Assembly: GCA_964457455.1 (NCBI GenBank)
Contig: CAYWJN010000001.1
Location: 5,648 to 69,647, forward strand
From: an uncultured Candidatus Cloacimonadota bacterium
GTDB taxonomy: Bacteria; Cloacimonadota; Cloacimonadia; Cloacimonadales; TCS61
Direction: 5' to 3'
DNA length: 64,000 nucleotides
Part shown: positions 1-64,000 of the stretch, in pieces
How positions within the stretch are numbered: the stretch's first letter is position 1
Layout: every line of letters starts with the position of its first letter
Position numbers and translations under genes: made by a program
The notes under the pieces: model-generated
Told to the model about the DNA's origin: nothing
The model's input: the letters and a program-made list of their open reading frames with translations, nothing else
Databases searched by the model: none

Positions 1-468
1 GCCCGTCTAAGGGATATTATTATAAATATCGAAGATGATGGGCATAAATTATAGAGTGCATAAATAAGATGATTATAAAATATGTGTCTGGCGGGTGCGA
101 TAAATGTAGAAAAAATAAATAAGTGGGTTCGCCCTCTATAGAGGAGAGAAAAACAAGGCAAAAAAGGGGAATATGTGGAGAATGTCTTTGCAAAATGTCC
201 ACTATAATAGAAGCGGGGCATAGATACCACAAATAATATAAAAAAATAATACATTAATGAACTCGCTGTGATAGATATTGCCTTATTGCAAAATACGGAG
301 AAAAAAGACGACAAAGATATATAAGTTACGACCATTTAGTGTCCATTTCGGACAAAAATATAAAACTGCTGATAATGGGGGCTAAATGACTTATCCCTAC
401 TGCTAAGAGACAGACAAAACGAAACGCATAAATAGATTTGAAAAATAATGAATTTAGATTAATAAAGG

Positions 469-512
469 TTTCCGGTTTCCTGCAACCCAAAACCGGAAAG
501 GAGAAAAGAGTG
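469..512 (+). promoter_or_regulatory. hairpin + Shine-Dalgarno leader element, copy 1
   Basis: 10-bp stem TTTCCGGTTT (469-478) / AAACCGGAAA (490-499) with an 11-nt loop. The 3' arm abuts GGAG (500-503) and a GTG start at 510. The 19-nt core AAAACCGGAAAGGAGAAAA (489-507) recurs exactly at 2736-2754. Confidence 0.5.
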
Positions 513-1010
513 AGTAGTCTTATCATTCATAAAAAACATGGTATTAATGCACGGTCAACGACAGTGCTATGTCCAATCTGTCTTAAAAGAAAGCCAGATA
601 ACAACTTGCTTTTATTAGGTCATCAGAATAGCTTACTAAAATGCACAGAATGTGGGCGTAAAGTTATAGGTACGAAAAGAAAACGTAACTGTCCATCATG
701 CAAAGCGAAATCGTCATTGAAATACGAAAGAGAACTCCATGATTATGAAAGCATTGACAATCCCGGATTGAAAATCTGTAGCGATTGTATCAATGAACTG
801 CAGAAGAAACAAATCAAAATTGATGATAATATTGTTTTTTGTGTAGAAGGTAAAAAAGCACGTGACAACATAGCGTTAACGGGAGCATTTTTTGTTTTAA
901 ATAAGAAAAGTAAATGGTTTGAAGAAGAATTATCCAAATATGTAACAGGCAATATTGTTATTATCGATACAGCAACATTTAGAAAGGTATTATCCGATTA
1001 TGGAAAATAA
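510..1010 (+). CDS. zinc-ribbon protein with four CxxC pairs, function unknown
   Basis: ORF track gives 438-1010. I prefer the in-frame GTG at 510 because AAAGGAG lies 6 nt upstream, while ATG 438 has no SD. Translation contains CPIC, CTEC, CPSC and CSDC. Confidence 0.6.
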   Translation: MSSLIIHKKHGINARSTTVLCPICLKRKPDNNLLLLGHQNSLLKCTECGRKVIGTKRKRNCPSCKAKSSLKYERELHDYESIDNPGLKICSDCINELQKKQIKIDDNIVFCVEGKKARDNIALTGAFFVLNKKSKWFEEELSKYVTGNIVIIDTATFRKVLSDYGK

Positions 1011-1025
1011 TCGGTGGGAGGAAAT

Positions 1026-1112
1026 ATGCAAACAAATTATCAAATCCGAGCATTCACAAAGGCTTGCGAGGATCTTTATATTTCTATGGATGAAATCGAA
1101 TGTTACATTTAG
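1026..1112 (+). CDS. small ORF (28 aa), possibly the 5' part of a frame-disrupted gene continued by 1100-1402
   Basis: GGGAGG SD lies 5 nt upstream of ATG 1026 and the ORF ends at TAG 1110-1112. It overlaps ATG 1100, which is in the -1 frame and lacks a clear SD. Confidence 0.35.
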   Translation: MQTNYQIRAFTKACEDLYISMDEIECYI

Positions 1113-1402
1113 TCAATGAAATAACGAGTGAAAATTTGCTTGATCAGATCGATCAAAAAGATTTTGAACAATTTAACGAGACATTTAAACCATACGGTGT
1201 AATCCTTACATCCTTCACCGATCAAATGTTTATTACGATGGGAATGTGGCTTTTCGATATTGTTGAATTTGATAAATTTTTACACAAGATTGGTTATCGA
1301 GAAAATGCTCACGGGTCAATGGAAGATTACCTTCGCAATAATTTTTCCGAAGAAACGGCAGATTTAATAGCATCTTTAATAGAAAAATATCCAAAGACGT
1401 GA
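1100..1402 (+). CDS. hypothetical protein
   Basis: 100-aa ORF from the track, co-directional with its neighbours. No motif recognised. Confidence 0.5.
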   Translation: MLHLVNEITSENLLDQIDQKDFEQFNETFKPYGVILTSFTDQMFITMGMWLFDIVEFDKFLHKIGYRENAHGSMEDYLRNNFSEETADLIASLIEKYPKT

Positions 1403-1433
1403 AGAATGGTACAAAAAATTATTACCTACAGAA

Positions 1434-1646
1434 ATGCTGAAATTTAATAAAATGAACATTCAAGAGCGCGAATGTTATCTCCACAGGTTAAACCATCTGA
1501 GAAAATTATTTGCTCGATACAATATGAAAATATTTTTGATTTATGGTTCCCTTTTGGGGGCTATTAGGAACAAAGGATTAATTCCGCACGATGGAGATAT
1601 TAATATCAGTATTAATGGGATGAAATACTTAATATTTGGTATCTGA
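1434..1646 (+). pseudogene. LicD-family N-terminal fragment, truncated
   Basis: Translation FLIYGSLLGAIRNKGLIPHDGDINI matches the LicD N-terminal signature as I recall it (Y-x-G-[ST]-LLGA-x-R-x-x-G-x-IP-x-D-x-D). The stop at 1644-1646 leaves only about 110 nt before the next gene, so most of a normal LicD is absent. Confidence 0.45.
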
Positions 1647-1755
1647 AATCCTGGAAAAACTCGCAATCGAATTTTTATTCAGAAAAAAACAATATTGAAA
1701 TTGCAACATTTGAAAATATTAGGGTAATTGAAAGACATAATGAATTGGAGAAAAA

Positions 1756-2640
1756 ATGGGCACAACAAAAGTATTAGTAATCGGAAAGAATTCCGACATC
1801 GGTCGGAAAACAATTTCTTTATTAAAAAGAAGGCAATTTATAGTTGAAGAACAATCGGGACATGATCTGCTGAACGGAGAAATCATACATCAGTTAATAG
1901 AATGCTATTATATTGAAAGTATAATTTTATTTGTTGGAACAATGACATCGGAAGCAAGTGAATCAATAATATTGCCTTTTACGGATCTCAAAAACAAAGA
2001 TTTTTTGCATTCGTATAAAGTAAATTATTGGTCGGCGGTACTTACAGCAAGATTAGCAAAAATGTTGTTTCAGAAAAAAGGCGGAACAATAACATTTATT
2101 AGTTCTTCTTCATCGATTTGTGGCAGAAAAAATTATTCTTGTTATTCACCAATGAAAGCTGCTCTTATTAATTTAACTCAATGTTTAGCCGAAGATTTAA
2201 AAAAATATAATATCAGGGTAAACTGCTTGAATCCTGCAAGTGTTAATACGAAAATGAGAGATATTTTTGAAGGTGAAAATTGGACAGAAATGTTACAGCC
2301 AATAGATGTCGCTCATCAGATTCTTCCGTTTGTTACGACTAACGATACAGGAGTAATACACCATTTCAGCTATCATCATCCGAATTTTTATTATATCGAA
2401 ACAATGCAAACATACATTCGATTTTATGGTGCTCCGGATTTCATCTATTATAGAAATATGGTGTTCACTATGGATTTTTATGACGAAGCAGGATTAGTTT
2501 TGACTTATGGTAATAAAAAACATGGAAAGATGATTACAGTTAAAACAGTTAACAGGTACAGTTTTCATAGTTATTCTGATGCAGTAGTTGAAATATCTGA
2601 TGCCACAGCGTTCCGGCATGATATAGAATACAGGGAGTAG
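1756..2640 (+). CDS. short-chain dehydrogenase/reductase (SDR) with C-terminal extension
   Basis: Rossmann glycine motif VLVIGKNSDIGRK. Catalytic YxxxK (YSPMKAAL) is followed by NPASVNT. About 90 extra C-terminal residues have no motif. Confidence 0.7.
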   Translation: MGTTKVLVIGKNSDIGRKTISLLKRRQFIVEEQSGHDLLNGEIIHQLIECYYIESIILFVGTMTSEASESIILPFTDLKNKDFLHSYKVNYWSAVLTARLAKMLFQKKGGTITFISSSSSICGRKNYSCYSPMKAALINLTQCLAEDLKKYNIRVNCLNPASVNTKMRDIFEGENWTEMLQPIDVAHQILPFVTTNDTGVIHHFSYHHPNFYYIETMQTYIRFYGAPDFIYYRNMVFTMDFYDEAGLVLTYGNKKHGKMITVKTVNRYSFHSYSDAVVEISDATAFRHDIEYRE

Positions 2641-2720
2641 TTAATGAAGATTAATAATAAAGAATTAAAGATTTATTGCACTGCTAATGGGCAATTCTCC
2701 ATTTTTCGTGTCCCAAATCG

Positions 2721-2759
2721 ACCGATTTTCGGTATAAAACCGGAAAGGAGAAAAAGATG
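2721..2759 (+). promoter_or_regulatory. hairpin + Shine-Dalgarno leader element, copy 2
   Basis: Exact 19-nt core AAAACCGGAAAGGAGAAAA at 2736-2754. It is preceded by imperfect complementary arms (ACCGA/TCGGT, or TTTTCGGT pairing with AACCGGAAA with one bulge). ATG 2757 lies 6 nt after GGAG. Confidence 0.45.
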
Positions 2760-3431
2760 GGTTTTGGGTATTCAATAATGGAAACAAAATATTTGGCAGA
2801 TATACCGGAAGTAGCAAACAAGCATGGCTTTCCCAAAACGCTTACGATAAGGAATGAGATAATACATCTTAAGCATATTTTCACAGAATTGTTTACTAGA
2901 AAATCAGTAGACATTAGAAATATGCTGGAATATCTCAATATGGATATATACAGGTATATGGAGATCATGACAAATAGAATAAGGAAAATACACCATATAT
3001 CAAGAGGCTATGTAAGAGATTGCAATGCAATCTTGAAACACAATCACAACAAGTTTTTTCCAACCATTCAATTATTGGGTGGATTAAACAACATAATAGT
3101 CTTGGATTTTGATGGGGTTGTAACAGATAAAAGGTTTATAGAAATATATGAGTTATGCAACAAGAGGTGCAGAACTGAAATCTGCAGTGCGAACCCGACA
3201 ATTACATCCAAATGGTTCGAGGCAAAAAATATAACAATGCCGAGCAGAATAAATGCAGTAAAGGGAAAAAAAAAGAAGATATACAAAATAATAGAAATTC
3301 AAAAGAAGTATGATAATGTGTTTTATGTTGATGACGAAAAAAAATATCTTGACTATGTATGGGTATTCGGGGTCAAAACATTTTTATGGAACGGAAAAAA
3401 AATAACAAAGCATTCTTTAAAAACTATATAA
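2757..3431 (+). CDS. HAD-superfamily hydrolase-like protein
   Basis: HAD motif I (hhhhDxDx[TV]) appears as IIVLDFDGVVTD. A late acidic motif FYVDDEKK is present. AAAGGAG SD upstream. Confidence 0.55.
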   Translation: MGFGYSIMETKYLADIPEVANKHGFPKTLTIRNEIIHLKHIFTELFTRKSVDIRNMLEYLNMDIYRYMEIMTNRIRKIHHISRGYVRDCNAILKHNHNKFFPTIQLLGGLNNIIVLDFDGVVTDKRFIEIYELCNKRCRTEICSANPTITSKWFEAKNITMPSRINAVKGKKKKIYKIIEIQKKYDNVFYVDDEKKYLDYVWVFGVKTFLWNGKKITKHSLKTI

Positions 3432-3615
3432 CCAAAAGTTCAATCTGCTTGCTATGGCGACTTCATGAATTGGGTGTTTTCACGAATTTTCAATACACAC
3501 AAAATACTAAGAGCCGACTTATAGTCGCTGCCGATTCACAGTCAGTTTCTCAAAGATGTATCTAAATTCGAAGAGGAAGACTGTCTAAATAAACTCACAA
3601 TAAAAAAGGTTGAGA

Positions 3616-3726
3616 ATGGAACTTACAGAATTATCGGATCAAATGAGTAATATAATAAATCATTTTAAATTGATAATCAAGTTGAATATTTATTATTTTT
3701 CTGCCTTTAATAATAAAGTTGATTGA
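3616..3726 (+). CDS. possible small ORF (36 aa)
   Basis: ATG 3616 follows AAGGTTGAGA. It lies in an otherwise ORF-poor 320-nt gap. Weak support. Confidence 0.25.
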   Translation: MELTELSDQMSNIINHFKLIIKLNIYYFSAFNNKVD

Positions 3727-3755
3727 CATAATATATGATATAAAGGAGGAGTATT

Positions 3756-3992
3756 ATGAAAAAACAACAAACTGTAAAAACACAGAATAAGGCATCAACC
3801 TATACGCCAGAACAGCAAACAACAATTAATAAAATAAACCAAATGGGACACTACGAAATGTGTTATCTTTGGAAATTTGCGTCGAGTGAACATCCTTATT
3901 TTGACAAAACATTGCCTTATGCAGAAATATTCGAAGAACGCCTATTTAAACACTTCGGTGGATTCACACCAGAAATGCGTAAATCACTTTAG
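3756..3992 (+). CDS. hypothetical small protein (78 aa)
   Basis: AAAGGAGGAG SD. The 5' end (SD through codon 8) is duplicated at 3991-4024. Confidence 0.65.
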   Translation: MKKQQTVKTQNKASTYTPEQQTTINKINQMGHYEMCYLWKFASSEHPYFDKTLPYAEIFEERLFKHFGGFTPEMRKSL

Positions 3993-4002
3993 GAGAAGTA
4001 TT

Positions 4003-4089
4003 ATGAAAAAAGAACAAACAGTTAACGAAAAAAAATACCGAGTTACATGGGGAAACAAACTTAATAACCGCACGGGGTATGGTAAATAG
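4003..4089 (+). CDS. small protein (28 aa) sharing its translation-initiation region with the 3756 gene
   Basis: AGGAGAAGTATTATGAAAAAAGAACAAACAGT compares with AGGAGGAGTATTATGAAAAAACAACAAACTGT at 3744. It is in the same frame as track ORF 3877-4089. Confidence 0.45.
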   Translation: MKKEQTVNEKKYRVTWGNKLNNRTGYGK

Positions 4090-4328
4090 CAAGAAAGTAA
4101 AAATATTTGCCAAACATGGGTTGATAAATATAAATGGCAGGGGATAGTGCATTGGGTGGAAATTAAAAAATAACAATCCTGAATTAATTAAAAACTAAGG
4201 GAGAAAGGAGATAAAATGAAAAAAGTAACTATTCGAATTCCTGAGTTCGAAACAATTTGAAAAGATTATGTCTAAAAAAGCGGTAGAATTTTTAGAAAAA
4301 ATTTGGATAGAGAAGGAGGGGGGTGGCA

Positions 4329-4652
4329 ATGAAAAAGAAAATAGGCCCTCGGGGACGTCGGGGAAAGGCAATACAATCAGCCACAGATAAACTGTTGACT
4401 GTTATTATGTCTAACAAAGGCCCCGACATTAAATATTTAGCCGTATACTCATGTAAAAAAACTATGAGCAGATACATTGCTTTGGAATATGGTGGGCGCT
4501 GCCATAATATACGGATATCTGACCATGTTGGATTAGACAATGGTACGTACCAATACGATTTAAGAGTTAAAGAGATTGAGGAAGATTGCCATAAAGTGGG
4601 TATGTCAATCATAAGTCAAATAAAATTAAAAGGAGGGAGAATAGATGCCTAA
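4329..4652 (+). CDS. hypothetical protein
   Basis: Track ORF is 4323-4652 with a GTG start. ATG 4329 has AAGGAGG 8 nt upstream and is preferred. Confidence 0.6.
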   Translation: MKKKIGPRGRRGKAIQSATDKLLTVIMSNKGPDIKYLAVYSCKKTMSRYIALEYGGRCHNIRISDHVGLDNGTYQYDLRVKEIEEDCHKVGMSIISQIKLKGGRIDA

Positions 4653-4968
4653 TATTATTATCATTCCTGTGTTGTATATGGTAATTGTTGTGCTAGTTAT
4701 CATTAATATATCACAGTGGAAAAAACTAAAAATCATGCAGCGCAAAGTAAAGAAAGGAAAGTATGAAATCAAATGCCTCATGGAGTATCTAAAAAAGCAG
4801 ACGGACGAGGCCATTGACAAGTATTCTGATAGTATTCAATCAATAAAGAGAAATGGGTTCTTGGCAGAAATTAACATGGCCAAAGGGTTAAAGATTGGAT
4901 ACAGGGAGGCAAGAAAATTAATAAATGAAATATATAAAATACTAGGGGACAATGATGGAAATAATTAA
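4645..4968 (+). CDS. membrane-anchored protein (N-terminal TM)
   Basis: N-terminal hydrophobic stretch IIIIPVLYMVIVVLVIINI. GGAGGGAG SD upstream. Confidence 0.6.
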   Translation: MPNIIIIPVLYMVIVVLVIINISQWKKLKIMQRKVKKGKYEIKCLMEYLKKQTDEAIDKYSDSIQSIKRNGFLAEINMAKGLKIGYREARKLINEIYKILGDNDGNN

Positions 4969-5335
4969 TATATCTTTGGTGATCATGATCATATTATGTT
5001 TTACGAACATGCTCATTCTCATAATATTCGGGCAAAGGCAAAACAGATTAAAAGATATTGTTTGCCAGATGACCGAAAAATATAATAAAGCAACAGAGGA
5101 AAAGGAAAGAAGGAAGCGCGAATTAAAACATTCCTCATGTTTGGCAAAAAAAGATATATTGAATAAATTAGGCAACACATTCTTAAAATTATTGCCAGAT
5201 TATCAAAAATCAATATTGATGTTATTTAATTATACGGGGTCAAGATTGTTGAACTATAAACTTGGGGTACTTGTGAAGGAATTTATGATTAAGGTGTCAA
5301 AAGAAGCACAAGAAGATAATGTCCATGACAATTGA
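4952..5335 (+). CDS. membrane-anchored protein (N-terminal TM, coiled-coil)
   Basis: N-terminal hydrophobic stretch INISLVIMIILCFTNMLILIIF. Overlaps the previous gene. Confidence 0.55.
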   Translation: MMEIINISLVIMIILCFTNMLILIIFGQRQNRLKDIVCQMTEKYNKATEEKERRKRELKHSSCLAKKDILNKLGNTFLKLLPDYQKSILMLFNYTGSRLLNYKLGVLVKEFMIKVSKEAQEDNVHDN

Positions 5336-5375
5336 GGAGAAAACCCGGTCAGTAGCATGATGCCAATGTGGATAT

Positions 5376-5750
5376 ATGGGTAAAGACATAAATATGTGGA
5401 AAGGAAAAATGAAAAATAAGAAAGATCTTCTTGCCGCTTATCAGCCAGGCATAGCCTCTATTAATTCAGAACTTGCTGATAAAGTTATACGCCGGGCATG
5501 TCAACGATGTGAGAATCCGCTCTGTAAACATGGAGATAATCTGCAGATTCATCATATGGTTGGGCGAAGAAGAAAAGCATGGCTGGGCAACCTTCTCTAT
5601 TTGTGTGATGATTGCCATGATAATGGGGCGCATGGTGTAAGTAACCCAGAAGCAGGAAAATTTGTAGAGGGAAAATTGACACAATTAAAACAATATTACA
5701 AAAAATATTTTACTCCCGAGGAAGTAAGATATTTGATGAATTATAGATAA
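5376..5750 (+). CDS. HNH endonuclease
   Basis: CQRC...LQIHHMVGRRRKAW..GNLLYLCDDCHDNGAH gives the paired Cys plus H-N-H pattern typical of HNH nucleases. Confidence 0.7.
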   Translation: MGKDINMWKGKMKNKKDLLAAYQPGIASINSELADKVIRRACQRCENPLCKHGDNLQIHHMVGRRRKAWLGNLLYLCDDCHDNGAHGVSNPEAGKFVEGKLTQLKQYYKKYFTPEEVRYLMNYR

Positions 5751-5753
5751 AAT

Positions 5754-5819
5754 TCTGGGACATCTGACAATAAATATCAGGTGTCCCAGAAAAATATCTT
5801 GACAATATTCTTTTTTTTT
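5754..5819 (+). terminator. terminator-like hairpins after the HNH gene
   Basis: 13-bp stem TCTGGGACATCTG (5754-5766) / CAGGTGTCCCAGA (5778-5790) with one G-U pair. This is followed by an AT-rich hairpin and a T9 run at 5811-5819. Confidence 0.5.
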
Positions 5820-5844
5820 AGCCATTCGCTTAATAGGAGGATAA

Positions 5845-6138
5845 ATGAGCATCAAAATATTTGGATATGAGATCATCAATATTGAAAGACATATTTTGCT
5901 AGGTCTTGCATTGGGATCGGTAATCAAGGTGATGCGATGGATATGTACGGCAATTGGTTTGAATATGAGTTTCTATAAGACGTGGGCTATAATCATACCA
6001 ATAATTATAGCACTATTTATTGAAATAATCCAATATAATAATTCTTATGATAAAAAATCCTATTTAAAGAAAAAGTGGCCGGATATTATATCTGATATTA
6101 TTTTGACAGCAGGCACCTCAATTATGGTGACACTATGA
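5845..6138 (+). CDS. small multi-pass membrane protein
   Basis: Three hydrophobic segments in 97 aa. TAGGAGG SD upstream. Confidence 0.6.
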   Translation: MSIKIFGYEIINIERHILLGLALGSVIKVMRWICTAIGLNMSFYKTWAIIIPIIIALFIEIIQYNNSYDKKSYLKKKWPDIISDIILTAGTSIMVTL

Positions 6139-6413
6139 TATCATATGTAAGACGGTATGTCCATGATAACCTAGACAAAAAGAAGAGAAAAAATATTAAG
6201 TGCCCATCGATTTTAAAGAAAAGTGAAGTGGCTCCCATGAACATGTCAACTATTGCAAAGAATACTATGAAAACGCCCAATATTTCTGGTCCAAAATTAC
6301 ATAAATCACTGGGAAAGAAGACCGTAGGGCTACTGGGCAAAGGGATGACTGGGCTTTGGTTGGGGACAAGCATTTTTAATGTAATGAAGAAAAGCAAGAA
6401 CATACCATTATAA
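6135..6413 (+). CDS. leader-family member with displaced motif and glycine-rich C-terminus
   Basis: IKCPSILKKS at 6195-6224. ATT sits where paralogs have ATG. The C-terminus GLLGKGMTGLWLGTSIF is Gly-rich and hydrophobic. Confidence 0.55.
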   Translation: MISYVRRYVHDNLDKKKRKNIKCPSILKKSEVAPMNMSTIAKNTMKTPNISGPKLHKSLGKKTVGLLGKGMTGLWLGTSIFNVMKKSKNIPL

Positions 6414-6422
6414 GGAGATATA

Positions 6423-8435
6423 ATGAAATTTTTTAAAGATCCACTAAATGCAAACGATGTATTTAAAGACATAGTTGTCAAGACGGCTGTTTTGGATTTA
6501 ACGAATGACCGCCCAGATCAATGGAGAGAAGAGATAAGAGAATACATCTCAAATAAATATCCATTTTTGACGGCAGGATTAAAGGAAGTTAAATATAATA
6601 AGATAGATGAGTCAACTGGGGATGCTATTGGATCAATAGTATGGATGGAAGGTAATACATCGATGACTATCCCAGTGATAATTGAAAACAACATCCTCAA
6701 AGATATTGACGCAGCGATATACCAGAATAAAGTTATTCCCATATCGGAGTCTTTTATATTATCTGAAGTGGAGAAGAATCAGGAAATGGGGCAAACTGAA
6801 GAGACTAATGATGTTTCTGATGAGATAGAATTTCTTACAGAAGGGGGATTATTTGATGTTAGTGACCAGACGGGCATAAAAGTAGCAGCCACAATATCCA
6901 CTGTTGCAAGGGTAAGAAATTTGTTAGATAGCAGGGGTGTAAAATTGCCAGAAAATATTGAGAATCTTATTAAGGAGGGGGTAGCAAAGGGTAAAAATGA
7001 TGAAGACAGAATATTAGTGATAAAGAGGAGAGAAATTCCAGAAAAACCATATCATTTTTCTGGAATTATGTTAAAACAAGCCTCTGATGGTAAATATAAA
7101 ATAGAAAGGTTTGAAATGTCTGCAGAAGATTTTAATAAAATTGCTGGATTTGTTGAAGGGGGGTGTGTATATGATTCTAATTCTGATTCTGATTGCCTTG
7201 ATAATAGAACAACCAAATATGTATCAATGATACTGGATAAACAGTTAAAGGATATGCCCAAAATCAAAAAGATAACGGAATCGGGGAATTATCAATATAT
7301 ATTATTTAATGGGATTGGAAAAAGAGGTGTTGTCGTAACCGACCCATTAAAAATATGGGAGACAGGAAAATCTAGAGCGTTGGCTGTTTCTGAAAATACC
7401 TCTGCCCTTCACGAAACGAATGACCCACGAGAATGGATTTATGGCGAGGTATATGGTGGGTCAGACGATTATGAAAATTTAAAAACCAAGTCGCAGGGCT
7501 ATTATTTCGGTGGAATGACACCTGTTGATCTACAAAATGTTCAAGGCAAGGATATAATATTTGAAGCCAGCAGGACAATAACCCTCCCATATAGAGTAGA
7601 AGAGGTAACAAAAACACGACTCGCAAAAGATGGACGCGAAATAGTTCTCTATTATTTAAAATCATATCATGATGGTAGTCATGCGACAGTATGGTTAAAT
7701 AGCGGTATTGATAAAGTGACTAAAGCGGACACTGAAAAAATGATTGCTCAAGGACTAGGGGCGATTGTTAGACCGGGCAGGGATATATATCTTTTGCCGG
7801 AATATTATCGCCCCATATTTCTTCCCGGGAAAAGAATCAAGGATTCAAAAATCAAATCTCAAGTGTCAGACATTATGAAAAATATCCAAACAGATTATCC
7901 TATCAAAACAGCTATTGAGATGGTTGACATGGATGAATACAGGGTGACGGTTCGCAATGGAAGTAGGAAGATTTTTGATGAAACTATGAAAAAAGAGGCT
8001 TCACTCCTGGTTGCCAATTACTTTACTGGGCAAAACGCTGACAGAATAGAAGACTATGATCCTAGTGATATTTATTTGTCAAAATATGCTGGAAATATTA
8101 AAGACATAGAACCAAAACACTATGTGGACTTGTCTGCTATGGATAAATATAGAGGGGATTTTATCAAAACAGCATCGATTCTTTGGCGAGAATGGCCAAT
8201 TGAAAAAGATGCCGAAATAGAGAATGTCATTAATGGACTGATTTCCGCAGAATATGCTGATAAAAAAAATATCGTAAATTCAGAAGAACTGTTGGAACTG
8301 CTGAGTAAAACGCTAAATAAAATAGGGAATGTCTTATTATTGTCCAGAATGTCAAAAACACATTTGTCTGAACCAATATTAACGAAGGCTTTTAAGGCAA
8401 TAACAGGGTTGATTTCTGATATAAAGGGCGAATAA
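6423..8435 (+). CDS. large structural or internal virion protein, unknown function
   Basis: 670-aa ORF with an AAGGAG SD. Contains NLIKEGV, which resembles the proposed processing motif. Confidence 0.7.
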   Translation: MKFFKDPLNANDVFKDIVVKTAVLDLTNDRPDQWREEIREYISNKYPFLTAGLKEVKYNKIDESTGDAIGSIVWMEGNTSMTIPVIIENNILKDIDAAIYQNKVIPISESFILSEVEKNQEMGQTEETNDVSDEIEFLTEGGLFDVSDQTGIKVAATISTVARVRNLLDSRGVKLPENIENLIKEGVAKGKNDEDRILVIKRREIPEKPYHFSGIMLKQASDGKYKIERFEMSAEDFNKIAGFVEGGCVYDSNSDSDCLDNRTTKYVSMILDKQLKDMPKIKKITESGNYQYILFNGIGKRGVVVTDPLKIWETGKSRALAVSENTSALHETNDPREWIYGEVYGGSDDYENLKTKSQGYYFGGMTPVDLQNVQGKDIIFEASRTITLPYRVEEVTKTRLAKDGREIVLYYLKSYHDGSHATVWLNSGIDKVTKADTEKMIAQGLGAIVRPGRDIYLLPEYYRPIFLPGKRIKDSKIKSQVSDIMKNIQTDYPIKTAIEMVDMDEYRVTVRNGSRKIFDETMKKEASLLVANYFTGQNADRIEDYDPSDIYLSKYAGNIKDIEPKHYVDLSAMDKYRGDFIKTASILWREWPIEKDAEIENVINGLISAEYADKKNIVNSEELLELLSKTLNKIGNVLLLSRMSKTHLSEPILTKAFKAITGLISDIKGE

Positions 8436-8439
8436 TCAA

Positions 8440-9444
8440 ATGAACTTATTAAAAGTAATTCCCCACTTAGGATTTATAAAGTTGTTGGCATTGTCCGGAT
8501 TTCCCATAAAATCGACTGATGGCATAAAAGGCATAAAAGAGAAGGTCGTGGAGGAGAGTTTTAATAGCATAGATGATAAATATTATGAATATTATATCAA
8601 TGAAATGATGGATGATAAAGCAACAGCAACCATGGTCAAGAAAAATAGGAAAATCCGGGAAGATAATTCCGTGGAAATAGATTCTCTTAAACACAAACCT
8701 ATTATATCTGATCCTAATATATTGGTAAAACACATAAGGGGTGGAGCAGATATAACCACAGCCATGCTAAGTCCATATAGTAGAGAGATAAAAGATGTGA
8801 ACGGATGTGCTAAAAGTGTTTATCATATCTTGAGGTGCAAAAAATTGCGACAATATATTGAAATAAGTATATTGCTGGAAAGATTTAGGGCAGATATTGT
8901 AAAAAATTGGAATCGACATACACAGGAGAATGATTTTAAATTGAGTGAAACAAATCTATACTTTTATCTTTTATATTTCTGGGATGTTGCGAGTGGTTCT
9001 CTTAGAAAAAGAGGGGCAGATATAATGGATATTTATGAATATTTGGTATATGATAAGCAGAATCCTTATTATAGTCCCCACATAGAATTAATGTTCAACC
9101 CTGTGGCGGATGCCCTTTCATATTTTGGGTTAATGAATGAATTTGATAGAATGCAAGACATTAGAGATCTGCGGGGTAAGTCTGGCAGATTGATAAAATC
9201 ACGGTTATCCAAAAAACACCAATCTATAGGTCGTGGTGTGACAGAAATTTTTTCTCATACCGATAGCCAGTTGCAAGAAGATGCATCTAAGGGAGATAGC
9301 GCAGAAAGTTTAAGAGCCGAAATAAGGAGAATGATAGAAAGACTTAAAATAATGCCTCAAGAGAGGAAAACCCTGTATCAATTAAAAGACGAGGTGGTTG
9401 ATACAGGCAATATAGAACAAGATAGCCCCGTCAAAAATAAATAA
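8440..9444 (+). CDS. hypothetical protein
   Basis: 334-aa ORF tightly packed after the previous gene. Confidence 0.65.
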   Translation: MNLLKVIPHLGFIKLLALSGFPIKSTDGIKGIKEKVVEESFNSIDDKYYEYYINEMMDDKATATMVKKNRKIREDNSVEIDSLKHKPIISDPNILVKHIRGGADITTAMLSPYSREIKDVNGCAKSVYHILRCKKLRQYIEISILLERFRADIVKNWNRHTQENDFKLSETNLYFYLLYFWDVASGSLRKRGADIMDIYEYLVYDKQNPYYSPHIELMFNPVADALSYFGLMNEFDRMQDIRDLRGKSGRLIKSRLSKKHQSIGRGVTEIFSHTDSQLQEDASKGDSAESLRAEIRRMIERLKIMPQERKTLYQLKDEVVDTGNIEQDSPVKNK

Positions 9445-9462
9445 TAAAAGGAGAAAGAGACC

Positions 9463-9699
9463 ATGCAGTACTCGAGAATTAGAGATACTGTCCACAGGAA
9501 TGAATTGGCTGTAGGTAACTTGGTTGACTTCACTGATCAAACAAGTATAGATGTCACTCATAATTGGGGATATTATCCAGACGTAACATTAATTGACGGA
9601 GACGGTTATGTCATTGATGGGGAAGTTCAGCATACATCGGTCAATGCTTTTACCGTAACCTTTGTTGAAGAAACTACCGGCAAAATATTCTACAAATAA
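9463..9699 (+). CDS. small beta-rich protein, unknown
   Basis: 78-aa ORF with an AAAGGAG SD. Confidence 0.6.
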   Translation: MQYSRIRDTVHRNELAVGNLVDFTDQTSIDVTHNWGYYPDVTLIDGDGYVIDGEVQHTSVNAFTVTFVEETTGKIFYK

Positions 9700-9713
9700 A
9701 AGGAGAAAAGAAC

Positions 9714-10349
9714 ATGAAGAAATTAGTAATTATTTTGCTTGCGATGTTGTTGGTGACATCGCTATTTGCGAAGGACTTTAAGTCTGCAACTAATCGATTC
9801 TACGGGAAGGTGCAGACGGACAGTACCATGATCACTACTAAAAATGTGGGTACAAAATCTGATAGTGTAGCCTCCGTAGTAGAATATGGCGACGCAAAAT
9901 TCCATGTAACTGAAATTGCAATATCATCTGCCCACTTTGCCGATATACCTGGCGGAGCCGATTTGGCTTTGGGACAGTTACTGTATACTTTCCCCACGGG
10001 GGCAATAGTTGTCAAGGGCGCATATATGAATATTGCTTTGAATGAAAGTGATGGGAATATTACTGCAGACACCCCAGATGTAGGTATTGGAACTACGGTA
10101 GCATCGGGTGTTGTAAATGTGTTGGGCGGAACAGCCGCGTTTGAAAATATTTTAACCGGCCAGACCGCTACAGATTGTGATAGCACTTATACTACGAAAA
10201 CATTGGCATTAGCAGACCCCCTGGAGATTGAGACAGGTGGTGATAAAACAGTATACTTGAATGTCGCTGATGGATGGGCAGCTAGTGGTGAAGATGCATT
10301 GGAATATGTTGGAACAGTTGTGATAGAATGGGTATTACTTAAAGAATAG
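9714..10349 (+). CDS. protein with signal-peptide-like N-terminus
   Basis: MKKLVIILLAMLLVTSLFA-KD resembles a type I signal peptide. AAAGGAG SD upstream and a hairpin directly downstream. Confidence 0.65.
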   Translation: MKKLVIILLAMLLVTSLFAKDFKSATNRFYGKVQTDSTMITTKNVGTKSDSVASVVEYGDAKFHVTEIAISSAHFADIPGGADLALGQLLYTFPTGAIVVKGAYMNIALNESDGNITADTPDVGIGTTVASGVVNVLGGTAAFENILTGQTATDCDSTYTTKTLALADPLEIETGGDKTVYLNVADGWAASGEDALEYVGTVVIEWVLLKE

Positions 10350-10359
10350 CAAAGAAACA

Positions 10360-10384
10360 GGAGGGTGACATAGTGTTGCCCTCC
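10360..10384 (+). terminator. terminator-like hairpin (no T tract)
   Basis: GGAGGGTGAC / GTTGCCCTCC forms a 10-bp stem with two G-U pairs and a 5-nt loop, 11 nt after the stop codon. Confidence 0.4.
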
Positions 10385-10604
10385 ATTCAATAAATAAAGG
10401 GAAAGGTTTTTAGGACTATACATAGAAGGTTGTCATCTTCTCCTGTAAAACTTCCATATGGATTAAAGGGAACAATCGAAAGTATTTTGAGATCTGACAA
10501 AAAAACTTTGAAATATAGGTTTATGCCAAAGGGTATAGATTTCATTAAGACTATAAAAAATAAAGTCCCTAAAAAGTAGAATAATAAATAGGGGGATCAA
10601 TAGG

Positions 10605-11672
10605 ATGAAATGCCCTTGTATCATAAAAACATCGGGAATTAGGAGAATAAGTATGCTTCCAACAATAATTAAGATATCTGCAATAGAGAAGTATTCGTCT
10701 CCCAAATGGATCAAGATGATAAGGTCAGGCAAATTAAGTGAGAAGGCATTAAAAATTCTTGCAAATGCTGGATATAAAGATAGGACAATAAAACATCTTG
10801 GAGTGGGAGGAACAAGAGTCTCTGACTTGGTATTTACTAGTAGGGTGGGTAAAGCTGTTAGAAAAATACCTAATATAGAGGGGGTGTCGAAATATTATAT
10901 TCATGAGCCATATAATAGCCAAGCAAAGGAACATTTTGTATGGAATAAAGTGCAAAAATATTTGTCAAAAAAGAAGATAAAGGTTCCTCGATTGATAAAA
11001 CAAGATGGCCCAATAGGATATTATGAGCATGTTAAAGGTAGGAGCGTTGCTAATAAAGCAAAAAAATTATTTAATAAACTAGACGAATATGGAAAGCAGG
11101 GTGATAGAGTTAGGAGAATTCGGGTAAAGAATGCTAAATTAAGGATGTTAAGGATTCTTAATAAATCACCTATAGATGCTAAAACCATGCGAAAAATAAA
11201 AAGAAAATATCCGAGAATATATGATATGACGAATAGAAATCTTGTTGATAGAACGCTAGTAGACTTTGATATTCTAGGACCCCAAACTTATACAATGGAT
11301 AGAGGACCATCCAAGCATTATCGTGATACTTATAAAGCGTTTGCTAATGGAATGCGTACGACTGAAAACTATAAGAAAACGTTTCCTGGATATTTCAGCA
11401 GAAACAAAAATAAAATAATACCCTCCGTTATATTAGGAGGGGCTTTGGTTGCCGCTGGAATTAGAGAAGCAAAAAATAAAGATAAAAATGGAGTGAATCA
11501 AATCAAAAAAAATGCTATGATAAAATTCTCCGGGATGTTATCAGATATTGCCAGTGCTCGCAAAGCAACTAATGCTAATCCGTCAGAAGCACAGATTAAG
11601 GCAGAAAACTATAAAAAAGTGCCCATAAAGGCGAGAAAATTTATTTCAGGAATTATCAGGAAGATAAGATAA
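10605..11672 (+). CDS. leader-tagged protein-kinase-like protein, paralog A
   Basis: Starts MKCPCIIKTS, then a second degenerate leader MLPTIIKISA. Kinase-like motifs are LGVGGTRVSDLV, GKAVRKIP, YDMTNRN and LVDFD. Ends at NPSEAQIKAENYKK, where paralog B continues. Confidence 0.6.
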   Translation: MKCPCIIKTSGIRRISMLPTIIKISAIEKYSSPKWIKMIRSGKLSEKALKILANAGYKDRTIKHLGVGGTRVSDLVFTSRVGKAVRKIPNIEGVSKYYIHEPYNSQAKEHFVWNKVQKYLSKKKIKVPRLIKQDGPIGYYEHVKGRSVANKAKKLFNKLDEYGKQGDRVRRIRVKNAKLRMLRILNKSPIDAKTMRKIKRKYPRIYDMTNRNLVDRTLVDFDILGPQTYTMDRGPSKHYRDTYKAFANGMRTTENYKKTFPGYFSRNKNKIIPSVILGGALVAAGIREAKNKDKNGVNQIKKNAMIKFSGMLSDIASARKATNANPSEAQIKAENYKKVPIKARKFISGIIRKIR

Positions 11673-11711
11673 CATATTAATGAACAAAAATTATTTAAAG
11701 TAGGCGAACAA

Positions 11712-11834
11712 ATGAAATGTCCTAAAATATTGAAAATTGCCGATGTTGAAGATAGAGGGTTATGGCATTGGCATCCAGATGGTGATCTAAACTGTTCAGG
11801 CACTGTTGTAATCGAATGGGTGTTTGTTAAATAG
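11712..11834 (+). CDS. 40-aa chimeric mini-ORF: leader plus a copy of the C-terminus of the 9714 gene
   Basis: Translation is MKCPKILKIADVEDRGLWHWHPDGDLNCSGTVVIEWVFVK. The tail GTVVIEWVFVK parallels GTVVIEWVLLKE at 10313-10349. Confidence 0.4.
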   Translation: MKCPKILKIADVEDRGLWHWHPDGDLNCSGTVVIEWVFVK

Positions 11835-11836
11835 AA

Positions 11837-11899
11837 TACTGAGGAACCCTTCCCCTTCAGTAGGTGGGCGGTGGTATCAATCTACCGCCTGTTGATTTA
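11837..11899 (+). terminator. two tandem hairpins, terminator-like
   Basis: First hairpin is TACTGAGG / CCTTCAGTA (11837-11862, one bulge). Second is GGCGGTGG / CTACCGCC (11867-11889), followed by TGTTGATTT. Confidence 0.5.
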
Positions 11900-11922
11900 A
11901 AGAGATTGAAAAAGGAGAAATA

Positions 11923-12807
11923 ATGGGAGCATTTAAGACAATAGCTGGAACTACTGCCACCTGCGGCACATTGGGTGGAATGCTCGGTGGGGCAAGTTTA
12001 TGGCAAGGACACCGAAACTACAATAAGTATGTGCGGGGTGGGAGAAAAAACAGATTATCTTTTGGGCAATACATAAAGACGAAATCCGGTAAGGATCTTA
12101 AAGATGCCGCAATAGGGACAGCTATTGGGGGAGCTCTTGTGGGGATGGCAATAGGACCATCGGTGTATCGGCATAAAAGAAGAATGAGAGGGCTTAATGA
12201 AGCAGCAGAAAACATAAGAAGAGGGCTTAATGGAGCAGCAGAAAACATAAGAGGAAGGATGAACCGGGCAATGTGGGAAGATTTAAATAAAAAATATTAT
12301 GAATACTTTAAAAACTTAGGTGGGTTCGCGGTAAAGAGCGGAAATTTAGATAAAGCAATTAAAACGCTAAACATTAATAAATCGTCAGTAAAGACTAAGG
12401 CTCAGGTAAAAAAGATTTTTAGAGCAGCAGCAATGAAAAGCCACCCTGATAAAGGTGGTTCGGAGGATATTATGAAAGAAGTGGTGGGAGCATGGACATC
12501 CATTAAAAACTCAGGGTGGTTCAGTAAACTTGCATATGAGAGAGCACCTTATATACCGAAAACAGCGGTGTCGGGACGACTCGTCACGAATGCGGCGGAT
12601 GTTTCAGGAAAAGCATTTAATGCACTTATTAGGGGTCCGCTCACGAGAAGATTTCGCATGATGAGGAGCCCGAAGACAAGGAAGTATGTATTTAAGTCTC
12701 CAAGAAAATTAGATGAGTTACGTATGAAATACCTAAGAAGGAAATACAGGTTCCAACTCTATAAAAGTAACCCCGAAGCATCTGAATATTTTAAAAAACG
12801 CCACTAA
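11923..12807 (+). CDS. J-domain (DnaJ-like) protein with glycine-rich N-terminus and basic C-terminus
   Basis: KKIFRAAAMKSHPDKGGSEDIMKEV, with HPD at 12442-12450. N-terminal segments are GTLGGMLGGASLW and AIGTAIGGALVGMAIG. Confidence 0.7.
   Translation: MGAFKTIAGTTATCGTLGGMLGGASLWQGHRNYNKYVRGGRKNRLSFGQYIKTKSGKDLKDAAIGTAIGGALVGMAIGPSVYRHKRRMRGLNEAAENIRRGLNGAAENIRGRMNRAMWEDLNKKYYEYFKNLGGFAVKSGNLDKAIKTLNINKSSVKTKAQVKKIFRAAAMKSHPDKGGSEDIMKEVVGAWTSIKNSGWFSKLAYERAPYIPKTAVSGRLVTNAADVSGKAFNALIRGPLTRRFRMMRSPKTRKYVFKSPRKLDELRMKYLRRKYRFQLYKSNPEASEYFKKRH
12187..12252 (+). repeat. 33-nt in-frame tandem duplication (2 copies, 1 mismatch)
   Basis: AGAGGGCTTAATGAAGCAGCAGAAAACATAAGA occurs twice, encoding RGLNEAAENIR and RGLNGAAENIR. 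Confidence 0.9.
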
Positions 12808-12819
12808 AAGAGGTATTAA

Positions 12820-14667
12820 ATGAATTGTCCTGTAATACTGAAGAGAGCTTCTCCAAGATGGGTTAAGATGGTGAGGTCTGGGAAATTAGGAAGAGAGTCG
12901 CTTAAAAGACTGGCGGAAGCTGGGTATAAAGACAGGACGATAAAGCCATTAGGTAGAGGAGCTTTCAGGATCGCCGACCTCGTATTCACAGAAGGTATTG
13001 GAAAAGCTGTTAGAAAAATACCTTTAATAGACAGAAAATCTGCAAGCGATATTATAGGAATATATAAAGCTCAGGCAATGGAGCATAAGGTATGGAATAA
13101 AGCGAGGAAGTTAATGCACAAAAAGGGTATTCCTGTAGCGAAAATGGTAAAGAGAAATAAAGGGATTGGATATTATGAATACATTAAGGGGAGAAAAATT
13201 TCTGATAAAGCGGCAATAATAAAAAAAAATATGGTCCCTAATGAGTATCCAAGAGAGGGGACAGTAGCAGAAAAAATTAGATGGCAAAAAAGAATAATTT
13301 CTATAAACAAGGCAAGAGAAAAAGTTCATAAAATAATTAATGCAAATATAATAAACAAGTCGGACTATAAGAATATTAAAAAAAGGTTTCCTCATCTTAG
13401 AGATACTACCGCTCAAAACACAATAGGAAACACTTTAATAGACTTTGATATTACTAACTATAAGGCATTCCCTACAAACTTGGACATGAAACGTAACATT
13501 AAAAAAGATTCATACAGAGCAATGAGGGAGGCGTTAAATGACAGAATGCCCAATAATATTAAAATAGCAACAATGACCGGAGATATAAATAGGGCTCGAA
13601 AAGATACCAACATTAACCCATCAGATGCCCAAATAAAAGCCGAGAACTACAAAAAAGGGTCATTCAAGTGGAATGGACTGACTATTAAATTGGAGAACCC
13701 AAAGGGATCAACGAGATCCGGAACTGACCCAGATGGTAAATCGTGGTCAATAAAGATGAAATATGATTATGGATACATCTCTAATGCACAGGATGGGAAA
13801 GATGGGGACAAAATTGATGTGTTCATAGGAAGTCATCCAGAAAGTCAGATAGTGTATGTAATTGATCAAGTAGACAAGAACGGTAAATTCGATGAACACA
13901 AGTGTATCCTCGGGGCACTCACTGAAGATGAGGCTAGAAAAACATATCTCGCTAATTATGAGAAGGGATGGAAATGTGGACCGATCACGGCGATGACCGT
14001 AGAGCAATTCAAGGAATGGACTATGAAGGGTAGAACCGGAAGTCCTCTAAATAAACAAAAACTTTTTAAAGTGGGAAAAACAATGAATTGCCCCAGCATT
14101 TTACAAAAAAAGTCTTCCCTAAGGTCTATACTTAAATTAAGACCTTTACTTCGAGAAATAAAGGCGCACAAGATTCCTATAGAGAGGCATTTCATCCCAC
14201 TTAAAAAGATCAATCCCACTCTTAAGAGAATGCTCAATATAGAATATGGGGGAGTCAACTCAGATATTGGGGTAAGAGATTATATTAGATTGCTGCGTGG
14301 CGGGCAATTTCTCAAAGGTAGAGGAAATGATTTATCTATATCTATTCCTAAAGTGAAAAATGTTGCTGTCAGGAAGATCGTCTCTATGCTTCCAAGAAAA
14401 AATGAGCCGGCAGCAGTGTTGTCTCACGAACTGGGGCATGCTGTGAAGAGCAAAAAAGGATTATTGGATATTCTTAAGAAACAAACATATAACCAGAAAT
14501 ATTGGAAGAAGCCTACTGCTATGAACGAGTATTTATCAGAAGCGGAAGCAAGTGCTTTTGGATTGAAGACATTAAATAAAATGAAAGATAAGATTCCATT
14601 AAATATGCCAAAGATAAAGAAAATACTATATAAAAAGTTAAAAATTTATGGGGAGGATTTGTTGTGA
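12820..14667 (+). CDS. leader-tagged multidomain protein: kinase-like + conserved phage/plasmid domain + internal leader + HExxH metallopeptidase-like module
   Basis: Starts MNCPVILKRA. Kinase-like motifs are LGRGAFRIADLV, GKAVRKIP, HLRDTTAQN and LIDFD. The middle domain reads AENYKKGSFKWNGLTIKLENPKGSTRSG...YGYI...DGDKIDVFIG. A second leader MNCPSILQKK lies at 14083. HELGH is at 14425-14439. Confidence 0.65.
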   Translation: MNCPVILKRASPRWVKMVRSGKLGRESLKRLAEAGYKDRTIKPLGRGAFRIADLVFTEGIGKAVRKIPLIDRKSASDIIGIYKAQAMEHKVWNKARKLMHKKGIPVAKMVKRNKGIGYYEYIKGRKISDKAAIIKKNMVPNEYPREGTVAEKIRWQKRIISINKAREKVHKIINANIINKSDYKNIKKRFPHLRDTTAQNTIGNTLIDFDITNYKAFPTNLDMKRNIKKDSYRAMREALNDRMPNNIKIATMTGDINRARKDTNINPSDAQIKAENYKKGSFKWNGLTIKLENPKGSTRSGTDPDGKSWSIKMKYDYGYISNAQDGKDGDKIDVFIGSHPESQIVYVIDQVDKNGKFDEHKCILGALTEDEARKTYLANYEKGWKCGPITAMTVEQFKEWTMKGRTGSPLNKQKLFKVGKTMNCPSILQKKSSLRSILKLRPLLREIKAHKIPIERHFIPLKKINPTLKRMLNIEYGGVNSDIGVRDYIRLLRGGQFLKGRGNDLSISIPKVKNVAVRKIVSMLPRKNEPAAVLSHELGHAVKSKKGLLDILKKQTYNQKYWKKPTAMNEYLSEAEASAFGLKTLNKMKDKIPLNMPKIKKILYKKLKIYGEDLL

Positions 14668-14957
14668 GATGTCCAGGGATAATTAAAGAAGCCTTAACTT
14701 CAACATTGTTAGGGAGAGCGTCTACCAAAGCAATGACTAAAGCAATATTCTCTCATAATTTTATTAACGACCTTTCTAAATATAGAAGATACTACCCTGT
14801 CAGATCAATAAAACTACAAGTCAAGGCAATCCCTTATCAGGTTAACTACATGAGACAGGCAAAGAAATTTGAAAAGGCTAGGCAGATAAAGATGGTTAAG
14901 AAATTAAAAAGAGATGCAAGCGATTTGATATCTATAATAAAGAGGAGAATGAAATGA
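14664..14957 (+). CDS. leader-tagged small basic protein
   Basis: GTG start overlaps the previous stop (GTGA), with GGGGAGGA SD upstream. Starts MRCPGIIKEA. Confidence 0.6.
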   Translation: MRCPGIIKEALTSTLLGRASTKAMTKAIFSHNFINDLSKYRRYYPVRSIKLQVKAIPYQVNYMRQAKKFEKARQIKMVKKLKRDASDLISIIKRRMK

Positions 14958-15205
14958 AATGTCCAGAGATAATTAAGGAAGCCTATGTACCGGGATTAAG
15001 GACGGGTATTGGTATGTTGGGTGGTGGTATAGGAGCATCTATGCTAAATAGCTCATCCCAAAATAAAAGGATTAAAAAAGGTAAACAAAAAAAATACAAT
15101 CCTTTGTCTACAATAGGTGCATTTATGGGAGGAAGTTTGTTAGGTGCAGGAGCTGGCGGTTATGCAGATTATAAGAGAATGGGGAAATGGATTAAACAAC
15201 CGTAA
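14954..15205 (+). CDS. leader-tagged glycine-zipper mini-protein
   Basis: Starts MKCPEIIKEA. Contains GIGMLGGGIGASML and IGAFMGGSLLGAGAGGY. Confidence 0.6.
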   Translation: MKCPEIIKEAYVPGLRTGIGMLGGGIGASMLNSSSQNKRIKKGKQKKYNPLSTIGAFMGGSLLGAGAGGYADYKRMGKWIKQP

Positions 15206-15219
15206 GTAAGAAATATTTA

Positions 15220-16839
15220 ATGAATAAAGCAATAACTCGGAGCGATTTATACCAAGCATGGTTTAAACTTGATGGAGATGCCCTCTCTTTCAAATATTTA
15301 CCCTTTTGGATACCTATAATTAATACTTCTCGATTTACCCTTGAATCTCCTCAAGTTCAACGCCGGGTGATTCTAAAATGTTCGCGTAAAGTAGCCAAAT
15401 CAACAAATGCCGCAATTCTTGCTACCGGATTCGCGATTGAACATAAATATTTTAATACTATTATAACCTTACCTACCGATGCCCAGGTGAGTCGGTTTTC
15501 AACAGACATTCTGAAGGGGATTAACCGGGATTCTGTGGTCACGGATGTTATTTATTACGACCCTCGTTTAAACGAAAGACAAGTAAAAAACAAATCCTAC
15601 TTGACCGGCTCAAGAATACTCTTAGCTAATATTTATGTGTCGCCACTATCTGCTCGGGGAATTATCGGTGATTGCTATATTGAGGACGAGATGCAAGATA
15701 CTCCTGAACAGCACGCTAGTATTGTTGAGTTTGCGCTGAAAAGGTCTAAATATAAATATATGCTTAAGACGGGAACGCCGATGCAACCGGAGAATAGAAT
15801 CCAAACGACATTCGATGATTCAACAGGATGTGAATGGGCGATTAAATGTAGGGCATGCGGCCATTGGAATGTCGGGCTTGGCATAAAGAATATGGGTCTT
15901 AAGGGTATTATCTGCGAAAAATGTCATAAGAGAATTAGCACATGGTGGGGAGAATGGGTAGAGGCGCATCCCGGAAGACCTTTCGAGGGATTTTCAATTA
16001 ACGAGTTGATGATCCCCCCCGAAGCACCCTTTGCTTCAGATTGGGATACAATTTTATACGATTATAATAAAAAAGATGAGGTTGATTTCCATAATGAAGT
16101 TCTAGGGTTATCATTTTCAGACAATATACATCCTATAACATTGCAGAGGGTAGTATATTTATGCGATAGCGATAGGGAATACGTAAAAGATCCTTCTGAA
16201 ATTACTAAAAAAATGAAGGAGTATTCTTTTGCGGCATTGGATTGGGCTGTAGAAGATGACCCGCGGAAAAAATTGTCGAAAATAAAGTCCTATACCATGC
16301 TCACGATAGGATCATACGATCCTGGGTCGCGCAAGATTAATATAAATTTCGTCAGAAGATATTATGGAAAGGGAGAAGATGGATCTCCAGATGATATAAT
16401 TAACGATGTTGTCTATTGGGTAAACCACTTTAATGTATTGATTCTCGGAATGGATTATGGTGCTGGGCACAAAGAAAATATCCGGATAATAGAAATACTT
16501 GGTTTTAAGAGGACGATGGAATTTGAATATGTAGGAGAGTTGGCTGAGAAGGTGGCATATTATCCAGAATTCGAGAAATGGGTAATGGCGAGATCAACGG
16601 TAATGACTGGATTAATAGACGATATTGTGAGAAAAGGTGAATACAAATTTGCAAAATATCCTGGGGAGACCTCAGAATATGCAAAAGACTTGACAAACGT
16701 CTATCGATATCACGATACTGGAAAAAGAAAAATCAGATATGGGAAGTCAGGCACAGATGACTTTTTCCAGAATTTGGTTATATTGAGATTAGTGAAGAAA
16801 TACCATTTTGACGAATTAGAATATAGAGTAAAAAAATAA
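15220..16839 (+). CDS. terL: terminase large subunit
   Basis: Deviant Walker A LKCSRKVAKST and Walker B CYIEDEMQD. The C-terminal half has acidic motifs (AALDWA, LGMDYGAG). A CxxC...CxxC insertion lies at 15847-15924. Position is upstream of the portal and head genes. Confidence 0.7.
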   Translation: MNKAITRSDLYQAWFKLDGDALSFKYLPFWIPIINTSRFTLESPQVQRRVILKCSRKVAKSTNAAILATGFAIEHKYFNTIITLPTDAQVSRFSTDILKGINRDSVVTDVIYYDPRLNERQVKNKSYLTGSRILLANIYVSPLSARGIIGDCYIEDEMQDTPEQHASIVEFALKRSKYKYMLKTGTPMQPENRIQTTFDDSTGCEWAIKCRACGHWNVGLGIKNMGLKGIICEKCHKRISTWWGEWVEAHPGRPFEGFSINELMIPPEAPFASDWDTILYDYNKKDEVDFHNEVLGLSFSDNIHPITLQRVVYLCDSDREYVKDPSEITKKMKEYSFAALDWAVEDDPRKKLSKIKSYTMLTIGSYDPGSRKININFVRRYYGKGEDGSPDDIINDVVYWVNHFNVLILGMDYGAGHKENIRIIEILGFKRTMEFEYVGELAEKVAYYPEFEKWVMARSTVMTGLIDDIVRKGEYKFAKYPGETSEYAKDLTNVYRYHDTGKRKIRYGKSGTDDFFQNLVILRLVKKYHFDELEYRVKK

Positions 16840-16894
16840 ATTGACAAAAAAACAATGGTCAATTAAAAGTAAAGATTAAATAATGGAGGAAAGA

Positions 16895-17053
16895 ATGAAA
16901 GAAGATATTTTCATGGAAGTAATTGTAAAAAAAGGATATGATGATGCGATAGAAAAGATAGCTAAGGGTGAGATTAATCAAATTATCCCCATCTTGAAAG
17001 AAGAAGCAAAAAAAGAACAAGAAACCACTGAAGCCGAAGAAAACAAAAAATAA
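16895..17053 (+). CDS. small acidic protein (52 aa)
   Basis: ATGGAGGAAAGA SD. Below the size cutoff of the supplied track. Confidence 0.4.
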   Translation: MKEDIFMEVIVKKGYDDAIEKIAKGEINQIIPILKEEAKKEQETTEAEENKK

Positions 17054-17064
17054 GAGGGGGAGAC

Positions 17065-18411
17065 GTGAACCCGGGAAACAATATACATTTTGTTGAGCGA
17101 GTGGCTAAAGCAGGGGTAGATGTTGCTGAGGATAATCAGATTTCCCTAACTGATGCTCTCCGAAAAGTAGCGATTGATTATGGGTTAAATCCCGTCCAGG
17201 CAGAAAATGTAGGGGCCCGGATGAACCATATTAAATTCGCCAGAGAAAAAGATAGAAATGGGACACTGACATTTAAGTTTGAAAAGGCAGACTATACTCA
17301 ACTTGGACCATTAGTAGAGAAAAAGGCAAAAGTGATTGAGGGTAAAAGGATGAAAACGGCATCCGAACTGCTGGGTAGTGTAGCCAATGAGCCAAGCCCT
17401 AAAATAAATCCAATCCATAATATTGTGAAAATAGCTGATGCTGCCGAGGAGAATGCTGACGACTTATTGTCTCTTGTAAATAAAAGAGATAATATATTTG
17501 CCCATATAAAGAACACCATTATTGCCCTGTTGCAGGCAGGAGAATCTGCTAATGATATTTACAGAACGCTATATGAGTCTTGGGGCAAGAATAATGAAGA
17601 GGAACTGAAAAAGTATTTTACTGGATTATTAGACGATTTAAAGACCGAAGGCTATATTGATCAAGTGGATTTCAATGTTCCAGATTATACCAATACTGAC
17701 CCCGTTGAATTAACGGATAATGAACTGGCGAAGTCTGCTCATGAAGTTTTAAGATATAGCGATGAGATTATCAAGCGAGAGATCGCCCATCTAAATATGA
17801 TGAATATGTTGCAGAAAGAGGGTGGCGAGAAAAGGGCAGCCATGATTGATAAGTATCTCCAGCATGAATTTATTATAGCCAGCGTATTGCAAGAAGGGTT
17901 AGAAAAATATGCAGGAGTCAACACTGCCGCGAAAATATTTTTCCAGGAAAAGCCATTAGCATACTTGGCCGCAATAGTTGGTGCCCAAATAGCTGCAACC
18001 AAAGGCGTTGATATCATCAATGATGTGACAAAGAAAATCCGAACTAGGAAATTGGAGAAATCGCTTCCTAATCGATTCCCCGGACTGCAGGAAATACCTC
18101 CATCTGAGTATCATGACATCTATGAGACTGTAACTAATTTGAATCCAGTATTGGTTACAGCCCCATACGCCCTCGCGCAGACACTGAAAAAGCACCACAT
18201 AACCGGCACAATGGATTCTGGAAATATTAACCAGATGATATCTGCGGGTAAAAATTATACCCCTCCATTGAATTCAGAGTCTATTAGCAAAGCGGTTCAA
18301 ACTGGAATGTTAGCTGGAGCAAAAGTGGTAGAAGATCAAGATAAGATGGACAAAGAACATGACTTCAAATCTGATCTGGCAATCTATATTAATGAAAAGC
18401 GTAAAAAGTAA
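17065..18411 (+). CDS. hypothetical virion or assembly protein
   Basis: 448-aa ORF with a GTG start after AGAGGGGGAG. The C-terminal half has an Ala/Gly-rich hydrophobic segment AAIVGAQIAATKG. Confidence 0.65.
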   Translation: MNPGNNIHFVERVAKAGVDVAEDNQISLTDALRKVAIDYGLNPVQAENVGARMNHIKFAREKDRNGTLTFKFEKADYTQLGPLVEKKAKVIEGKRMKTASELLGSVANEPSPKINPIHNIVKIADAAEENADDLLSLVNKRDNIFAHIKNTIIALLQAGESANDIYRTLYESWGKNNEEELKKYFTGLLDDLKTEGYIDQVDFNVPDYTNTDPVELTDNELAKSAHEVLRYSDEIIKREIAHLNMMNMLQKEGGEKRAAMIDKYLQHEFIIASVLQEGLEKYAGVNTAAKIFFQEKPLAYLAAIVGAQIAATKGVDIINDVTKKIRTRKLEKSLPNRFPGLQEIPPSEYHDIYETVTNLNPVLVTAPYALAQTLKKHHITGTMDSGNINQMISAGKNYTPPLNSESISKAVQTGMLAGAKVVEDQDKMDKEHDFKSDLAIYINEKRKK

Positions 18412-18468
18412 AGGATATTAAAGAAAGCGGATGATATTTTCGGCGGCAAAAGCAAGGTGAGATAGGTA

Positions 18469-21237
18469 ATGTCATTAGATAGTGTTACTGAAGGCAGCTA
18501 TAATACAAGCAGAATCAAGAATTTGGTGTTCAACCTGAACATGGACAGAATAGTTGTCCCCGTTAGAGCGAAGACCTATTATCGCTATGCGGAGTTTTTC
18601 TTTACCCATACAGCGATTGGGACGGCTATACTCAAGAAGGCAAGATTTGCCATCCAGGATATTAAAATCAGAAGTAATAATCCAGAACTTGAGGATAGAG
18701 CCAAAAAGATGATCAGGGTGATTAAATTAAGAGAAAAAATAGTGAAGACATGTCGTGATTATGATATATATGGGATAAGTGCTGTTTTTCCGATGTATGC
18801 TATTGATAAGGTTATTGTGTGTGAAAGTTGTGGAGATACGTATTTGTTAAAAGATCTCACACATACAGGAGACCCAGAATATAAATGGGATAGTTCGGGA
18901 GAAGGATCGATTCAATATAAATGCCGCAACAAAAAGTGTTCTGCCTATGGGAAAAATGCATCCTTTAAGATGAGAGATAGAAAAGATAGTTCAAATTTAA
19001 AAAGAATGTCTATAGCAGTATGGTCACCTAACAATATTGAAGCAGTTTATAATAAAATAACTGACACAAAACAATATAAATTATATATTGATAAAGAAAT
19101 GCGTAATCTGATACGCAGGGGTGATCATTATATTCTTTGTACAACGCCTCAGATATATATAAGAGCGGCATTGAAAAATCGCAGGATAGTCATCAATCCC
19201 AGCAAACTATTTATCTTTGAGGCTCCGACAATGAATATTCAAGGGATGCCAATTCCACCCATGGTAATGGCATTCCAAGATCTCTATACAAGAATGAAGT
19301 ATGTCCAAGCAAACGCTAATGTTGCCGAAGAATTGATGGTTCCGTTCCGGATGCTTTATCCTATTTGGAGAGGTGAATCTGGAGGTCATCTACCAAGGAC
19401 TCAAACTATTAATTCGTTGACTTGGCGACAGAGCGTTCTCTCACAATATAAAAAATGGAAAAAAGATAATAAACATGTAATGGTGATGCCTATTGAAATG
19501 GGCAGTAAAGACTTTTGGGGAGCCGGCAAACTTCTCGTGCTCGGAAGAGAATTGCGCGAGAACATGTCGGACATATTGGCCACAATAGGTGTACCTATTG
19601 AGTTTATATTCGGTGGAGTAACATGGTCACGACAAAATGTATCAGCGATTATTCTCGAAAATACATTTAAACAATTCGGAATGTTAGTCCAGGAATTATT
19701 AGATTTTATAGCCGAGAAAATAAACTCATCGCAGAATGTAAAAGATAAGGTCGAATTGACTTTGGAAATGCCCAGGTTGGTCGAGGCCCTTGCGGAGTCA
19801 ACTTTTCTCGAAAAGGGTATGGTGAACGGAGATATATCTCCGGAATTATATTATAGTCGGTTTGGTGTTGATCTCCGAGCACAAAGATCAAAAATAGAAG
19901 CCACTAAACAGGATAGAATCTATTTCAAAAAAATGCAGAAACGCCTCGAAGCCCAGGGTGAAGTTGAATTCCAAGAAGTATTGTTATCTGGACAGAAGAA
20001 AATAAAAGAAACTGAACGTCGAGAAGCCCTGAAAGATCAGTTATCTATAGCCGCCATTGAATCCGATAAAATGGAGGCCGCTATTGATAAACATAAGAAA
20101 TTGATGAAAATGGATATTGCATCCAAGAAAAAGTTGTTGGATTATCAATTGGATGTTCAGAATAAACGGCGGATTAATGAGATGGATGGTTCTTTAGAAC
20201 ATATGAAGGAAAGTCTCAAAATACAATCTGATCAGCAGTATAGAGATGCAAAACGATCAATGAAATTGGAATTGAATCAGATGGAAGCCATGGGACTCAA
20301 GGGAGATGAGGTTAATTATAAGAGACAGATGGCCGAAGAATACCGTCAATTGATGGAGATTTATAAAAAATTGCCAAAAACTAAACAACTGGAATTGATC
20401 GGCATGAAGTACGATGACAGAAAGAAATGTCTTCAAGAAATTGCTATAGAACAGGAAATGTCGGCCATTAACGACAATCTTGATCCCCAGACTAAACAGG
20501 AATTGTCCCAATTAAGCGAAGAAGAACGCAATAAGCAACTGGAAAATATATATAAGAAGAAAAAGGATGAAGAACAAATAGAGAAAACGGTCACAATGGA
20601 TCCAAACTTGCAGAAAGAACGTATTAAAAGAATGGACGAAGAAAGAGCAGAAGATCAGAGTATAAATTTGTCTGCTACAACCTATAATAGATTAAATCAG
20701 GACGAGAGAGAATATTTTAAACAGCAATTAATGCAGGAATCTTCGGAGAGGTTCGCTAAAGTTAAAGAAACTGCGGATGCTATGGCCACAATGGGCTATG
20801 CAGATAGATTAGCCAATGCAGACGACAATGAAATATCTGATATAGTTGAGGAGATTGAGGCTCACCGTCCAGATATCGCCAAAGATGTAGAAACCGAACT
20901 GGAAAGCCGAATGTTCATTAAGCAACAAGCCGCGGCCTATGCATCCAGGATGATTAAACTCGAAGGAACACCAGAATTCGGCAAGTTTGTAAAGGAAGTT
21001 CAAAAGTTCCCCGATGAGTTTAAGCAGATGATATCCGACAATCTAGATCAATTCATGAAAATTGAAAAGGACAACACCTTGATTAAAACGGGGGAAGACG
21101 ATGTTGCCAAGGAGATGGCTCTACAGATTCAGGAAAGTTATAATGAAACCGACAGGGTAGAAATGCTAAAGCAACTTCGATACATAAATCCCACATTATA
21201 TAAAAAAATAATAGCAAATATGGATTTAGATAAGTAA
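18469..21237 (+). CDS. putative portal protein with long charged coiled-coil C-terminal extension
   Basis: Largest ORF between terL and the protease/capsid genes, so the call is by synteny. About 470 aa are globular and about 450 aa are K/E/Q-rich. A Cys-pair insertion reads CESC...CRNKKC. Confidence 0.4.
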   Translation: MSLDSVTEGSYNTSRIKNLVFNLNMDRIVVPVRAKTYYRYAEFFFTHTAIGTAILKKARFAIQDIKIRSNNPELEDRAKKMIRVIKLREKIVKTCRDYDIYGISAVFPMYAIDKVIVCESCGDTYLLKDLTHTGDPEYKWDSSGEGSIQYKCRNKKCSAYGKNASFKMRDRKDSSNLKRMSIAVWSPNNIEAVYNKITDTKQYKLYIDKEMRNLIRRGDHYILCTTPQIYIRAALKNRRIVINPSKLFIFEAPTMNIQGMPIPPMVMAFQDLYTRMKYVQANANVAEELMVPFRMLYPIWRGESGGHLPRTQTINSLTWRQSVLSQYKKWKKDNKHVMVMPIEMGSKDFWGAGKLLVLGRELRENMSDILATIGVPIEFIFGGVTWSRQNVSAIILENTFKQFGMLVQELLDFIAEKINSSQNVKDKVELTLEMPRLVEALAESTFLEKGMVNGDISPELYYSRFGVDLRAQRSKIEATKQDRIYFKKMQKRLEAQGEVEFQEVLLSGQKKIKETERREALKDQLSIAAIESDKMEAAIDKHKKLMKMDIASKKKLLDYQLDVQNKRRINEMDGSLEHMKESLKIQSDQQYRDAKRSMKLELNQMEAMGLKGDEVNYKRQMAEEYRQLMEIYKKLPKTKQLELIGMKYDDRKKCLQEIAIEQEMSAINDNLDPQTKQELSQLSEEERNKQLENIYKKKKDEEQIEKTVTMDPNLQKERIKRMDEERAEDQSINLSATTYNRLNQDEREYFKQQLMQESSERFAKVKETADAMATMGYADRLANADDNEISDIVEEIEAHRPDIAKDVETELESRMFIKQQAAAYASRMIKLEGTPEFGKFVKEVQKFPDEFKQMISDNLDQFMKIEKDNTLIKTGEDDVAKEMALQIQESYNETDRVEMLKQLRYINPTLYKKIIANMDLDK

Positions 21238-21246
21238 GGAGAAAAA

Positions 21247-21963
21247 ATGAGCAAAGTATTCGCGGGTATGAAACCTATAAAAATAAAAGGATATGCTGGG
21301 AATCTGACAACAGATGTAAATCAACTTGTTTGGCCACATAATATGGAATATATTTATGGTTCTGTATCAGAAACATTATATTTGTCCAGCTCTGATAACG
21401 GAGATGATCAGGATTATAAAGTGACAGGGGTAGATGCTAATTATGTTTATCAAGAGGTAGAGGTTACATCTTCGGGGCAAACCGGGGTAAAAATTGGAGA
21501 AGATAATTCTTGGAGAAGGGTGTTTAGTATAGAGAATATAGGAGACACCAATAATGCTGGCGACATATATATCGGTACCGAATCTGCTCCGACAGGCGGA
21601 ATACCTAATGATAACAACATTAGAGGTATGATAGAAACCGGAAAAAATAAGAGTGAGATGGCTCTCTATACAGTGCCCAATAAGAAAAGGATCTTCATTA
21701 AAAAGATTATTCTGTCAGAAGCGGGTGCAGATGATGGGAGTTCGCTTATGTCTTTGAATGTAAGACCTTTTGGGAAAGTATTTAAACGGGAATTATCTGT
21801 GTCCCTCCTGAATGGAGTGGCAGAAATAGATTTAGAAGAACCAATAATAGTTGAGAGTAAATCAGACATTGAAATACAAGTAGTCAGCGGTGCGTCTAAT
21901 CCGGGTAAAATAACAGTATTAGTTGAAGCTGGAATAAATCCATTATTCTATGCAGGAGAATAA
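21247..21963 (+). CDS. hypothetical structural protein
   Basis: 238-aa beta-rich ORF with an AAGGAG SD. Confidence 0.6.
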   Translation: MSKVFAGMKPIKIKGYAGNLTTDVNQLVWPHNMEYIYGSVSETLYLSSSDNGDDQDYKVTGVDANYVYQEVEVTSSGQTGVKIGEDNSWRRVFSIENIGDTNNAGDIYIGTESAPTGGIPNDNNIRGMIETGKNKSEMALYTVPNKKRIFIKKIILSEAGADDGSSLMSLNVRPFGKVFKRELSVSLLNGVAEIDLEEPIIVESKSDIEIQVVSGASNPGKITVLVEAGINPLFYAGE

Positions 21964-22846
21964 CGTGCCCAGTGTCAGTCAGAACCAACAAAAATTAATG
22001 GGACTTGTCTATGCAGCCAAAAAGGGCGAAATACCAGTCTCTGCATTACATGGTCCGGCTAGGCAGATATACGAGAAAATGCCCAAAGAAAAAATCAGGG
22101 AATTTGCTAAAACTAAGAGAAAGGGGCTTCCAAAAAAGGCTTCACTACAAAGTGAGGTTATGAGGCAAATGGCCATTAGAATAGGAGGAGGTAGCGCAGT
22201 AGGGGGTGGGCTATCATATGCTGGTACTCTTAAAAACCAATGGGGAAGGTATAAAAAAAAGAATCCATCAGCGACATTTAAACAATTTTATTCTAATAGA
22301 ACACGACGAAATAAAAATGAACTGAAAAAATCTGTGGGTGTGGGTATACGATTAGGGATGTTGGCAGGATCTTTTATCCCGTACAATCACGCAAAATTGC
22401 GGGGCGCATCATATGATGGTTTCAGGCGTGCATATCAACAATACTCAGGGTCGCCGAACATTCCAAAGGCTACCATAAAAAAGAATTTAAGTACTTTCGG
22501 ATTAAAGATGAAAGGAGTTAACTCAAAAAGTCAGGTAAAACAAGCTTATTGGGCAACGATGAGGAAAGTGCATCCCGACAAAGGAGGCAATGAGGAAATT
22601 GCTAAAACAATCAATAGAGCATTTGATGATGTGTCAAAAACGGATTGGTTTAAGAAATTAGCGTATCCCAATATATTGAAGATGGCGCGGGGCAAATCTA
22701 TGCATTTACTTATAGAAAAGAAGGCTTTATGTCCATGGGTATTAAAGGAAGCAACCAAAAGGTGGATACAATCAGCAAATAAATCCATTAAAAGTCGAGG
22801 TACGGAAGGTGTGTGTTCTGGAGCAAACTTTGGTGGACCTACTTGA
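21950..22846 (+). CDS. J-domain protein paralog with leader-like motif near the C-terminus
   Basis: KQAYWATMRKVHPDKGGNEEIAKTI, with HPD at 22571-22579. LCPWVLKEATKRW lies at 22727 onward. An alternative GTG start at 21965 follows GGAG. Confidence 0.7.
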   Translation: MQENNVPSVSQNQQKLMGLVYAAKKGEIPVSALHGPARQIYEKMPKEKIREFAKTKRKGLPKKASLQSEVMRQMAIRIGGGSAVGGGLSYAGTLKNQWGRYKKKNPSATFKQFYSNRTRRNKNELKKSVGVGIRLGMLAGSFIPYNHAKLRGASYDGFRRAYQQYSGSPNIPKATIKKNLSTFGLKMKGVNSKSQVKQAYWATMRKVHPDKGGNEEIAKTINRAFDDVSKTDWFKKLAYPNILKMARGKSMHLLIEKKALCPWVLKEATKRWIQSANKSIKSRGTEGVCSGANFGGPT

Positions 22847-22855
22847 CCACCAAAG
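22828..22855 (+). terminator. hairpin spanning the stop codon of the J-domain gene
   Basis: CTTTGGTGG / CCACCAAAG forms a 9-bp stem with a 10-nt loop. No T tract follows. Confidence 0.35.
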
Positions 22856-22917
22856 ACAAGGCGCTATAATTTGGCGAAAGTCTTCCGGAGGATGGCTCAA
22901 AAAAGAAAGGAGAAGTA

Positions 22918-23616
22918 ATGGATGTTAAGATAATCGTGCTTATTATAGTAGTGCTAACTGGCAGCATTTATCACTTTGCCTATCGAAATGGTGTAAACGA
23001 TACAATCGTTAGGCAAGAGGAAGACCTTGTGTTTATGGATAGCAAGGTGGATTCCTTGACGGAGAGTATAAGTGCGGTTACTCATCAGGCGAATAATTGG
23101 AAATCGATAGCAGATTCGCTATTTACTAATCCCAAGATTATCAAGGATACAATATCAATTATTGTCACAGAAGATGGAGAAACTATTTATGATACTCTCA
23201 TGGTGGCTAATGCTGCTTCCCACACATTAGATTATAGTGGCGATAATGCAATAAAAGTGCGAAAACTCTTTACAGCCGAAGGGGATACTCTGCAATTTGA
23301 TATTCATGAGTGGATAGATATTGATGTAAATCTAGATAAAGATGGAGTAATGTATATCTTTGATAAATTGAGATATCAGATAAAAAATGTGAGGCTCAAT
23401 TGGGAAAGAAAATATATTAAAACCGTTGATAAAGGACAGATATTCTTCGTAGGGGAGACCCAATATGATTATAATCCAGAAGTTAATAATAATAAACAGA
23501 GATTAGATGGTTTTGTAGGCATAGATATCATCTTTGATGAAAGATATGGAATTGGATTAAAGGGGAATACAACAACGGTTGGACTGATGTTTAAATATAA
23601 ACTAATAGGATGGTAA
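22918..23616 (+). CDS. membrane-anchored protein (N-terminal TM)
   Basis: Hydrophobic N-terminus MDVKIIVLIIVVLTGSIY. AAAGGAG SD upstream. Confidence 0.6.
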   Translation: MDVKIIVLIIVVLTGSIYHFAYRNGVNDTIVRQEEDLVFMDSKVDSLTESISAVTHQANNWKSIADSLFTNPKIIKDTISIIVTEDGETIYDTLMVANAASHTLDYSGDNAIKVRKLFTAEGDTLQFDIHEWIDIDVNLDKDGVMYIFDKLRYQIKNVRLNWERKYIKTVDKGQIFFVGETQYDYNPEVNNNKQRLDGFVGIDIIFDERYGIGLKGNTTTVGLMFKYKLIGW

Positions 23617-24110
23617 ATATGATAAATTATGATAAGGGTCTATTGTATAGTAAAGCATTAAAGGCCGGACAATCTGTTGTGATGAAAACGCCAACAATAA
23701 CTAATTCCCGGGCAAGATATGCACCAGCAATAACTAAGAGAAAAACCGATAATGGGATTAAGTTGGCATGCCCAATAGTACTGAAGGAAGCGGGAATAGT
23801 TGCCGCATTAAAAGCATTTAAACCCATCGCTAAACATATATGGAAAAATCCATATACAAAAGCAGGTATTGTTGGTGGATCTGTCGGTGGAATATCATCG
23901 GGCATAAGCGGTGGAAATGTTGTCAAAGGAACTATAGGTGGTGCTGCAATCGGAGTTGGAGGAAGGTTTGGCTACAAGAAGTTAAAAGCAATAAAACCAA
24001 AAGGTATAAAGATAAAACATAATATAATTAAGAATAAAAAATATCCTGCACACATAGTGTTAGGTAAACAACCCTTAGTTGGTAAGCCCTACGTTGTGTC
24101 TGGAGTTTAG
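23610..24110 (+). CDS. glycine-zipper protein with internal leader motif
   Basis: LACPIVLKEA at 23763-23792. TTG 23763 after GGGA could be an alternative start. Contains GIVGGSVGGISSGISGGNVVKGTIGGAAIGVGG. Confidence 0.55.
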   Translation: MVNMINYDKGLLYSKALKAGQSVVMKTPTITNSRARYAPAITKRKTDNGIKLACPIVLKEAGIVAALKAFKPIAKHIWKNPYTKAGIVGGSVGGISSGISGGNVVKGTIGGAAIGVGGRFGYKKLKAIKPKGIKIKHNIIKNKKYPAHIVLGKQPLVGKPYVVSGV

Positions 24111-24124
24111 AAAGGAGAAATAAG

Positions 24125-24394
24125 ATGAAATGTCCACAAATAGTTAAAATGGCCGTTCTCGTAGGTCCTGCCATCGATCTGTCGTTATTTGGAACACCTT
24201 CTTTGATAGGTCATGGAGAAGGTAAGAAAAAGGGATTTAGGGAAGGAGCTATCAGCAGAAAAGAAAATCCGGAACGACTGAAATTTAAAAATTACGCTGG
24301 GCTACTAACGATACCTGGTTCAATAGGTTATCATCTTGGATATATGTCAGGTTGGAGACGAGCACAAACATTAAAAAAAGATAAATCTAGTTAA
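24125..24394 (+). CDS. leader-tagged small protein
   Basis: Starts MKCPQIVKMA, with an AAAGGAG SD. Confidence 0.6.
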   Translation: MKCPQIVKMAVLVGPAIDLSLFGTPSLIGHGEGKKKGFREGAISRKENPERLKFKNYAGLLTIPGSIGYHLGYMSGWRRAQTLKKDKSS

Positions 24395-24436
24395 GTTTTA
24401 AGATGATTAGGCATATAAAACGAGAGGAAAAATAAG

Positions 24437-24568
24437 ACGAAATGTCCTGCATCTGTAAAAATGGCAGCAACTAAAACCGTCTTACAGCCACATCAGGAAA
24501 GGACTGTTAGAAAATCAATGAATAACAATGTTCTTATCCAACACGGTTTAGGATCAGTCAAAAAATAA
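24437..24568 (+). pseudogene. decayed leader-family copy (ACG in place of ATG)
   Basis: GAGAGGAAAAATAAG ACG AAA TGT CCT keeps the SD, spacing and KCP codons but has no canonical start. The frame reads TKCPASVKMAATKTVLQPHQERTV...GLGSVKK then stop. Confidence 0.45.
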
Positions 24569-24648
24569 TTTTGGAGAATATATGATTAAATATAAGGAAT
24601 ATACGATCCAAGACGATATACTGGATTGAAAAAATAAAGGAGAATAAA

Positions 24649-25128
24649 ATGAAATGTCCAAGAATAGTAAAAGAAGCCATTACATTGATGAGAGTATCCA
24701 ACAAAGGTGAGTATAGAGGGTATACCCCAACAAAAGCAAAAGAAATAACAAGCGATAAATATCTGGAATTATCTGATGAATTGAGGAACAAAAGGATAAA
24801 TAGATATAGGAATCTGCCTAAAGTATACAAAAAAAATAGGCAGGTCGCTGGAGGGATATTAGGAGGAGGACTGGGTGGCACAATATCTAGTAGTCTTATG
24901 TCCGGGTCAAAAATAAAAGGAAAATACAAATTACCTATTATATTGGGATCGTCGCTATTAAGTGGAATAGGATTAGGTGCAGCATTTACTCCAAATAAAA
25001 GGAGAATGGAGAGAATGCGAGCATATGCTGATAAAAAAACTGATATAGAAAATTTCAGGAGACATTATCAAAGACCGGGGATAAAGAAAAATCCTAAAAA
25101 CTATAAATACTATATGAGAGATACATAG
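24649..25128 (+). CDS. leader-tagged glycine-zipper protein
   Basis: Starts MKCPRIVKEA. Contains GGILGGGLGGTISSSLMSGS and LLSGIGLGAAF. Confidence 0.65.
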   Translation: MKCPRIVKEAITLMRVSNKGEYRGYTPTKAKEITSDKYLELSDELRNKRINRYRNLPKVYKKNRQVAGGILGGGLGGTISSSLMSGSKIKGKYKLPIILGSSLLSGIGLGAAFTPNKRRMERMRAYADKKTDIENFRRHYQRPGIKKNPKNYKYYMRDT

Positions 25129-25140
25129 GAAATAGAAATA

Positions 25141-25236
25141 GTGAGATGTCCCATTGTAGTTAAAGAGGCGGTGATCAGCACTATATTACAACCTCTATTT
25201 GTTGCAAAGATCAAAAGAGAAGAAAGATATCATTGA
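25141..25236 (+). CDS. 31-aa leader-only mini-ORF
   Basis: GTG start after AGGAAA. Translation is MRCPIVVKEAVISTILQPLFVAKIKREERYH. Confidence 0.35.
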   Translation: MRCPIVVKEAVISTILQPLFVAKIKREERYH

Positions 25237-25280
25237 CCAATTATACGAAGTTATGGAAAGAGCAAATTAAAGGAGAAATA

Positions 25281-25661
25281 ATGAAACGTCCATTAATAAT
25301 TAAAGAAGCAATAGTCAAAGATATTGCAGACATCGAAGACGAAATATCAACTAATCCACAATATACCAAAAGTCAGGCAATAAAAGACTACAAGACTCAT
25401 GCTTTTGATAATATTGAGCAGGGACGATTGCCTGCTGTTCTATTAGGGGCTGGGATAGGGGCACTATCTTCGCTGATAGGACCAAAATCTTTAATGAAGA
25501 CTATGCGTCATGTAGGTGCAGGAGGACTATCTGGGGGGGCAGCAAAAGTTTTATCTGAAATTGATGATTTAAAAGCAAAAGCATTCCCCAGTGTATTACA
25601 GAGAGATGCTGAAAAGTATGTTAATTCATTAATAAAATATTATAGGGCGCCCCGAATATAA
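25281..25661 (+). CDS. leader-variant (RP for CP) glycine-zipper protein
   Basis: Track ORF is 25233-25661. ATG 25281 follows AAAGGAG. Starts MKRPLIIKEA and contains LLGAGIGALSSLIG and VGAGGLSGGAAKV. Confidence 0.6.
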   Translation: MKRPLIIKEAIVKDIADIEDEISTNPQYTKSQAIKDYKTHAFDNIEQGRLPAVLLGAGIGALSSLIGPKSLMKTMRHVGAGGLSGGAAKVLSEIDDLKAKAFPSVLQRDAEKYVNSLIKYYRAPRI

Positions 25662-25673
25662 CTGGGAGAACAA

Positions 25674-27662
25674 ATGATCAAATATATTGACCTCCCATCT
25701 TACGATAAGAATGGGAACCCCACTGTCCAGCCGATTAATTTTTATGGCATGGAGAAAGTGGCTAATTACAATTACATGCCCAAAGATGCTCAGGAGTTTG
25801 TGGCGAACATAACGCCGGTAAAAAATAGGGTCTTCTTGCTGATCAGTGCGGTTGCCGATGAGTGTTGGGGAGCAAATAGTAATTCAGATTTCTTCCCAAC
25901 TATGAGTCTAAGTAATCCTACGGATGATTGGGGGTATAAAACTTACCTTAAGGCACATTATTTTCATCGCCATGAGAATAAAGACCCAGCCAAAGGGTTC
26001 GGTAGAGTGATTTTCTCCACATGGGATGAGATGATGGGCAGAGTGCTGGTAGTTGCAGAGGTGGATACCCTGAAGGATTTGGACACGAAGCAGATGCTGG
26101 ATAGTCACCAGCATATTCCGACATCGATGGGCATGAGGGTTCCTTATGATGTTTGTCGGGTATGCCATCCTAAATGGAAAGAATTCTACAAGATTCCGGA
26201 AAATGAAATGATCAAAATATCTATTTCCGGCGATATTGATGAGATAAAGGCGATTGGCAAAAAGTATGGCGTTGATTTGTCATATATTACTGAATTGAAT
26301 GACGAAGAATTCAAGGAAACTGATGATGGACAAAAGAAGAGTCTCGGAAGAGGTCCTGTTGGGATTCACTCAACATTGAACAAATATTGCGACCATATGA
26401 AGTACATGAGGGGTAGAATGGTGCCCTCAACCGGTATAGTTGTCTCTGTGGTCAATATGAGACCTAAGTTTTTCGATATAAGTAAGGTGGGAACGAATGC
26501 TGAAAAATCCAGTTATGTCCTGCAGAAGGTTGCTAGCAAAGATGACTCTGGCAGAATAACAGAAGAAGAATTAATTGAAATAGAAAAAGCCTCCGAGAAC
26601 AAGAGGGCAGAAGATAAGAAGGCAGATATTGAAAAAGAGGTAGAAGGCCAAGTATTAAGTGATGATCATATGGCGATTAACAATTATATCGGTGAAAAAA
26701 TAGTCCCGGAATTGAAAGCATCTGAAATGGATCTTCCGGTGGGAACAATAAGTGAGATTGCAAAATATCCCATTGATGATATTCTGACAACATTCTTGAG
26801 TGCGGGGGCATACCCTCGTCCACGGGAATTTCAGAGGATTATCTTAATTCAAATGGGGAAAAAAGATGATGCAGATGAATATGATAGACAGAAAATAGTT
26901 ATTCCGGATACAATAGAGGGAATTCCAACATCTGGGGAATGCTTACCAGGAATAACCTTCTCTCCAGATAAAATTAATAACAATATTTTTGATATCATAA
27001 AACCGTTTTTAATGCAAAGGTCATATTATAGACCATGCATGATCAAGAGAATCGTGATGGTAAAGAGGGCAAATGAAATTAATGCATATTTAGATCCGCC
27101 CAAAAATCATAAATCGCCCTTACCTGGAATATTAGGAACCATCGCTGCTACCTATATGTTGTCGAAAACAAAAGCAGGAAAACACCTTGTCCCGCTTGTT
27201 AAAAATATAAAAGGTAACCCAAAACTCTGGATAGCCGCCATTGTCGGCAGCGAGGTGGCTTCGCGTTTATTTAACTATTCGCGGGAAGAAATGGGTAATA
27301 ATATGGTTAAGACATCTGCTAAATATACGAATATAGCTACCTTGGTTGGGCTGCCCGTGGCATCTTATTTATATGCTGGGCATGTTTATAATAAAGCCAA
27401 ATCGGGAAGACATATCAGCGGTGTTGAAAAATTCGTGGCCAAAAATCCTGGAGGGGTTGGAATTGCTGCTGGGCTTACCGCTAATCCCCATACTCGAAAA
27501 GCAATAAAAGTAATACTTAAGGGAGTGGTAGGGAAGCATGCCGAACTTGATATGTTAATAAAAAATGGAATGGATTTTAATGGGATGGATATAACGCAAT
27601 ATCCTATAGAAGATAGAGATAGCATTATTGCATCGATGTGGAAAAATCTATATGATAAATAA
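25674..27662 (+). CDS. prohead serine protease (HK97/S78-like N-terminal domain) with long C-terminal extension
   Basis: The three blocks recalled for this family appear in order. The His block is YFHRHENKDPAKGFGRVIFSTWDEMMGRVLVVAEV. The Ser block is IPTSMGMRV. The late block is FFDISKVGTNAEKSSYV. Position is just upstream of scaffold-like and capsid genes. Confidence 0.55.
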   Translation: MIKYIDLPSYDKNGNPTVQPINFYGMEKVANYNYMPKDAQEFVANITPVKNRVFLLISAVADECWGANSNSDFFPTMSLSNPTDDWGYKTYLKAHYFHRHENKDPAKGFGRVIFSTWDEMMGRVLVVAEVDTLKDLDTKQMLDSHQHIPTSMGMRVPYDVCRVCHPKWKEFYKIPENEMIKISISGDIDEIKAIGKKYGVDLSYITELNDEEFKETDDGQKKSLGRGPVGIHSTLNKYCDHMKYMRGRMVPSTGIVVSVVNMRPKFFDISKVGTNAEKSSYVLQKVASKDDSGRITEEELIEIEKASENKRAEDKKADIEKEVEGQVLSDDHMAINNYIGEKIVPELKASEMDLPVGTISEIAKYPIDDILTTFLSAGAYPRPREFQRIILIQMGKKDDADEYDRQKIVIPDTIEGIPTSGECLPGITFSPDKINNNIFDIIKPFLMQRSYYRPCMIKRIVMVKRANEINAYLDPPKNHKSPLPGILGTIAATYMLSKTKAGKHLVPLVKNIKGNPKLWIAAIVGSEVASRLFNYSREEMGNNMVKTSAKYTNIATLVGLPVASYLYAGHVYNKAKSGRHISGVEKFVAKNPGGVGIAAGLTANPHTRKAIKVILKGVVGKHAELDMLIKNGMDFNGMDITQYPIEDRDSIIASMWKNLYDK

Positions 27663-27749
27663 ATTGCTTGACAAATAATCAGAAAATTATCAAGCATAAC
27701 ATCATATAGTATGAATAATAAAAACATTGTAAAAAAAGGAGTAAAGACA

Positions 27750-28106
27750 ATGGGTGAAATTAAGAAAGTAGCAGAAGAAATGTTGGCAAATGATTTCATT
27801 AGCCTTGGCTATATTGAACAAGCGGAATCATTGGAGAAAGAGGCTTTTAAAATCAATTTTAAGCCAATACTTGGTAAAGGTAAAGGGTTGATGGGCAGGA
27901 TGAAAACCTTTTACGGCAAAGCTAAAAAATTCCCTGCCAAGCATTACAATAAAGCGACAACTTATACCACCAGTACGACTAATAAATTGCGCGATATAGT
28001 TACTGGCAGACGAGGGCGCAAAGCTCAAGCAATTGCAATAGGAACAGGTGGGCTTGGGTTGGCTGGTGCTGGTTATGGTGGATATAATATCCTCAAAAAG
28101 AAGTAA
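27750..28106 (+). CDS. small protein with Gly-rich C-terminus
   Basis: Track ORF is 27711-28106. ATG 27750 follows AAAGGAG. C-terminus reads AIAIGTGGLGLAGAGYGGY. Confidence 0.55.
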   Translation: MGEIKKVAEEMLANDFISLGYIEQAESLEKEAFKINFKPILGKGKGLMGRMKTFYGKAKKFPAKHYNKATTYTTSTTNKLRDIVTGRRGRKAQAIAIGTGGLGLAGAGYGGYNILKKK

Positions 28107-28124
28107 TATAAAAGGAGATAAAAA

Positions 28125-28691
28125 ATGTTTGAATTTTTAAACAAATTAGCCGCAAATGAAGAAGAAACTGGGCTTACAAAAAGTGCTCAATATCTTATTG
28201 TAAAAAAAGCGCAAGATAAAACCATTGAATACCTTAAGGAATCCAAAGAGTTTGAAAATGCATTTCCAGAAGTTATCAAGATTGCCAACGACGAGTTGGA
28301 AAAGATGTCAGAAGAAGATAAAGTAAAGGCCCATAATCTTTATGCTTTTGGTGCTGGGTGTGCATATGGTGAAGCATTAACCAAAGAGGCTATGGCAGGA
28401 CCGATGGCTGACGAAATTTATGCCACAATGATTCAGGTATTGAATGATAAGGGACACGAAAAGTTGGCAGAAGAGGTTGACAAGGTTTTAAACGAGGAGA
28501 GTCCTGCTCTTACCGAGGCTGAAATAATTGCAGAAGTGGCTAGTGAGGCTGCTGCTGAAAATCTGGTCGAAGAAGCTGGTGGAGAAGAAGTGGTGGAAAA
28601 AAATCCTGAAATTGCTGCTGAAATTCTGGAAACATCTCAAGCTATAGGTGCAGAGGTAGCTCAAGAAGTGACAGAAAAAACTGGCGAATAA
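28125..28691 (+). CDS. acidic scaffold-like protein
   Basis: Highly acidic and helical, with a Glu/Ala-rich C-terminus. Position is between the protease and the capsid gene. Confidence 0.5.
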   Translation: MFEFLNKLAANEEETGLTKSAQYLIVKKAQDKTIEYLKESKEFENAFPEVIKIANDELEKMSEEDKVKAHNLYAFGAGCAYGEALTKEAMAGPMADEIYATMIQVLNDKGHEKLAEEVDKVLNEESPALTEAEIIAEVASEAAAENLVEEAGGEEVVEKNPEIAAEILETSQAIGAEVAQEVTEKTGE

Positions 28692-28712
28692 CCCTTTAAA
28701 CAAGGAGATATA

Positions 28713-29192
28713 ATGGAGAATAAAGGAATCTTGGGAAGTTCGAATTTATTGCAATCCATCATAGATAAATCAGCATCTATAATTACCTCTGAAGGTAACA
28801 ACAAGACAGAATCATCCCATATAGACGACGACCCATTATCCCTTGCCCAGCAACTGGAAGAAGCGGCGAAAAAACCGTCAGGCAAAGAACCGAAGAAAAA
28901 ATATCCAGATAAAGAAGATGACAAGAAGAAAGAGCCAGAAAAAACTGCTGAAATAGAATTCTTCAGCAAAGAAGCACATGAAATTTTTGACCGTATTGAG
29001 CAGAGAATATCAGATGTGGATATCATAAAAGAGGGTAAAATTAAGGTTAAAAAGTTTGTATGGCCAGCGATTGCTGCAGCAACAGGAATAGGCGCATTCT
29101 TTGGTGGTAAAAAATATGAAGCTGGGAAAGACGAAACAGAAGATCGTCGAATTGCCAGGTTTTTCTATCGTCTAGGGCAAAGGAGCAAATGA
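28713..29192 (+). CDS. charged protein with IIKEG site and Gly-rich C-terminal segment
   Basis: DIIKEGKIKV is followed by WPAIAAATGIGAFFGG. Confidence 0.55.
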   Translation: MENKGILGSSNLLQSIIDKSASIITSEGNNKTESSHIDDDPLSLAQQLEEAAKKPSGKEPKKKYPDKEDDKKKEPEKTAEIEFFSKEAHEIFDRIEQRISDVDIIKEGKIKVKKFVWPAIAAATGIGAFFGGKKYEAGKDETEDRRIARFFYRLGQRSK

Positions 29193-29596
29193 TGGGTAAT
29201 AATAATAATGAATTAATGAAGAAATCAGCTGGGAAGATCCGTGAACTTGATCAGAAGATCAAAGAAATGGAAAAAGATGCAATAGATAAAAAAAAAGATA
29301 TTGATAAAGCGAATGAAAAGTTGCAACAGGCTAATGACAAGATTGCTTCGCTTGAAAAAGAAAATAAATGTAAGGCTATCGTATCAGGTCTGGTTGACGA
29401 TGAAGTGATTGGGAAGGTACACGAAAAGATTGCTTTTGATAAATTGTATAATAGCCCAAATCCTGAAGATTTGGAAGCAATTTATCGCGCAACCAGAAAT
29501 GATAAAGATGGTGACATAGAAAAATCGGCAGGTAGATATGAGAAATCTAAATCTGCTAAAGAAGAATTCTTACAAAATTTTGTGGGAATTCATTAA
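29189..29596 (+). CDS. coiled-coil scaffold-like protein
   Basis: K/E/D-rich with heptad-like sequence. Overlaps the previous stop (ATGATG). Confidence 0.5.
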   Translation: MMGNNNNELMKKSAGKIRELDQKIKEMEKDAIDKKKDIDKANEKLQQANDKIASLEKENKCKAIVSGLVDDEVIGKVHEKIAFDKLYNSPNPEDLEAIYRATRNDKDGDIEKSAGRYEKSKSAKEEFLQNFVGIH

Positions 29597-29615
29597 TTAA
29601 AAAAAGGAGATAAAA

Positions 29616-30086
29616 ATGTTAGTAGAGAGTCGTAATAAAGTTAAAGGCGCATATTCTGTTCACCTTTTGGTAGACCAAGATGATGATAATTTCGAAAATA
29701 TTGTTGAGGGAACTATCTTGAAGTGGACTGCGAATGGTGTTGTGAAAGCTAGCACAGGAGACTCCCTTGTTCTTACAATTGCTGGGAAGGCTAAATCTAT
29801 AGGCATGTTCTATATTGCAATGGGAAGTTATTTAACTGCAAAAGATCATGGATATATTGCAGCCACTCCCGTTGGAGCAGATTGGGAAGGGGAATTATAT
29901 AATAATCATGCTGCACAAGCCGTCGCATTGGGTGATTATCTTACTATCACAAATGGGGTGTTTACAAAATGCACTTCCGATGGTGAAGTTGCGGTAGCTC
30001 AAGTTATGGAAGCACAGGCTGGAGTCGTTGCAACAGATATTTGGAAGGTTAAATCCTTCGGATTCCCACAGGTTACCCAAGCATAA
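29616..30086 (+). CDS. putative capsid accessory or decoration protein
   Basis: 156-aa beta-rich ORF immediately upstream of the capsid gene. The call is positional only. Confidence 0.35.
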   Translation: MLVESRNKVKGAYSVHLLVDQDDDNFENIVEGTILKWTANGVVKASTGDSLVLTIAGKAKSIGMFYIAMGSYLTAKDHGYIAATPVGADWEGELYNNHAAQAVALGDYLTITNGVFTKCTSDGEVAVAQVMEAQAGVVATDIWKVKSFGFPQVTQA

Positions 30087-30098
30087 AGGAGATGAGAG

Positions 30099-31106
30099 AT
30101 GAATATAGATAATACACAATTAATAAAAGAGGCGAACGATATTCTGCAAGACCTTGCGATGAATGGTCGTGAGGCAAAAGATAATTTTATAACGAAATTC
30201 GGAACTTCTCTGGAAAATTACGTCAAGAGATATGTAAGGGAAGAGGCTTTCTCTGAGAAACTCTTGGTCAATAAAACCATGTCACCGAAGGATCCGGGTA
30301 TTCAAGAGACCGAAGATGCTGATGTATTTTACGTACTTGACAAGAAGGAAATCGGAGCAACCGCTGCCGAGGTCTCTATAAGAGGTGATACCCAACCCAT
30401 TTTCGTAGACACAAAAAAATATAAGATATGGATCGGCAAAATTGAAACAGAACGGCACAAAAAACCATGGCTGGAACTTGAAACATCTTCTGCTTCCGAT
30501 CTTGTTGATATGGTAACGAAAAATGGTGCCGAAGCAATAAGGCGAACTCAAGATTTAGGCTTTATCAAGAATGTTGCTTCCATATTGACAATTACGGGTA
30601 ATCATGTTGGTGGAGACACCACAGTATATACTGATACTATCGATTGGACAAATAGTGGTAGAAAAAAAGATCTTACGAACCTAATGTCCTATATCACACG
30701 ACAAGGACTTGTGCCTGCTAAATGGTTGATGTCTCAGACTGCATGGAATGATATGCTTGCATTTGATGCTGGTGAAGTTGGTAATCTTGCTGGAGAGACT
30801 TTTAAAAACGGTATAGCGCAGAAAGTCCTGCTGGATATTCCTGTCATTACAACCATAAAGGCAGACCTTAAAAATGATGATGAAACTATTTACTATTTTG
30901 ATAAAGAAGGTGATAGCGGCGAGCTCTATACAGATATCTATTTGTTTGTAGATCCATCTTATTTGGGTAAAAACATCAAAATTGGAAGCGATAAATCTGA
31001 TTCCAAATGGGAATGGGATGATTTCATCTGGGGTGCATGGAGATATACCGGTCACGGATTTGGCGACACTCGTGGTATCTGTAGGATGAGAATCCGAATT
31101 AAATAA
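30099..31106 (+). CDS. putative major capsid protein
   Basis: 335-aa ORF with a strong AAAGGAG SD, following the protease and scaffold-like genes and preceding a strong terminator region. The N-terminus carries LIKEA at 30120-30134. Confidence 0.55.
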   Translation: MNIDNTQLIKEANDILQDLAMNGREAKDNFITKFGTSLENYVKRYVREEAFSEKLLVNKTMSPKDPGIQETEDADVFYVLDKKEIGATAAEVSIRGDTQPIFVDTKKYKIWIGKIETERHKKPWLELETSSASDLVDMVTKNGAEAIRRTQDLGFIKNVASILTITGNHVGGDTTVYTDTIDWTNSGRKKDLTNLMSYITRQGLVPAKWLMSQTAWNDMLAFDAGEVGNLAGETFKNGIAQKVLLDIPVITTIKADLKNDDETIYYFDKEGDSGELYTDIYLFVDPSYLGKNIKIGSDKSDSKWEWDDFIWGAWRYTGHGFGDTRGICRMRIRIK

Positions 31107-31119
31107 TTGGGAATAGAGA

Positions 31120-31713
31120 ATGTTTCGCATACTCAATATAACGCGTAAAAATCCGCATATTAAGTCCTATGAGAATGTAACAATAATGGACGGGGAACAT
31201 AAACTTGTTGTCCGTCCTAAAAAGGTTACTGTTATTAGTGATGAGGTTCATGAACATTACAAGGGAATGATGACCGATACCACGGATAAAAGTGAATGGA
31301 CCGTCGACACCAAATTCTATGCTGTCAAAATCATATCTGTCTCGGGATTAACTATTTCGAACGATGAGGAAGAGACAATAGAAGATAAGGTTGAAGAAGG
31401 CTCAAAGAAACCGGATGAACCTGAACTCAAAGGGAGCGAAGAAGGTGAAGGGATTACTAATAAGGCTGAAGATGGTGATATTTCCGAGAAAAAAGAATTA
31501 ATATTGAAACAGGAAGAGGTAGCCAAAAAAGAAATAAAGGGCGATGAAATCACCAATAAAAAGGAAGGGCCAAAACCGTTGAACCGTGCCAAGATCATGG
31601 AAAATTTGGATGCTTATAATGAAACTCGTGATACTGATGAAAAAGTTACTTATCGCAAAAAGGACACCCTTGACACTCTGCAAAAACTTTGGGGTGGCCT
31701 GAATAAAGAATAA
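31120..31713 (+). CDS. acidic head-associated protein
   Basis: 197-aa ORF whose C-terminal two thirds are E/K/D-rich. Contains the 30-nt exact repeat at 31336-31365. Confidence 0.55.
   Translation: MFRILNITRKNPHIKSYENVTIMDGEHKLVVRPKKVTVISDEVHEHYKGMMTDTTDKSEWTVDTKFYAVKIISVSGLTISNDEEETIEDKVEEGSKKPDEPELKGSEEGEGITNKAEDGDISEKKELILKQEEVAKKEIKGDEITNKKEGPKPLNRAKIMENLDAYNETRDTDEKVTYRKKDTLDTLQKLWGGLNKE
31336..31365 (+). repeat. 30-nt exact direct repeat, copy 1 (partner 48879-48908)
   Basis: TCTGTCTCGGGATTAACTATTTCGAACGAT is identical at both sites. Both copies are codon-aligned and encode SVSGLTISND. Confidence 0.9.
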
Positions 31714-31719
31714 TTGATT

Positions 31720-31795
31720 CTTATCTGCCCATAGTGATAAGATATTAAAGGCATGGAGAATATGAACACAGTTTAATCTCTATGCCTTTTAATTT
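31720..31795 (+). terminator. intrinsic terminator region after the capsid operon
   Basis: A 6-bp hairpin CTTATC / GATAAG is followed by a 13-bp stem AAAGGCATGGAGA (31747-31759) / TCTCTATGCCTTT (31777-31789) with one G-U pair. The stem ends in TTTT AATTT. Confidence 0.65.
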
Positions 31796-31805
31796 AGAAG
31801 GAAAA

Positions 31806-32207
31806 ATGAATAATAACCAATTGATATCTCGCGTTAGGGCAATGTTCCGCGATATAGTTATAGAAAATAAACTAATGGATTCTTATGAGTATAGTGAGGA
31901 TGATATTATCAGTGCATCAGTAATCGCACTATCAAAAATAAATACTGATCATATTTATCAAACCGGGTATACAGTTGAGGATTGCCCAGAGCATATGTTG
32001 GTATTGGGCACAGCTTATTATGCTATGCAAGCGAGGGTTGCTCAAAAAATAAGAAATAAAGTTACTATAAACGATGGAGGAGTAATAGCAGATAGAGAGG
32101 GGAATACGCCTCTCTATATATCTTTAATGGCATCAATGAAGCAAGAGTTCGAAGAATCAATAAACAAGATTAAAGGTTGGGCAGATATCCAGCGAGCAAT
32201 GCCATGA
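31806..32207 (+). CDS. head-tail connector or neck protein (positional)
   Basis: Track ORF is 31782-32207. ATG 31806 follows AGAAGGA and lies outside the terminator stem. Confidence 0.45.
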   Translation: MNNNQLISRVRAMFRDIVIENKLMDSYEYSEDDIISASVIALSKINTDHIYQTGYTVEDCPEHMLVLGTAYYAMQARVAQKIRNKVTINDGGVIADREGNTPLYISLMASMKQEFEESINKIKGWADIQRAMP

Positions 32208-32950
32208 GAATAAGTGAATTTACAGCAGAAAGAACAAATACTCATACTGTCTTATTAATGTGGACGACAATGCCCCCAATAATGGAGTTAGAATTTGATG
32301 TATTAAGGGCATTAAATGATGGGGATGAGTTCCAAATAATATCTCGGGGAAAAGCCACATCATATCTTGATATAGAACAGAAAGCGATTAATAATAAGTA
32401 TATTAAATATAAAATAGTGTGTGGGAAAGAAGAATCTAACATCGTGACTCCTAATAATATTGGTGATCCTTATTTGTTGGGAGTTGCTTCAGATATTTTA
32501 TGGCAATTGGAAAAAGTTCCCCTCGGGGAGATATCTTATATTTATTGCAAATCAGAAACGAATATGAATTGTACTAATTGCTACAATGAGACTCTAAAAA
32601 AAAGAATCAAATCTTCCTGCTCAAGTTGTGGTGGCAGTGGAAGAATAAACGGATATAAAGGACCGGTTACAACATATATCAATTATAGTAGGACAATAAC
32701 GGATGATATTCAAATTGGTCAAATCGAAAAAGAAGAAGAAGTTGTACAGGCTTATATGTCAAATTTACCCATCGTTAAACAGGGAGACATAGTTATCAGG
32801 AGCAATCGGGAGCGATATGTCGTGAACAGACAACCGGATTACACATATTTAATGGGATCTATGGGCAAATTTATCGTGAGGCAGAATATCCTCCTAAAAA
32901 AACTCCATTATCAGGATATTGCATTTACTCTGGAAGTGCCGAATGTTTAA
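32204..32950 (+). CDS. neck or head-completion protein with zinc-ribbon insertion
   Basis: ATGA overlap start at 32204. CTNC...CSSCGGSG matches the CxxCxGxG pattern. Confidence 0.45.
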   Translation: MRISEFTAERTNTHTVLLMWTTMPPIMELEFDVLRALNDGDEFQIISRGKATSYLDIEQKAINNKYIKYKIVCGKEESNIVTPNNIGDPYLLGVASDILWQLEKVPLGEISYIYCKSETNMNCTNCYNETLKKRIKSSCSSCGGSGRINGYKGPVTTYINYSRTITDDIQIGQIEKEEEVVQAYMSNLPIVKQGDIVIRSNRERYVVNRQPDYTYLMGSMGKFIVRQNILLKKLHYQDIAFTLEVPNV

Positions 32951-33470
32951 TAAAACGGCGTTAAAAGAAGCAAATTTGATATGGTTAAGGGGATTACTCT
33001 TTAATCATGAAGATTATTCTGCGGACAATTTTTATACATCTGGAGATTGGGCGGAAAAAATGGAATATCCGGGCATGGTTGTATCAATAGCAAGGGAAAA
33101 TGTAGTAATCAATGGCAGCAATGGATTATTATCATATGATCCTATGAGCGAAGACCGTATATATTTATATATATCAGATTTTACTATCGTTGTTGAAATA
33201 TACAGCACAAACGATGAAGAGGTTGAATCTATCGCAAGCTATCTCATGTCTCAAATGAGGGAGACCTATACTCTCCCAAAATCTACGGACATAAGTATTT
33301 CAAGAACATTTGATGATATTGTTAAAGATAAAGCAACACCCAGGGAAAATAACTTTATGAAAGGATGGGTGTCGACAGTTTATTATGATATAAGAGTCAA
33401 TATGACAAAAACAATAGAAGGGGAATTTCATGATTGGTTCCCAACGGTGAGAGAAGTAAGTGGAGACTAA
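32943..33470 (+). CDS. tail-completion or neck protein (positional)
   Basis: ATG 32943 overlaps the previous stop. Starts MFNKTALKEAN. Confidence 0.45.
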   Translation: MFNKTALKEANLIWLRGLLFNHEDYSADNFYTSGDWAEKMEYPGMVVSIARENVVINGSNGLLSYDPMSEDRIYLYISDFTIVVEIYSTNDEEVESIASYLMSQMRETYTLPKSTDISISRTFDDIVKDKATPRENNFMKGWVSTVYYDIRVNMTKTIEGEFHDWFPTVREVSGD

Positions 33471-33538
33471 TGTAGAAATTAGTTGACAAATAAATGATAA
33501 AATATATGTAATTAATCAAATTTGATAAGGAGACGAAA

Positions 33539-35581
33539 ATGAGTAGAAATGGTGTATTTACAAACATACTATATCAAATACAAGGGAGTAGCCTGGTCGC
33601 GCCCACGAGAGGGGCCGTTGTTGTTGGTGTCCCATTGAGGGTATCGAAAAAAACTTATCATGGACCGATATTGGTAGGCGATCTGACTATTGACGCTACA
33701 GAAGACAATAAAATGAAATTAAATGATGCTGAGAAAATGCAGGCAAACGGTGACATGAAATTGTTCATCAGAAAAGCTGGCGAAGAGGATCCTGCTGCTA
33801 TTCAAATGTCAACAGCATATTATTTCAACACAAACCCCACTATCAGTAAAACAAATTATAATAATGATGGCATTGCGACCATAACGTTCCTCTCAACTGA
33901 TTTCTTGCGACAGATTGGCAAAAACTATGGTGGCGCTAATTTAACCTATACTATGGATGCTGGGGGTGAAATAGTTACGGTTGGAGGCTCAAACGCAACA
34001 AAATTTATGTCGCTATTAGAGGTTGGGCAATGTTTTTATCATGGAGACGATGATAAGTATTACGAGATATTGTCTATTGATGTGGGCAATAGCCAGTTTA
34101 CTCTTGTTGAGGTTGTAACAGGGGCATTGGCTGCCAGTGTGGATGATAGCATATGGTATGATTATCTTGGGTCTAACATGAATACCCCGAAAGTCAGACG
34201 TCCTGTTCTCCTTTATGATATTATAGTTCAGAAAACAGACATTAGCGGACTTTATACCATTACATCGGTTGGTGATCTCGTGGATAAGTTTGGATCGGAG
34301 AGTCTAGAAGACCCAGACAGCAATCTGGCTTTTGGTGCGTTTTTACATTTGGCCGCTAATGGTGGAGTCAATCAATTTAGGATTTATGCTATTCCTGTTG
34401 ATGGGACCGACGCATTATCAACGATATTGGCTGCTAATACAAGTTGGGTTGCTGCCCAAGAGTCAATTAATGGGGTATCAACCGCATTCTTTATAGTTCC
34501 CCTAACAGACAATGAAACGGTTTTGAGCGGATTTAAAACCTGGGCAGAGACACAGTCCGGAACAGACTATAAACGTGAGAAACAGGTATTTATTTCGGAA
34601 AAAGTAGTAAACGGGGGCAACGGACTTACCTATGGAGAAGATGGAGATGAATTTACTATCTCTGAAATTGCGGCGGCATCAGATGGATCAAAAACAGTGG
34701 TTACAATAGGGGCTGGCGAGGCCGCAGACATTAAAGCCGGAATGGTATTTTCTGCAACTTATGGCGGAATAACCGTTGAGTCTGATGTTATTGCTGTTGA
34801 TACTTCGAATGACACATTTACTGTCAATAAAGATTATGGTAGTACCTTTGGAGACCTTTCTGCGGAAGTATTATCCTGGCCACAGGATAGTCTATTCTGT
34901 GATAGTGGATATACTCCTCAAACTGATGCAGATACAGCGGTTACTGTTCCAAATGGCTATGATAGTCAGCGAGTAGTATTATGTGGTCCATATTATGCAA
35001 TGATGGGAGACACAAAACTATTTGGTTATCATATTGCTGTGATAGTGGCCGGTTATGTCTCTTCAAAAATATTGGGTTATGTATTCACTAATGATGCACT
35101 TCCTTTGATTACTTGGCTACCTACCATTAATTATTTCACAATAAATCAACTTGAGGCAATTAAAGACTCTGGGTGGTTTATGTTACACCAGGAAATGGAA
35201 GGGGCACCTATTGGTATTTATCATCAGAAAACAACCGCTCAGGCTATTCTTGAAAAAAAAGAGTTATCAATAGTAATCGTGACTGTCAGCGTTGCTCAGG
35301 CTATTAGATCAACCCTTAGACCACATGTGGCAAAAGGGGTAGATAATAGCATCTCCCACGAAGCAACTAATTCGGCTAAAAATAGGAGATATATCAAAAA
35401 ATTGAATAACGATCTAGCTACTATCAGATATAAGTTTGTTAATGAAATAGAATGTTTGGCTGACTTTAAAGTAATTGGAGTTGCTGCAAATGTGGTAAAT
35501 AGAGATCAAGTCGATAACAAGGTTGAAATAAAGCATTATTATCCAGTCAACAGAATAAACAATTATATTTATATAGTGTGA
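33539..35581 (+). CDS. tail sheath protein
   Basis: 680-aa ORF directly upstream of the tube, chaperone-frameshift and tape-measure genes, which is the classical contractile-tail order. Confidence 0.6.
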   Translation: MSRNGVFTNILYQIQGSSLVAPTRGAVVVGVPLRVSKKTYHGPILVGDLTIDATEDNKMKLNDAEKMQANGDMKLFIRKAGEEDPAAIQMSTAYYFNTNPTISKTNYNNDGIATITFLSTDFLRQIGKNYGGANLTYTMDAGGEIVTVGGSNATKFMSLLEVGQCFYHGDDDKYYEILSIDVGNSQFTLVEVVTGALAASVDDSIWYDYLGSNMNTPKVRRPVLLYDIIVQKTDISGLYTITSVGDLVDKFGSESLEDPDSNLAFGAFLHLAANGGVNQFRIYAIPVDGTDALSTILAANTSWVAAQESINGVSTAFFIVPLTDNETVLSGFKTWAETQSGTDYKREKQVFISEKVVNGGNGLTYGEDGDEFTISEIAAASDGSKTVVTIGAGEAADIKAGMVFSATYGGITVESDVIAVDTSNDTFTVNKDYGSTFGDLSAEVLSWPQDSLFCDSGYTPQTDADTAVTVPNGYDSQRVVLCGPYYAMMGDTKLFGYHIAVIVAGYVSSKILGYVFTNDALPLITWLPTINYFTINQLEAIKDSGWFMLHQEMEGAPIGIYHQKTTAQAILEKKELSIVIVTVSVAQAIRSTLRPHVAKGVDNSISHEATNSAKNRRYIKKLNNDLATIRYKFVNEIECLADFKVIGVAANVVNRDQVDNKVEIKHYYPVNRINNYIYIV

Positions 35582-35591
35582 GGGAGCAAAT

Positions 35592-36206
35592 ATGGTACCT
35601 ACATTAGATGAAAGTTTAAACCCCAACGAACCCATTGGTGGGCAAGCGAACTCCATAGAATTCATCGGGGGCGATGGTATTATCGTCGCTCCCGGTCCTG
35701 CTTTGCTTGCAAATATGTCAACCTATGGTTATGGAGTAATAGACTTAAAACCTATTGGGTTATTGCAAGGGTTGGATGTCAACACATTTAAAAGAGTCAA
35801 TAAAACAAGTGAGCTTGGCACACATGCTCGATACAACACAACAAGTAGGGGCGACAAGGTTATTGCCATACCGCGGATAATAACCAAACAGAGCAATCTC
35901 TTGAAAGCGATGTATAACTTTTTGTTAGATGTTGAACATGGTGAAAATTCTGACGAGCCATGGACAGTAGAGACGGGAGATTATCCGTATGGAAATATCT
36001 GGAAAAACATTGACCATCCATTATTCAAAAAACCCACAGGTTTACTTATTGAGATGATGAACGGCAAAAGAGAATTGTTGATGCTAGCCTATTTGGAAAA
36101 CGTATTAATCCAGCAAATGAGCGATGTTGTGGCAGAAGGACAAAGAGGCCTAGCCGAAAATGTTGTGATCAAGTGGGCAAAAACAAGATATTTGCCAATA
36201 ACATAG
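35592..36206 (+). CDS. tail tube protein
   Basis: 204-aa ORF after the sheath gene. It is a paralog of the next ORF. Confidence 0.55.
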   Translation: MVPTLDESLNPNEPIGGQANSIEFIGGDGIIVAPGPALLANMSTYGYGVIDLKPIGLLQGLDVNTFKRVNKTSELGTHARYNTTSRGDKVIAIPRIITKQSNLLKAMYNFLLDVEHGENSDEPWTVETGDYPYGNIWKNIDHPLFKKPTGLLIEMMNGKRELLMLAYLENVLIQQMSDVVAEGQRGLAENVVIKWAKTRYLPIT

Positions 36207-36216
36207 GAGAAACAAT

Positions 36217-36807
36217 ATGAAAACAGTGCAGGAAGTAATAGATAATCCTACATATCCTATTATAGAAGGCTTGATCAGTCCAAATTTATTAAGTGGTGAT
36301 GAAGTTATGTTGGCCGTCGCTGATCCCCAGGAAAACGACGGTGATCCACTTCTTTCGGATTATCATATCATTGGAATGATATCAACTCAACAGTGGACTG
36401 CAGGTCGTGGAGTAACAACCGTTGGGGAGATTGGTTCAAAGGCTTTGTATACTTTGTTAACCGATGGAGACGAGAGATTGGCTGTTAATCGATTAATATT
36501 ATTCAAGGACCTATTAAAATCAATTTACGATGTATTGGAATATGATGGAGAACTAACTAATACGCAGATATTTCTTGATTTAGACAGCGATCTATTTGAT
36601 AGACCAGTTAATTTAATGTTGATTTTCTTCGAAAATAATGCTGACAATAACTATTTAACGGGAAGATCAATAGCGCAGTTATTGCGACTTAAAAATGCTA
36701 TTCCCGAAAGAGCGAGTATGGGCTTCAAGGCTGGTCAGCGAGGGGTTATGCAGTCGGCTACATTTGTCTGGGAAAAAACCGAGCCATTGCCGGTGGGGAC
36801 ACCATAA
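36217..36807 (+). CDS. tail tube paralog
   Basis: Alignable blocks with 35592-36206: GEIGSKALYTLLTDGDERLAVNRL versus SELGTHARYNTTSRGDKVIAIPRI, and FVWEKTEPLP versus IKWAKTRYLP. Confidence 0.5.
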   Translation: MKTVQEVIDNPTYPIIEGLISPNLLSGDEVMLAVADPQENDGDPLLSDYHIIGMISTQQWTAGRGVTTVGEIGSKALYTLLTDGDERLAVNRLILFKDLLKSIYDVLEYDGELTNTQIFLDLDSDLFDRPVNLMLIFFENNADNNYLTGRSIAQLLRLKNAIPERASMGFKAGQRGVMQSATFVWEKTEPLPVGTP

Positions 36808-36824
36808 TAACAGGAGAATAATAT

Positions 36825-37310
36825 ATGGATATTGACAAAATAAAGAAAGACAAAGAGCGAGATCAGAAGAAAATAAAAAGTATAGATAATACCACGGCAA
36901 AAGAGAAAGAACAGGGAGAAATTAATAGAATTATTGACTGTGAGATAAGTGGAAAGCCGATTGAAGTAGACCATACGATATGCAACGGCAAAATATTCTT
37001 TACATTGAGGGAGATAACTTCGAAGATGGCACTGCGATGCGAAGGGCTGATATTCAGGGAGCCAGTTATTGGAACGATACCATCAATAACTAACCAGATT
37101 TCAGTGGCAGCTTATCTGGCCAAATATAACGATAAAGATTTTGTTGCGAGCCAGGGAAATAAATTTGAACAGGAAGAAGGATTAAAAGAACGCATAGAAT
37201 TCGTTTCCAAAATGAAGTTTAATATTCGCAATATAATTCTTGAGAAGAAAGGAGAGTTTCAAGAATTACTAAAAAAAGCATTTTCATCTGATAACTTAAA
37301 AAATTTATAA
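36825..37310 (+). CDS. tail assembly chaperone (G-like, zero-frame product)
   Basis: Lies between the tube and tape-measure genes. It ends 4 nt after a slippery heptamer. Confidence 0.6.
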   Translation: MDIDKIKKDKERDQKKIKSIDNTTAKEKEQGEINRIIDCEISGKPIEVDHTICNGKIFFTLREITSKMALRCEGLIFREPVIGTIPSITNQISVAAYLAKYNDKDFVASQGNKFEQEEGLKERIEFVSKMKFNIRNIILEKKGEFQELLKKAFSSDNLKNL

Positions 37311-37364
37311 GCACTCCCGCAGGCTGGGCGCGGGTAAAAATGTTATCAATTTCTCCGGGAGTGC
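37298..37364 (+). promoter_or_regulatory. programmed -1 ribosomal frameshift cassette
   Basis: Slippery A_AAA_AAT at 37298-37304 in the zero frame (TTA AAA AAT), then a 6-nt spacer. The GC-rich structure is a 9-bp stem GCACTCCCG (37311-37319) / CGGGAGTGC (37356-37364), or a local CCCGC / GCGGG hairpin at 37316-37334. The -1 frame is open into ATG 37340. Confidence 0.65.
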
Positions 37365-37582
37365 AAATAAATCGAAATAGTCCAGCGTTTTATCTGCTAA
37401 AACACTTTTATGAGAAAGAGGCCTTAGCAGATATAGTTCGTGCCAGATTACCATATCTGGAAGATAGGCAAAAGGCTATAGAATTATTATCCTCGCTTAT
37501 TTACCCACCATTGGAAACAATAAAGAAAAATGAAATCAATAATTTAATGCACAAAATGAATTATTTTCTTGGAGATGAATAG
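37340..37582 (+). CDS. C-terminal extension of the frameshifted chaperone (GT-like), or an independent 80-aa ORF
   Basis: In the -1 frame relative to 36825-37310, with no intervening stop from 37304 onward. Confidence 0.55.
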   Translation: MLSISPGVQINRNSPAFYLLKHFYEKEALADIVRARLPYLEDRQKAIELLSSLIYPPLETIKKNEINNLMHKMNYFLGDE

Positions 37583-40179
37583 TGGCAAATATGGACGATG
37601 TTGTAAAAGAGTTAAGAACTGGCTTCGGATTACTGTCTAAAGATATACAGTTGTTAATTCGTTCCGGCGGAGAAGCCATGAGAATGGGGGCAACATCAGC
37701 TACTAAAATTCATGGCACCATGAGAGAAGCGATGAATATAGCTTCCGAATCACCAAGATCATTTATGCAGGAAACCTTTAGCAAACAGTTTAATCGACCA
37801 GCATTATGGTCACGAGATATTGTGGCTCTCTCTGGAGTTCAGCCAGAATATATGGATATGACACGGCGAGAAGCCGAATACTACGCAGCAAAGCATTGGG
37901 GACAAAGAGGTCAGTATCTGGCAGCAACGGGGGCCGAAATAGCCGCATGGTCAATGGGAATTGTCCCCGGGGCAATTTATTCATTTGGGGTGCGCCCTTT
38001 GATAGATAAATATATAGGCAGAAAGCATGATTGGTGGAATTTTCTTGATAGATCCGGCAAGAATAATATTCTAGCTGGACAGAGTTCAAACCGGATTACT
38101 TATACTGGGTGGGATGACTCTCAATTAACGGAATTGTCCAGATTTATGACCACATCACACCGCGGGTATGGGTTTAAACGAGATGAAGCCGATAATATCT
38201 TTAAAATGGCTGACCAGCAAGGATATTTTAAAAAGACAGGAGATGTCGAAACATTTAAGCGATCTTACAGAGAATTATTGGAGGGCGTTAAAGAAATTAT
38301 GCAGACAATGCATACTTCTTATACAGAAGCAACTCAGGTAATGTCCGATATTAGTTCAATGCAAATATCCAATCCCGCAGGGTACATCAAGGGACTTAAT
38401 GTAGCATCAGCATACTCAGGATTATCTGCACAACAATTAACCTCATGGAGCAAGGACACCGCGAGGAGAATATATTCCACTTACGGTATACCCATGTCTA
38501 CCGGAGGTGAATTGGCATTAAATATTGTTCAAGACAAGGACACTTCTGGATTAAAAAGTTGGGGATTGAATGAAATTATGTCAAATCCTATATATTTTGC
38601 TGCATTATCAGACTATAAGGACGGGGAATTAACTTTAAACGAGGAGGTCTTAAATAAGTTTTTAACTGGTCAGATAGGAGTAGGAGGACTATCTGAAAGA
38701 GCGGCAGAATATTTCCGGGGAGGCAATATTATGGATAAATATATTGCTCTACAGACAGGAATGCCCGGATTGTTAGAACAAATTGGACCCAACCGGTCTG
38801 GGGAAATTATGTCATCGCTGGCGTTGACCAAAGCGCGGATGATAGTTGACCAAATGTATCCAGATGATAGTAAAGAAAGAACTAATGCAATGCGCTTTAC
38901 TCTTGAGAATATGGGATTAAATCAGGGGCAGATCAATGCTTCAATGAAATTATATAAAGGAGAATACGATAAAAATCTTGCATTAGAACTAAAAAAGTAT
39001 AGAAAAGGGGAAAAGACTGTATGGGAAGAGTTAGACGATGTAATATTCACCCCCATAAGTAATCTTATTGAGGACGTGACAAGACCCCAAAATGAATTGT
39101 TCTCAATATTAGCAAGTGACCCAAGCAGAGCAGAACAAATGTATATTGAATTAAGGGAAAAATACGGGATAGAAAAGCCACCAAAATATCTAACATATGG
39201 AGGCGTGGGGGGTCATATGCCTTATGCGAGCATGCTGTTTGCAGCGATTCAATCTGGAGAGTATGAAGGATTAGCTGATGAGGTTATGGATAGGGTTGGT
39301 TTTGGCGATAAAGATTTCTGGCGAGCAAATAAAAAAACTATTATGCAATTGTATAAACAGGGGTATGTTCGAGATAAGGGAAACTGGTTTTCTCCATGGA
39401 GAACAAAAAAAGAAGTAACCAGGCAAGCAAAAATTCTGGAAAGATTTTCAGAGGGGATGATATCAGGGAAATATGATGACATGGGAGGAATCCTAAAAAG
39501 TAAGGATGCAGAAGCTTTATTGGGTGCGATAGGGGAGGCAAGACGCAAGGGTGAAGACGTAGATGTAGCAATGTTGTTTGGAAAATTAGGGTATTTGGAA
39601 CAAGAAGATATAACCGATGAGGATATGGCGACATTCTTGAGATCCGTCCACATGTATGCTGACATAAAGGGCGTCCATGTTGATACATCTTTCATAGGTT
39701 TGATGGGACAGTCTCCTGGTGGACTCTATGGAAAATGGGCAGGAGACTTAGAATATTTATCAAGGAGAGGTAGTAGTCGAACCAGAGAACTGTTGTCAAC
39801 ATCAGAAGGACAAAGGTTATTTACCGAAATAGCTGTTGACCTAAAAACAAAAAGCTTTCCATGGGATGAGATAAGAGCGGATGTTCATAAAGAATTTATA
39901 AAACTAACTGATAAGAGTGTTTCTCCCGGGGCACTAGATCCTCTATTTGATGATGTTAATAGTTTGTTGGTCTCACACCATGGGTCTATTACAGGCGCTC
40001 AAGCATTTTTGGACAAAAAAGACCTTGATCAAAAAGATAGAATGACAGAGGTTTCTGGAATTTACAAAGGGCAATGGGGGGATGTTATAACATTGTTCAA
40101 TAATTTATTGATAGCGGCCGAACAACATAAAACGGCGACCAGAGAAATATTAGCCGAAGTCAGAGCATGGAAGGGATAA
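37582..40179 (+). CDS. tail tape measure protein
   Basis: 865-aa ORF after the chaperone pair. GTG start overlaps the TAG stop. The sequence is helical and Gly/Ala-rich. Confidence 0.6.
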   Translation: MANMDDVVKELRTGFGLLSKDIQLLIRSGGEAMRMGATSATKIHGTMREAMNIASESPRSFMQETFSKQFNRPALWSRDIVALSGVQPEYMDMTRREAEYYAAKHWGQRGQYLAATGAEIAAWSMGIVPGAIYSFGVRPLIDKYIGRKHDWWNFLDRSGKNNILAGQSSNRITYTGWDDSQLTELSRFMTTSHRGYGFKRDEADNIFKMADQQGYFKKTGDVETFKRSYRELLEGVKEIMQTMHTSYTEATQVMSDISSMQISNPAGYIKGLNVASAYSGLSAQQLTSWSKDTARRIYSTYGIPMSTGGELALNIVQDKDTSGLKSWGLNEIMSNPIYFAALSDYKDGELTLNEEVLNKFLTGQIGVGGLSERAAEYFRGGNIMDKYIALQTGMPGLLEQIGPNRSGEIMSSLALTKARMIVDQMYPDDSKERTNAMRFTLENMGLNQGQINASMKLYKGEYDKNLALELKKYRKGEKTVWEELDDVIFTPISNLIEDVTRPQNELFSILASDPSRAEQMYIELREKYGIEKPPKYLTYGGVGGHMPYASMLFAAIQSGEYEGLADEVMDRVGFGDKDFWRANKKTIMQLYKQGYVRDKGNWFSPWRTKKEVTRQAKILERFSEGMISGKYDDMGGILKSKDAEALLGAIGEARRKGEDVDVAMLFGKLGYLEQEDITDEDMATFLRSVHMYADIKGVHVDTSFIGLMGQSPGGLYGKWAGDLEYLSRRGSSRTRELLSTSEGQRLFTEIAVDLKTKSFPWDEIRADVHKEFIKLTDKSVSPGALDPLFDDVNSLLVSHHGSITGAQAFLDKKDLDQKDRMTEVSGIYKGQWGDVITLFNNLLIAAEQHKTATREILAEVRAWKG

Positions 40180-40182
40180 ATA

Positions 40183-41118
40183 ATGGAAATATTATTCACT
40201 GATGGAGAGACAAGAAATTATCCGCGGGCAGTAATATCGGTGGGTAGATCAAATTCATCTGATTTTATATTAACATCGGTAACCCAGAAAAGATCTGAAC
40301 AAATTGCGGTCAATCATCATTATGATGATTATAAAATAGGCATTAAAAATAAGATCATAGAGCCATATAAATTTAGTGGGATTGTGATTGACACAAAAAA
40401 TACTACATGGGAGACGCAATTTATTGAGAATTATAAAAACCTCTGGAGAGCCAGCGTATGTTTGGGGTCTCAGGATAAGTCTGCACAAAGGAAGGATACA
40501 TATGTATCAGTCGTATATAAAGGCATTCAGATAAATGGTTATATGGTTGATATGTCTATCATGTCAAACAATACAGGTTTATCTTATTTTTCGTTTACTC
40601 TGATTCCCTTGGGGAATCCGGTGGAGAACTTGGCTGGCGAAATAGATTATATTGATAAGGCTGATATATCTAATGTTCAAAGAGAGGATAATAAGGCATC
40701 TATATTTATGAGTAATAAGCCCATAGAAGAACAACCAATGAGAGAGTTCTCTCTACAATCGATCAATAAATACTTCTTGGAAAAATATCAATTCACAGGT
40801 GTATATGGGGGGATTACTAGTTTTGGGAGTTATCCCGATACCTATATTTTTGGTTTAATATTACCGGATACAAAAGAGAGCGTAATAGTAGAAGGTGTTG
40901 AATATTCATGGAAGCACCTATTTAATAAATATTATCGCGAAAAATGGAGTGTAAAGAATTTATATAGGGATCAGAAAGTGCATATTGTATATAAAAACAG
41001 GGTGGCCACGGGTTATATTATGAGTTTAACGGATAATGTGAAGGCCGGGGAAACATTCTCAAGAGTAGAACTACGAATGTTGGTAAAAAGTGATTATGCT
41101 GACATGGGGGGGCATTAA
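40183..41118 (+). CDS. distal tail or baseplate protein
   Basis: Position is after the tape measure gene. Contains the 26-nt exact repeat at 40463-40488. Confidence 0.5.
   Translation: MEILFTDGETRNYPRAVISVGRSNSSDFILTSVTQKRSEQIAVNHHYDDYKIGIKNKIIEPYKFSGIVIDTKNTTWETQFIENYKNLWRASVCLGSQDKSAQRKDTYVSVVYKGIQINGYMVDMSIMSNNTGLSYFSFTLIPLGNPVENLAGEIDYIDKADISNVQREDNKASIFMSNKPIEEQPMREFSLQSINKYFLEKYQFTGVYGGITSFGSYPDTYIFGLILPDTKESVIVEGVEYSWKHLFNKYYREKWSVKNLYRDQKVHIVYKNRVATGYIMSLTDNVKAGETFSRVELRMLVKSDYADMGGH
40463..40488 (+). repeat. 26-nt exact direct repeat, copy 1 (partner 62943-62968)
   Basis: TGGGGTCTCAGGATAAGTCTGCACAA is identical at both sites and in the same codon phase. Both copies encode GSQDKSAQ. 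Confidence 0.9.
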
Positions 41119-43058
41119 TGAGAGGTGTTGATCTGAATACCGTTTGCTACTTGGAGGGAATAAAGGTCCCAATGATGAAAATAAGTATATCCATGCATGA
41201 GAATAATCTGTGTGTAGCCACAATTACCTTGCCCCAAGTGGGGAAACTGTCGGAGATCAAGGACGGTACAATCATAACGGTATTCTATTACGATTGTGAT
41301 TCAGAGGTCTACCGATTATTATTTGACGGTGTAACCACGGGTGTTACCTATAATAGGCAAAGAGACCTTAGGACGAGATCTATATTAGCCGTTGGACAGA
41401 ATAAATATCTGAACGATCTGCCATCTCAATATTTATCCGCTCTTGAGTTCGAGAATTTTTTTCAATTAGTTGGTTCATATGAATTTTATGGTATGGATGA
41501 TGCAAATATGGGGACAACCGTGATAAACAACGCTATAAAAAATGCTTTTCAGATATTTAATCTCGGAGATCCTGTTAAACTTAATGTTGTTGATTATTTT
41601 GATAAAGTTTTATCCCTATTAAAGGATTCGTGGGAATATTATTATAAAAATATCAACAAGAGACTGAAAATTAGTCGCGATCATGTTTATGTTGATGAAG
41701 ATTTGTTTAAAGAATTTTATAGGGCGGAGGGGTTGACCAACTTTCTGGAATCTACCAATATGGATGTCATATTGAACAATGAAACACCATTGGATGGTAT
41801 TTTGAGAAAACTAATGCATGTGGGATACCGCTATATCAACATTGGTTGTCCCGCCTATAATGATAAGGGAGTGGAGAAAATACTGTCTGGGCTAAAAATC
41901 CAAACAAATGATAAATCGATGGCTAAATATGTATTGCTGCCCGATATATTAAATGTCGCTCCTCCCAAATGTAATGTCTTTATTGCCGGTGATGATGTAG
42001 AATTGTTAAATGACAATATCCGGAGCACCCCCATAACGCGACTACGCCATGTCTATAAAATATTCGATAATAATCTTTTCAGTCGAGAATCGCCCGGGGA
42101 TTTAAAGGAAAATAAGTATAATCTGACAGATGAAGAATATGAATTTGGGATACGGGGAGCAATTGAGATAAAGAGTTATCTGTTTAATAGAATAATTGGA
42201 GAAGACATTCTAAAACCTGAAGAAATTGCTGAACAACAAAGCAATATTGTTTGGCAAAACCTCTGTGATTATGAATTTATGAAAAAACGATATTCACAGA
42301 ACATCCTGCAATGTTCATTTCCAGAATTACACCCCTATGGAGTAGTGGGATTTCCGAGCATTGTCTATGATGTACCACAGGATGCTGTTTATTATGGAAT
42401 ATTATCCAGCGTAAATATAATGATAGATCAGTCTGCGGGAAAAACCGGGACACAAATTGAGATGACTAATGTCAGAAAAATAACCAGTCTGACAGATATC
42501 GGTTTGATCAATCCATTTCTGGAGAGGGAAGTATTTACAAATATTAATAAGATATACGATTATTGCTACAATCCTATTCTTACTGGTTCTAAAGGGGTTG
42601 CAGCCAAAGTAGTTGAAAGCGAATATTCTCCCGGTATTTTGGGAATGATAGGTTATATTCCCATAACAGAACATTCGAATGATCTAAAACTACTAAAAAG
42701 GAGAAAACGCGAAAAAAGAACTGGCTCCGAGGTAGTAAACAGCGTTAATGCTATAAAAACAAATCATCAAGATTTATTTAAAAAAGATGGGTATTGTAAA
42801 CGAGAAATCATTACATTTGGAGAATATTTGTATTCAAGAGGACTGATAACACGAGATAATACCCCTAAGAGTATATATGAATTGAAATATAAGAAAATTA
42901 TACCCGATATGGCATCAGAAGTTACAGATCAAGTGAAAACGTTAGAAGAGCATGGAACAACTGTCGTGCCAGATGGGACGGTATTTATAACGGAGAGGCG
43001 AGATAAAATCCTGGAATTACTAGAAGAATATGGAGACGATATATTGCCAAGGAGATAA
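41118..43058 (+). CDS. baseplate hub-like protein (positional)
   Basis: 646-aa ORF with an ATGA-type overlap with the previous gene. Confidence 0.45.
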   Translation: MRGVDLNTVCYLEGIKVPMMKISISMHENNLCVATITLPQVGKLSEIKDGTIITVFYYDCDSEVYRLLFDGVTTGVTYNRQRDLRTRSILAVGQNKYLNDLPSQYLSALEFENFFQLVGSYEFYGMDDANMGTTVINNAIKNAFQIFNLGDPVKLNVVDYFDKVLSLLKDSWEYYYKNINKRLKISRDHVYVDEDLFKEFYRAEGLTNFLESTNMDVILNNETPLDGILRKLMHVGYRYINIGCPAYNDKGVEKILSGLKIQTNDKSMAKYVLLPDILNVAPPKCNVFIAGDDVELLNDNIRSTPITRLRHVYKIFDNNLFSRESPGDLKENKYNLTDEEYEFGIRGAIEIKSYLFNRIIGEDILKPEEIAEQQSNIVWQNLCDYEFMKKRYSQNILQCSFPELHPYGVVGFPSIVYDVPQDAVYYGILSSVNIMIDQSAGKTGTQIEMTNVRKITSLTDIGLINPFLEREVFTNINKIYDYCYNPILTGSKGVAAKVVESEYSPGILGMIGYIPITEHSNDLKLLKRRKREKRTGSEVVNSVNAIKTNHQDLFKKDGYCKREIITFGEYLYSRGLITRDNTPKSIYELKYKKIIPDMASEVTDQVKTLEEHGTTVVPDGTVFITERRDKILELLEEYGDDILPRR

Positions 43059-43059
43059 T

Positions 43060-43701
43060 ATGGAATATAATGATGTCCTAAAGAAATATCAACCTTTAAT
43101 TAATTCAACTGTCAATAGATTTTCTGGGAGCACAATACCTAAAAACCTGTTAAGATTGCAGGCGGAAATATTAGTCGGAGAAGCTCTCAATACTTTTGAT
43201 CCCCAAAAAGGTCCATTGGCTAACCATGTGAGCAATTATATGAAATCGATGAATAGGTTTGTGAATGAAGCGAGTCCTATATATATTCCTGAAGAAAGAT
43301 CGCAGAAATTTGGCAAATTCACATCCGAGGTGGCTACCTTTGAGGAGAAGGTCGGACGAAAGCCAACCTACGAGGAAATGGCTGACAGATTAAAGATGGG
43401 TATTGGCGACATAAAAAGATTATCAGAGGAAACTGGCAGAAAATTAACATCAGATATCTCTTTTGCAGACAATATCACAATGGCTTTTGATCCCACATTC
43501 AATGAAAAAAACTTCTTGGATATGGTTTATAATAAACTTGAGAATTCTGACGAAAAGAAAATATTGGCACTAACTTATGGGATACACGGATATCCAAGAT
43601 TGTCAACTAATGAGCAGATTGCTCAACGGGTAGGGGTGTCAGAATCTACAATAAGGCGGAAAAAAGATAACATTATTACAGTAATGAGGAAATTGAAATA
43701 A
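43060..43701 (+). CDS. sigma-70 family (group 4-like) sigma factor
   Basis: Track ORF is 43030-43701. ATG 43060 follows AAGGAG. The region 2-like block reads YQPLINSTVNRF...LLRLQAEILVGEALNTFDP. The C-terminal HTH reads NEQIAQRVGVSESTIRRKKDNIITVMRKL. Confidence 0.65.
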   Translation: MEYNDVLKKYQPLINSTVNRFSGSTIPKNLLRLQAEILVGEALNTFDPQKGPLANHVSNYMKSMNRFVNEASPIYIPEERSQKFGKFTSEVATFEEKVGRKPTYEEMADRLKMGIGDIKRLSEETGRKLTSDISFADNITMAFDPTFNEKNFLDMVYNKLENSDEKKILALTYGIHGYPRLSTNEQIAQRVGVSESTIRRKKDNIITVMRKLK

Positions 43702-43702
43702 A

Positions 43703-45652
43703 ATGCAGAACTGCCCACTATCAGAGGCTATTAATCTTAAACACGCTATAGACCTATCAAAGCAGATAGAAAAATCTGGGATAGTAAGTCTTGGATTGGG
43801 GATTCTTGGGCTATGGCTAGGCCCAATCATTGGCGAGATAATGAATACGATAGAGAATCTCGGCGATATTGGGGATGCATTTGTAAAGGCAATTAATGAT
43901 ATTGTCGGATCAATAAGTCCATTGTCGTGGGCATTATATATTGCACAATATCAAGCAAATTTAGTGCGTGAATCATGCACATGGGAGATAACTCTACTGA
44001 ATTTGATTAAGTCGCGCGTGAGATTAATTGAAAATAAATCCAAAATGTCGGAGGGACCATATAAGAAACTTGAAGAAATATGTAATCATATCAGACCACA
44101 GATAAAAGCCGCTATCAACAATATGATATTATCCTCAAACAGCAGTATAATCCTGGGGAATTTAAAATCAGCCAAAAAAAAAGCCCAAGCTCTCAAGGAT
44201 ATTCTCTCATTAGAATCTACGGGGATAAGCTCCAAAGTTTTAGAGATTATTAAAGAAGTGATAGTACAAAGACTTGAACAGGAAGTTTTGGGAGAGGGAT
44301 TAAACCTCGAAGAATACCAAAAACAGAGAAAAAAGCCAATAAAAACCGCATTAACCGATATTGATATAAAAAAATTTATGTCCGATAATCTTTCCTCGCT
44401 GTTAGATGCGTCTGGTAATTATCTTATAAGAGAGTTTATTGGTATCCTGAGAGCATATTTTGAGATATTGAGATATTATTCGGGAAGGGATATGGTGATA
44501 TATGCCGATAAGATTGCAGAACAAGTACGATTAATGATTAATGATCAGGAACCGGTCACAGCACCATCTATATCATCAATGGTAGATATAAAAAAAATGC
44601 TTAAGGATATGGGTGAATCTGCAGTAGCACCATTCTTTACCTTTGATAATGACCCGAATATTCTTGAGTGGGTAGATGGACTGAATGGTAGTTGTAGAGA
44701 CTTAACGGTGTTTGGTGCCCAATCGCAAGTATTGTCTGGAGTTGAAATTCTTCAGCAGTTAAACAAATTGATGCCCGACTATACTGATCAAGAAACGATA
44801 GGAAAGCATGAAAAAGAGAGGGCAGATATTATTTCTAATATAAAGAATAAATCTAATGCCATAAAAAACCTTATCCCGGATAAATGTACTATCCGGAATA
44901 TGCGGGATCGTATCCAAGCATGGAAAAAATATTATGACATTTACAGAAAATTGCGATATGTTGATAATATTGTGGCTGACGATTTGGAGAAAATAGAAGG
45001 ACAAAGAGATTATGCCGAAAAATTATCAAGGGCTGTTAGTATCCTGAATAATATTGAATGGGGTGGTGACGAACCTAACTTTACTATCAATTTTATTCTT
45101 GGATTGGGGCTTCATATTGTTAAGGACATGCTGTTGGGGCAACCATCCTATGATTATTACTATCAACTTATTGATGATAGAATAGCATATTTAACATCGA
45201 TAAAAACGGGCATAAAGGATTTGACGGGATATTCCGATCCTCATATCGATGGGCTTATTGGCTCTTTGCGGGAACTGGGCTTAATGCCCCTGCTTAATAA
45301 GATTATGCAGGCTGAAATTTTTTTGAATAAAATAAGTGTGGGGAATGCTATAATATTTGGTGGTGGAATAGGGATGATTATAGCAAAATGCATTATTCCC
45401 CCGTTTGGCAACCCAAAAATATCAAAGGATCTATTAAGGTCTATACAAAAAACAGCCAGTAAAATTATCAAGAGGTTAGAAGAAACATTTGATAAGACAG
45501 TAAATCAAGCGATAGACTCGGCGATGAACATTGTTGGATTAGGATCAGACTTAGTAAGAGAAGTAGCGGACATTAAAATCAAAATGGATGAGGGCGAAAG
45601 ACAGTTGAATAGAATTACCGGAGTGTCTCGAATGATGTCGGAGGTTACATGA
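43703..45652 (+). CDS. large structural protein with N-terminal hydrophobic segment
   Basis: 649-aa ORF. Starts MQNCPLSEAI and contains GIVSLGLGILGLWLGPIIG. Confidence 0.55.
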   Translation: MQNCPLSEAINLKHAIDLSKQIEKSGIVSLGLGILGLWLGPIIGEIMNTIENLGDIGDAFVKAINDIVGSISPLSWALYIAQYQANLVRESCTWEITLLNLIKSRVRLIENKSKMSEGPYKKLEEICNHIRPQIKAAINNMILSSNSSIILGNLKSAKKKAQALKDILSLESTGISSKVLEIIKEVIVQRLEQEVLGEGLNLEEYQKQRKKPIKTALTDIDIKKFMSDNLSSLLDASGNYLIREFIGILRAYFEILRYYSGRDMVIYADKIAEQVRLMINDQEPVTAPSISSMVDIKKMLKDMGESAVAPFFTFDNDPNILEWVDGLNGSCRDLTVFGAQSQVLSGVEILQQLNKLMPDYTDQETIGKHEKERADIISNIKNKSNAIKNLIPDKCTIRNMRDRIQAWKKYYDIYRKLRYVDNIVADDLEKIEGQRDYAEKLSRAVSILNNIEWGGDEPNFTINFILGLGLHIVKDMLLGQPSYDYYYQLIDDRIAYLTSIKTGIKDLTGYSDPHIDGLIGSLRELGLMPLLNKIMQAEIFLNKISVGNAIIFGGGIGMIIAKCIIPPFGNPKISKDLLRSIQKTASKIIKRLEETFDKTVNQAIDSAMNIVGLGSDLVREVADIKIKMDEGERQLNRITGVSRMMSEVT

Positions 45653-46044
45653 TTGACTTAAAAATATTAGACAATATAGGTTCTCAGGATTCCGAAACAT
45701 GTTTTGATATAATAAACAATGGTCCCCGGGCAACCGGTAAAGTCTCTGTGTCACAGAGGTTTTGTAGATTATTATATGGAAGTGATTGTGGGGGCTTATT
45801 AGATGCCTATAAAACCATAAAGTTATCAAATAAAAATGTTGGGTTAATGCATAATACCATTATATCAGCGTTGAGTAAAACCTCAGAGAAAATGCTTAAG
45901 TTACAAGAAAATGAAGAACTCCTGGCAACTGAGACATTTGTAAGGGCAAAGTTAAAAAATCTTGACATAATTATCACCAATGGTCAGGTGAATATGAGTA
46001 TTGAGTTGGTCACCCTCGATGGTGTCCAACAATTAGAATTATAG
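45649..46044 (+). CDS. baseplate wedge protein, gp25/W-like (tentative)
   Basis: 131 aa, immediately upstream of a J-like ORF. The C-terminal pattern NGQVNMSIELVTLDG fits my recollection of the family. Confidence 0.4.
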   Translation: MIDLKILDNIGSQDSETCFDIINNGPRATGKVSVSQRFCRLLYGSDCGGLLDAYKTIKLSNKNVGLMHNTIISALSKTSEKMLKLQENEELLATETFVRAKLKNLDIIITNGQVNMSIELVTLDGVQQLEL

Positions 46045-46052
46045 GAGACATA

Positions 46053-47768
46053 ATGGATATTGTTGAATTTATAAGAGAGACATTTGCAGAGGATGAAACT
46101 TTAAAAAATTATGATATCCGAGAAGGCAGCAATATTTATGAGCTGTTGATAGTACCTCTCGTATATATTTTAACTACCAAGATGTCGCTCGATGTGATTG
46201 ACACAGAAAAAGATGCTCTAAATTTATCCAATTATTCAAACATGACGGTTGATCAGATAAAGCGATTAGCCTCTAATTTTCTAGTCACAGAGGGAAAATC
46301 TAATGAAACAACGGGCATGATCACATTATATTTTACGGAACCAATTTCTTGGGAAATAGCCGCGGGGAATAAACTATATTCTGGAAATAAGGAATTTGAA
46401 TTTACTGATAATGTTATTTTGTCCACGAATGCCAATGTCTATACCGTGATTGACGGTTATTTCACTATTGGGAATATTCGAGTAAAAAATACTAGAGGGG
46501 AGAGCATTGCAGAAAATACACTGGGACAAGTAGATGATGCTCCGGCAGAATTGGTTAAAATCGTCCACGAAGCAATGACCAGCGGAACATCCGATTATAC
46601 TGTATCTGAATATTATAATTTAATAAGAAATTCTATAAATTCGCGAAATATGATGTCAAAATCAGGGATTGAACTATCCATTAGAGAGAATTTCCGAGGA
46701 CTTAGAAATATAGATATTGTTGGTGCTGGGGACAACGAGATGGTAAGGGATCTTCTCTATAATACCATAATAGCCAATGGCGAATATAATAGAACCAGTA
46801 ATTTTGTGGGTAAACTCAAAGGTAACATAGCAGCCGTGCCCAATAAAGCATTTTATCTCTTTAGACAGTCTGGTGAATTGTCCAATGCAATAGAATCTGC
46901 AGATGGAGAAGAATTTAATCAGTATCAATATAATAAAATATCTTTCGAGGATACTGATCTTATAGAAATCAGCACCGACAATATATTGAACGAGACTTTT
47001 ACCCAATCATCTGAAGTTATCGGGGAAATTGAGAATGTCCTCAATGATATTGGCTTAACTGACACGATTATACACATGAATAGTTATTCAGGATTCGAAG
47101 AAGGTAATACAATAAACATTATTGACCCTACAGAAGCAGAATCTACCCGGGTAAACATTATTAAATCAATCACCTCGGCTTCTCATACAGGAGTAGAAAC
47201 AGATAAAGATAATGAATATATTATTATCCCGGGTGACCAAACTGCTAAAATGAAAGCGGGAATGAAATTGACTTTATCCGATGCGGGTGCAGACGATGGA
47301 GAACATACTGTTATATCCGTTGGTTATGACGAGGGTGAAGACGAGACAACTATCACCGTTGCATCGATTACAGAGGACAATACTGGATGTTCCGTAACAT
47401 ATACATACATTGAAGTTTATAATAACATCAACGGAACATATTTGGCCGCAAATGGATGTTATATTGAGAATGTTATAGGTGAGGGTTTTAATATAGGTAA
47501 TGGATGGATAAAAAGCGAGCACGGGTTATCCGTGGGAAGTTATCTGGACAAAAAAGAAGTGATGGTCGTGGACGGGGAATTAGTGTTAGGGACGATAAGT
47601 TCCGCCTATAGTGGCAATATCGTAGCGGAAATGATCATACGGGCTGGTGTGCAGAAATTTATTCAGGCAGTTAGGGATTCCAGCCAAATAGTTTTCACGA
47701 GACCGCGAGGAAATAATAATGAAGTTGTCGTCAATGATGGTGATAGTGTCTATATACAAGGAGAATAA
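46053..47768 (+). CDS. baseplate J-like protein
   Basis: 571 aa. The N-terminal region (EGSNIYELLIVPLVYILT...QIKRLASNFLVTEGKSNETTGMITLYF) resembles the Baseplate_J pattern. Synteny is consistent. Confidence 0.5.
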   Translation: MDIVEFIRETFAEDETLKNYDIREGSNIYELLIVPLVYILTTKMSLDVIDTEKDALNLSNYSNMTVDQIKRLASNFLVTEGKSNETTGMITLYFTEPISWEIAAGNKLYSGNKEFEFTDNVILSTNANVYTVIDGYFTIGNIRVKNTRGESIAENTLGQVDDAPAELVKIVHEAMTSGTSDYTVSEYYNLIRNSINSRNMMSKSGIELSIRENFRGLRNIDIVGAGDNEMVRDLLYNTIIANGEYNRTSNFVGKLKGNIAAVPNKAFYLFRQSGELSNAIESADGEEFNQYQYNKISFEDTDLIEISTDNILNETFTQSSEVIGEIENVLNDIGLTDTIIHMNSYSGFEEGNTINIIDPTEAESTRVNIIKSITSASHTGVETDKDNEYIIIPGDQTAKMKAGMKLTLSDAGADDGEHTVISVGYDEGEDETTITVASITEDNTGCSVTYTYIEVYNNINGTYLAANGCYIENVIGEGFNIGNGWIKSEHGLSVGSYLDKKEVMVVDGELVLGTISSAYSGNIVAEMIIRAGVQKFIQAVRDSSQIVFTRPRGNNNEVVVNDGDSVYIQGE

Positions 47769-47771
47769 TTT

Positions 47772-49718
47772 ATGGCACAATTCGTAGAAGATGTGGTAAA
47801 TCAGAGTTTACCAGTATCCCCAACGGGGGATACTCCGTCTGCTGTTAATCCAACTACCAATATCGCTCTCCGTTTTGATGTTTCAAAGTTCTTGGAAGAA
47901 TATAGCAGCGGAGATGATATTCCTGTTGAAACTTATAACCCAATATGTCAGAAAAAGTTGAGTTCAGAATTGCAGAAAAATATTGAGATAACGGGGAAGT
48001 TTAGAACCGATTATGATCCTGTTGAAAGCGGGAGCCATGGCGGATATAGTTATATTACTGTGAGAAAACCATCTTCCGGGAAGGCAGATGCCATTAGCGG
48101 ATACGGAATAGTATGGAGACCTTCATCCTACGATGCAGAAAGTCTTGAATTAACGGGAACAGTCTCTGGAACAACAATAACACTAAATCCTGGGGACGGA
48201 GTACACCTGGGTACCAACACAGTAGCATTTATATCTAATGTTATTGGGAATAAAATCTATTATGTTCCGTTTGAGTTTACCCGAGACACAGATATTTTGA
48301 CAGATTGTGTGTTTCCGGAAAATATCACACCATCAGGAGAAGTAACCATACTCGTTTGTGAACCCAATATCTTCATTGTTGATAATGATCTGGTGAATGC
48401 TGATATGTATGTCAATAAAGTGATGGAATTCCCCGGTAATACATTAGCATACATAGTGTCTGGAATAACCAAGATTGAAAAAAATACTGATTATTATTTC
48501 AAAATGCAAATAAGCGAAGATAATGCGATCGATTTCTATTTGGAAGAAACAGAAGAAGCCCTTGAGGAAGCAACGGCAAAAATAAGTTGTGGGGCGAGAA
48601 CTCCCTTATCAGAATATCTTGCCACCTCTAATATGGATGCCTTCGGAATATCAACGGTTGATACGGCTGGGTATAAATGGTATTATGATAACATTCAGAT
48701 AAGAAGATTGGCGGGAGAATATGCTGTCAACTATTTTGAATTCGATATCAGCACCTTGGCGGACATGATCCAACTCTACATCAAAGGATATGGTTCCGGA
48801 TATGGGGGAGATGGATTAAAAATGTATGTATGGGATCCATCTCAAGAAGTATGGGAACAAATAGCAGAAAATACATTTTCTGTCTCGGGATTAACTATTT
48901 CGAACGATATTGATACAGAGTATTATGCGACAGATAATACTATTAAAATAAAAGTACAAACATCCTATCCCTCGGGATTAACAACAGAGGCGGCAATTTC
49001 TCTGGATTATATAGATGTTCGGAGTTCATACAATAGTGGGGTCAATATAGGTGGATGTGTGGACGTTTATATTGATGATGAATATCTCAAAAGCGATACG
49101 GTGGATGTGGAACCGGATTTATCTGACTACATTAACGTGATAGATTTTAGCAATAGAGTGCCAGTATGGATTGATAAAATAATTATCAAAGATAGTAGTC
49201 CAGAGATTGAATTGACGGAGGGGATTGACTATATATGGGAACACAATGACAATAATTATGAAAGATCTGTACGGGGACAGAGTATTATAAAATTTAATCC
49301 CGCAATCTCAAGTGAGGTGAGAATAACTTATTATTATAGTTCCCTGGTTAAAAATGTGCAAAATTGGGTCAATGAGCCACATATTCATTATAAGGGGCAG
49401 GATATTTTGGTCAGGCATAAAAATATTCATCTATTGTCCATTGTTGCTACAACTGGCGATAACACTATTTTGTCCACCATAAAAGGCCATATTGAGGATT
49501 ATGTTAATACCTTAACATCAAAGGATGGGGAGGTATCCCTAACATATGAAGGAATTAAAGAATATTTATATCTACAGGGGGTAAGAGAACTATCCTATTT
49601 GGTCGTTACCGATAATTATAGGGAAAACGGCGTGAAGACAAAAGAAATTATCAATGTTCCCGGAGATGTAATAACTATTAATAAAACGGCTATATTTAGA
49701 TTAGAAGGTAGAATATAA
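47772..49718 (+). CDS. baseplate or tail fibre-associated protein
   Basis: 648-aa ORF after the J-like gene. Contains copy 2 of the 30-nt repeat. Confidence 0.5.
   Translation: MAQFVEDVVNQSLPVSPTGDTPSAVNPTTNIALRFDVSKFLEEYSSGDDIPVETYNPICQKKLSSELQKNIEITGKFRTDYDPVESGSHGGYSYITVRKPSSGKADAISGYGIVWRPSSYDAESLELTGTVSGTTITLNPGDGVHLGTNTVAFISNVIGNKIYYVPFEFTRDTDILTDCVFPENITPSGEVTILVCEPNIFIVDNDLVNADMYVNKVMEFPGNTLAYIVSGITKIEKNTDYYFKMQISEDNAIDFYLEETEEALEEATAKISCGARTPLSEYLATSNMDAFGISTVDTAGYKWYYDNIQIRRLAGEYAVNYFEFDISTLADMIQLYIKGYGSGYGGDGLKMYVWDPSQEVWEQIAENTFSVSGLTISNDIDTEYYATDNTIKIKVQTSYPSGLTTEAAISLDYIDVRSSYNSGVNIGGCVDVYIDDEYLKSDTVDVEPDLSDYINVIDFSNRVPVWIDKIIIKDSSPEIELTEGIDYIWEHNDNNYERSVRGQSIIKFNPAISSEVRITYYYSSLVKNVQNWVNEPHIHYKGQDILVRHKNIHLLSIVATTGDNTILSTIKGHIEDYVNTLTSKDGEVSLTYEGIKEYLYLQGVRELSYLVVTDNYRENGVKTKEIINVPGDVITINKTAIFRLEGRI
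48879..48908 (+). repeat. 30-nt exact direct repeat, copy 2
   Basis: Identical to 31336-31365. Confidence 0.9.
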
Positions 49719-49833
49719 TCACGAATGGCAAAAAAAGAAAAGAAGAAAGAGCCAGTAAAGAAAAAGCAAAAAGGGGTACCAAGTTCTGCCCCTATTCATC
49801 ATAAACCGTCTATAGTAATGAAAAGGAGCGAAA

Positions 49834-50229
49834 ATGGAGCAAATAATTAAACAATTTAGTATGGAGATAGTAATGTTTTTCTTTCTATCTCTCTGTGTAT
49901 ATGCTGTGGTAAATATATTATCCAGTATGATCAAAGCATTTCCGGACGAATGGGGAAAAATCTTTAAAGATGGATTTCCCAAAGAAATCCAGCGATGGTT
50001 GAACGCTGGTTTTGCTTATTTGTTCTCCTGGACGCTAAAATTTACCGTAGTCTCAAAGATATTTGCCGCCTATAACGGCAACGGAGCAACTATTTCCGAA
50101 CATGTTAATTATTTGATTGTGGCCGCCCTAGTATTCATGGGTGCCCAGAATATTTATCGCTGGATAACAAGCAGAAAAGAAATTATGGAAGGAAAAGCAA
50201 AGGCCTCAAATGGTATTAAACAGTCTTAA
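49834..50229 (+). CDS. three-TM membrane protein embedded in the tail module
   Basis: Hydrophobic segments are VMFFFLSLCVYAVVNILSSMI, GFAYLFSWTLKF and LIVAALVFMGA. Confidence 0.55.
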   Translation: MEQIIKQFSMEIVMFFFLSLCVYAVVNILSSMIKAFPDEWGKIFKDGFPKEIQRWLNAGFAYLFSWTLKFTVVSKIFAAYNGNGATISEHVNYLIVAALVFMGAQNIYRWITSRKEIMEGKAKASNGIKQS

Positions 50230-53200
50230 CGAAGCAAGATCCCTGTGGCAGGTGGTTAGTGATTATTATATTCTTTTAAAAAACAAAAGACCTATCACAA
50301 AGATTTGGCAGGGAATGATTGAATTAGTTAGAGAATTGAAGAATAAAGAAGATGCTGTGGCTCTTATGTTTCCAGATTCTGCTCTGGAATTTAGAAAGCG
50401 TTATTGGGAAAAGTTTTCAAATCTTTATGGGATAAAAACTGAGCATACAACAGAGCCTCTGGCAGTTACAGAGGTTATCCCGGCCTATTGGGGAGATGCA
50501 TCGATTATTAATAATGGCTATTGGTATAGTGTTGATTGTGTACAAACAGGGAATGCAATTATAGTCAGAGTGGATCTTTCAACAATGGCTGTAACTACCA
50601 AAAGTATAGACGATGATGTTGATTTCCATGTGGGAGGTTTTTTAAATTGTATTGTAATTAAAGATGGTTATTTGTGGATAGCAGATTATTGTGATCCGGC
50701 GCAGACGAATCCTGACCCATTCCAACCGCATTTATATAAGATAGATTTAGACACCCTGGAAGTTGTTGAAACATGGGAGGTATTCGCATCAAGTGATGCT
50801 ATTGGATCAAACCACGGAACAAGTTCTGGATGCGCTGATGATGAATATATATATCTTGGGGGATATGAAACAGGGGATATAATAAAATTTAAGATATCTG
50901 ACGGCACAATATTCAGCGAGAATATAGATGGAGCGAACTATTTCGATGATAGCAACACAAATATTCGCTGTATAATAGAAGATGGAGATTATTTATACGC
51001 TTATAGTAACACATTAAAAGAAATGTATAAAATATTGAAGTCCGATTTGTCTCTTGATCAAAGAACGGCAGATCCTTCCACCTCAATAAATGGAGATAAT
51101 ATAGTCCAGGATGAATACTATGTCTATACTATAGATGAATCAGGCACTCCCGTGGGCATAAACCGATGGAAAAAACAGGATTTATCTGTGGAACACATCC
51201 ATAATCTTGGAGAAGGTACCTATGGGAGCGATCTAATTATAAACAATAATCTGATTATCTTGCCTAGAGTTGTAGCAGATGGAGAAGACCAATATACAAT
51301 CAAACTGGTTAACCTGAAAACATTTGAGATGATTCCCCGGATAATAACAGTTGCTGTCGGCACTGGGTACAAATGTTGGAATATTATGATAGACCCAGAT
51401 GCTCCTGAATATATTTATCTGTATCGACAGTTGTCAAGTGGATCAGAGGCTGTGTTGGAACGATATTCCACAATGTCTTTACTTTATGGAGATTGCACAT
51501 CATATCTGCTGAATGAAGATGTTTTTGGCATTGAGAATATGCAAAATAAGATAAATACCGCGACGGCGTTAATTGAAGAGGGAACAAATTATGAAATAAT
51601 TGATCAATATTTACCGTTTATATCCGGAGTTGTAAGAAACGACCATTTAGGAGATAATAGGAAAGTCTTAATCCAAACAGCATCTCAATTATCAGCAGAT
51701 GGGGATTTAGATGATTATTGGGCACAGGAAATTTATATCAAGAACGATATTGCAGAAAATTTTGTGACCGGGCTATTGGATGTTTCTCTCGGAGATTATC
51801 ATTATGATATAAAAATAAGTTTATTGAGGATGATTTGGACAATAGTTCGAACCGGTCCAACAGAAGATAATCTAAATTTCTTTATTCATGCCATGGCTGG
51901 GATACCTTTCGCGAAATATCCCGGAATGGTAAAAATAATTGAAACAGACTATCCTAGCGACATCCTTCCCAGATATAGGTTATATTATTCAGTACCCGTT
52001 TATGCGGTAAAAGATAATGAAAGAATATATATAGCGGATAAAAAAGTTAAATATAACGGCCAGGCGGTAACTTCTAATGTTATTATCGGGATTGGCGAAA
52101 ACGCCTCTGTTAATGATATTGTAATCATAGATGGTAATGTCTACCAAGTAATAGAGAAAGATGGTGATAATGCTGTTCTTGATGCTACAATAACAGATGG
52201 AACATATGACATAGTGGTCTATACTTTATTAGATCGTTCAATCTATAAGAATTGTGTTTTATTCGATAGAGTGAATAAAAAAATAATAGAACTATCTTTA
52301 GATAATGAGATTCCAGAAGGTGAAGTCTTAATGGTTCATCAGCGCAATGTAAATTATGATGATAATGGATATCCATATATTGCAACCGAATCAGAAACGC
52401 TGGAGAAATATATAGAATTTCCGGACAATGTCAAGGATGGAGACAGAATACCAAGGTTTAAAAATTTGCAAAAAGCATTCGAAATATCAGGATGGTTAGA
52501 CAATTACATAGATAATGATGTTGCGGGATACGGGGAGGCATTAAGACCTAGTTATGTTAAAGCAATTTACAGCGAAGAAGTTGATAAAATATATAGTCCC
52601 ACAGAGAGCAATACTGGAGATAATACCAAGGTAAATTTGGACAGTGTTGACAACCTCGCGGACGGTGAGAGTATTACCATAAAACCAAGATTATCTACTA
52701 ACTCCCATAGAATTGTAAAGGCTTATCAGGATGAAAATGGCTATTGGTGGGTAGAAGTAGAAGACATGGACTATAATTTTAGAGGTCTTGAACAGATATT
52801 AATAGTCTGGGATGAAGATACAGAAAATTGTCATTATGGAGGATATGCTATAATACTGGAGGGAAACTACGACAGGATTCTGGACAGATACGCTCTTAAG
52901 GTTGATATTGATTTATCCAATATGGTTAATTATATAATTGATGGGGAAGGGAATTATCTTGTCACAGAAAATGGTGACTTGATTATATCATTAATAGACG
53001 CATATGTATATCCTCTCGATAACAAATTATATACAAGAAAGTTAGATGGGCTGATTGGTCTAGAATGTGAAATGGACGCCGAAATATCTGTCAATATTAA
53101 TACTCTGCCGATAGTTAAAAAGGCTGCATATCTTGGTTATGGCGACAATGTAGTGAAAGTACTTCAATCAAATGCTAATGCTCACCAGAATGAAATTGTT

Positions 53201-53605
53201 TTGGCGAGTGAAATAAATATAATCAACACATATCGTTATATATTGATTTATGGAGATACAACAGAAGCGGAATTGCATAAAATAATAGGAATAGAAGGGC
53301 AAACGCTTACCCTTGCTGAAAATCTAGAACATAATTATAAAATTGCAGACAATGCAAAAATCCTGTTGTTAAAGAGTTTGTCGGTTCACAATAAAATAAC
53401 AATCGATGGATTAGTAAAGACGAATGTTGTAACTGAAGACGGATATTATATTGTGACCGATGCCGGAGAATATATGATCACGCCCATTAAAATACTACAT
53501 GGGTATGAAAATATCTTGACAAATTTTCCAAATTACCAAGAAAATATTACAAAGGTTCTAAATGTCCTGTTACCAAAAGGAGGTGGACATCTTTGGAACA
53601 TATAA
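50210..53605 (+). CDS. large tail fibre or receptor-binding protein with beta-propeller-like repeats
   Basis: 1131 aa. It shows repeated blade-like units such as DGYLWIADY..LYKIDLDTLEVV, DEYIYLGGYETGDIIKFKISDG and DGDYLYAYSN..MYKILKSDL. Confidence 0.5.
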   Translation: MVLNSLNEARSLWQVVSDYYILLKNKRPITKIWQGMIELVRELKNKEDAVALMFPDSALEFRKRYWEKFSNLYGIKTEHTTEPLAVTEVIPAYWGDASIINNGYWYSVDCVQTGNAIIVRVDLSTMAVTTKSIDDDVDFHVGGFLNCIVIKDGYLWIADYCDPAQTNPDPFQPHLYKIDLDTLEVVETWEVFASSDAIGSNHGTSSGCADDEYIYLGGYETGDIIKFKISDGTIFSENIDGANYFDDSNTNIRCIIEDGDYLYAYSNTLKEMYKILKSDLSLDQRTADPSTSINGDNIVQDEYYVYTIDESGTPVGINRWKKQDLSVEHIHNLGEGTYGSDLIINNNLIILPRVVADGEDQYTIKLVNLKTFEMIPRIITVAVGTGYKCWNIMIDPDAPEYIYLYRQLSSGSEAVLERYSTMSLLYGDCTSYLLNEDVFGIENMQNKINTATALIEEGTNYEIIDQYLPFISGVVRNDHLGDNRKVLIQTASQLSADGDLDDYWAQEIYIKNDIAENFVTGLLDVSLGDYHYDIKISLLRMIWTIVRTGPTEDNLNFFIHAMAGIPFAKYPGMVKIIETDYPSDILPRYRLYYSVPVYAVKDNERIYIADKKVKYNGQAVTSNVIIGIGENASVNDIVIIDGNVYQVIEKDGDNAVLDATITDGTYDIVVYTLLDRSIYKNCVLFDRVNKKIIELSLDNEIPEGEVLMVHQRNVNYDDNGYPYIATESETLEKYIEFPDNVKDGDRIPRFKNLQKAFEISGWLDNYIDNDVAGYGEALRPSYVKAIYSEEVDKIYSPTESNTGDNTKVNLDSVDNLADGESITIKPRLSTNSHRIVKAYQDENGYWWVEVEDMDYNFRGLEQILIVWDEDTENCHYGGYAIILEGNYDRILDRYALKVDIDLSNMVNYIIDGEGNYLVTENGDLIISLIDAYVYPLDNKLYTRKLDGLIGLECEMDAEISVNINTLPIVKKAAYLGYGDNVVKVLQSNANAHQNEIVLASEINIINTYRYILIYGDTTEAELHKIIGIEGQTLTLAENLEHNYKIADNAKILLLKSLSVHNKITIDGLVKTNVVTEDGYYIVTDAGEYMITPIKILHGYENILTNFPNYQENITKVLNVLLPKGGGHLWNI

Positions 53606-53616
53606 ATGGAGGATAA

Positions 53617-54063
53617 ATGACATTACCCATTCCGACTAAGCAGGTGTCTGAGTTAGATCCAGTAACATCAGCGGCTTTAACAGATTTGACAGCTGTTTAT
53701 CAAGATTCTACATCGAAATTAAAATATGCAACCCTTGCTATTCTGCAGAGATTGATGTTGCAGGTTCCGTTTAAAATAATTGCCGTTGCTGATAGCCCTT
53801 ACACTGTATTGAATACTGATTATATTATCGAATTAAATACCGCTGATGGAGACATCACTGTTGTCCTGGATACAGATTTACTGATAGCTGGCAAGAGGTA
53901 TTTATTTAAAAAAGTTTCAGCCAGCAATACCGCATCTATAACCACCGAAGGATCTGAGACCATTGAGGGATCAGCGTCACAAGATCTCACCAGCAATAAT
54001 GAGACTTTATATATTTATAGTGACGGGTCAAATTGGAAAATAGGGGCAGGGAGCGCGGTGTGA
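53617..54063 (+). CDS. small tail fibre-associated protein
   Basis: 148 aa with an ATGGAGG SD, sitting between fibre genes. Confidence 0.5.
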   Translation: MTLPIPTKQVSELDPVTSAALTDLTAVYQDSTSKLKYATLAILQRLMLQVPFKIIAVADSPYTVLNTDYIIELNTADGDITVVLDTDLLIAGKRYLFKKVSASNTASITTEGSETIEGSASQDLTSNNETLYIYSDGSNWKIGAGSAV

Positions 54064-56915
54064 ATATTTTTACTGATTTTGCTAATCTAATAATGCAGAG
54101 AAGACGCGTATTGGAGTATCTGCAATTACAGATGGTGAAGAATATTCAGCAAAGATATGACTCCATGTTTACATCTGGAGGGGTGTTGTCATTTGGTGTA
54201 ATCGCTGGGATAAAAAGCGACGGGCGATTAACAGATAATGATTATTTTACTGTTACCAAACTAAACACAACGACAGTTCGAGTACAACCGGGCTATGCCA
54301 TGGGATCAGACGGTGAAATAATATATTTGTCTGCATTAACAAATGTCTCAATTCCAGATGTAGAGGGACATTATTATCTTTACGTTGAATATGATGAGGA
54401 AAAATCTCTCACCGGATATGAGAATGCATTCCCCGGCGGGACAATGACCCCGGATACGATTTATCCCCTATTAAATGATTCTGCTCAACTAACCGTTGGA
54501 ACAGTGGATGCAGCAAGAGATACTAGTAAAGTAGCAATCGCATATATTTATGTCAACAGTAGTGGAGAAATAGCATCTAATTCAAGTACTATTACAAGTG
54601 GCGAAACAACAGTAGATGACGATAGCGGAGATTTATCATTATCTGGGGCATTGGCAAACTACGATTCTAATACTCCGTATTTGCTAGTAGGAAATGAATA
54701 TATTGAGGTCAGCGAAAGCGGAGGTGTCTATACTATCGTATCCCGTGGAGGTTATAACACCGTTCCCGATCATCACCATTTTGAGAATGTTGCCAGCACG
54801 GTAGTTTGGTCTCCGATTATTGATATCAGACATTACAATAAAGCAACAATCAATACAGGAGAAATATCTCAATTAATACAACTTCATAGGGGGATAGTAA
54901 ATATTGACGAACTGGGAGTCAACTATTTATTTTATCATACAGATCGCCTTACGGCAAATCAAGCAAGAAGACTTTATACTCTATCGAATAATCTTGTGAT
55001 CAATCTGGATGATGGAGAAGGGGATAAAATGGTGTTGGCAGAAAAAATACCATCAATGCCTAATGCCATAAACACGAATACTATAACGGTTGAGATAACT
55101 CCGGACGATTATGATATCGCCGATAAGGTTTATGAAGATATCAAATTAAGAGAAATATCTATATCTAATAGATCGAGATACCAGGGAAAATCAAGCACAA
55201 TTCAAGAAATTATTAATAAAGTAAATAAATTACAACTATGGTCAGAGAAGGTTACAAATGGTGATTTTTCTGCTGATGTTAATTGGACAAAAGGCACAGG
55301 GTGGACAATCTCTGGGGGCAATGCCTCACATTCCGGTGGAGATGGAGATCTTGAACAAGACATATTGGTAGCATCATCAACTAAATATAGGTTAACCTTT
55401 AACGTCAGCGGATATACTGGGGGAACGCTGACTCCAGAAATAGGTGGCACCGAAGGTTCTGTAATAACGGCTAATGGAACTTATGAGCAGGATATAACTA
55501 CAGTGGGAACAGGTAACCTGAAATTTAAGGCGACGGACAGTTTAGGATGTAACATAGATGATGTTAATGTAAAAAAATATAATGATCTAACATCTAGGAT
55601 AGACGACGCTGAAACCTCGGGAGCAATTAGTTCGAGCGAGGCAGACAACTTGTTATCTTATATATTGGGGGAAGAAAGTGATTTTATAGATGATGCTAAT
55701 GATTATAAAGATATATTCGATGATCAAGTGGCAACCGAGAGTGAAGTAATAGAGGGGCTTGAAGACTCTATTTACGAAGAATCCGAAAAAATTAATGAGG
55801 GGACTCCTTTTGTCACGGGGAAAATGGATATACACTGGGATGAACCGGCCTTGATTGATAATGAAAAGATAATAGGATATAGAGTTAAATCCTACGCCGT
55901 GGTAAAAACATTCAGCGAAACACAAGAATCTCTGATTACATTAGGGGCAACAGATCCATACAATTTTGAGGATAAGATAGCGGAAGACCAAATATTGCAG
56001 AAACTTGATGAAAAACACACTGATTATAAAAGAAAGACAGTTATTGATGATCCGGGCCACCCTTTAGGTAAAAGCTATACATGGAACACGGTTGTAAATG
56101 AAAGAAATATCCAATACAAAGTAAGTGCCGAAATGAGATTTGTTATCTATATTGCCAGTATCTCGGAATATGGGGTAGTCGGAGACTGGTGTAATCCGTA
56201 CGTAATAAACATACCGGCCGTTATTGTGCAGCCGGATCCGGAAATAATCTTTTCTGATTGGGTCGATGAGAGAGCGACCTTAAGAAGAATGAGAAAAGGT
56301 ATTGAAGATGCGAAGATTAAAAGACAAACAGAAGATGATATTACTCAGATAAGAAATGACGTAAATGGTAAGGCGGGCATAAGTGAAGTTGAAAGGATTG
56401 TCGCCAGCGAAATACAGCAGACACAAGATATGGTTACCGACATATTTGGGGATGTTCCTGACGAGTGTTTAATCTCGGGGCCAACGCTTATTAATAATAA
56501 TAATGAATTCACAATAACTTTCAATGCAATATCTGTTGTTGGTAATTACCAAATAGAGTATATGTGGTTTCGCCCAGATACGATATTGGATGATCCCGTT
56601 GACTGGGACAACCCTCAAGAAGATATTCAAACTCTCATGTCAACACAGAATACCCTTAGGGGCATAAATCTACCTGTGGGAGATAGTAAATATGATAGCG
56701 ATGGTATAACAAAACTTGTTTATAGAGGGCGATTTGGCAATACGACTAAGAATACAAATTGGTCTGATACAAAGAATTATACCATACATGCTCCGGACAA
56801 TCCAACCTTGGCAGAACTTAAGGCTGCCATTGTAGAGGATGAGGATTTTGCTGACCTTGTTGGAAGGACAATGAAAGTTAGCAAAACCTTTGTGGATGCA
56901 GAAGAAAGTGAATAA
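54060..56915 (+). CDS. tail fibre protein with carbohydrate-binding-module-like jelly roll
   Basis: Track ORF is 54033-56915 with a TTG start. GTG 54060 overlaps the stop (GTGA). VTNGDFSADVNWTKGTGWTISGG...YRLTFNVSGYTGGTL resembles a CBM4/9-type module. Confidence 0.5.
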   Translation: MNIFTDFANLIMQRRRVLEYLQLQMVKNIQQRYDSMFTSGGVLSFGVIAGIKSDGRLTDNDYFTVTKLNTTTVRVQPGYAMGSDGEIIYLSALTNVSIPDVEGHYYLYVEYDEEKSLTGYENAFPGGTMTPDTIYPLLNDSAQLTVGTVDAARDTSKVAIAYIYVNSSGEIASNSSTITSGETTVDDDSGDLSLSGALANYDSNTPYLLVGNEYIEVSESGGVYTIVSRGGYNTVPDHHHFENVASTVVWSPIIDIRHYNKATINTGEISQLIQLHRGIVNIDELGVNYLFYHTDRLTANQARRLYTLSNNLVINLDDGEGDKMVLAEKIPSMPNAINTNTITVEITPDDYDIADKVYEDIKLREISISNRSRYQGKSSTIQEIINKVNKLQLWSEKVTNGDFSADVNWTKGTGWTISGGNASHSGGDGDLEQDILVASSTKYRLTFNVSGYTGGTLTPEIGGTEGSVITANGTYEQDITTVGTGNLKFKATDSLGCNIDDVNVKKYNDLTSRIDDAETSGAISSSEADNLLSYILGEESDFIDDANDYKDIFDDQVATESEVIEGLEDSIYEESEKINEGTPFVTGKMDIHWDEPALIDNEKIIGYRVKSYAVVKTFSETQESLITLGATDPYNFEDKIAEDQILQKLDEKHTDYKRKTVIDDPGHPLGKSYTWNTVVNERNIQYKVSAEMRFVIYIASISEYGVVGDWCNPYVINIPAVIVQPDPEIIFSDWVDERATLRRMRKGIEDAKIKRQTEDDITQIRNDVNGKAGISEVERIVASEIQQTQDMVTDIFGDVPDECLISGPTLINNNNEFTITFNAISVVGNYQIEYMWFRPDTILDDPVDWDNPQEDIQTLMSTQNTLRGINLPVGDSKYDSDGITKLVYRGRFGNTTKNTNWSDTKNYTIHAPDNPTLAELKAAIVEDEDFADLVGRTMKVSKTFVDAEESE

Positions 56916-57495
56916 AGACGAATTTCTGGATATATTTCTTAAAGATTATCTTAAAAAACGAAATAAAGAGATAGTTAATATTGAAGAAGGTGGATCATTA
57001 TCTAAATTTGATATTGTTGGACACGGGGGTAACCTAAGAAGAGTAGAGGATGTTAGGTCAAAAGGAATTGGAGTTTATTATGCCAGCGCTAAATGTTTTG
57101 GTGATAAATGTGATTGGATAGTAATCACAATTAATGCGGGTATGATCGCAGATGATCGAGAAAATTCAAACTTTGTTCTCGGATTAGTTTCTACAGGGGC
57201 CTATTACAGTTTTGGAACGACTGAAAATGATGAAGTTTGCGGACAGTTTGAATATAAAAGTGCCGGATTCAGTAGTCAATTTAATAGCGATCAGTTTGCC
57301 ACTTCATCTGACATGCTACACGTTTCGGCATTGGCTCTAAAAAGTGCTATAATGTCAGCATTTGGGATTAGAATGAAAAATATTGTTGTTTGTGTTGCTA
57401 ATAAGGTGTATTGTAAAGCATCATATTTTGATAGATTAATTAAGTATGGTGGTTTTAGCGATCAATTCAGCGATCAATTTTACAAAGGAGAATAA
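56896..57495 (+). CDS. hypothetical fibre-associated protein
   Basis: Track ORF is 56890-57495 with a TTG start, and ATG 56896 is in frame. The C-terminus has the tandem FSDQFSDQF. Confidence 0.5.
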   Translation: MQKKVNKDEFLDIFLKDYLKKRNKEIVNIEEGGSLSKFDIVGHGGNLRRVEDVRSKGIGVYYASAKCFGDKCDWIVITINAGMIADDRENSNFVLGLVSTGAYYSFGTTENDEVCGQFEYKSAGFSSQFNSDQFATSSDMLHVSALALKSAIMSAFGIRMKNIVVCVANKVYCKASYFDRLIKYGGFSDQFSDQFYKGE

Positions 57496-57500
57496 TAATC

Positions 57501-58544
57501 ATGGCTGATACAAAAAGAACGCTTGCTGCGTTAAAATTACTTTTTCCTGACGCAGGGGAAGATGCAACCTGCCAAGATGTGCGAGATATTCTGGAATCAA
57601 TGTATATTCAAACACTTTCGGATAATATCGAAGACCCGTCTACACAATTAAATGCCATTGCCGGTGTTTCAAGCGGAACAACGTTTGTTATTATCGAAGA
57701 TTCTTCCGATTCAAAAAGAAATACTCTTTATCTCTGGAAAAATATTTCCATCACGGAAGATCCTCCGTATGTTGTAGATGGAAGTTCGGGGCAATGGTAT
57801 GCGATAGCAGGAACTTATGTTTACAAACAGGCAGCAGGAGCAGGAGTCTGGAAAGATTGTCCGATAGAAGTATTTGTCAATGGAGTTGTTGTTGAAGATG
57901 AGTTTACATTTCTCGATACACAAAAATGGGATTCTCTCGACGATGGTGCAACCGGCACTAATACACTTTCGGAAGCTACAAATGATGAAAATGGTGTTGC
58001 ATTTATAAAAACAGACGCAGAGGATAATGATTATCATTACATGGTGTCAAAAGCGAAATTTGCTAAATTGAAGGAGAATAAACCTATTTTCATTGAATTC
58101 CGAAAAAGGCTTGAAGAAACAAATATAGATGCTGCTAATTGGATTGTTGGATTAACAAGTAATATTGCTGCTGATAACCTACAAAATGATGGAGGTGGAT
58201 TAACTACTGGATCATTCTCCAGAATGATATTTTTCAAAACAGATGGTGATATGAAAATTAAATTCGGAACTTGTATTGGATTGACGGTGACAAATCAAGA
58301 AATCAGTAATGTCGTTGACCCTTTTGTTAGCAATACTTGGTATAAACTTGGGATTAAAATTGAAATTACTTCGACAAATAATTATAAGTTTACTCCTTAT
58401 GTAAATGGAGTTGCCGGAACTCCACACACTCTAAATACCGCAAGTGCTATCGTTGTTATGGGAATAATGTATGGTGTTAAAGCCGGTGGAGCAAATGCAG
58501 AATCATTAAAAATCGATAAACTATTATTCGGACAGGAAAGATAA
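57501..58544 (+). CDS. tail fibre-like protein
   Basis: The N-terminus TLAALKLLFPDAGEDATCQDVRDILESM resembles a conserved fibre N-terminal motif that I recall from other phages. Confidence 0.45.
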   Translation: MADTKRTLAALKLLFPDAGEDATCQDVRDILESMYIQTLSDNIEDPSTQLNAIAGVSSGTTFVIIEDSSDSKRNTLYLWKNISITEDPPYVVDGSSGQWYAIAGTYVYKQAAGAGVWKDCPIEVFVNGVVVEDEFTFLDTQKWDSLDDGATGTNTLSEATNDENGVAFIKTDAEDNDYHYMVSKAKFAKLKENKPIFIEFRKRLEETNIDAANWIVGLTSNIAADNLQNDGGGLTTGSFSRMIFFKTDGDMKIKFGTCIGLTVTNQEISNVVDPFVSNTWYKLGIKIEITSTNNYKFTPYVNGVAGTPHTLNTASAIVVMGIMYGVKAGGANAESLKIDKLLFGQER

Positions 58545-60569
58545 TTGTTACAATTAGAGATTTTACAAAAACACACCTACGCTGGATTGCACAGGATAGA
58601 TCGCCTTCATGCTTTCTTTTACAATGAAGGTTATTTATGGGTTTTAGAGCAATATCCGACTCAAAGCGTTTTCAAAATTAACATAAATGATCTAAATGAT
58701 TTTGAAAAAGTTGACTTTGGTGCTGGAGAAAAGATCAAAGGTTGGTCTTTCGATCTCGCAAAAGATTATATCTGGTGCTGCCATCCCGATAAAGTAAGAA
58801 TTTACAGGGTAGATATTACTGATTTATCGGTAACGATTTTTGAACATTCTACCGAGTCAGAAACAGTTTATAATCCGGAATGCATAAGAACTGTCGGAGA
58901 CTATTTGTATATTTTCGGCAGGTATTCAACCGGTAAAGGTGGAATTTGTAAAGTTAATATTACCAATCCAGATAGTATCTCTGACGATGATTATACTTTT
59001 GCGGAATACCCTGATATTGCAGATGCTATTCATGGTGTTGGTATTAGTGGAGATTATTTCTTTATAACTATCTCGGCTATGAATAAAGTTTGGAAAATAC
59101 ATAAAGATACATTGGTTCTCGACTCCTATAAAAATTTTTATAGTTTTTATGTTTTTCACGATGAACATGCCTCTTATGGTAGTAAATTATTTTTTGGAAC
59201 AGGTCTCGGAGAGATGGTTGAACCGTTAGATTTATATACACACAGAAGATATTGTACTATGTTTGCTGATACAATGAACTTTTACACCTATATAGAAGAA
59301 TGGGGAGACAAATATAATGAAGTATATGGTTCATTTTACTACAATGGGTTGATTTTTTATTGTTTTTCTGGACGACCTGGGTATGGGGATATTCCCAACG
59401 GTTTTCTCGTTATTAAAAATACCGAAATGGAAACTTTGGTCAAAGAGAATTTCGGTGTCGATTTTCTGGCAGCAAATGGAATTGCATATAAAGACAGCAA
59501 TAATATCTGGATATCTTTTTATGGGAATCAGAATATCCCTGATTCTTTAAAGCTAATCAAATTCCGTCTATACGATGATGAAAACACTTTCTCTATTAAT
59601 GACGGAGCAGAATTCACGGTTGATCAGGAAGTAACACTTAACAATTTCATTAAAAAAAGCGGACAAACTCATTACATGGCTTCGGAATCAGCAGATTTTA
59701 CCGGAGCTTTATGGAAAACATATTCGACTGCTCCATCTTTCAAACTTTCCCACGATCACGGAACGAAAACTATTTATTTTAAAACGAAAAATGCGAATGG
59801 ATTTGAATCGCCAATACAGACAGCAAGCATTCGATATGCTGACATCAGACCAAGGGACTTTAATTCCTCTCATCTTGCGATTAATAAAACCGATGATGAG
59901 AATACCAGAATAATGTGTGTCAGGGCTGCGAATATGAATGGGCTGTGTGGAGACGGAGAGATAGATGGCGAGAGTAATTGGATACAAAGCAATGATCAAC
60001 CTGGCGCAAAAAAGCCCATATCTGGAGGAGGATGTTCGGAGGGAATAAATGGAGCAATATGCGCCGTATGTGCCAATGCTTGCCCTTTTGATTATATTTA
60101 TTGTAGAATAACGCGGACAAAAAGGATATTAAGTGATATGCCCAGTGCCATTAAAAACAGGTATGCAGATATAATTGCCGGAATAGATAATGAAGAAAAA
60201 AGGAAGGAACTGATGTCACAACTTATTCAAGTAACTGATGATAATGGAGGATCAGGATTTGATAAATCGGTTGATTATCATATAGATATAGGCTGTTCAA
60301 AAATAGCGATTGACGAAATGTTATTTAAAACGGTTTCTACTGATTGGAGTTTGTGGATACTACAAAATGATAATGGTTATGCATCCGATGATGCCAATGT
60401 AAAAAAACGATTAATAGTATCTCATCATAGTGGGGATAAACATGAAACTGCTATGGGGATAATATACAGGGATGAGGATGTTTCAAATGAGTTACATTTC
60501 TATTATCTGGATCATGACGGGTCGAATAAATTAACAGAAATAATGATCAGTGGGGTTAAAAGGTACTAA
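58545..60569 (+). CDS. second beta-propeller-like receptor-binding protein
   Basis: TTG start after AGGAAAG. Blade-like units include EGYLWVLEQ..VFKININDL, DYIWCCHPDKVRIYRVDITDL, GDYLYIFG..ICKVNITNP and GDYFFITIS..VWKIHKDTL. Confidence 0.5.
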   Translation: MLQLEILQKHTYAGLHRIDRLHAFFYNEGYLWVLEQYPTQSVFKININDLNDFEKVDFGAGEKIKGWSFDLAKDYIWCCHPDKVRIYRVDITDLSVTIFEHSTESETVYNPECIRTVGDYLYIFGRYSTGKGGICKVNITNPDSISDDDYTFAEYPDIADAIHGVGISGDYFFITISAMNKVWKIHKDTLVLDSYKNFYSFYVFHDEHASYGSKLFFGTGLGEMVEPLDLYTHRRYCTMFADTMNFYTYIEEWGDKYNEVYGSFYYNGLIFYCFSGRPGYGDIPNGFLVIKNTEMETLVKENFGVDFLAANGIAYKDSNNIWISFYGNQNIPDSLKLIKFRLYDDENTFSINDGAEFTVDQEVTLNNFIKKSGQTHYMASESADFTGALWKTYSTAPSFKLSHDHGTKTIYFKTKNANGFESPIQTASIRYADIRPRDFNSSHLAINKTDDENTRIMCVRAANMNGLCGDGEIDGESNWIQSNDQPGAKKPISGGGCSEGINGAICAVCANACPFDYIYCRITRTKRILSDMPSAIKNRYADIIAGIDNEEKRKELMSQLIQVTDDNGGSGFDKSVDYHIDIGCSKIAIDEMLFKTVSTDWSLWILQNDNGYASDDANVKKRLIVSHHSGDKHETAMGIIYRDEDVSNELHFYYLDHDGSNKLTEIMISGVKRY

Positions 60570-62027
60570 ATGGCTGTGACAGTAAGTTTGAGCAATACAA
60601 AAATCGATGTAACATCGACGGGTGGAGTCCAAGAGCCTCTGGAATTAATATATCAAGCGGTTATTGCCATCGATGCTACGAGGATGACACGATCAGGGTC
60701 AGGTATCGAGGGAGAACCTTATATATATACAATTCCTCCTAAGTCTGGGCAAGTTTATTGTGAATTTGAGATATCCTCAGGATGTAAAGTTTTGTTCCAA
60801 AATTCGGGGTCCAATTATTCAAAACTTCAGTGGACATGGGGATCAACATCAGGGATTTATACAGTTTTTGACATGGCAACAGGGAGTGAGATAGAAGTTG
60901 AAGCAGGATTTGAGTTTGATTTTGATACAGCAGGAACACATAGAGGTTATGCTTACTGGTGGGGCAAGTCTACGTTATCAGGGTCAAGTGGCAATGAGAT
61001 TATCTTGAAGCATATGCGAAGCAACTATTTTTATCCTAGAGACGACTTTGACTGGGATTATGTAAAGATACAAGATGTATCCTATAGCACAGGGTATATG
61101 GTTTATATGGGTTATGATTATCATACCGATAAATTGCCAACATGCTCTTTTGATAATATAACTGTTGAGAATACAAACGCTAATTATTGGGGCAGGATAT
61201 ATTTGGGACATAATGCAACAGTACCTTTAGATAACAGGACTTTTAACAACTGGCATGTGGAGCATTTGGATCATCCACTTTATAATATTTCAGGTAATGT
61301 AAAAATAAGCAATTCGACCTTTAAGGATTGTAAAGGTCCAATTGTCTGTTATTCGAGTGGTAACGGGATAGGTTTACCGTTCAATACATCTAAGACTCAG
61401 TTAGTTAATAATAAAACTTTTCAGCCGATGACGGTTTTTGATAATTGTGTAATTGACGACATAGACCATGCTGGAATATCGGGCAATGGTGTTTATGGAT
61501 TGTATTGTTTTTATGGTGGCAGGGTTCTTTGGAAAGACGGAGAGATTAAAAATCAGGATTACGGAGCAAGAGTTTCTCAAGGGGGTTTAGTTTTTTGGCA
61601 GGGAACGACGACTTTTACGAATATAGATACTGCTAACAAGATGTGGACTTATAATGGAACACATCTTCATGTGTTCTCTTTAGGTTTAACTGTTAATGAT
61701 ATAAATGGAAGTCCTATAGAAAATGCGGCTGTAAGTATTATTCAGCAGTCGGTAGCATCAAAAGAATGGCATGCAGGATTGACAAATAGCAATGGACAAT
61801 TAAAGAATGTTTGGGGAGATAATCCTGTCTTTGTCGAAAAAGAAGAGACCTCGGAAGATATTTTTGAACAATGGTCGGATTCTATTGATAATAGTAGGTA
61901 TCATCAAATAAGTGTGTCTAAAAGTGGATATCGGATAGAAACAAGAAATATTGAATTTACGGACGATATAACAATGGAGATAGTGCTGAAATCACAATAT
62001 TCGGGTAAAGAATTGAGCACTATATAA
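60570..62027 (+). CDS. tail spike-like protein (possible beta-helix plus C-terminal beta-sandwich)
   Basis: 485 aa with N/G/T-rich repetitive beta segments. The C-terminus LTVNDINGSPIENAAVSIIQ resembles a carboxypeptidase-regulatory-like fold. Confidence 0.35.
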   Translation: MAVTVSLSNTKIDVTSTGGVQEPLELIYQAVIAIDATRMTRSGSGIEGEPYIYTIPPKSGQVYCEFEISSGCKVLFQNSGSNYSKLQWTWGSTSGIYTVFDMATGSEIEVEAGFEFDFDTAGTHRGYAYWWGKSTLSGSSGNEIILKHMRSNYFYPRDDFDWDYVKIQDVSYSTGYMVYMGYDYHTDKLPTCSFDNITVENTNANYWGRIYLGHNATVPLDNRTFNNWHVEHLDHPLYNISGNVKISNSTFKDCKGPIVCYSSGNGIGLPFNTSKTQLVNNKTFQPMTVFDNCVIDDIDHAGISGNGVYGLYCFYGGRVLWKDGEIKNQDYGARVSQGGLVFWQGTTTFTNIDTANKMWTYNGTHLHVFSLGLTVNDINGSPIENAAVSIIQQSVASKEWHAGLTNSNGQLKNVWGDNPVFVEKEETSEDIFEQWSDSIDNSRYHQISVSKSGYRIETRNIEFTDDITMEIVLKSQYSGKELSTI

Positions 62028-62075
62028 TAATAAAGCCAAGAAGAATGAAGGCGAAGTTATCGGGGGTGAATATAA

Positions 62076-62819
62076 ATGAATAACAGTAGAGAATCAACAG
62101 CAAAACAATTAGCAGATATAAATGCTGATATTATAAGAGAATTACAAGAAAGAATAGCCAAAGAACGCGGGCAATTCGAGCAAATAATGGACTGTGTATC
62201 GCATCCATCATATATCGCGAGTATACAGTCCGACAAAATATTATTTGAAAATGCTTCTTTGAAAAAATTGATGAAAAAAAGTGTGCTTGGGGAAAAATGT
62301 TGTAAAGCATTACAAGGGCTTGATTATAAATACACATTCCGCAATACTGAGACAGTACAGCTAAATATCCTCCCTGCATTGGAGAAAAAAAATCTAACGA
62401 ATAATAGGTGGTACAGATATCATGCTACTTTAATCGATTGGCATGGAGAGAGGGCAAAATTTGTTTTAGCCATCGATATTCATGAAAAGAAGCATACAGA
62501 AGCACTGTTGAGGGCAATTGTAGGTTACTCGCCATATGGAATTGCCGTAACATATCCAGATGGTGGAATATATATGATCAACGATAGGTTCGCGAAGAAA
62601 TTTGGCTATACAAAAGAGAAAATGTTAAATATGAATACGCGTCAATTTTATCTTTATCCAGAACAAGGGAGGGTTTACCTTGAACAGCATAAAAATGACA
62701 CCTTTCAATATACAACTGACTATGTTGATAAAGAAGGTAAACAAATAACCCTCACTCTTGAAAGTAGACGCGTTGAAAATGGAGACCTTAAGTTTATAAA
62801 CTATATAGTAAATGAATAG
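62076..62819 (+). CDS. tandem PAS-domain protein without output domain
   Basis: The second half, LLRAIVGYSPYGIAVTYPDGGIYMINDRFAKKFGYTKEKMLNMNTRQFY, is a typical PAS N-terminal pattern. The first half, FEQIMDCVSHPSYIASIQSDKILFENASLKKLM, is similar. Confidence 0.55.
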   Translation: MNNSRESTAKQLADINADIIRELQERIAKERGQFEQIMDCVSHPSYIASIQSDKILFENASLKKLMKKSVLGEKCCKALQGLDYKYTFRNTETVQLNILPALEKKNLTNNRWYRYHATLIDWHGERAKFVLAIDIHEKKHTEALLRAIVGYSPYGIAVTYPDGGIYMINDRFAKKFGYTKEKMLNMNTRQFYLYPEQGRVYLEQHKNDTFQYTTDYVDKEGKQITLTLESRRVENGDLKFINYIVNE

Positions 62820-62836
62820 AGATAAGGAAAACACAT

Positions 62837-63238
62837 ATGAACCAGGATGAACGAAGGTTAATATTATTAGAGTGTTTAAAAAAAACGAAAACGGAACTTG
62901 ATACTGACAAAAAAGAGATTATGGGTTTATTAATGAAGATAATGGGGTCTCAGGATAAGTCTGCACAATGGAGGATAGATACAGGAAAGATCGTTGATAG
63001 TAATCTTTTGCGGATTGGGACAATAGAAAAAGAATATGTGCCACGGGACAAAATCGAAAGTATGATAAGCAAATTCAAAGAACCTCTAAGCGAGGATAAA
63101 ATAGAAACAATGATAAATGATAAATTTGACCAGAAAGATAAATCAGAAAGCAGGAAAGAATATAATACAATAGCCAAAATAGCGATTATTATATCAGCAT
63201 TAACTTTCGTGGTAATGATTATAACTCTTATATTATGA
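62837..63238 (+). CDS. tail-anchored membrane protein
   Basis: C-terminal TM segment IAKIAIIISALTFVVMIITLIL. Contains copy 2 of the 26-nt repeat. Confidence 0.55.
   Translation: MNQDERRLILLECLKKTKTELDTDKKEIMGLLMKIMGSQDKSAQWRIDTGKIVDSNLLRIGTIEKEYVPRDKIESMISKFKEPLSEDKIETMINDKFDQKDKSESRKEYNTIAKIAIIISALTFVVMIITLIL
62943..62968 (+). repeat. 26-nt exact direct repeat, copy 2
   Basis: Identical to 40463-40488. Confidence 0.9.
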
Positions 63239-63287
63239 CGAAAATGCCATAAATCTGTTATATAATAAATAGAGTCATGTATAGCAA

Positions 63288-63327
63288 ACCGCCCACAAAA
63301 AAAGCGATAGCAGTGGGCGGTTTTTTT
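63288..63327 (+). terminator. rho-independent terminator
   Basis: 9-bp GC-rich stem ACCGCCCAC (63288-63296) / GTGGGCGGT (63313-63321) with a 16-nt loop. A T7 run lies at 63321-63327. Confidence 0.8.
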
Positions 63328-63350
63328 AGACTCTAAAAACAGGAGGAAAA

Positions 63351-63665
63351 ATGTTTGTCACATTCTTATGGATTGGTTTAGTACAAAGTTTAAGAGGTAT
63401 GTGGATCGCTATGAAAAAACTGGAAGTACCCATCTTTTTGGACATTCTAATTAGAAGTCCCTGGTTTGCCATCCCTGTCGTAACCATATGGATAGTGATG
63501 GGGTGGTTGAGTGCGTTGATACTGTTTGTAGCAGGGTTCGTATGGAATGTTCTGCGTGAGTATTATTACTTGACTCATACAAAGAAAGGGCAGGAATATC
63601 TTAAAAAATGTTATCGGTATAAAATAATTGAATTACCATCTCTCGACAATGTTGTGACACAATAA
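63351..63665 (+). CDS. small membrane protein (holin-like size and topology)
   Basis: 104 aa with 2-3 hydrophobic segments. CAGGAGG SD upstream. It is the first gene after the terminator. Confidence 0.5.
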   Translation: MFVTFLWIGLVQSLRGMWIAMKKLEVPIFLDILIRSPWFAIPVVTIWIVMGWLSALILFVAGFVWNVLREYYYLTHTKKGQEYLKKCYRYKIIELPSLDNVVTQ

Positions 63666-63681
63666 TTTAAAAGGAGGAAGA

Positions 63682-63921
63682 ATGAGTAAGAAGGGTTATA
63701 TCTTCATTGTCATAGCTATATTGGTGGCCATGGCTTTGATCGCAACTGTAGAAACGGGGTTCATGGATGTTGTTGTGTTGAATCCAGATTCTGCAGAACT
63801 CGAAGAGGCATTCGTTCTTTACGAAGGTAAAACCGGAAAGGATCGTAATGACATGTCTTACTATGATATCGCAAACTATGTTTCAATGATAAGGGAATTC
63901 CAAACAAAGGAGGAAAAATGA
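63682..63921 (+). CDS. small N-terminally anchored protein
   Basis: Hydrophobic N-terminus YIFIVIAILVAMALIATV. AAAGGAGG SD upstream. Confidence 0.55.
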   Translation: MSKKGYIFIVIAILVAMALIATVETGFMDVVVLNPDSAELEEAFVLYEGKTGKDRNDMSYYDIANYVSMIREFQTKEEK

Positions 63922-64000
63922 AAACTATATTAATCGCTGGCGGTGGCGGATTGATTGTCGGTGGCTTTTTGGGGGCATTATTGTTTCCAAGAAAAGCAAA
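63918..64000 (+). CDS. partial ORF, Gly-rich membrane N-terminus (runs off the window)
   Basis: ATGA overlap start. Translation MKTILIAGGGGLIVGGFLGALLF. Confidence 0.45.
   Translation, partial: MKTILIAGGGGLIVGGFLGALLFPRKA

Follow-up and report, generated by a model that had tools for sequence, protein, structure and literature searches.

Why would a phage keep a gene for a J-domain protein, a carrier of the module that switches on the chaperone DnaK/Hsp70, next to its packaging genes? The question is raised by ORF294, which lies in the 64-kb stretch of DNA analyzed here (64,000 nucleotides, referred to as the window). The original prediction described an ORF with an HPD tripeptide, glycine-zipper segments, and a very basic tail, and rereading of the sequence recovered all of these elements, including the quoted peptide around HPD. 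The gene and its parts are as follows.

11870..11889, plus strand: terminator-like stem-loop upstream of ORF294, followed by the Shine-Dalgarno sequence (consensus scan, weak)
11923..12807, plus strand: ORF294, J-domain protein gene, 294 aa, ATG start, stop included (ORF list)
11944..12003, plus strand: glycine-zipper segment 1, aa 8-27, AGTTATCGTLGGMLGGASLW; G18 more than 90% conserved (family alignment A1)
12100..12162, plus strand: glycine-zipper segment 2, aa 60-80, KDAAIGTAIGGALVGMAIGPS; G74 more than 90% conserved, weak Pfam Gly-zipper_YMGG match
12163..12315, plus strand: basic helical linker, aa 81-131 (AlphaFold helix 81-131, pLDDT 72-83)
12187-12252, plus strand: in-frame tandem duplication in the linker, 33 bp x2, RGLNEAAENIR / RGLNGAAENIR (Tandem Repeats Finder)
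12343..12537, plus strand: J domain, aa 141-205 (AlphaFold, Foldseek, Pfam DnaJ at aa 148-188, PDB profile search, hhalign)
12442..12450, plus strand: HPD tripeptide, H174 P175 D176, caccctgat (sequence read)
12538..12804, plus strand: basic C-terminal extension, aa 206-294, net +19 (charge count)
12544-12567, plus strand: degenerate leader-like APYIPKTA at the start of the extension (sequence)

The Shine-Dalgarno sequence AGGAG was read at 11913-11917, 5 nt before the ATG, and a promoter/terminator consensus scan around the gene was uninformative. The encoded protein, found unchanged on 7 metagenome contigs, has a net charge of +44 and a pI of 10.7, with 25 K+R against 6 D+E in the C-terminal extension, which ends in a helix (aa 260-293, pLDDT of about 80). 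Within the two N-terminal segments, the glycine-zipper stretches cover aa 15-27 (GTLGGMLGGASLW) and aa 63-78 (AIGTAIGGALVGMAIG), and AlphaFold models aa 18-38 as helical, at low confidence. The linker duplication has a period of 33, with 2 copies and 96% matches.

Taken alone, ORF294 scored 22.7 bits against the Pfam DnaJ model (PF00226; E value of 1.1e-4), below the curated cut-off of 27.8, and the match spanned profile positions 5 to 47 of 63. At the level of its protein family, 121 of 134 members matched the same model (best E value of 6.7e-12), with P0099, P0024, P0102, P0065, P0134, and P0044 above the cut-off. A PDB search with the family profile returned 51 matches at an E value of ≤1e-3, all 51 of them J-domain proteins (best, 4.9e-10), and hhalign against Escherichia coli DnaJ gave a probability of 97% (E value of 1.2e-10). 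The region thus scored as a J domain, as the original prediction had proposed, and the four-helix fold that it implied was recovered as well: AlphaFold modeled a compact J fold with an antiparallel helix II/III hairpin at a pLDDT of 94-96 over aa 141-205. Helices I (142-148), II (159-173), III (181-195), and a short IV (198-202) were resolved, with HPD in the loop between II and III and the family motif WFSKLAY on helix IV. Helix II presents K159, K163, K164, R167, and K172 as a positive face; counting back from HPD, we take K163, K164, F166, and R167 to correspond to R22, K23, Y25, and K26 of DnaJ. The top 23 Foldseek matches in the PDB were J-domain-containing chains, with an rmsd mostly of about 2-5 Å over 50-65 residues, and Tim14/Pam18 ranked first (probability of 1.0, target TM-score of 0.64). 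The accompanying E values were weak (≥0.08) because the J domain is short. In BFVD, viral J-domain proteins dominated the list of fold matches.

No Pfam match to DnaJ_C or to the DnaJ Zn-finger was obtained in ORF294, and the NCBIfam DnaJ models gave 12-14 bits against cut-offs of 338-619. With an internal to C-terminal J domain and neither of these two modules, the protein falls into class C and not into class A or B. Although the single ORF is subthreshold, the family, profile, and AlphaFold evidence settles the J-domain call; as judged from sequence and model, the product of ORF 11923-12807 is a genuine J-domain protein of class C (type III), predicted to stimulate DnaK. That ORF294 is instead not a functional J domain, its HPD being due to chance in a basic helical protein or left in a Tim16-like remnant, would agree with the low Pfam score and the weak Foldseek value (0.08, for a short domain) but is extremely improbable given an HPD near-invariant over about 150 diverged relatives, profile-level E values of 5e-10 and 1.2e-10, a confidently modeled fold, and a conserved basic helix II.

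The family itself emerged from an exhaustive HMMER search, a word-indexed homolog search having given 3 proteins only. It comprises at least 174 representative clusters (50% identity, E value of ≤1e-3), and HPD is kept in 148 of the 151 relatives listed. In the family alignment, G18, G74, K159, G178, G179, K202, and L203 are each at least 90% conserved. The layout is fixed: a glycine-zipper helical hairpin comes first, then a helical linker of basic character, and at the C-terminal side a J domain that closes with WFxKLA. As a rule the chain stops 5-50 aa past KLA, and most members have no basic extension of the ORF294 type. They are strongly basic (median pI of 10.1, 96% above 9.5), and Pfam glycine-zipper membrane families match 17, 11, and 7 of them. 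One member is the ortholog P0005 of the sister phage L086, which is syntenic and 42% identical over aa 3-212 of ORF294.

The full family signature was absent from 87 J-domain loci of representative cellular genomes. Among 50,697 cultured-phage records, a nucleotide search with the region found no match and tblastn with ORF294 found nothing at an E value of ≤1e-3, so there was no annotated relative to lean on; with the family consensus, matches were confined to the HPD core in proteins of T4-like phages of Aeromonas/Morganella. A related-locus search with the trimmed J-domain alignment returned mostly generic J domains. Collectively, this is a J-protein family not described before, whose members here all come from viral or metagenome contigs. 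Its genes lie among structural genes in about six lineages, and relatives have them beside TerL, portal/MCP-like, sheath/tube, or baseplate genes; nonstructural neighbors also occur, such as the genes for an RNA polymerase of 2000 aa and an SNF2 helicase. The gene does occupy a head-morphogenesis region, as had been noted, but it is less unusual there than was thought, since it recurs in the phage lineage, is present twice in the window, and has relatives near structural genes.

What surrounds ORF294 is an array of short-leader-tagged modules (kinase-like, InPase, metallopeptidase, and glycine-zipper peptides) just upstream of the terminase gene. The J gene is co-oriented and contiguous with the packaging and structural genes, and its neighbors are as follows.

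10605..11834, plus strand: upstream cassette of a 355-aa kinase-like paralog and a 40-aa leader ORF (ORF list, motifs)
12820..14667, plus strand: 615-aa polyvalent-type protein adjoining ORF294 (Pfam, PHROG, motif scan)
14664..15205, plus strand: pair of short ORFs with leaders, of 97 and 83 aa (ORF list, motif scan)
15220..16839, plus strand: large terminase subunit, which closes the array (Pfam GpA_ATPase, 2.5e-8; PHROG 675 at 1.2e-40)

The leader common to these neighbors reads M-K/N/R-C-P-x-I/V-I/L/V-K. Unlike them, ORF294 has no N-terminal leader, and a degenerate leader-like motif occurs only after its J domain. The 615-aa protein consists of the leader MNCPVILK, a kinase-like N-domain, an InPase (aa 269-401; PF18823, E value of 1e-50), an internal leader (MNCPSILQ, at 14089), and an HExxH metallopeptidase with weak Peptidase_M91/M48 matches in Pfam. 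In PHROGs, it matches families annotated as minor head, virion structural, and DarB-like. From its domains, 12820..14667 is better described as kinase-like plus InPase plus HExxH metallopeptidase than as kinase-like alone. In the upstream cassette, the 355-aa ORF (10605..11672) ends in a truncated InPase start, with its stop at 11670-11672; the 40-aa leader ORF (11712-11834) continues in the same frame and ends in a duplicated C terminus of the 211-aa gene. The 83-aa ORF, a leader followed by a glycine-zipper hairpin, corresponds to the N-terminal half of the J protein and has no J domain.

The original prediction set ORF294 between two kinase-like genes. Its neighbors on either side (10605..11672 and 12820..14667) do have an N-terminal domain in common, with protein-kinase-core-like motifs (LGxGxxR..DLVF, VRKIP, E-H, D-x4-N, and DFD). 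This domain, however, had no match in Pfam, NCBIfam, PHROGs, or a PDB phmmer search, and it yielded only 3 homologs and an unusable AlphaFold model on 4 sequences (pLDDT of 39.8). We thus keep "kinase-like" as a label given by motifs only.

Two ideas about the leader were considered and set aside. A prohead-protease site (x-hydrophobic-E|K-x-A) came into question since other lineages have FEKKA/LEKIA, and it was rejected as a general rule because the lineage of ORF294 has I/L in place of E. Identity of the post-J motif with the N-terminal leader of the neighbors was true in 4 of 13 loci and is thus partial. Farther downstream, ORF 25674-27662 had no portal match in PDB phmmer or PHROGs; that it is portal-like is our guess from its place upstream of the MCP-like gene and from a match split around an InPase segment in L007. 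No tRNA genes were found in the window.

The family HMM found two copies in the window, ORF294 and the following gene.

21950..22846, plus strand: J-protein paralog, 298 aa, with DUF3008 and the glycine-zipper/linker/J core (Pfam, BLASTP, three-way alignment)

The paralog matches Pfam DUF3008 at aa 10-63 (E value of 1e-13) and DnaJ at 2.2e-4, and BLASTP relates it to ORF294 at 2e-13. In a three-way alignment, the two proteins and the ortholog align along the whole core. The J core of the paralog carries HPDKGGN and WFKKLAY and is followed by the leader-like motifs YPNILKMA and ALCPWVLKEA. Each of the two genes precedes a run of leader-tagged small ORFs. The ORF after the paralog has a weak Rz-like spanin match. 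Literature searches on DUF3008 and on the source samples found nothing.

In related phages, the J module is covalently fused to InPase and metallopeptidase modules. P0144 consists of a leader, an InPase, a glycine zipper, and a J domain, and its InPase is 75% identical to that of the window; P0059 combines an InPase with an HEVGH peptidase, glycine zippers, and a J domain. In the sister phage L086, the J gene is followed by 11 leader-tagged ORFs, including kinase-like and InPase ones, and then by TerL. Polyvalent proteins, for which packaging in the virion and injection are predicted, have InPase, truncated kinase, and Zn-peptidase among their hallmark domains (PMC5512222). As described by Iyer, Burroughs, Anand, de Souza, and Aravind in 2017, these proteins combine the kinase-like, InPase, and Zn-peptidase domains also found in the neighbor of ORF294, and stand-alone cassettes lie near the main gene in that paper and in the window alike (PMC5512222). 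The text of the same paper contains no occurrence of a J or DnaJ domain (PMC5512222). When polyvalent proteins are defined by at least two effector domains per polypeptide, together with virion/packaging genes, ORF294 falls outside the definition with one recognizable domain; several domains per polypeptide are present in P0144, P0059, and the adjacent 615-aa gene. The original prediction also held that the J protein might be delivered with the cargo set or assembled alongside it. The fusions in P0144 and P0059 lend real support to the link with the cargo.

Given the four-helix J fold and the family-level J score, a co-chaperone recruiting host DnaK is the natural inference. No Hsp70 gene was present among the window ORFs scanned; the window covers 64 kb, the genome at least 134 kb, and a phage-encoded Hsp70 partner could lie in the remainder. 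Phage J proteins are known, but to our knowledge Rki alone has been studied, and we know of none tied to a virion or effector gene set. Rki is reportedly an ORFan that has its J domain at the N terminus, lacks a glycine zipper, and acts on sigma32. Encoded by the T4-like phage RB43, it is, like ORF294, a phage type III J protein, and its demonstrated binding to DnaK provides a precedent (PMC3486835). We consider it probable that ORF294 is a phage class-C co-chaperone of an undescribed family that recruits host DnaK to co-encoded effector or cargo proteins. Helix II (K159, K163, K164, R167, and K172) and the HPD loop would dock on ATP-bound host DnaK, and docking would trigger ATP hydrolysis. 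DnaK would then clamp a polypeptide that the remainder of the J protein keeps close by, the likely clients being the co-encoded effector/cargo proteins. The J protein could thereby keep effectors soluble or unfolded for head loading, or it could have them refolded after their passage through the tail into a new host.

Among known J proteins, Tim14/Pam18 (DNAJC19) is the best PDB match to ORF294 both by fold and by sequence (2guz_A, E value of 4e-4 with the single sequence and 3e-9 with the profile). Both have a minimal C-terminal J domain after a hydrophobic segment, with HPDKGGS in common, and no similarity extends beyond the J domain. What sets the phage protein apart from Tim14 is a glycine zipper in two segments, whose transmembrane character is doubtful, together with a WFxKLA helix IV and a basic tail; no partner of the Tim16/Tim44 kind is known for it. 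A functional analogy, in the pulling or refolding of translocated proteins, is speculation. The T antigens of polyomaviruses, whose viral J domains hijack host Hsp70, are also among the profile and fold matches of the family, but they belong to eukaryotic viruses and have an N-terminal J domain and unrelated partner domains.

Where such a co-chaperone would act can be read in several ways. One possibility, put forward tentatively, is that virions carry the J protein in their heads and release it together with the DNA. In the new host it would bring DnaK to the site of entry, where polyvalent modules ejected alongside would be refolded or drawn in, or it would reprogram the heat-shock response like Rki. 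Internal head proteins are often very basic, as is this family, and the position of its genes amid structural genes, the virion and DarB-like annotations of the InPase PHROG matches, and the import-motor function of the best structural match, Tim14, are all in keeping with this reading. So are the fusions to InPase/peptidase modules predicted to be packaged (PMC5512222), but these belong to relatives and not to ORF294, which also has no N-terminal leader, and the likeness to Tim14 could reflect the minimal J domain common to both. It is a doubtful extension of the same idea that the zipper hairpin of a co-ejected J protein sits at the inner membrane or ejection conduit and that DnaK serves as a capture-refolding or pulling motor for leader-tagged effectors passing unfolded through the tail, as an analogue of the Tim14-mtHsp70 import motor, with the basic-hydrophobic leader K-CPxIL-K as a DnaK or targeting handle.

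The J protein may possibly remain in the cell instead, as an unpackaged late assembly factor through which DnaK keeps aggregation-prone glycine-zipper/cargo proteins soluble until head or tail assembly. The co-oriented, contiguous arrangement with packaging and structural genes and the runs of leader-tagged small ORFs behind both paralogs would suit such a role, and a passage in PMC3486835 refers to polyomavirus T antigen J domains taking part in capsid morphogenesis. It would leave unexplained, however, the covalent fusion of J to effector enzymes, the extreme basicity, and a gene position that varies between tail, head, and RNA polymerase genes.

We think it unlikely that the protein is a membrane-anchored J protein of the DjlA/Tim14 type whose zipper hairpin concentrates DnaK at the inner membrane, e.g., for envelope-stress signaling, lysis timing, or superinfection exclusion. 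The layout of a hydrophobic N terminus and a C-terminal J domain mirrors that of Tim14 and of E. coli DjlA, in which the N-terminal segment is a membrane anchor. DjlA is also the best NCBIfam match, and the glycine-zipper membrane families in Pfam and the spanin-like ORF behind the paralog would fit as well. The DjlA match is weak, though, at 16 bits against a cut-off of 162, so ORF294 is not a DjlA ortholog, and DjlA is a cellular protein. The zipper segments are only moderately hydrophobic (Kyte-Doolittle 19-aa maximum of 1.39 against the usual transmembrane threshold of 1.6), and strong positive charge flanks both sides of each, which we infer to be at odds with the positive-inside rule. 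A counterdefense decoy that blunts chaperone-dependent phage sensing, with a J domain that vies with host DnaJ for DnaK or titrates this chaperone, is less likely still: host DnaJ is reportedly required for phage sensing by bNACHT25 (work cited in PMC12619734) and the polyvalent-protein neighbors are thought to be anti-defense effectors (PMC5512222), but a decoy would not account for the conserved glycine-zipper hairpin.

Read as a co-chaperone that recruits host DnaK, ORF294 represents a large unannotated family in which a J domain is coupled to a glycine-zipper hairpin and which recurs beside modules with a predicted injection into the host, or in fusion with them. Annotators thereby gain a name for several PHROG families now listed as being of unknown function. 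If the link is functional, the repertoire of polyvalent proteins would gain a chaperone-recruiting domain, and proteins that are packed in a head and squeezed through a tail could stay loadable and regain their activity by means of a borrowed host Hsp70.

Taken singly, the 294-aa protein ORF294 is a borderline match to the J domain at the sequence level: the Pfam DnaJ model aligned over profile positions 5-47 of 63 with 22.7 bits (E value of 1.1e-4), under the gathering score of 27.8 bits, and the DjlA and DnaJ matches in NCBIfam were weak. The best PDB match of the single sequence was the J domain of Tim14/Pam18 (E value of 4e-4), with which it has HPDKGGS in common. An exhaustive HMMER search yielded 174 representative clusters at E ≤1e-3; the HPD was present in 148 of the 151 relatives listed, and about 135 relatives carried the signature KTKxExKKxYRxxAxKHHPDxGGxxExMKxxNxAWxxxxxSxWFxKLA. 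In the family alignment, K159, G178, G179, K202 and L203 were each at least 90% conserved; the HPD was invariant there, but the members had been chosen by a signature that contains it. Pfam DnaJ matched 121 of 134 family members (best 6.7e-12, several above the curated cut-off), so that the original prediction of a J domain, below the cut-off for ORF294 alone, was borne out at the level of the family. All 51 PDB matches of the family profile at E ≤1e-3 were J-domain proteins (best 4.9e-10), and hhalign paired it with the J domain of Escherichia coli DnaJ at 97% probability (E value of 1.2e-10). With the family alignment as input, AlphaFold modeled residues 141-205 at a pLDDT of 94-96 and placed the four-helix J fold there, with helices I (142-148), II (159-173), III (181-195) and a short IV (198-202), the HPD loop lying between II and III. 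In the PDB, each of the 23 best Foldseek matches contained a J domain, Tim14 ranking first, and the BFVD match list consisted mostly of J domains from phages, polyomaviruses and giant viruses. Collectively, these data make it very probable that ORF294 harbors a true J domain. It is a class-C (type III) J protein, because the G/F region, the Zn finger and the DnaJ C-terminal domain are all absent.

Features of the window (coordinates, strand, description)
ORF start 10605, plus strand, 355-aa protein 5′ of the J gene, paralogous to the kinase-like domain
11870-11889, terminator-like hairpin upstream of the J gene (consensus scan)
5 nt before the ATG of the J gene, plus strand, Shine-Dalgarno AGGAG (sequence)
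11923-12807, plus strand, J-domain gene, 294-aa ORF with ATG start (ORF list)
12442-12450, plus strand, HPD of ORF294 (H174-P175-D176; sequence)
12820-14667, plus strand, 615-aa protein directly downstream of the J gene, with kinase-like N-domain, InPase (PF18823, E value of 1e-50) and HExxH metallopeptidase
Between the 615-aa gene and the terminase, plus strand, two small ORFs
14954-15205, plus strand, 83-aa ORF, one of these two, with a leader and two glycine-zipper segments split by a basic loop
Start 15220, plus strand, large terminase (TerL; Pfam and PHROG matches)
21950-22846, plus strand, J-domain paralog, DUF3008 N-terminal to the same glycine-zipper/linker/J core
30099, plus strand, MCP-like gene (weak match)
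33539, plus strand, sheath gene

The predicted reading frame with its quoted peptide and HPD, both glycine-zipper stretches and the very basic C-terminal tail were all confirmed in the sequence. The tail (residues 206-294) has a net charge of +19 and the whole protein +44, with a pI of 10.7. Seven metagenome contigs (≤134.6 kb; two sample pairs) encode an identical protein, which excludes an assembly artefact. Within the linker helix, an in-frame tandem duplication (two 33-bp copies, 96% matches, 12187-12252) suggests slippage or duplication in the recent past.

From N to C terminus, family members comprise glycine-zipper segment 1, a basic loop (TFKQY), glycine-zipper segment 2, a basic helical linker and a J domain ending in WFxKLA; the 89-aa basic tail of ORF294 is absent from most relatives. 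G18 in segment 1 and G74 in segment 2 are each more than 90% conserved, Pfam glycine-zipper families match a minority of members, and the median pI is 10.1 (>9.5 in 96% of members). Across the window, the family HMM detected exactly two copies, ORF294 and the paralog. Among relatives, contig L007 likewise has DUF3008 fused to its family J protein; in L006 the domain adjoins that protein, and in L174 it lies nearby. The 83-aa ORF is a free-standing version of the J protein's N-terminal half, and similar ORFs with a leader and glycine zippers occur in L086, a sister phage (9297-9704 and 12008-12694).

All real-looking ORFs of at least 90 aa lie on the plus strand, the GC skew is positive along the entire 64 kb (0.11-0.27), and no tRNA genes were found in the window. 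The J gene had been placed between two kinase-like genes. The flanking genes do share kinase-resembling motifs (a G-loop-like LGxGxxR, VRKIP, E-H, D-x4-N and DFD); however, HMM searches, PDB searches and structure prediction did not confirm a kinase identity. By sequence, the motifs resemble those expected for the truncated kinase that Iyer et al. (2017) described, stand-alone copies included, in polyvalent proteins, the multi-domain effectors, of Bacteroidetes and Verrucomicrobia phages (PMC5512222).

The 355-aa ORF combines the kinase-like domain with an InPase start of no more than ~18 aa (NPSEAQIKAENYKK) before its stop at 11670-11672. The frame past the stop reads ...NEQKLFKVGEQ-MKCPKILK, mirroring ...NKQKLFKVGKT-MNCPSILQ within the 615-aa protein. 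The ORF resembles a decayed copy of the polyvalent gene for the 615-aa protein, and 10605-11834 may be either a pseudogene or an instance of read-through. A 211-aa gene (9714-10349) that ends in GTVVIEWVLLKE encodes a signal-peptide-like N-terminus (MKKLVIILLAMLLVTSLFA) and had no family matches; the sister phage has conserved it just before its own J gene. The C-terminus of its L086 homolog, GTVVIEWVFVK, also ends a 40-aa ORF at 11712-11834, which argues that the 3′ end of the 211-aa gene was duplicated around an inserted kinase-like cassette; 10350-11834 thus looks like a cassette insertion. Elsewhere, 1756-2640 encodes a short-chain dehydrogenase/reductase (adh_short, from precomputed Pfam matches on identical metagenome contigs), which may be an auxiliary metabolic gene. 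Directly 3′ of the J paralog, 22918-23616 gave a weak Rz-like spanin PHROG match (E value of 8.6e-6) that a Pfam re-scan did not support.

From 6.2 to 25.2 kb, a leader peptide, [KRN]-C-P-x-[IV]-[ILV]-K(-x-A), recurs in no fewer than 12 places, either ORFs or boundaries between modules within them (motif positions or ORF starts: 6201, 10605, 11712, 12820, 14089, 14664, 14954, 22730, 23769, 24125, 24649 and 25141). Most often, consecutive small ORFs begin with it (MKCPxILK...); one internal copy separates InPase from the peptidase domain in the 615-aa protein. The copies use different synonymous codons, and thus the peptide is conserved, not the DNA. Both J genes precede a run of leader-tagged ORFs. 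The J proteins themselves have no N-terminal leader; theirs is a leader-like motif that follows directly on WFxKLAY: TPVILRKK in P0005, the L086 ortholog, YPNILKMA and ALCPWVLKEA in the paralog, and a degenerate APYIPKTA in ORF294. Other lineages have different short motifs (FxDELEKIA, FWxGFEKRA), and many members continue KLAF-LKGFEKKA. In a direct test, the post-J motif equaled the N-termini of neighbors in just 4 of 13 loci. Packaging signal, processing site and chaperone handle are all candidate roles for the leader.

The most informative result is the fusion or co-encoding of the J module with effector modules in relatives. P0144 (429 aa, L174) consists of the leader MNCPRMIVKMA, an InPase 75% identical to that of the window, a glycine zipper and a J domain, and is encoded ~8 kb upstream of a terminase. 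P0059 (793 aa) comprises InPase, an HEVGH metallopeptidase, glycine zippers and a J domain. Hence, modules split between ORF294 and its neighbor form one polypeptide elsewhere. The gene order in L086 is 653 aa, 341 aa, 77 aa, 207 aa, J (P0005, 42% identical to ORF294), eleven ORFs and TerL. The run of eleven includes a kinase-like 241-aa protein, and ten have M-[KR]-C-P-x-[IV]-[IV]-K at or near the N-terminus; the exception, a stand-alone 245-aa InPase protein, has only an internal variant. In more distant relatives, the family gene of L007 immediately precedes TerL, that of L019 follows portal/MCP-like genes, and that of L001 is placed between the sheath and tube genes; it comes behind baseplate genes in L006 and behind the homolog of the window's 922-aa gene in L035. 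Once, as P0006 in L089/L090 (355-10828), it lies directly after a 2000-aa RNA polymerase polypeptide and an SNF2-family helicase. That single polypeptide unites beta- and beta′-type RNA polymerase domains. The text of Iyer et al. nowhere mentions a J or DnaJ domain (PMC5512222).

Neither the region nor the ORF294 protein matched any of 50,697 cultured-phage records, among which the family consensus found only the generic HPD core of Aeromonas/Morganella T4-like phages. The family-specific C-terminus was covered by none of 87 J-domain matches in 185,579 representative genomes, by 5 of 84 IMG/VR matches and by all metagenome relatives; as far as the search patterns used can tell, the family seems confined to viruses. 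It is matched by PHROGs families 13942, 15863, 7739 and 9210, all annotated 'unknown function'. Since phage-encoded J proteins are already known, as in Rki and the moraphage DnaJ/DnaK (PMC12619734), ORF294 does not represent a new category. The novelty lies in the family itself, with its architecture, its WFxKLA helix IV, its strong basicity and its apparent virus restriction, and also in its multi-copy presence and its modular tie to polyvalent effector arrays.

J domains contact ATP-bound Hsp70 through helix II and the HPD and trigger hydrolysis, and Hsp70 clamps onto the J-presented client. ORF294 probably recruits host DnaK for phage purposes, and its clients would be co-encoded cargo or effector proteins. 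Binding of host DnaK is a feature of Rki, likewise a phage-encoded J protein (PMC3486835). As to timing, we divide our expectation roughly evenly between two tentative readings. The J protein may be packaged in the virion and co-injected; InPase-containing polyvalent proteins are predicted to be packaged and injected (Iyer et al., PMC5512222), and in PHROGs the InPase of this window matches families labeled minor head protein, virion structural protein and DarB-like. Equally, it may act inside the cell as a late assembly factor. A DjlA-like membrane role is unlikely: the glycine-zipper segments of ORF294 show just moderate hydrophobicity (Kyte-Doolittle maximum 1.39), with positively charged residues on either side of them, features that fall short of establishing a classical transmembrane anchor. 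We regard a counter-defence decoy as more doubtful still, and a non-functional J-like domain as highly improbable, the HPD being intact and helix II basic. By analogy with Tim14-mtHsp70, a co-injected J protein might conceivably make DnaK a capture or refolding motor for tail-ejected proteins; we consider this improbable, but if true, it would be of high interest.

Follow-up and report, generated by a model that had tools for sequence, protein, structure and literature searches.

Does the open reading frame (ORF) that adjoins the terminase gene of an uncultivated myovirus, in head-module position, encode one multidomain protein, or is its product cut where a second leader peptide reappears in frame? 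The question was raised by a first-pass annotation of the window, i.e. the whole 64,000-nucleotide stretch of DNA analysed here, which proposed either two fused cargo genes or a polyprotein. The 615-aa ORF on which this rested is real. Its translation is free of internal stops, the identical product is present in four assemblies comprising JGI and ENA contigs from two samples, and in a fifth, short JGI contig (P0001) the junction is read through. An assembly artefact was rejected as the origin of the ORF because the product is the same on JGI and ENA contigs and in both samples. The source samples are JGI 3300013118 and 3300013119. The stop codon shares nucleotides with the GTG at 14664 from which the next leader-tagged gene starts. 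As argued below, the ORF very probably encodes a genuine, compact protein of the polyvalent type which originated from three fused cassettes with the leader as the joint. The features are collected in Table 1.

Table 1. Positions of the fusion ORF, its modules and motifs, and of the related remnants upstream of it.
Feature	Position in window	Strand	Residues	Remarks
Paralog A	10605..11672	+		Tandem double leader, kinase-like module, linker, InPase start; InPase core deleted
Remnant downstream of paralog A	11679..11837	+		Same frame; InPase tail NEQKLFKVGEQ, then mini-ORF
Mini-ORF	11712-11837	+		Leader MKCPKILKIA and C-terminal ~30 aa from a copy of the 9714-10349 gene
Whole fusion ORF	12820..14667	+		615 aa and stop; 70.3 kDa; pI 10.1
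Module 1	12820..13545	+	1-242	Orphan family; kinase-type motifs invariant in 4 members
N-terminal leader MNCPVILKRAS	12820..12852	+		Arg replaces Glu of the clade consensus
LGRGAFR (module 1)	12949-12969	+		G45xG47
AVRKIP (module 1)	13006-13023	+		K66
AMEHKVW (module 1)	13075-13095	+		E88
GYYEYIKG (module 1)	13168-13191	+		Kinase-type motif
HLRDTTAQN (module 1)	13393-13419	+		RD..N; D195-N200
LIDFDI (module 1)	13435-13452	+		DFD; D208-F-D210
Junction 1	13546..13581	+		Fossil start codon and decayed InPase-gene leader; ATG CCC AAT AAT ATT AAA = MPNNIKIATMTG
InPase domain	13624..14022	+	269-401	Pfam PF18823
InPase tail NKQKLFKVGKT	14050..14082	+		Conserved; holds weak Shine-Dalgarno-like GGGA
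Module 3	14083..14664	+	422-615	Zincin-like (candidate)
Internal second leader MNCPSILQKKS	14083..14115	+	422-432	In frame
HELGH (module 3)	14425-14439	+	536-540	HExxH motif
EYLSEAEASAFG (module 3)	14527-14562	+	570-581	Conserved Glu helix

The middle domain had been taken as pyrophosphatase-like and this was correct. It matches the Pfam InPase family with 171.5 bits (cut-off 26.8, E 1e-50) over profile positions 1-134 of 135. The motifs ENPKG, YGYI, DGDxIDVF and FDEHK are kept; ENPKG, DGDxIDVF, DQ and FDEHK show no differences when aligned to gp3 of Bacteroides phage BS-TP4, to MT836673 and to the proteins of the related phages L005 and L026, and the L005 orthologue carries the same Pfam InPase family. 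Four conserved acidic active-site residues are known in InPase (PMC5512222). The domain is found in 461 phage records, and PHROG matches place it within giant virion or DarB-like proteins and minor head proteins. Two tblastn hits, H1 and H5, were discarded as extensions into module 3; beyond the InPase tail (K.K.F..YKSV), which they share, the sequences are unrelated.

The N-terminal region had been labelled kinase-like. In module 1 a Gly loop, a beta3 Lys, an alphaC Glu, a D-x4-N catalytic loop and a DFG-type Asp are arranged collinearly and are invariant in 4 of 4 members. In hhalign these motifs were in register with manually entered sequences of five canonical kinases, PKA, PknB, CDK2, ERK2 and Src. 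P was 0.08 in this comparison, and the score was equalled by 45 of 150 block shuffles. Because the score lay within these controls, module 1 was not filed as a kinase. Pfam returned no match for any of the four members at E<=10, NCBIfam none for the full-length protein and its homologues P0031 and P0034, and the PDB profile search nothing relevant for module 1. Thus the label holds for the motifs, which are all present, and found no statistical backing in Pfam, NCBIfam, PDB or hhalign. From its motifs, module 1 is possibly a minimal kinase.

The HELGH motif of module 3 and the Glu helix downstream of it, both pointed out in the first-pass annotation, were confirmed in the translation. Module 3 therewith has the HExxH helix and the downstream helix with a Glu as third ligand which characterize zincins. 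Module 3 alone scored 25.0 bits against Peptidase_M91, at the cut-off of 25, and 23.3 bits within the full-length protein. All weaker matches were to metallopeptidase families, i.e. M48, DUF6782, M78 and Zn_peptidase_2. Peptidase_M91 (NleD-type effector zinc proteases) and other small zincins such as M48 and M78 likewise combine the HExxH helix with a following helix carrying a conserved Glu; unlike the NleD-type proteases, module 3 has a borderline score and no relation to type III secretion. A single homologue, the free-standing P0034, was found in about 6 billion proteins. At 33-39% identity HELGHAV and E..AS.FG are invariant between the two. A PDB profile search with module 3 yielded nothing relevant, and with either module 1 or module 3 as query tblastn over 50,697 phage records gave nothing at E<=1. 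AlphaFold2 models of module 1 (alignment of 4 sequences) and module 3 (2 sequences) had pLDDT values of 39 and 40, and Foldseek searches against PDB returned none at E<0.001. At such pLDDT values the fold searches were uninformative and we draw no conclusions about the folds. The proposed zincin-like protease agrees with the motifs and with the M91 match at threshold, and at this threshold level module 3 may be called zincin-like.

With the InPase and the HExxH module the protein has at least two domains of the repertoire of polyvalent proteins. Among the domains described for this class are InPase, truncated kinases and a zincin 'hub' domain (Iyer, Burroughs, Anand, de Souza, Aravind 2017; PMC5512222). 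As in that class, several unrelated effector-type domains share one polypeptide, among them the phage-specific InPase and a zincin-like HExxH domain, and the gene resides among late or virion genes. Stand-alone versions and cassette-like neighbours exist in both cases (PMC5512222). A kinase which lacks the C-lobe is known from polyvalent proteins of phages of Bacteroidetes and Verrucomicrobia (PMC5512222), and module 1 is possibly alike. Polyvalent proteins may have as many as 15 domains and be thousands of residues long, an example being the 5,391-aa gp3 of phage BS-TP4, whereas here three modules share 615 aa. Above or at the cut-off Pfam found InPase and Peptidase_M91, and none of the polyvalent-specific zincin or kinase models matched. 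Further, the modules are bounded by copies of a short leader, a feature not described for the class.

Are the modules split or fused in related phages? Relatives were gathered via TerL homologues, of which 28 were found, and by a scan for the DNA pattern of the leader. Searches of viral contigs with the whole protein, TerL and the capsid protein, and a megablast search of the phage collection with 12 kb, added no further relatives. A full-length MAFFT alignment was discarded; it misplaced P0034 on the N-terminus. In L005 (TerL of L005/L006, 73% identical) a leader-tagged kinase-like gene of 241 aa lies 2 kb away from an InPase gene of 245 aa. Leader-tagged kinase-like genes stand alone in L011 and L030 as well, a leader-tagged InPase gene of 189 aa in L026, and the HExxH module in P0034/L012 (187 aa). 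The modules are separate leader-tagged genes in related phages; therefore, we are dealing with a lineage-specific fusion of three cassettes, not of two. The comparison of related genomes which had been advised thus gave a clear answer: the cargo fusion postulated from the sequence stands, the number of two genes does not. The junction between module 1 and the InPase still carries the trace of a former gene start, a fossil leader which reads MPNNIKIA. Opposite MPNNIKIATMTG in the alignment stand MKCPGIIKEALLKS from the separate InPase of L026 and, in L005, ATGCCCCCCCC..IVKLSG.

The leader itself is a property of the whole clade, with the N-terminal consensus M[KR]CPxI[IV]KEA of 9-10 residues. 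In the window the pattern CPx[ILV][ILV][KQ] has 15 matches in the three frames of the + strand and 0 on the - strand. The expected number over six frames was 0.68 and the maximum in 200 Markov simulations was 3; therefore, the leader copies are not due to chance. At least 11 are at ORF starts or in frame within ORFs. Leader-tagged genes number at least 10 in the window, and many are present in L005, L018-L020, L026 and L030. The copies cluster beside the terminase, portal and capsid genes. Conserved leader residues are encoded by differing synonymous codons among copies, which indicates selection on the peptide. The second leader noted at ATG 14083 is indeed there, at residue 422.

Behind the InPase a leader-like motif follows in frame in 4 of 4 versions from three phages, i.e. 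window B, window A, L005 and L026. The ATG is kept in the first three and is TTG in L026, where a stop occurs two codons past the motif. DNA homology between the lineages stops just past this leader and the downstream sequence is different in each. Because homology ends right there, the leader has the appearance of a recombination joint where one C-terminal module is exchanged for another. Judged by its occurrence, the InPase-leader junction is older than the present fusion and is ancestral in the clade. A second, independent fusion of carrier, leader and cargo exists in L019, in which DUF3008 is followed by MKCPEIIKEA and a cargo that is free-standing in L005. In the 615-aa protein the leader is decayed at the kinase-InPase joint and well preserved at the InPase-zincin joint. 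In polymorphic toxins such as Rhs and CdiA a short, conserved demarcation motif separates the constant N-terminal part from a C-terminal module that varies. Similarly, here a constant InPase is followed by KLFKVG-x-[M/L]xCPxI[IL] and then by C-terminal sequences which are unrelated from lineage to lineage. Unlike in the toxins, immunity genes are absent, the exchanged parts are cargo modules of the phage and not toxins, and the tag at the joint is also the one with which free-standing genes begin. The parallel draws on a remark in PMC5512222.

Upstream of the fusion ORF is a paralog with a kinase-like module 41% identical to module 1. The first-pass annotation had it stop exactly at AENYKK and lose everything from the second domain onward. 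Homology does end at AENYKK, yet the ORF runs 17 codons further. The total loss is not borne out: after one stop the frame resumes with NEQKLFKVGEQ-MKCPKILKIA. The InPase tail and leader persist beyond the paralog, i.e. the InPase core was deleted internally. The region of 10.3-14.7 kb is scarred altogether, by this paralog, by the chimeric mini-ORF and by a 40-bp direct repeat. Possibly then, the fusion is recent recombination debris, a neutral or decaying by-product of leader-mediated shuffling in which the single protein has no selected function. The scars would fit, as would the departure from the KEA consensus of all five leaders between 10605 and 14115 and the fused state, seen in the present phage only. 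Against this, a 1,845-nt ORF is intact in an AT-rich genome, and all InPase motifs, the HExxH and Glu motifs and the invariant residues of module 1 are kept in comparison with homologues at 33-75% identity. Moreover, a good Shine-Dalgarno site (-7.1 kcal/mol) precedes the start at 12820, and the ORF ends in a stop coupled to the gene that follows. We consider debris quite improbable; some functional decay in the neighbourhood from 10605 to 14115 is conceivable.

If the ORF is a functional gene, is the leader at residue 422 a second start? Ribosomes might also initiate at ATG 14083 and produce, next to the 615-aa fusion, a separate leader-tagged zincin of 194 aa. The ATG kept at three of the joints is compatible with this, and the codons of the InPase tail (AAAGTGGGAAAAACA) look like the ribosome-binding region of other cassettes. 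Pairing with the anti-Shine-Dalgarno sequence at 14083 amounts to -4.7 kcal/mol, stronger than for 85% of internal in-frame ATGs, but weaker than for 73% of the real gene starts in the window (median -7.8). The TTG and the nearly immediate stop in L026 also speak against a nested gene. A scan of 10300-15300 for promoters and terminators detected no signal over background inside the ORF. On balance, a nested zincin gene is improbable.

The other reading is that of a polyprotein. The full-length protein would be loaded into the prohead and cut by a maturation protease at the internal leader, perhaps also at the N-terminal one, yielding a kinase-InPase piece of ~48 kDa and a free zincin of ~21 kDa. 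The state of the internal leader is in favour: it is complete, conserved as a peptide while its codons differ synonymously from those of the N-terminal copy, and better preserved than the leader of junction 1, which is the younger. Leader motifs also lie within further proteins of the head module, namely the DUF3008 proteins encoded by the window and by L005, L007 and L019, where they match the leader type of the respective phage. Most N-terminal leaders end IIKE followed by A, and the candidate capsid protein begins MNIDNTQLIKEAND; both agree with the L/I-x-E rule of the T4 protease gp21, and a cut of this kind would leave the capsid protein with Ala12 as its new N-terminus. However, neither leader of the 615-aa protein has this ending (ILKRAS and ILQKKS), and the post-InPase leaders contain no Glu in 4 of 4 cases (QKK, KIA, SKA, KVK). 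In T4 gp21 cuts after L/I-x-E, and replacement of the Glu blocks cutting, not targeting (PMC9026906, PMC3012670). The absence of Glu from both leaders and from all four post-InPase leaders thus speaks against a Glu-specific protease of the T4 type as the cutting enzyme. In L026 nothing would be released because of the early stop. A prohead protease was looked for among a 662-aa candidate at 25674-27662 and a 238-aa candidate at 21247-21963, and neither had a match in Pfam, NCBIfam or PDB; the 238-aa protein had the sole PHROG match of the two, phrog_8198, to which no function is assigned. All this makes a polyprotein doubtful.

Module 3 itself, the one part of the head module in which a protease-like sequence was recognised, might be the peptidase that removes leaders from phage cargo proteins. 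This was rejected as highly improbable because the module is not conserved in the clade: it has one homologue compared with 28 for TerL, and none in L005, a phage with the same leader. Known prohead proteases, furthermore, are serine proteases. From these counts the zincin module appears to be an accessory of the clade. We give about even chances to a protein that is left uncut at the internal leader.

How could an uncut protein operate? Three leader-tagged cassettes, one with kinase motifs, a polyvalent-type InPase and an HExxH zincin-like one, were very probably fused in frame. The N-terminal leader would bring the basic 70-kDa protein into the prohead, in analogy to the capsid targeting sequence of T4. 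It would most likely be packaged as a single polypeptide which is not cut by a prohead protease at residues 421/422, and would pass into the host along with the DNA. There the three enzyme modules might work early, on host targets or on nucleotides, and the protein might later process itself by its own zincin. Packaging in the virion and delivery to the host are, in our estimate, somewhat more probable than the contrary; the head-module position, the pI of 10.1 and the shared leader form the context for this estimate.

The T4 tag is MKTYQEFIAE, to which the leader MKCPxIIKEA is unrelated. The T4 capsid targeting sequence has 10 residues and is carried by diverse internal proteins (Mullaney and Black 1996; reviewed in PMC9026906, PMC3012670). 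The resemblance is in the usage. Numerous head-module proteins, small, basic, fast-evolving and otherwise unrelated, begin with the same conserved peptide of about 10 residues, and most copies end I-x-E followed by Ala in keeping with the gp21 rule. As in T4, such a peptide may be a means of bringing diverse proteins into the capsid. Unlike in T4, the tag is also found in frame inside proteins, after InPase or DUF3008, and a gp21-like protease was not detected by the above searches.

Polyvalent proteins are thought to be front-line weapons injected with the phage DNA, and how they are assembled is mostly conjecture. Within one small clade we see intermediates: leader-tagged cassettes that stand alone, a fresh fusion whose leader is well preserved, a joint of older appearance with a decayed one and a paralog with one module deleted. 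This suggests recombination at a shared tag as a concrete and testable route to polyvalent proteins. A single peptide of 9-10 residues may even serve as capsid tag, as in-frame swap joint behind InPase or DUF3008 and as cut site of the maturation protease. Such a triple role is rather unlikely; if true, polyvalent phage proteins would be built and dismantled via the same tag. If the tag directs capsid loading, it would be a natural, portable label for packaging foreign proteins in a phage other than T4. The two orphan modules, the possible minimal kinase and the small zincin, are candidate enzymes for early host takeover or anti-defence.

Ejection proteins of giant phiKZ-like phages (SPN3US, phiKZ) have propeptides which are removed by a protease and are mostly long, 111-254 aa (PMC10052503). 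They are not a shared 10-mer, and there is no detectable sequence relationship to the leader described here. Common to both is that many head-internal proteins have a short motif ending in Glu, which is the processing site in SPN3US and phiKZ. As in phiKZ-type phages, multisubunit-RNAP-like genes are present in relatives of the present phage.

The window is a portion of an uncultivated tailed phage genome. Its genes are all on the + strand, at a GC content of about 0.37, and include a large terminase (TerL), a tail-sheath-like gene, a major capsid protein candidate and a sigma-factor-like gene. Among 50,697 phage records no DNA-level relatives of the window were found. The fusion ORF, in which a kinase-like module, an InPase domain and a zincin-like HExxH module follow each other, has 615 uninterrupted codons; the second in-frame leader and the HExxH module were present as first annotated. 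The product has 70.3 kDa and a pI of 10.1. The start has a good ribosome-binding site; the stop codon and the start of the following gene overlap. Contigs of 65-81 kb in JGI and ENA, derived from two samples, encode exactly this protein, and a separate short contig also spanned the second junction. Therefore, an assembly artefact as origin of the fusion ORF was ruled out.

Coordinates of features in the window and on contigs of related phages (L numbers)
Feature	Position	Strand	Remark
211-aa protein gene	9714-10349		conserved in L005
40-bp direct repeat	10311-10348, 11799-11838		
Leader-headed head-module clusters	10605-15205, 22724-25320		
Leader starts	10605, 10653, 11712, 12820, 14083, 14664, 14954, 22724, 23763, 24125, 24649, 25141, 25281; also 6195	+	
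Paralog A	10605-11672		
Tandem leaders, paralog A	10605-10690		
Mini-ORF	11712-11837		chimeric
Terminator-like hairpin	11870-11889		
J-domain-like protein	11923-12807		HPD 12442-12450
Fusion ORF	12820-14667	+	615 aa
Junction 1	13546-13569		
TerL	15220-16839	+	
DUF3008/J-domain protein	21950-22846		HPD 22571-22579
Major capsid protein candidate	30099-31106	+	weak match
Tail-sheath-like gene	33539-35581	+	
Sigma-factor-like gene	43030-43701	+	phrog_351, E 2e-13
Kinase-like genes	L005:5447-6172, L011:10001-10732, L030:11084-11854		
Tagged 67-aa gene	L005:7823-8026		
Run of 8 C	8157-8164 (L005, L006)		
DUF3008 carrier	L019:1730-2131		
RNA-polymerase-like pieces	L026:164-1288, L026:2516-3517, L011:17798-20149		

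Relatives were collected by TerL homology and by the DNA pattern of the leader, a short tag M[KR]CPxI[IV]KEA. In L005 and L006 (TerL 73% identical) a 241-aa leader plus kinase-like gene (66% identical) is located two kilobases from a 245-aa InPase gene (75%), and a zincin is absent. L026 carries a 189-aa InPase gene with the canonical leader MKCPGIIKEAL, L011 and L030 have free-standing leader plus kinase-like genes at another genomic position, and L012 has a free-standing zincin module (P0034). All three modules are separate in relatives; thus, the window protein is a lineage-specific three-cassette fusion. The fusion of cargo genes, one of two alternatives offered in the first-pass annotation, was borne out, yet three genes were joined, not two. 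In L011 and L030 the free-standing kinase-like gene is flanked by large genes (643-746 aa), and in L005 it precedes the terminase; such varied positions would fit a mobile cassette.

The earlier assignment of the middle domain to a pyrophosphatase-like phage family was correct: aa 269-401 matched Pfam InPase (PF18823) with E 1e-50. Iyer et al. defined InPase as specific to phage-type polyvalent proteins (PMC5512222). By tblastn it was found in 461 phage records, one carrier being the 5,391-aa gp3 of Bacteroides phage BS-TP4. In PHROG profiles it resides within very large virion-associated or DarB-like proteins, also in minor head proteins. The fusion protein is a member of this known polyvalent class. 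Compared with known members it is compact, and distinctive are capsid-targeting-like tag copies which delimit its modules and also mark homology breakpoints between lineages. At junction 1, ATG CCC AAT AAT ATT AAA (MPNNIKIA) is a fossil leader: it aligned to the start codon and leader with which the stand-alone InPase genes begin. In the L005 and L006 assemblies alike, a tract of 8 C directly precedes the InPase gene. If it had 9 C, an upstream ORF (MTKKEFLEQLSKTIRHRYGMPPP) would continue into IVKLSG-InPase; a homopolymer error, a slippery site and phase variation are all conceivable explanations.

At the second junction, which is the older one, all four versions seen had the InPase tail, then an in-frame leader-like motif, then unrelated sequence. 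The fusion ORF reads KLFKVGKT-MNCPSILQKKS before the zincin module, paralog A KLFKVGEQ-MKCPKILKIAD before 31 residues, L005/L025 ELFKVS-MIKMPAILSKAM before a Gly-rich tail, and L026 KLFKVGY-LKCPEIIKVK before a stop codon. DNA homology across the four continued through the leader and stopped just past it. A second carrier, in L019, consists of DUF3008, an in-frame MKCPEIIKEA and a cargo that L005 encodes as a separate tagged gene of 67 aa. The DUF3008/J-domain protein of the window has an internal leader copy, ALCPWVLKEAT, near its C-terminus. The shared joint, the homology end and the DUF3008 parallel suggest that the leader behaves as a recombination joint for swapping C-terminal modules. Polymorphic toxins have demarcation motifs, which the leader joint of this clade recalls. 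It is likewise reminiscent of the cassette idea put forward for polyvalent proteins (PMC5512222).

Paralog A, a leader-bearing relative of the fusion ORF, has 17 codons and a stop in place of the InPase core. It had been thought to have lost everything from the second domain onward. This was incorrect: 3' of the stop, InPase tail and leader persist in the same frame, followed by part of a further copy of the 211-aa protein gene. Paralog A is a decayed duplicate of the fusion. In a mini-ORF, a leader is fused to the C-terminal ~30 aa encoded by an L005-type copy of the 211-aa protein gene. A 40-bp direct repeat flanks the entire paralog-A cassette and is followed by a terminator-like hairpin; the arrangement looks like what an inserted or duplicated cassette would leave behind. 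The 211-aa protein, encoded directly upstream of the variable cargo region, has a signal-peptide-like N-terminus (MKKLVIILLAMLLVTSLFA) and matched no family.

Three homologues of aa 1-242 were found (P0030, P0031, paralog A). Positions matching the kinase Gly loop, beta3 Lys, alphaC Glu, D-x4-N loop and DFG Asp were invariant and aligned in register with canonical kinases. The module stops soon after DFD, like the C-lobe-less kinases of polyvalent proteins (PMC5512222). The motifs behind the earlier label 'kinase-like' stood, but aa 1-242 had no match in Pfam, NCBIfam or PDB, and hhalign scores against kinases were not above block-shuffled controls. We consider a kinase identity an evenly balanced proposition. 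The C-terminal module (aa 422-615) matched nothing but itself among 5.8 billion clustered proteins; exhaustive HMMER against 1.84 billion representatives gave a single real homologue, the 187-aa P0034, with HELGHAV and E..AS.FG invariant. In isolation it scored 25.0 bits against Peptidase_M91 (cut-off 25), and all remaining weak matches were metallopeptidase families. The metallopeptidase-like assignment is therefore borderline, at motif and threshold level. Fold searches of both modules were uninformative because their AlphaFold models failed.

The motif CPx[ILV][ILV][KQ] had 15 matches in + strand frames and 0 on the - strand (chance expectation 0.68). The leader heads genes in two head-module clusters, at least 10 proteins, mostly small, basic and often Gly-rich or hydrophobic, and likewise small genes of related contigs; distant relatives use their own variant, e.g. 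[IV]P[VL][IV]IKQAA in L007. Conserved residues are encoded by differing synonymous codons; therefore, selection acts on the peptide. In T4, diverse internal proteins bear a 10-residue capsid targeting sequence that the protease gp21 removes by cutting after L/I-x-E; without the acidic P1 residue, cutting is blocked while targeting is kept (PMC9026906, PMC3012670). Most leaders of the window clade end in I-K-E-A, and the capsid candidate begins MNIDNTQLIKEAND, with I-K-E|A 11 residues from the N-terminus, consistent with trimming by the same protease; both fit the gp21 rule. By this analogy the leader is probably a tag that, as in T4, directs proteins to the capsid and marks them for processing. 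A prohead protease was sought among the window genes and none was identified. Paralog A starts with two tandem leaders, MKCPCIIKTSG and, 16 codons on, MLPTIIKISA; a duplicated KEA element is also seen in P0031 and L030 (MKCPGMIKEAIYKEASP).

Sequence argues mildly against cleavage at the internal leader: Glu is absent from both leaders of the fusion protein and from all four post-InPase leaders, and in L026 nothing follows the motif. With about even confidence we hold that the prohead protease leaves the protein uncut at aa 421/422. Cutting there seems unlikely, even though the internal leader is full-length, has a conserved peptide sequence and has decayed less than the younger leader of junction 1, and internal copies recur among head proteins. 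A contribution by a second translation start at ATG 14083 is more doubtful still; its Shine-Dalgarno pairing (-4.7 kcal/mol) is stronger than that of 85% of internal ATGs but weaker than that of 73% of gene starts. The protein's own zincin may carry out self-processing, as proposed for polyvalent proteins (PMC5512222). The zincin as general leader peptidase of the clade was rejected because relatives with the same leader lack it.

Two J-domain-like head-module proteins with intact HPDKGG scored 22.7 and 21.7 bits against Pfam DnaJ, below threshold; an L005 counterpart has a DnaJ match on record. They may be injected co-chaperone mimics. Relatives also carry multisubunit-RNA-polymerase-like pieces with GRHGNK (beta-like), GDFDGD (beta'-like) and an Rpb1 domain 5 match, and in L026 tagged cargo genes are placed between them.

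Follow-up and report, generated by a model that had tools for sequence, protein, structure and literature searches.

We analysed a 64-kb window (the whole stretch of DNA) and find that a ten-residue N-terminal tag, M-K-C-P-x-I-I-K-E-A, is common to about a dozen small, very basic proteins of an uncultured phage, many of whose genes lie a short way upstream of its capsid-maturation protease. An earlier note made from the sequence alone had described six consecutive frames bearing this leader in front of a protease gene. All six are present on the plus strand; five begin with the leader, whereas the 23610 ORF has it at an internal position (ORFs are named here by their first coordinate). The array motif is [KR]-C-P-x-[IV]-[IVL]-K-x-A, and the wider leader form is M-K-[C/T]-P-x-[IV]-[IVL]-K-x-A. 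The array and the protease gene are as follows.

23610-24110, plus strand: 166-aa basic protein, pI 10.5, with internal leader ACPIVLKEA at residues 53-61 (23766-23792)
24125-24394, plus strand: 89-aa basic protein, N-terminal leader MKCPQIVKMA, strong RBS (GGAG)
24437-24568, plus strand: frame TKCPASVKMA, probable relic copy
24649-25128, plus strand: 159-aa basic ORFan, pI 10.4, leader MKCPRIVKEA
25141-25236, plus strand: 31-codon GTG frame RCPIVVKEAVISTIL, leader RCPIVVKEA, poor RBS
25281-25661, plus strand: 126-aa protein, leader MKRPLIIKEA, a conserved gene directly upstream of the protease
25674-27662, plus strand: 662-aa prohead protease homologue, protease domain at about residues 31-290

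The start of the 23610 ORF overlaps the stop of the upstream gene (ATGGTAA), and a conserved 52-residue N-terminal pro-region precedes its leader. Its orthologue in the related phage L001 (47% identity, E = 1e-31) shares this pro-region and has the motif MACPCILKQA. The L011 orthologue of the 24125 ORF (38% identity, E = 2e-16) begins with the leader MKTPEMIKEA. For the 24649 ORF, nothing beyond self-matches was found among 5.8 billion proteins, and its AlphaFold model has a pLDDT of 51. Two of the six array members, 24437 and 25141, are most likely decayed, pseudogene-like copies. The 24437 frame has ACG at the position of its paralogues' ATG, with stops immediately upstream and a weakened RBS, and its 5' 44 nt share 77% identity with the region around the start of 24125; the 25141 frame resembles, and is probably a truncated paralogue of, the 14664 ORF (RCPGIIKEALTSTLL). 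We read both as relics because gene callers omit them (they are absent from public gene calls on identical contigs) and because the start codon or RBS is poor.

The leader extends well beyond the array. A position matrix trained only on the leaders of related phages gave 14 in-frame plus-strand matches at or above 13.8 bits in the 64-kb window. All 14 lie at 6-29 kb, and the same scan found none in the tail genes (31-62 kb). One further plus-strand match (14.5 bits) is out of frame, and the three minus-strand frames reach a top score of 11.5, with nothing comparable to the plus-strand leaders. The motif Pro is residue 4 of the ORF in 10 of the 14 matches; the 64 kb thus hold 10 leaders at N-termini and 4 at internal positions, the latter in four proteins. 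A large enzyme and an acidic scaffold-like protein are among the matches. Outside the array, the following proteins carry the leader or its core.

6135-6413, plus strand: 92-aa basic protein with internal motif KCPSILKKS (LACPAIIKEA in the L010 orthologue)
10605-11672, plus strand: 355-aa basic protein, leader MKCPCIIKTS
11712-11834, plus strand: 40-aa ORF with leader MKCPKILKIA and a fragment like the C-terminus of the 9714 ORF
12820-14667, plus strand: 615-aa basic protein with leader MNCPVILKRA, InPase and zincin (M91-like)
14664-14957, plus strand: 97-aa basic protein, GTG start, leader RCPGIIKEA
14954-15205, plus strand: 83-aa basic glycine-zipper protein, leader MKCPEIIKEA, which fits the clade consensus best of all (31.6 bits)
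21950-22846, plus strand: 298-aa protein with DUF3008, J-domain and Gly-rich runs, and two internal motifs near its C-terminus (AYPNILKMA at 22661 and LCPWVLKEA at 22727)
28125-28691, plus strand: 188 aa, acidic (pI 4.3), scaffold-like; internal AFPEVIKIA at residues 46-54
30099-31106, plus strand: major capsid protein, HK97-type, whose N-terminus MNIDNTQLIKEAN contains the core motif

A contractile tail is predicted for this phage from a candidate tail-sheath-like ORF.

The identification of 25674-27662 as a prohead protease, also made in the earlier note, is upheld at the level of fold, here the serine-protease fold of HK97 gp4, T4 gp21 and assemblin. Its AlphaFold model, with a pLDDT mostly above 85 in the N-domain, gave 82 matches in BFVD at E ≤ 1e-3, many of them named prohead protease or COG3740. 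The gene lies between a large putative portal ORF (placed by synteny, with no database match) and the capsid gene. H100 and S151, about 50 residues apart, are invariant in 35 protease homologues and are presumably catalytic. The protease had no Pfam or PHROG match, no PDB sequence match even with a profile, and no sequence link to the gp21 (S77), HK97 gp4 (S78), U35 or U9 models; the Foldseek match to T4 gp21 in the PDB (5jbl) was weak (E = 0.56). Its C-terminal region is helical and partly Gly-rich.

The core of the leader, hydrophobic-hydrophobic-K-x-A, recurs in the protease, scaffold-like and capsid families. In the protease, K28-x-A30 is invariant within a disordered, otherwise variable N-terminal segment; VLxKVA at residues 282-287 is near-invariant and is modelled as a beta strand, which may mean a structural role instead of a cut site. 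The scaffold-like protein has a second motif, IVKKA (residues 24-29), and K27, A29, K52 and A54 are invariant among its 8 orthologues. For the capsid protein, all 8 clade members have K-x-A among residues 1-13 (as K-x-S in L007). Note that K-x-A is short, so that a bare occurrence means little; the argument rests on its invariance in these alignments. The tagged proteins also stand apart in charge, with a median pI of 10.2 versus 6.5 for the rest (Mann-Whitney test, P = 1.7e-4).

We consider it probable (roughly 0.6) that the leader is a propeptide similar to the T4 capsid-targeting sequence (CTS), which would dock cargo in the prohead core and be removed by the protease. The suggestion that these are small packaged proteins is retained as the best-supported reading, because the core motif is shared with head proteins, an InPase/zincin protein is tagged and the tagged proteins are basic. 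The accompanying suggestion of inner-body-like material found no specific support: searches of PHROGs and Pfam yielded no match to inner-body proteins of phiKZ, whose processing motif is also unlike the putative one here. Under the CTS-like reading, the tagged set would be made late in infection; it comprises small basic proteins, of which some have zippers, as well as larger enzymes, the InPase/zincin protein for example. The leader would then dock these proteins to the prohead core, by way of the protease, the scaffold or both, while the shell assembles. The 662-aa protease would cut at or beside the hydrophobic-hydrophobic-K-x-A core, and through the same motif would trim itself at the N-terminus, as well as the scaffold-like protein and the N-terminus of the capsid protein. 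The mature basic proteins would remain with the DNA and exit with it at infection. Docking, cleavage, packaging and ejection are all steps that we infer, and the scheme does not account for the conserved K-C-P of the leader.

The T4 CTS (MKTYQEFIAE) is about 10 residues long, is cleaved once and occurs on diverse basic proteins (PMC8442874, PMC9026906, PMC9958956); the T4 internal proteins are highly basic (PMC8442874). As with the CTS on IPI, IPII, IPIII and Alt, we observe a putative N-terminal propeptide of about 10 residues on otherwise unrelated, mostly highly basic proteins, and its end resembles the presumed processing sites of other head proteins. As in T4, the candidate cargo repertoire varies among related phages, and enzymes are tagged besides small proteins. 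MKTYQEFIAE|A in T4 and MK[CT]PEIIKE|A here are loosely alike in pattern, in a peptide too short for a significance test. Unlike the CTS, the leader has a conserved Cys/Thr-Pro. Nor is Glu fixed in front of the presumed cut: the leader Ala can follow E, M, T, R, Q, I, V or K, so that a strict T4-like Glu specificity is not supported. The phage itself is not T4-like, with a GpA-type terminase and an HK97-type capsid protein without a Gp23 match. Further differences are a protease without an S77 or U9 sequence match, and many more tagged genes per genome than in T4.

The same motif could instead be a maturation-protease cleavage site only, with no role in targeting; the proteins could reach the prohead through, for example, glycine-zipper association with core proteins or charge, and be trimmed there like the scaffold and capsid protein. 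We regard this as unlikely. It would explain why scaffold-like, capsid and protease sequences all contain the same core, and why some proteins have the motif internally; it also fits the conserved glycine-rich C-terminal runs of 27711 and 28713, two head-module proteins that lack the tag, and of their orthologues. However, the extra [KR]-C/T-P positions of the leader are mostly missing from the scaffold and capsid sites, and the leader is at the extreme N-terminus in 10 of the 14 matches. Tagged proteins without zippers exist as well (10605, 12820, 14664 and the zinc-ribbon proteins that carry the leader in L011 and L012). Targeting and processing also need not be alternatives, as the T4 CTS holds the determinants of both in one 10-residue peptide (PMC9026906).

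The glycine-zipper runs themselves, which the earlier note had quoted from three array members, are present as written in the 23610, 24649 and 25281 ORFs. They occupy residues 85-118 of the first (23862-23963) and residues 66-87 of the second (24844-24909), which has a further hydrophobic run at residues 95-113 (24931-24987). The 25281 ORF has two Gly/Ala-rich hydrophobic runs, at residues 50-68 (25428-25484) and 86-98 (25536-25574). Among the additional sites proposed there, the runs are clear at 14954, 27711, 21950 and 11923 and weaker at 28713 and 6135. Five ORFs (11923, 14954, 21950, 23610 and 24649) have a strict G...G...G pattern; the runs of the 25281 ORF are of the Gly/Ala/Ser type only. 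The strict criterion is passed by 4 of 12 tagged proteins versus 4 of 60 others (P = 0.02). Because only these 4 of 12 pass, the glycine zipper is not the unifying property of the tagged set; what its members consistently share is the leader together with a basic charge. In alignment A5 (the 25281 ORF with L001, L008, L009 and P0141), M1, P4 and five zipper glycines are invariant. The zippers are under selection, and may serve either for self-association within the core or for insertion into the membrane. Glycine zippers are not a known feature of T4 internal proteins; several tagged members here have them.

Glycine-zipper membrane and pore proteins have similar (G/A/S)xxxGxxxG runs in short hydrophobic segments. 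Unlike in those proteins, the segments here are embedded in highly basic proteins and their hydropathy is borderline for a transmembrane segment (Kyte-Doolittle 19-residue means of 1.1-1.75). Array members matched none of the Pfam glycine-zipper models (Gly-zipper_Omp, OmpA and YMGG, and 2TM) at E ≤ 10; 11923 matched Gly-zipper_YMGG at E = 0.13, short of the cutoff. For the insertion into the host envelope during ejection that the earlier note suggested, the hydropathy, the Pfam result and the uninformative AlphaFold model of the 24649 ORF weigh neither way. A different reading seems to us quite improbable, in which the small proteins are not cargo but reside in the host membrane during infection (as holin-, spanin- or exclusion-like proteins, or as anchors of prohead assembly), with a leader that serves membrane delivery or regulation. 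The Gly/Ala-rich runs of the 24649 and 25281 ORFs, at means of 1.6-1.75, and the invariant A5 glycines would suit such a role, and the neighbouring 22918 ORF has an N-terminal transmembrane segment and a weak Rz-like spanin match. However, the leader has neither a signal-peptide h-region nor a lipobox. It also occurs on the soluble InPase/zincin and zinc-ribbon proteins and within the acidic scaffold-like protein, and the genes lie in the head module, away from lysis genes.

In relatives, the leader is kept on otherwise unrelated protein bodies. L001 has MQCPIIIKEA and MRSPEIIKIA besides MACPCILKQA; L003 has KCPACIKEA immediately upstream of the protease; and L006 has four tandem genes 5' of the protease, each beginning MELIKCP. 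In L008 and L009, glycine-zipper proteins directly upstream of the protease begin with MKTPIIITMA and MRVPIIMFKEA. Many MK[CT]PEIIKEA leaders occur in L010-L012 and L016-L021. L011 has a DUF3008-leader-body fusion, and L012 has one ORF with two leaders. The leader is absent from cultured relatives that have a homologous protease (Salmonella phage Arash and Vibrio phages). The tagged gene set turns over quickly. Internal motif copies mark module junctions (the 23610 pro-region and the fusions in L011 and L012), and we propose that the leader is a portable module junction that lets new protein bodies be tagged.

Conservation at the level of nucleic acid, through a copied RBS and initiation region or a recombination hotspot, with no role for the peptide itself, is very improbable. 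The repeat unit does include the RBS (the 44-nt family D1, 70-77% identity), and the chimeric or relic copies (11712, 24437, 25141 and 3326 of L012) suggest recombination at the leader. However, leader codons differ synonymously between copies (CCA, CCT or CCC; GCC, GCA or GCG), and the constraint therefore acts on the leader peptide. The motif is also retained internally, without an RBS (23766, 22727 and 28260), and across phages whose proteases share only 40% identity and whose sequence upstream differs (MELIKCP in L006, for example). Tandem leader-bearing small ORFs next to a protease might also recall RiPP-like precursors, with a leader that guides a modifying or cleaving enzyme towards secreted bioactive peptides, but this is scarcely credible given bodies of 80-615 aa with folded enzymes among them, a neighbourhood in which no maturase, transporter or cyclase family was found, and a protease of capsid-maturation fold encoded between the portal ORF and the capsid gene.

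Gene order is consistent with the preferred reading of a CTS-like propeptide. The putative order portal, small core proteins, protease, scaffold and capsid protein would correspond to T4 genes 20-67-68-21-22-23, in which gp67 and gp68 are encoded between the portal and protease genes. The tagged proteins of the array are likewise small and encoded between those genes. In T4, gp67 and gp68 become part of the scaffolding core and are substrates of the prohead protease (PMC9958956). Unlike the single trimming proposed here, these two are degraded to peptides, and they have no shared leader; no sequence similarity was found between them and the tagged proteins. In phiKZ and SPN3US, many head proteins have N-terminal propeptides that are removed by a self-cleaving prohead protease, and the ejection proteins form paralogue families (PMC10052503). 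However, these jumbo phages have an inner body or bolus, their cleavage motif is A/S/G-x-E rather than hydrophobic-hydrophobic-K-x-A, and their propeptides are mostly 111-254 residues long, with no common short leader.

A more speculative extension, which we regard as unlikely, is a plug-and-play system of capsid loading in an uncultured myovirus-like clade. Its commonest cargo would be hypervariable small basic glycine-zipper proteins that oligomerise in the host membrane after ejection, and cassettes would be exchanged by way of the leader. The phiX174 pilot protein H is a packaged example of a glycine-zipper protein. If this were true, head-packaged pore-forming 'pilot' peptides could open a conduit or seal one, or could depolarise the cell and so weaken defence.

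The 12820 protein places an enzyme among the candidate cargo. Its InPase domain (PF18823, E = 1e-50) has PHROG hits under the names virion structural protein, minor head protein and DarB-like, and the protein also matches giant polyvalent proteins in PHROG; the M91-like zincin match (E = 9.4e-5) falls below the Pfam cutoff. InPase and zincin peptidase domains are typical of phage polyvalent proteins, which are predicted to be packaged and injected (Iyer et al. 2017, PMC5512222). Like these, the 12820 protein joins the two domains in a virion-gene context. Unlike them, it would depend for delivery on a short leader instead of a fusion to MuF, portal or another head domain. More distant phages have the InPase joined directly to a homologue of the 662-aa protease.

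The best-supported reading of the leader shared by six consecutive + strand frames upstream of the prohead protease is that it would act as a capsid-loading leader, by analogy with the capsid targeting sequence (CTS) of phage T4. An earlier note had proposed that these are small packaged proteins, and packaging is likewise the reading we favor as best supported, an inference from the leader core, the basic charge of the tagged (leader-bearing) proteins and an associated InPase domain. The motif [KR]-C-P-x-[IV]-[IVL]-K-x-A is found in all six frames (23610-25661), as that note had described, and the three glycine-rich runs it quoted are present as written. The members of this array are as follows.

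23610, + strand: ORF with the motif at residues 53-61; its start overlaps the stop of the upstream gene
24125, + strand: ORF with a strong RBS and an orthologue in the related phage contig L011 (38% identity, E 2e-16)
24437, + strand: frame with ACG in place of ATG, closely preceded by stops; over its 5' 44 nt it shares 77% identity with the start region of 24125
24649, + strand: ORFan with a strong RBS
25141, + strand: 31-codon GTG frame; its first 15 residues resemble the 14664 ORF
25281, + strand: ORF with a strong RBS, directly upstream of the protease and conserved in L001, L008, L009 and P0141

Four of these, the 23610, 24125, 24649 and 25281 ORFs, look like real genes. The first is 47% identical to its L001 orthologue, the 52-residue segment before the motif included, and an exhaustive phmmer search with the last returned a single true relative, P0141. 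The 24649 ORF gave nothing but self-matches among 5.8 billion proteins, and its AlphaFold model (mean pLDDT 51) was uninformative. The 24437 and 25141 frames look like relics, and public gene callers called neither. Also within the array, a 15-codon ORF at 24582-24629, MIKYKEYTIQDDILD, recalls the MIKYI with which the protease invariably starts; it could be left over from a duplication that took in the protease 5' end, or it may be chance.

The leader extends well beyond the array. A six-frame scan of the window, with a position matrix trained solely on leaders from related phages, found 14 matches scoring 13.8 bits or more in frame on the + strand; the minus-strand maximum was 11.5 bits, and one + strand match was out of frame.

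N-terminal leader copies, + strand: 10605, 11712, 12820, 14664, 14954, 24125, 24437, 24649, 25141 and 25281
Internal copies reaching 13.8 bits, + strand: the 6135 ORF, 21950 (AYPNILKMA), the 23610 ORF and 28125 (AFPEVIKIA)

The 21950 ORF holds a further, weaker internal copy (LCPWVLKEA, 10.9 bits), and no match of at least 13.8 bits was found in the tail region of the window. Synonymous codon positions of the leader are variable, so it is the peptide that is conserved. A lipoprotein or signal-peptide leader was ruled out, as there is neither an h-region nor a lipobox, and the ribosomal L27/Prp-type leader known from phage 80alpha was rejected because its sequence is different.

The conserved leader core, two hydrophobic residues followed by K-x-A (h-h-K-x-A), recurs at invariant positions of otherwise fast-diverging head proteins. 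Across 35 sequences of the protease family, with identity down to about 25%, K28 and A30 are invariant (as MEKVA, FIKTA, FEKTA or HIKMA), and they sit in an otherwise variable N-terminal segment that is modeled with low confidence. In the scaffold-like family (the acidic 28125 ORF and relatives), eight orthologues (23-51% identity) agree without exception at K27/A29 and K52/A54. All eight clade members bear K-x-A among the first 13 residues of the capsid protein (LIKEA in the window, MIKEA in L004), in L007 in the form K-x-S. The simplest reading of these sequences is that h-h-K-x-A would be a recognition or cleavage motif of the protease, which the leader presents at the N-terminus of its cargo. 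Because the residue preceding the Ala varies, the motif does not fix the exact scissile bond. Candidate substrate peptides for the protease domain (residues ~31-290) are MKCPEIIKEAYV. A near-invariant VLxKVA at protease residues 282-287 lies in a modeled strand and may be structural.

Identification of the 662-aa ORF (25674-27662, + strand) as a prohead protease comes from its predicted structure. By sequence, no match came from Pfam, from PHROGs or from the PDB by phmmer or by profile, nor from a scan of this protein singly against IMG/VR. A word-limited search yielded at least 181 homologues, all unannotated, on contigs of up to about 200 kb. With 35 homologues as input, AlphaFold modeled the N-terminal domain (residues ~31-290) confidently, and Foldseek against viral predicted structures returned 82 matches at E <= 1e-3, many of which bear the names prohead protease, prohead serine protease or COG3740. 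Against the PDB, the full-length model gave nothing significant; T4 gp21 (E 0.56) was the sole phage protease among the weak matches. H100 and S151 are invariant in the homologue alignment, and their spacing is typical of the prohead-protease fold. Unlike the T4 enzyme, this protease matches no S77 model. In the alignment of its domain, Cys161, Cys164, Cys239 and His241 are near-invariant, which suggests a putative zinc site atypical of prohead proteases, and a K[KD]AEIxK element is conserved in the linker at about residues 319-327. Several homologues (P0014, P0020, P0024, P0026 and P0100, the last at L009 10001-13390) contain interrupting inteins or homing endonucleases (PF14890, PF14528, PF05203).

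The internal proteins of T4 are non-essential and highly basic and carry a CTS of ~10 residues, MKTYQEFIAE; they are cut once by gp21, after which about 1000 copies remain inside the head (PMC8442874). Residues 4 and 7 of the CTS serve targeting, and residues 8 and 10 serve processing (PMC9026906). The T4 core also includes the small proteins gp67 and gp68 (PMC9958956). Our leader system would parallel the T4 CTS system in every respect visible in sequence. It does not belong to the T4 family: this phage is not T4-like, its protease has no S77 match and the motif is different. The propeptides of phiKZ and SPN3US have an A/S/G-x-E motif and are mostly long (PMC10052503).

The cargo is strongly basic: tagged proteins have a median pI of 10.2, versus 6.5 for the other 60 ORFs (p = 1.7e-4). 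Glycine-rich uncharged runs are enriched among them, though not universal (4/12 versus 4/60, p = 0.02), and in metagenomic leader proteins the zipper often follows the leader immediately. The family encoded immediately before the protease is invariant only at M1, P4 and five zipper glycines; the glycine zipper is thus under selection. Two untagged head-module proteins (27711 and 28713) have conserved C-terminal runs of a similar kind, which fit core association and membrane insertion equally well. Array members matched no Pfam glycine-zipper family at E <= 10, and none of the papers searched ties glycine zippers to phage ejection proteins. We know of no T4 counterpart to zippers on cargo.

An independent line of support comes from a 615-aa tagged protein (12820-14667), which combines an InPase domain (PF18823, E 1e-50) with a zincin/M91-like domain and is, by its domain content, a polyvalent-protein-type effector. 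InPase has been described as restricted to phage-type polyvalent proteins, which are predicted to be packaged and injected (PMC5512222). The 12820 InPase matches PHROGs annotated as virion structural protein, minor head protein and DarB-like, and more distant phages encode InPase as a direct fusion to homologues of this protease (e.g., P0053 and P0068). Together, these observations support the idea that the leader takes the place of physical attachment to the prohead core. Right after the leader, the large tagged proteins at 10605-11672 and 12820-14667 have a domain in common (SPxWxKMxRSGKL...AGYKDRTIKxLG). Two basic, Gly-rich proteins (11923-12807 and 21950-22846) have weak J-domain matches (HPDKGG), unusual within or beside a head module; 21950 begins with DUF3008, and in relatives the leader motif directly follows DUF3008.

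Relatives were found through homologues of the 662-aa ORF and a degenerate DNA pattern for the leader. The leader (clade consensus MK[C/T]PEIIKEA) stands on unrelated bodies in L001-L003, L006, L008-L012 and L016-L021. In L006 the protease is directly preceded by four tandem genes, each starting MELIKCP; two of them (7639-8346 and 8358-9065) look like exact tandem copies of one 235-aa leader-tagged gene, evidence of recent array expansion. The leader also marks module junctions: L011 encodes a DUF3008-leader-body protein, the body of which occurs in L012 as a separate gene with its own leader, and one L012 ORF has two leaders with a DUF3008 tail fragment between them. In the window, the 40-aa ORF at 11712-11834 looks like a recombination chimera, with the leader MKCPKILKIA joined to a piece resembling the C-terminus of the 9714-10349 ORF (GTVVIEWV) and a GC-rich hairpin on its 3' side (about 11862-11891). 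Such turnover of tagged genes, seen as ORFans, relics, chimeras and tandem duplicates, points to a possible arms-race arsenal delivered at infection.

Among annotated phages, tblastn with the protease matched solely Salmonella phage Arash gp222 and three Vibrio phages (25-27% identity), and the leader was absent from Arash. The Arash virion proteome is weak evidence because its 116 proteins include metabolic enzymes. Arash gp224 was ruled out as a homologue of the 28713 ORF (BLASTP E = 39). L003 has collagen-like GPTG repeats in a tail or fibre-like protein (1-1765) and at the C-terminus of a decoration-like protein (9767-10351).

If the capsid-loading reading is true, this would be a second, independent case of the T4 CTS principle in a lineage unrelated to T4 by sequence, and h-h-K-x-A would be a candidate recognition motif, open to testing, for a large protease family that has no annotation. 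For metagenomic phages, virion cargo and ejected proteins could then be predicted by a simple rule on sequence, and the leader would offer a ready tag to load foreign proteins into such capsids. The conserved glycine zippers on many cargo proteins turn the earlier note's choice between the host envelope and the capsid interior into a concrete, testable question: in which of the two do these small hydrophobic-basic proteins have their role?

All credible genes of this uncultured phage lie on the + strand, and the window has a GC content of ~37%. A GpA-type terminase (15220) is followed by a 922-aa ORF (18469), placed as the putative portal by synteny alone without a database match, then by a block of small genes, the protease, acidic scaffold-like proteins, an HK97-type major capsid protein (30099) and tail genes. 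Megablast against 50,697 deposited phage genomes gave no near match to the window. A promoter and terminator scan of 21-31.5 kb gave counts not above those of shuffled sequence, and a host search for the leader among GTDB genomes gave a single chance match, in a Puia MAG and not at an ORF start. The same phage is present on metagenomic contigs of 66.7, 78.4 and 134.6 kb; in strain variants the array is identical, and the 6.5 kb compared hold at most one substitution, which lies outside the array. Inside the head module, a 232-aa protein (22918-23616) with an N-terminal TM segment has a weak Rz-like spanin match (phrog_739, 8.6e-6) and is kept in L001, L007, L008 and L009.
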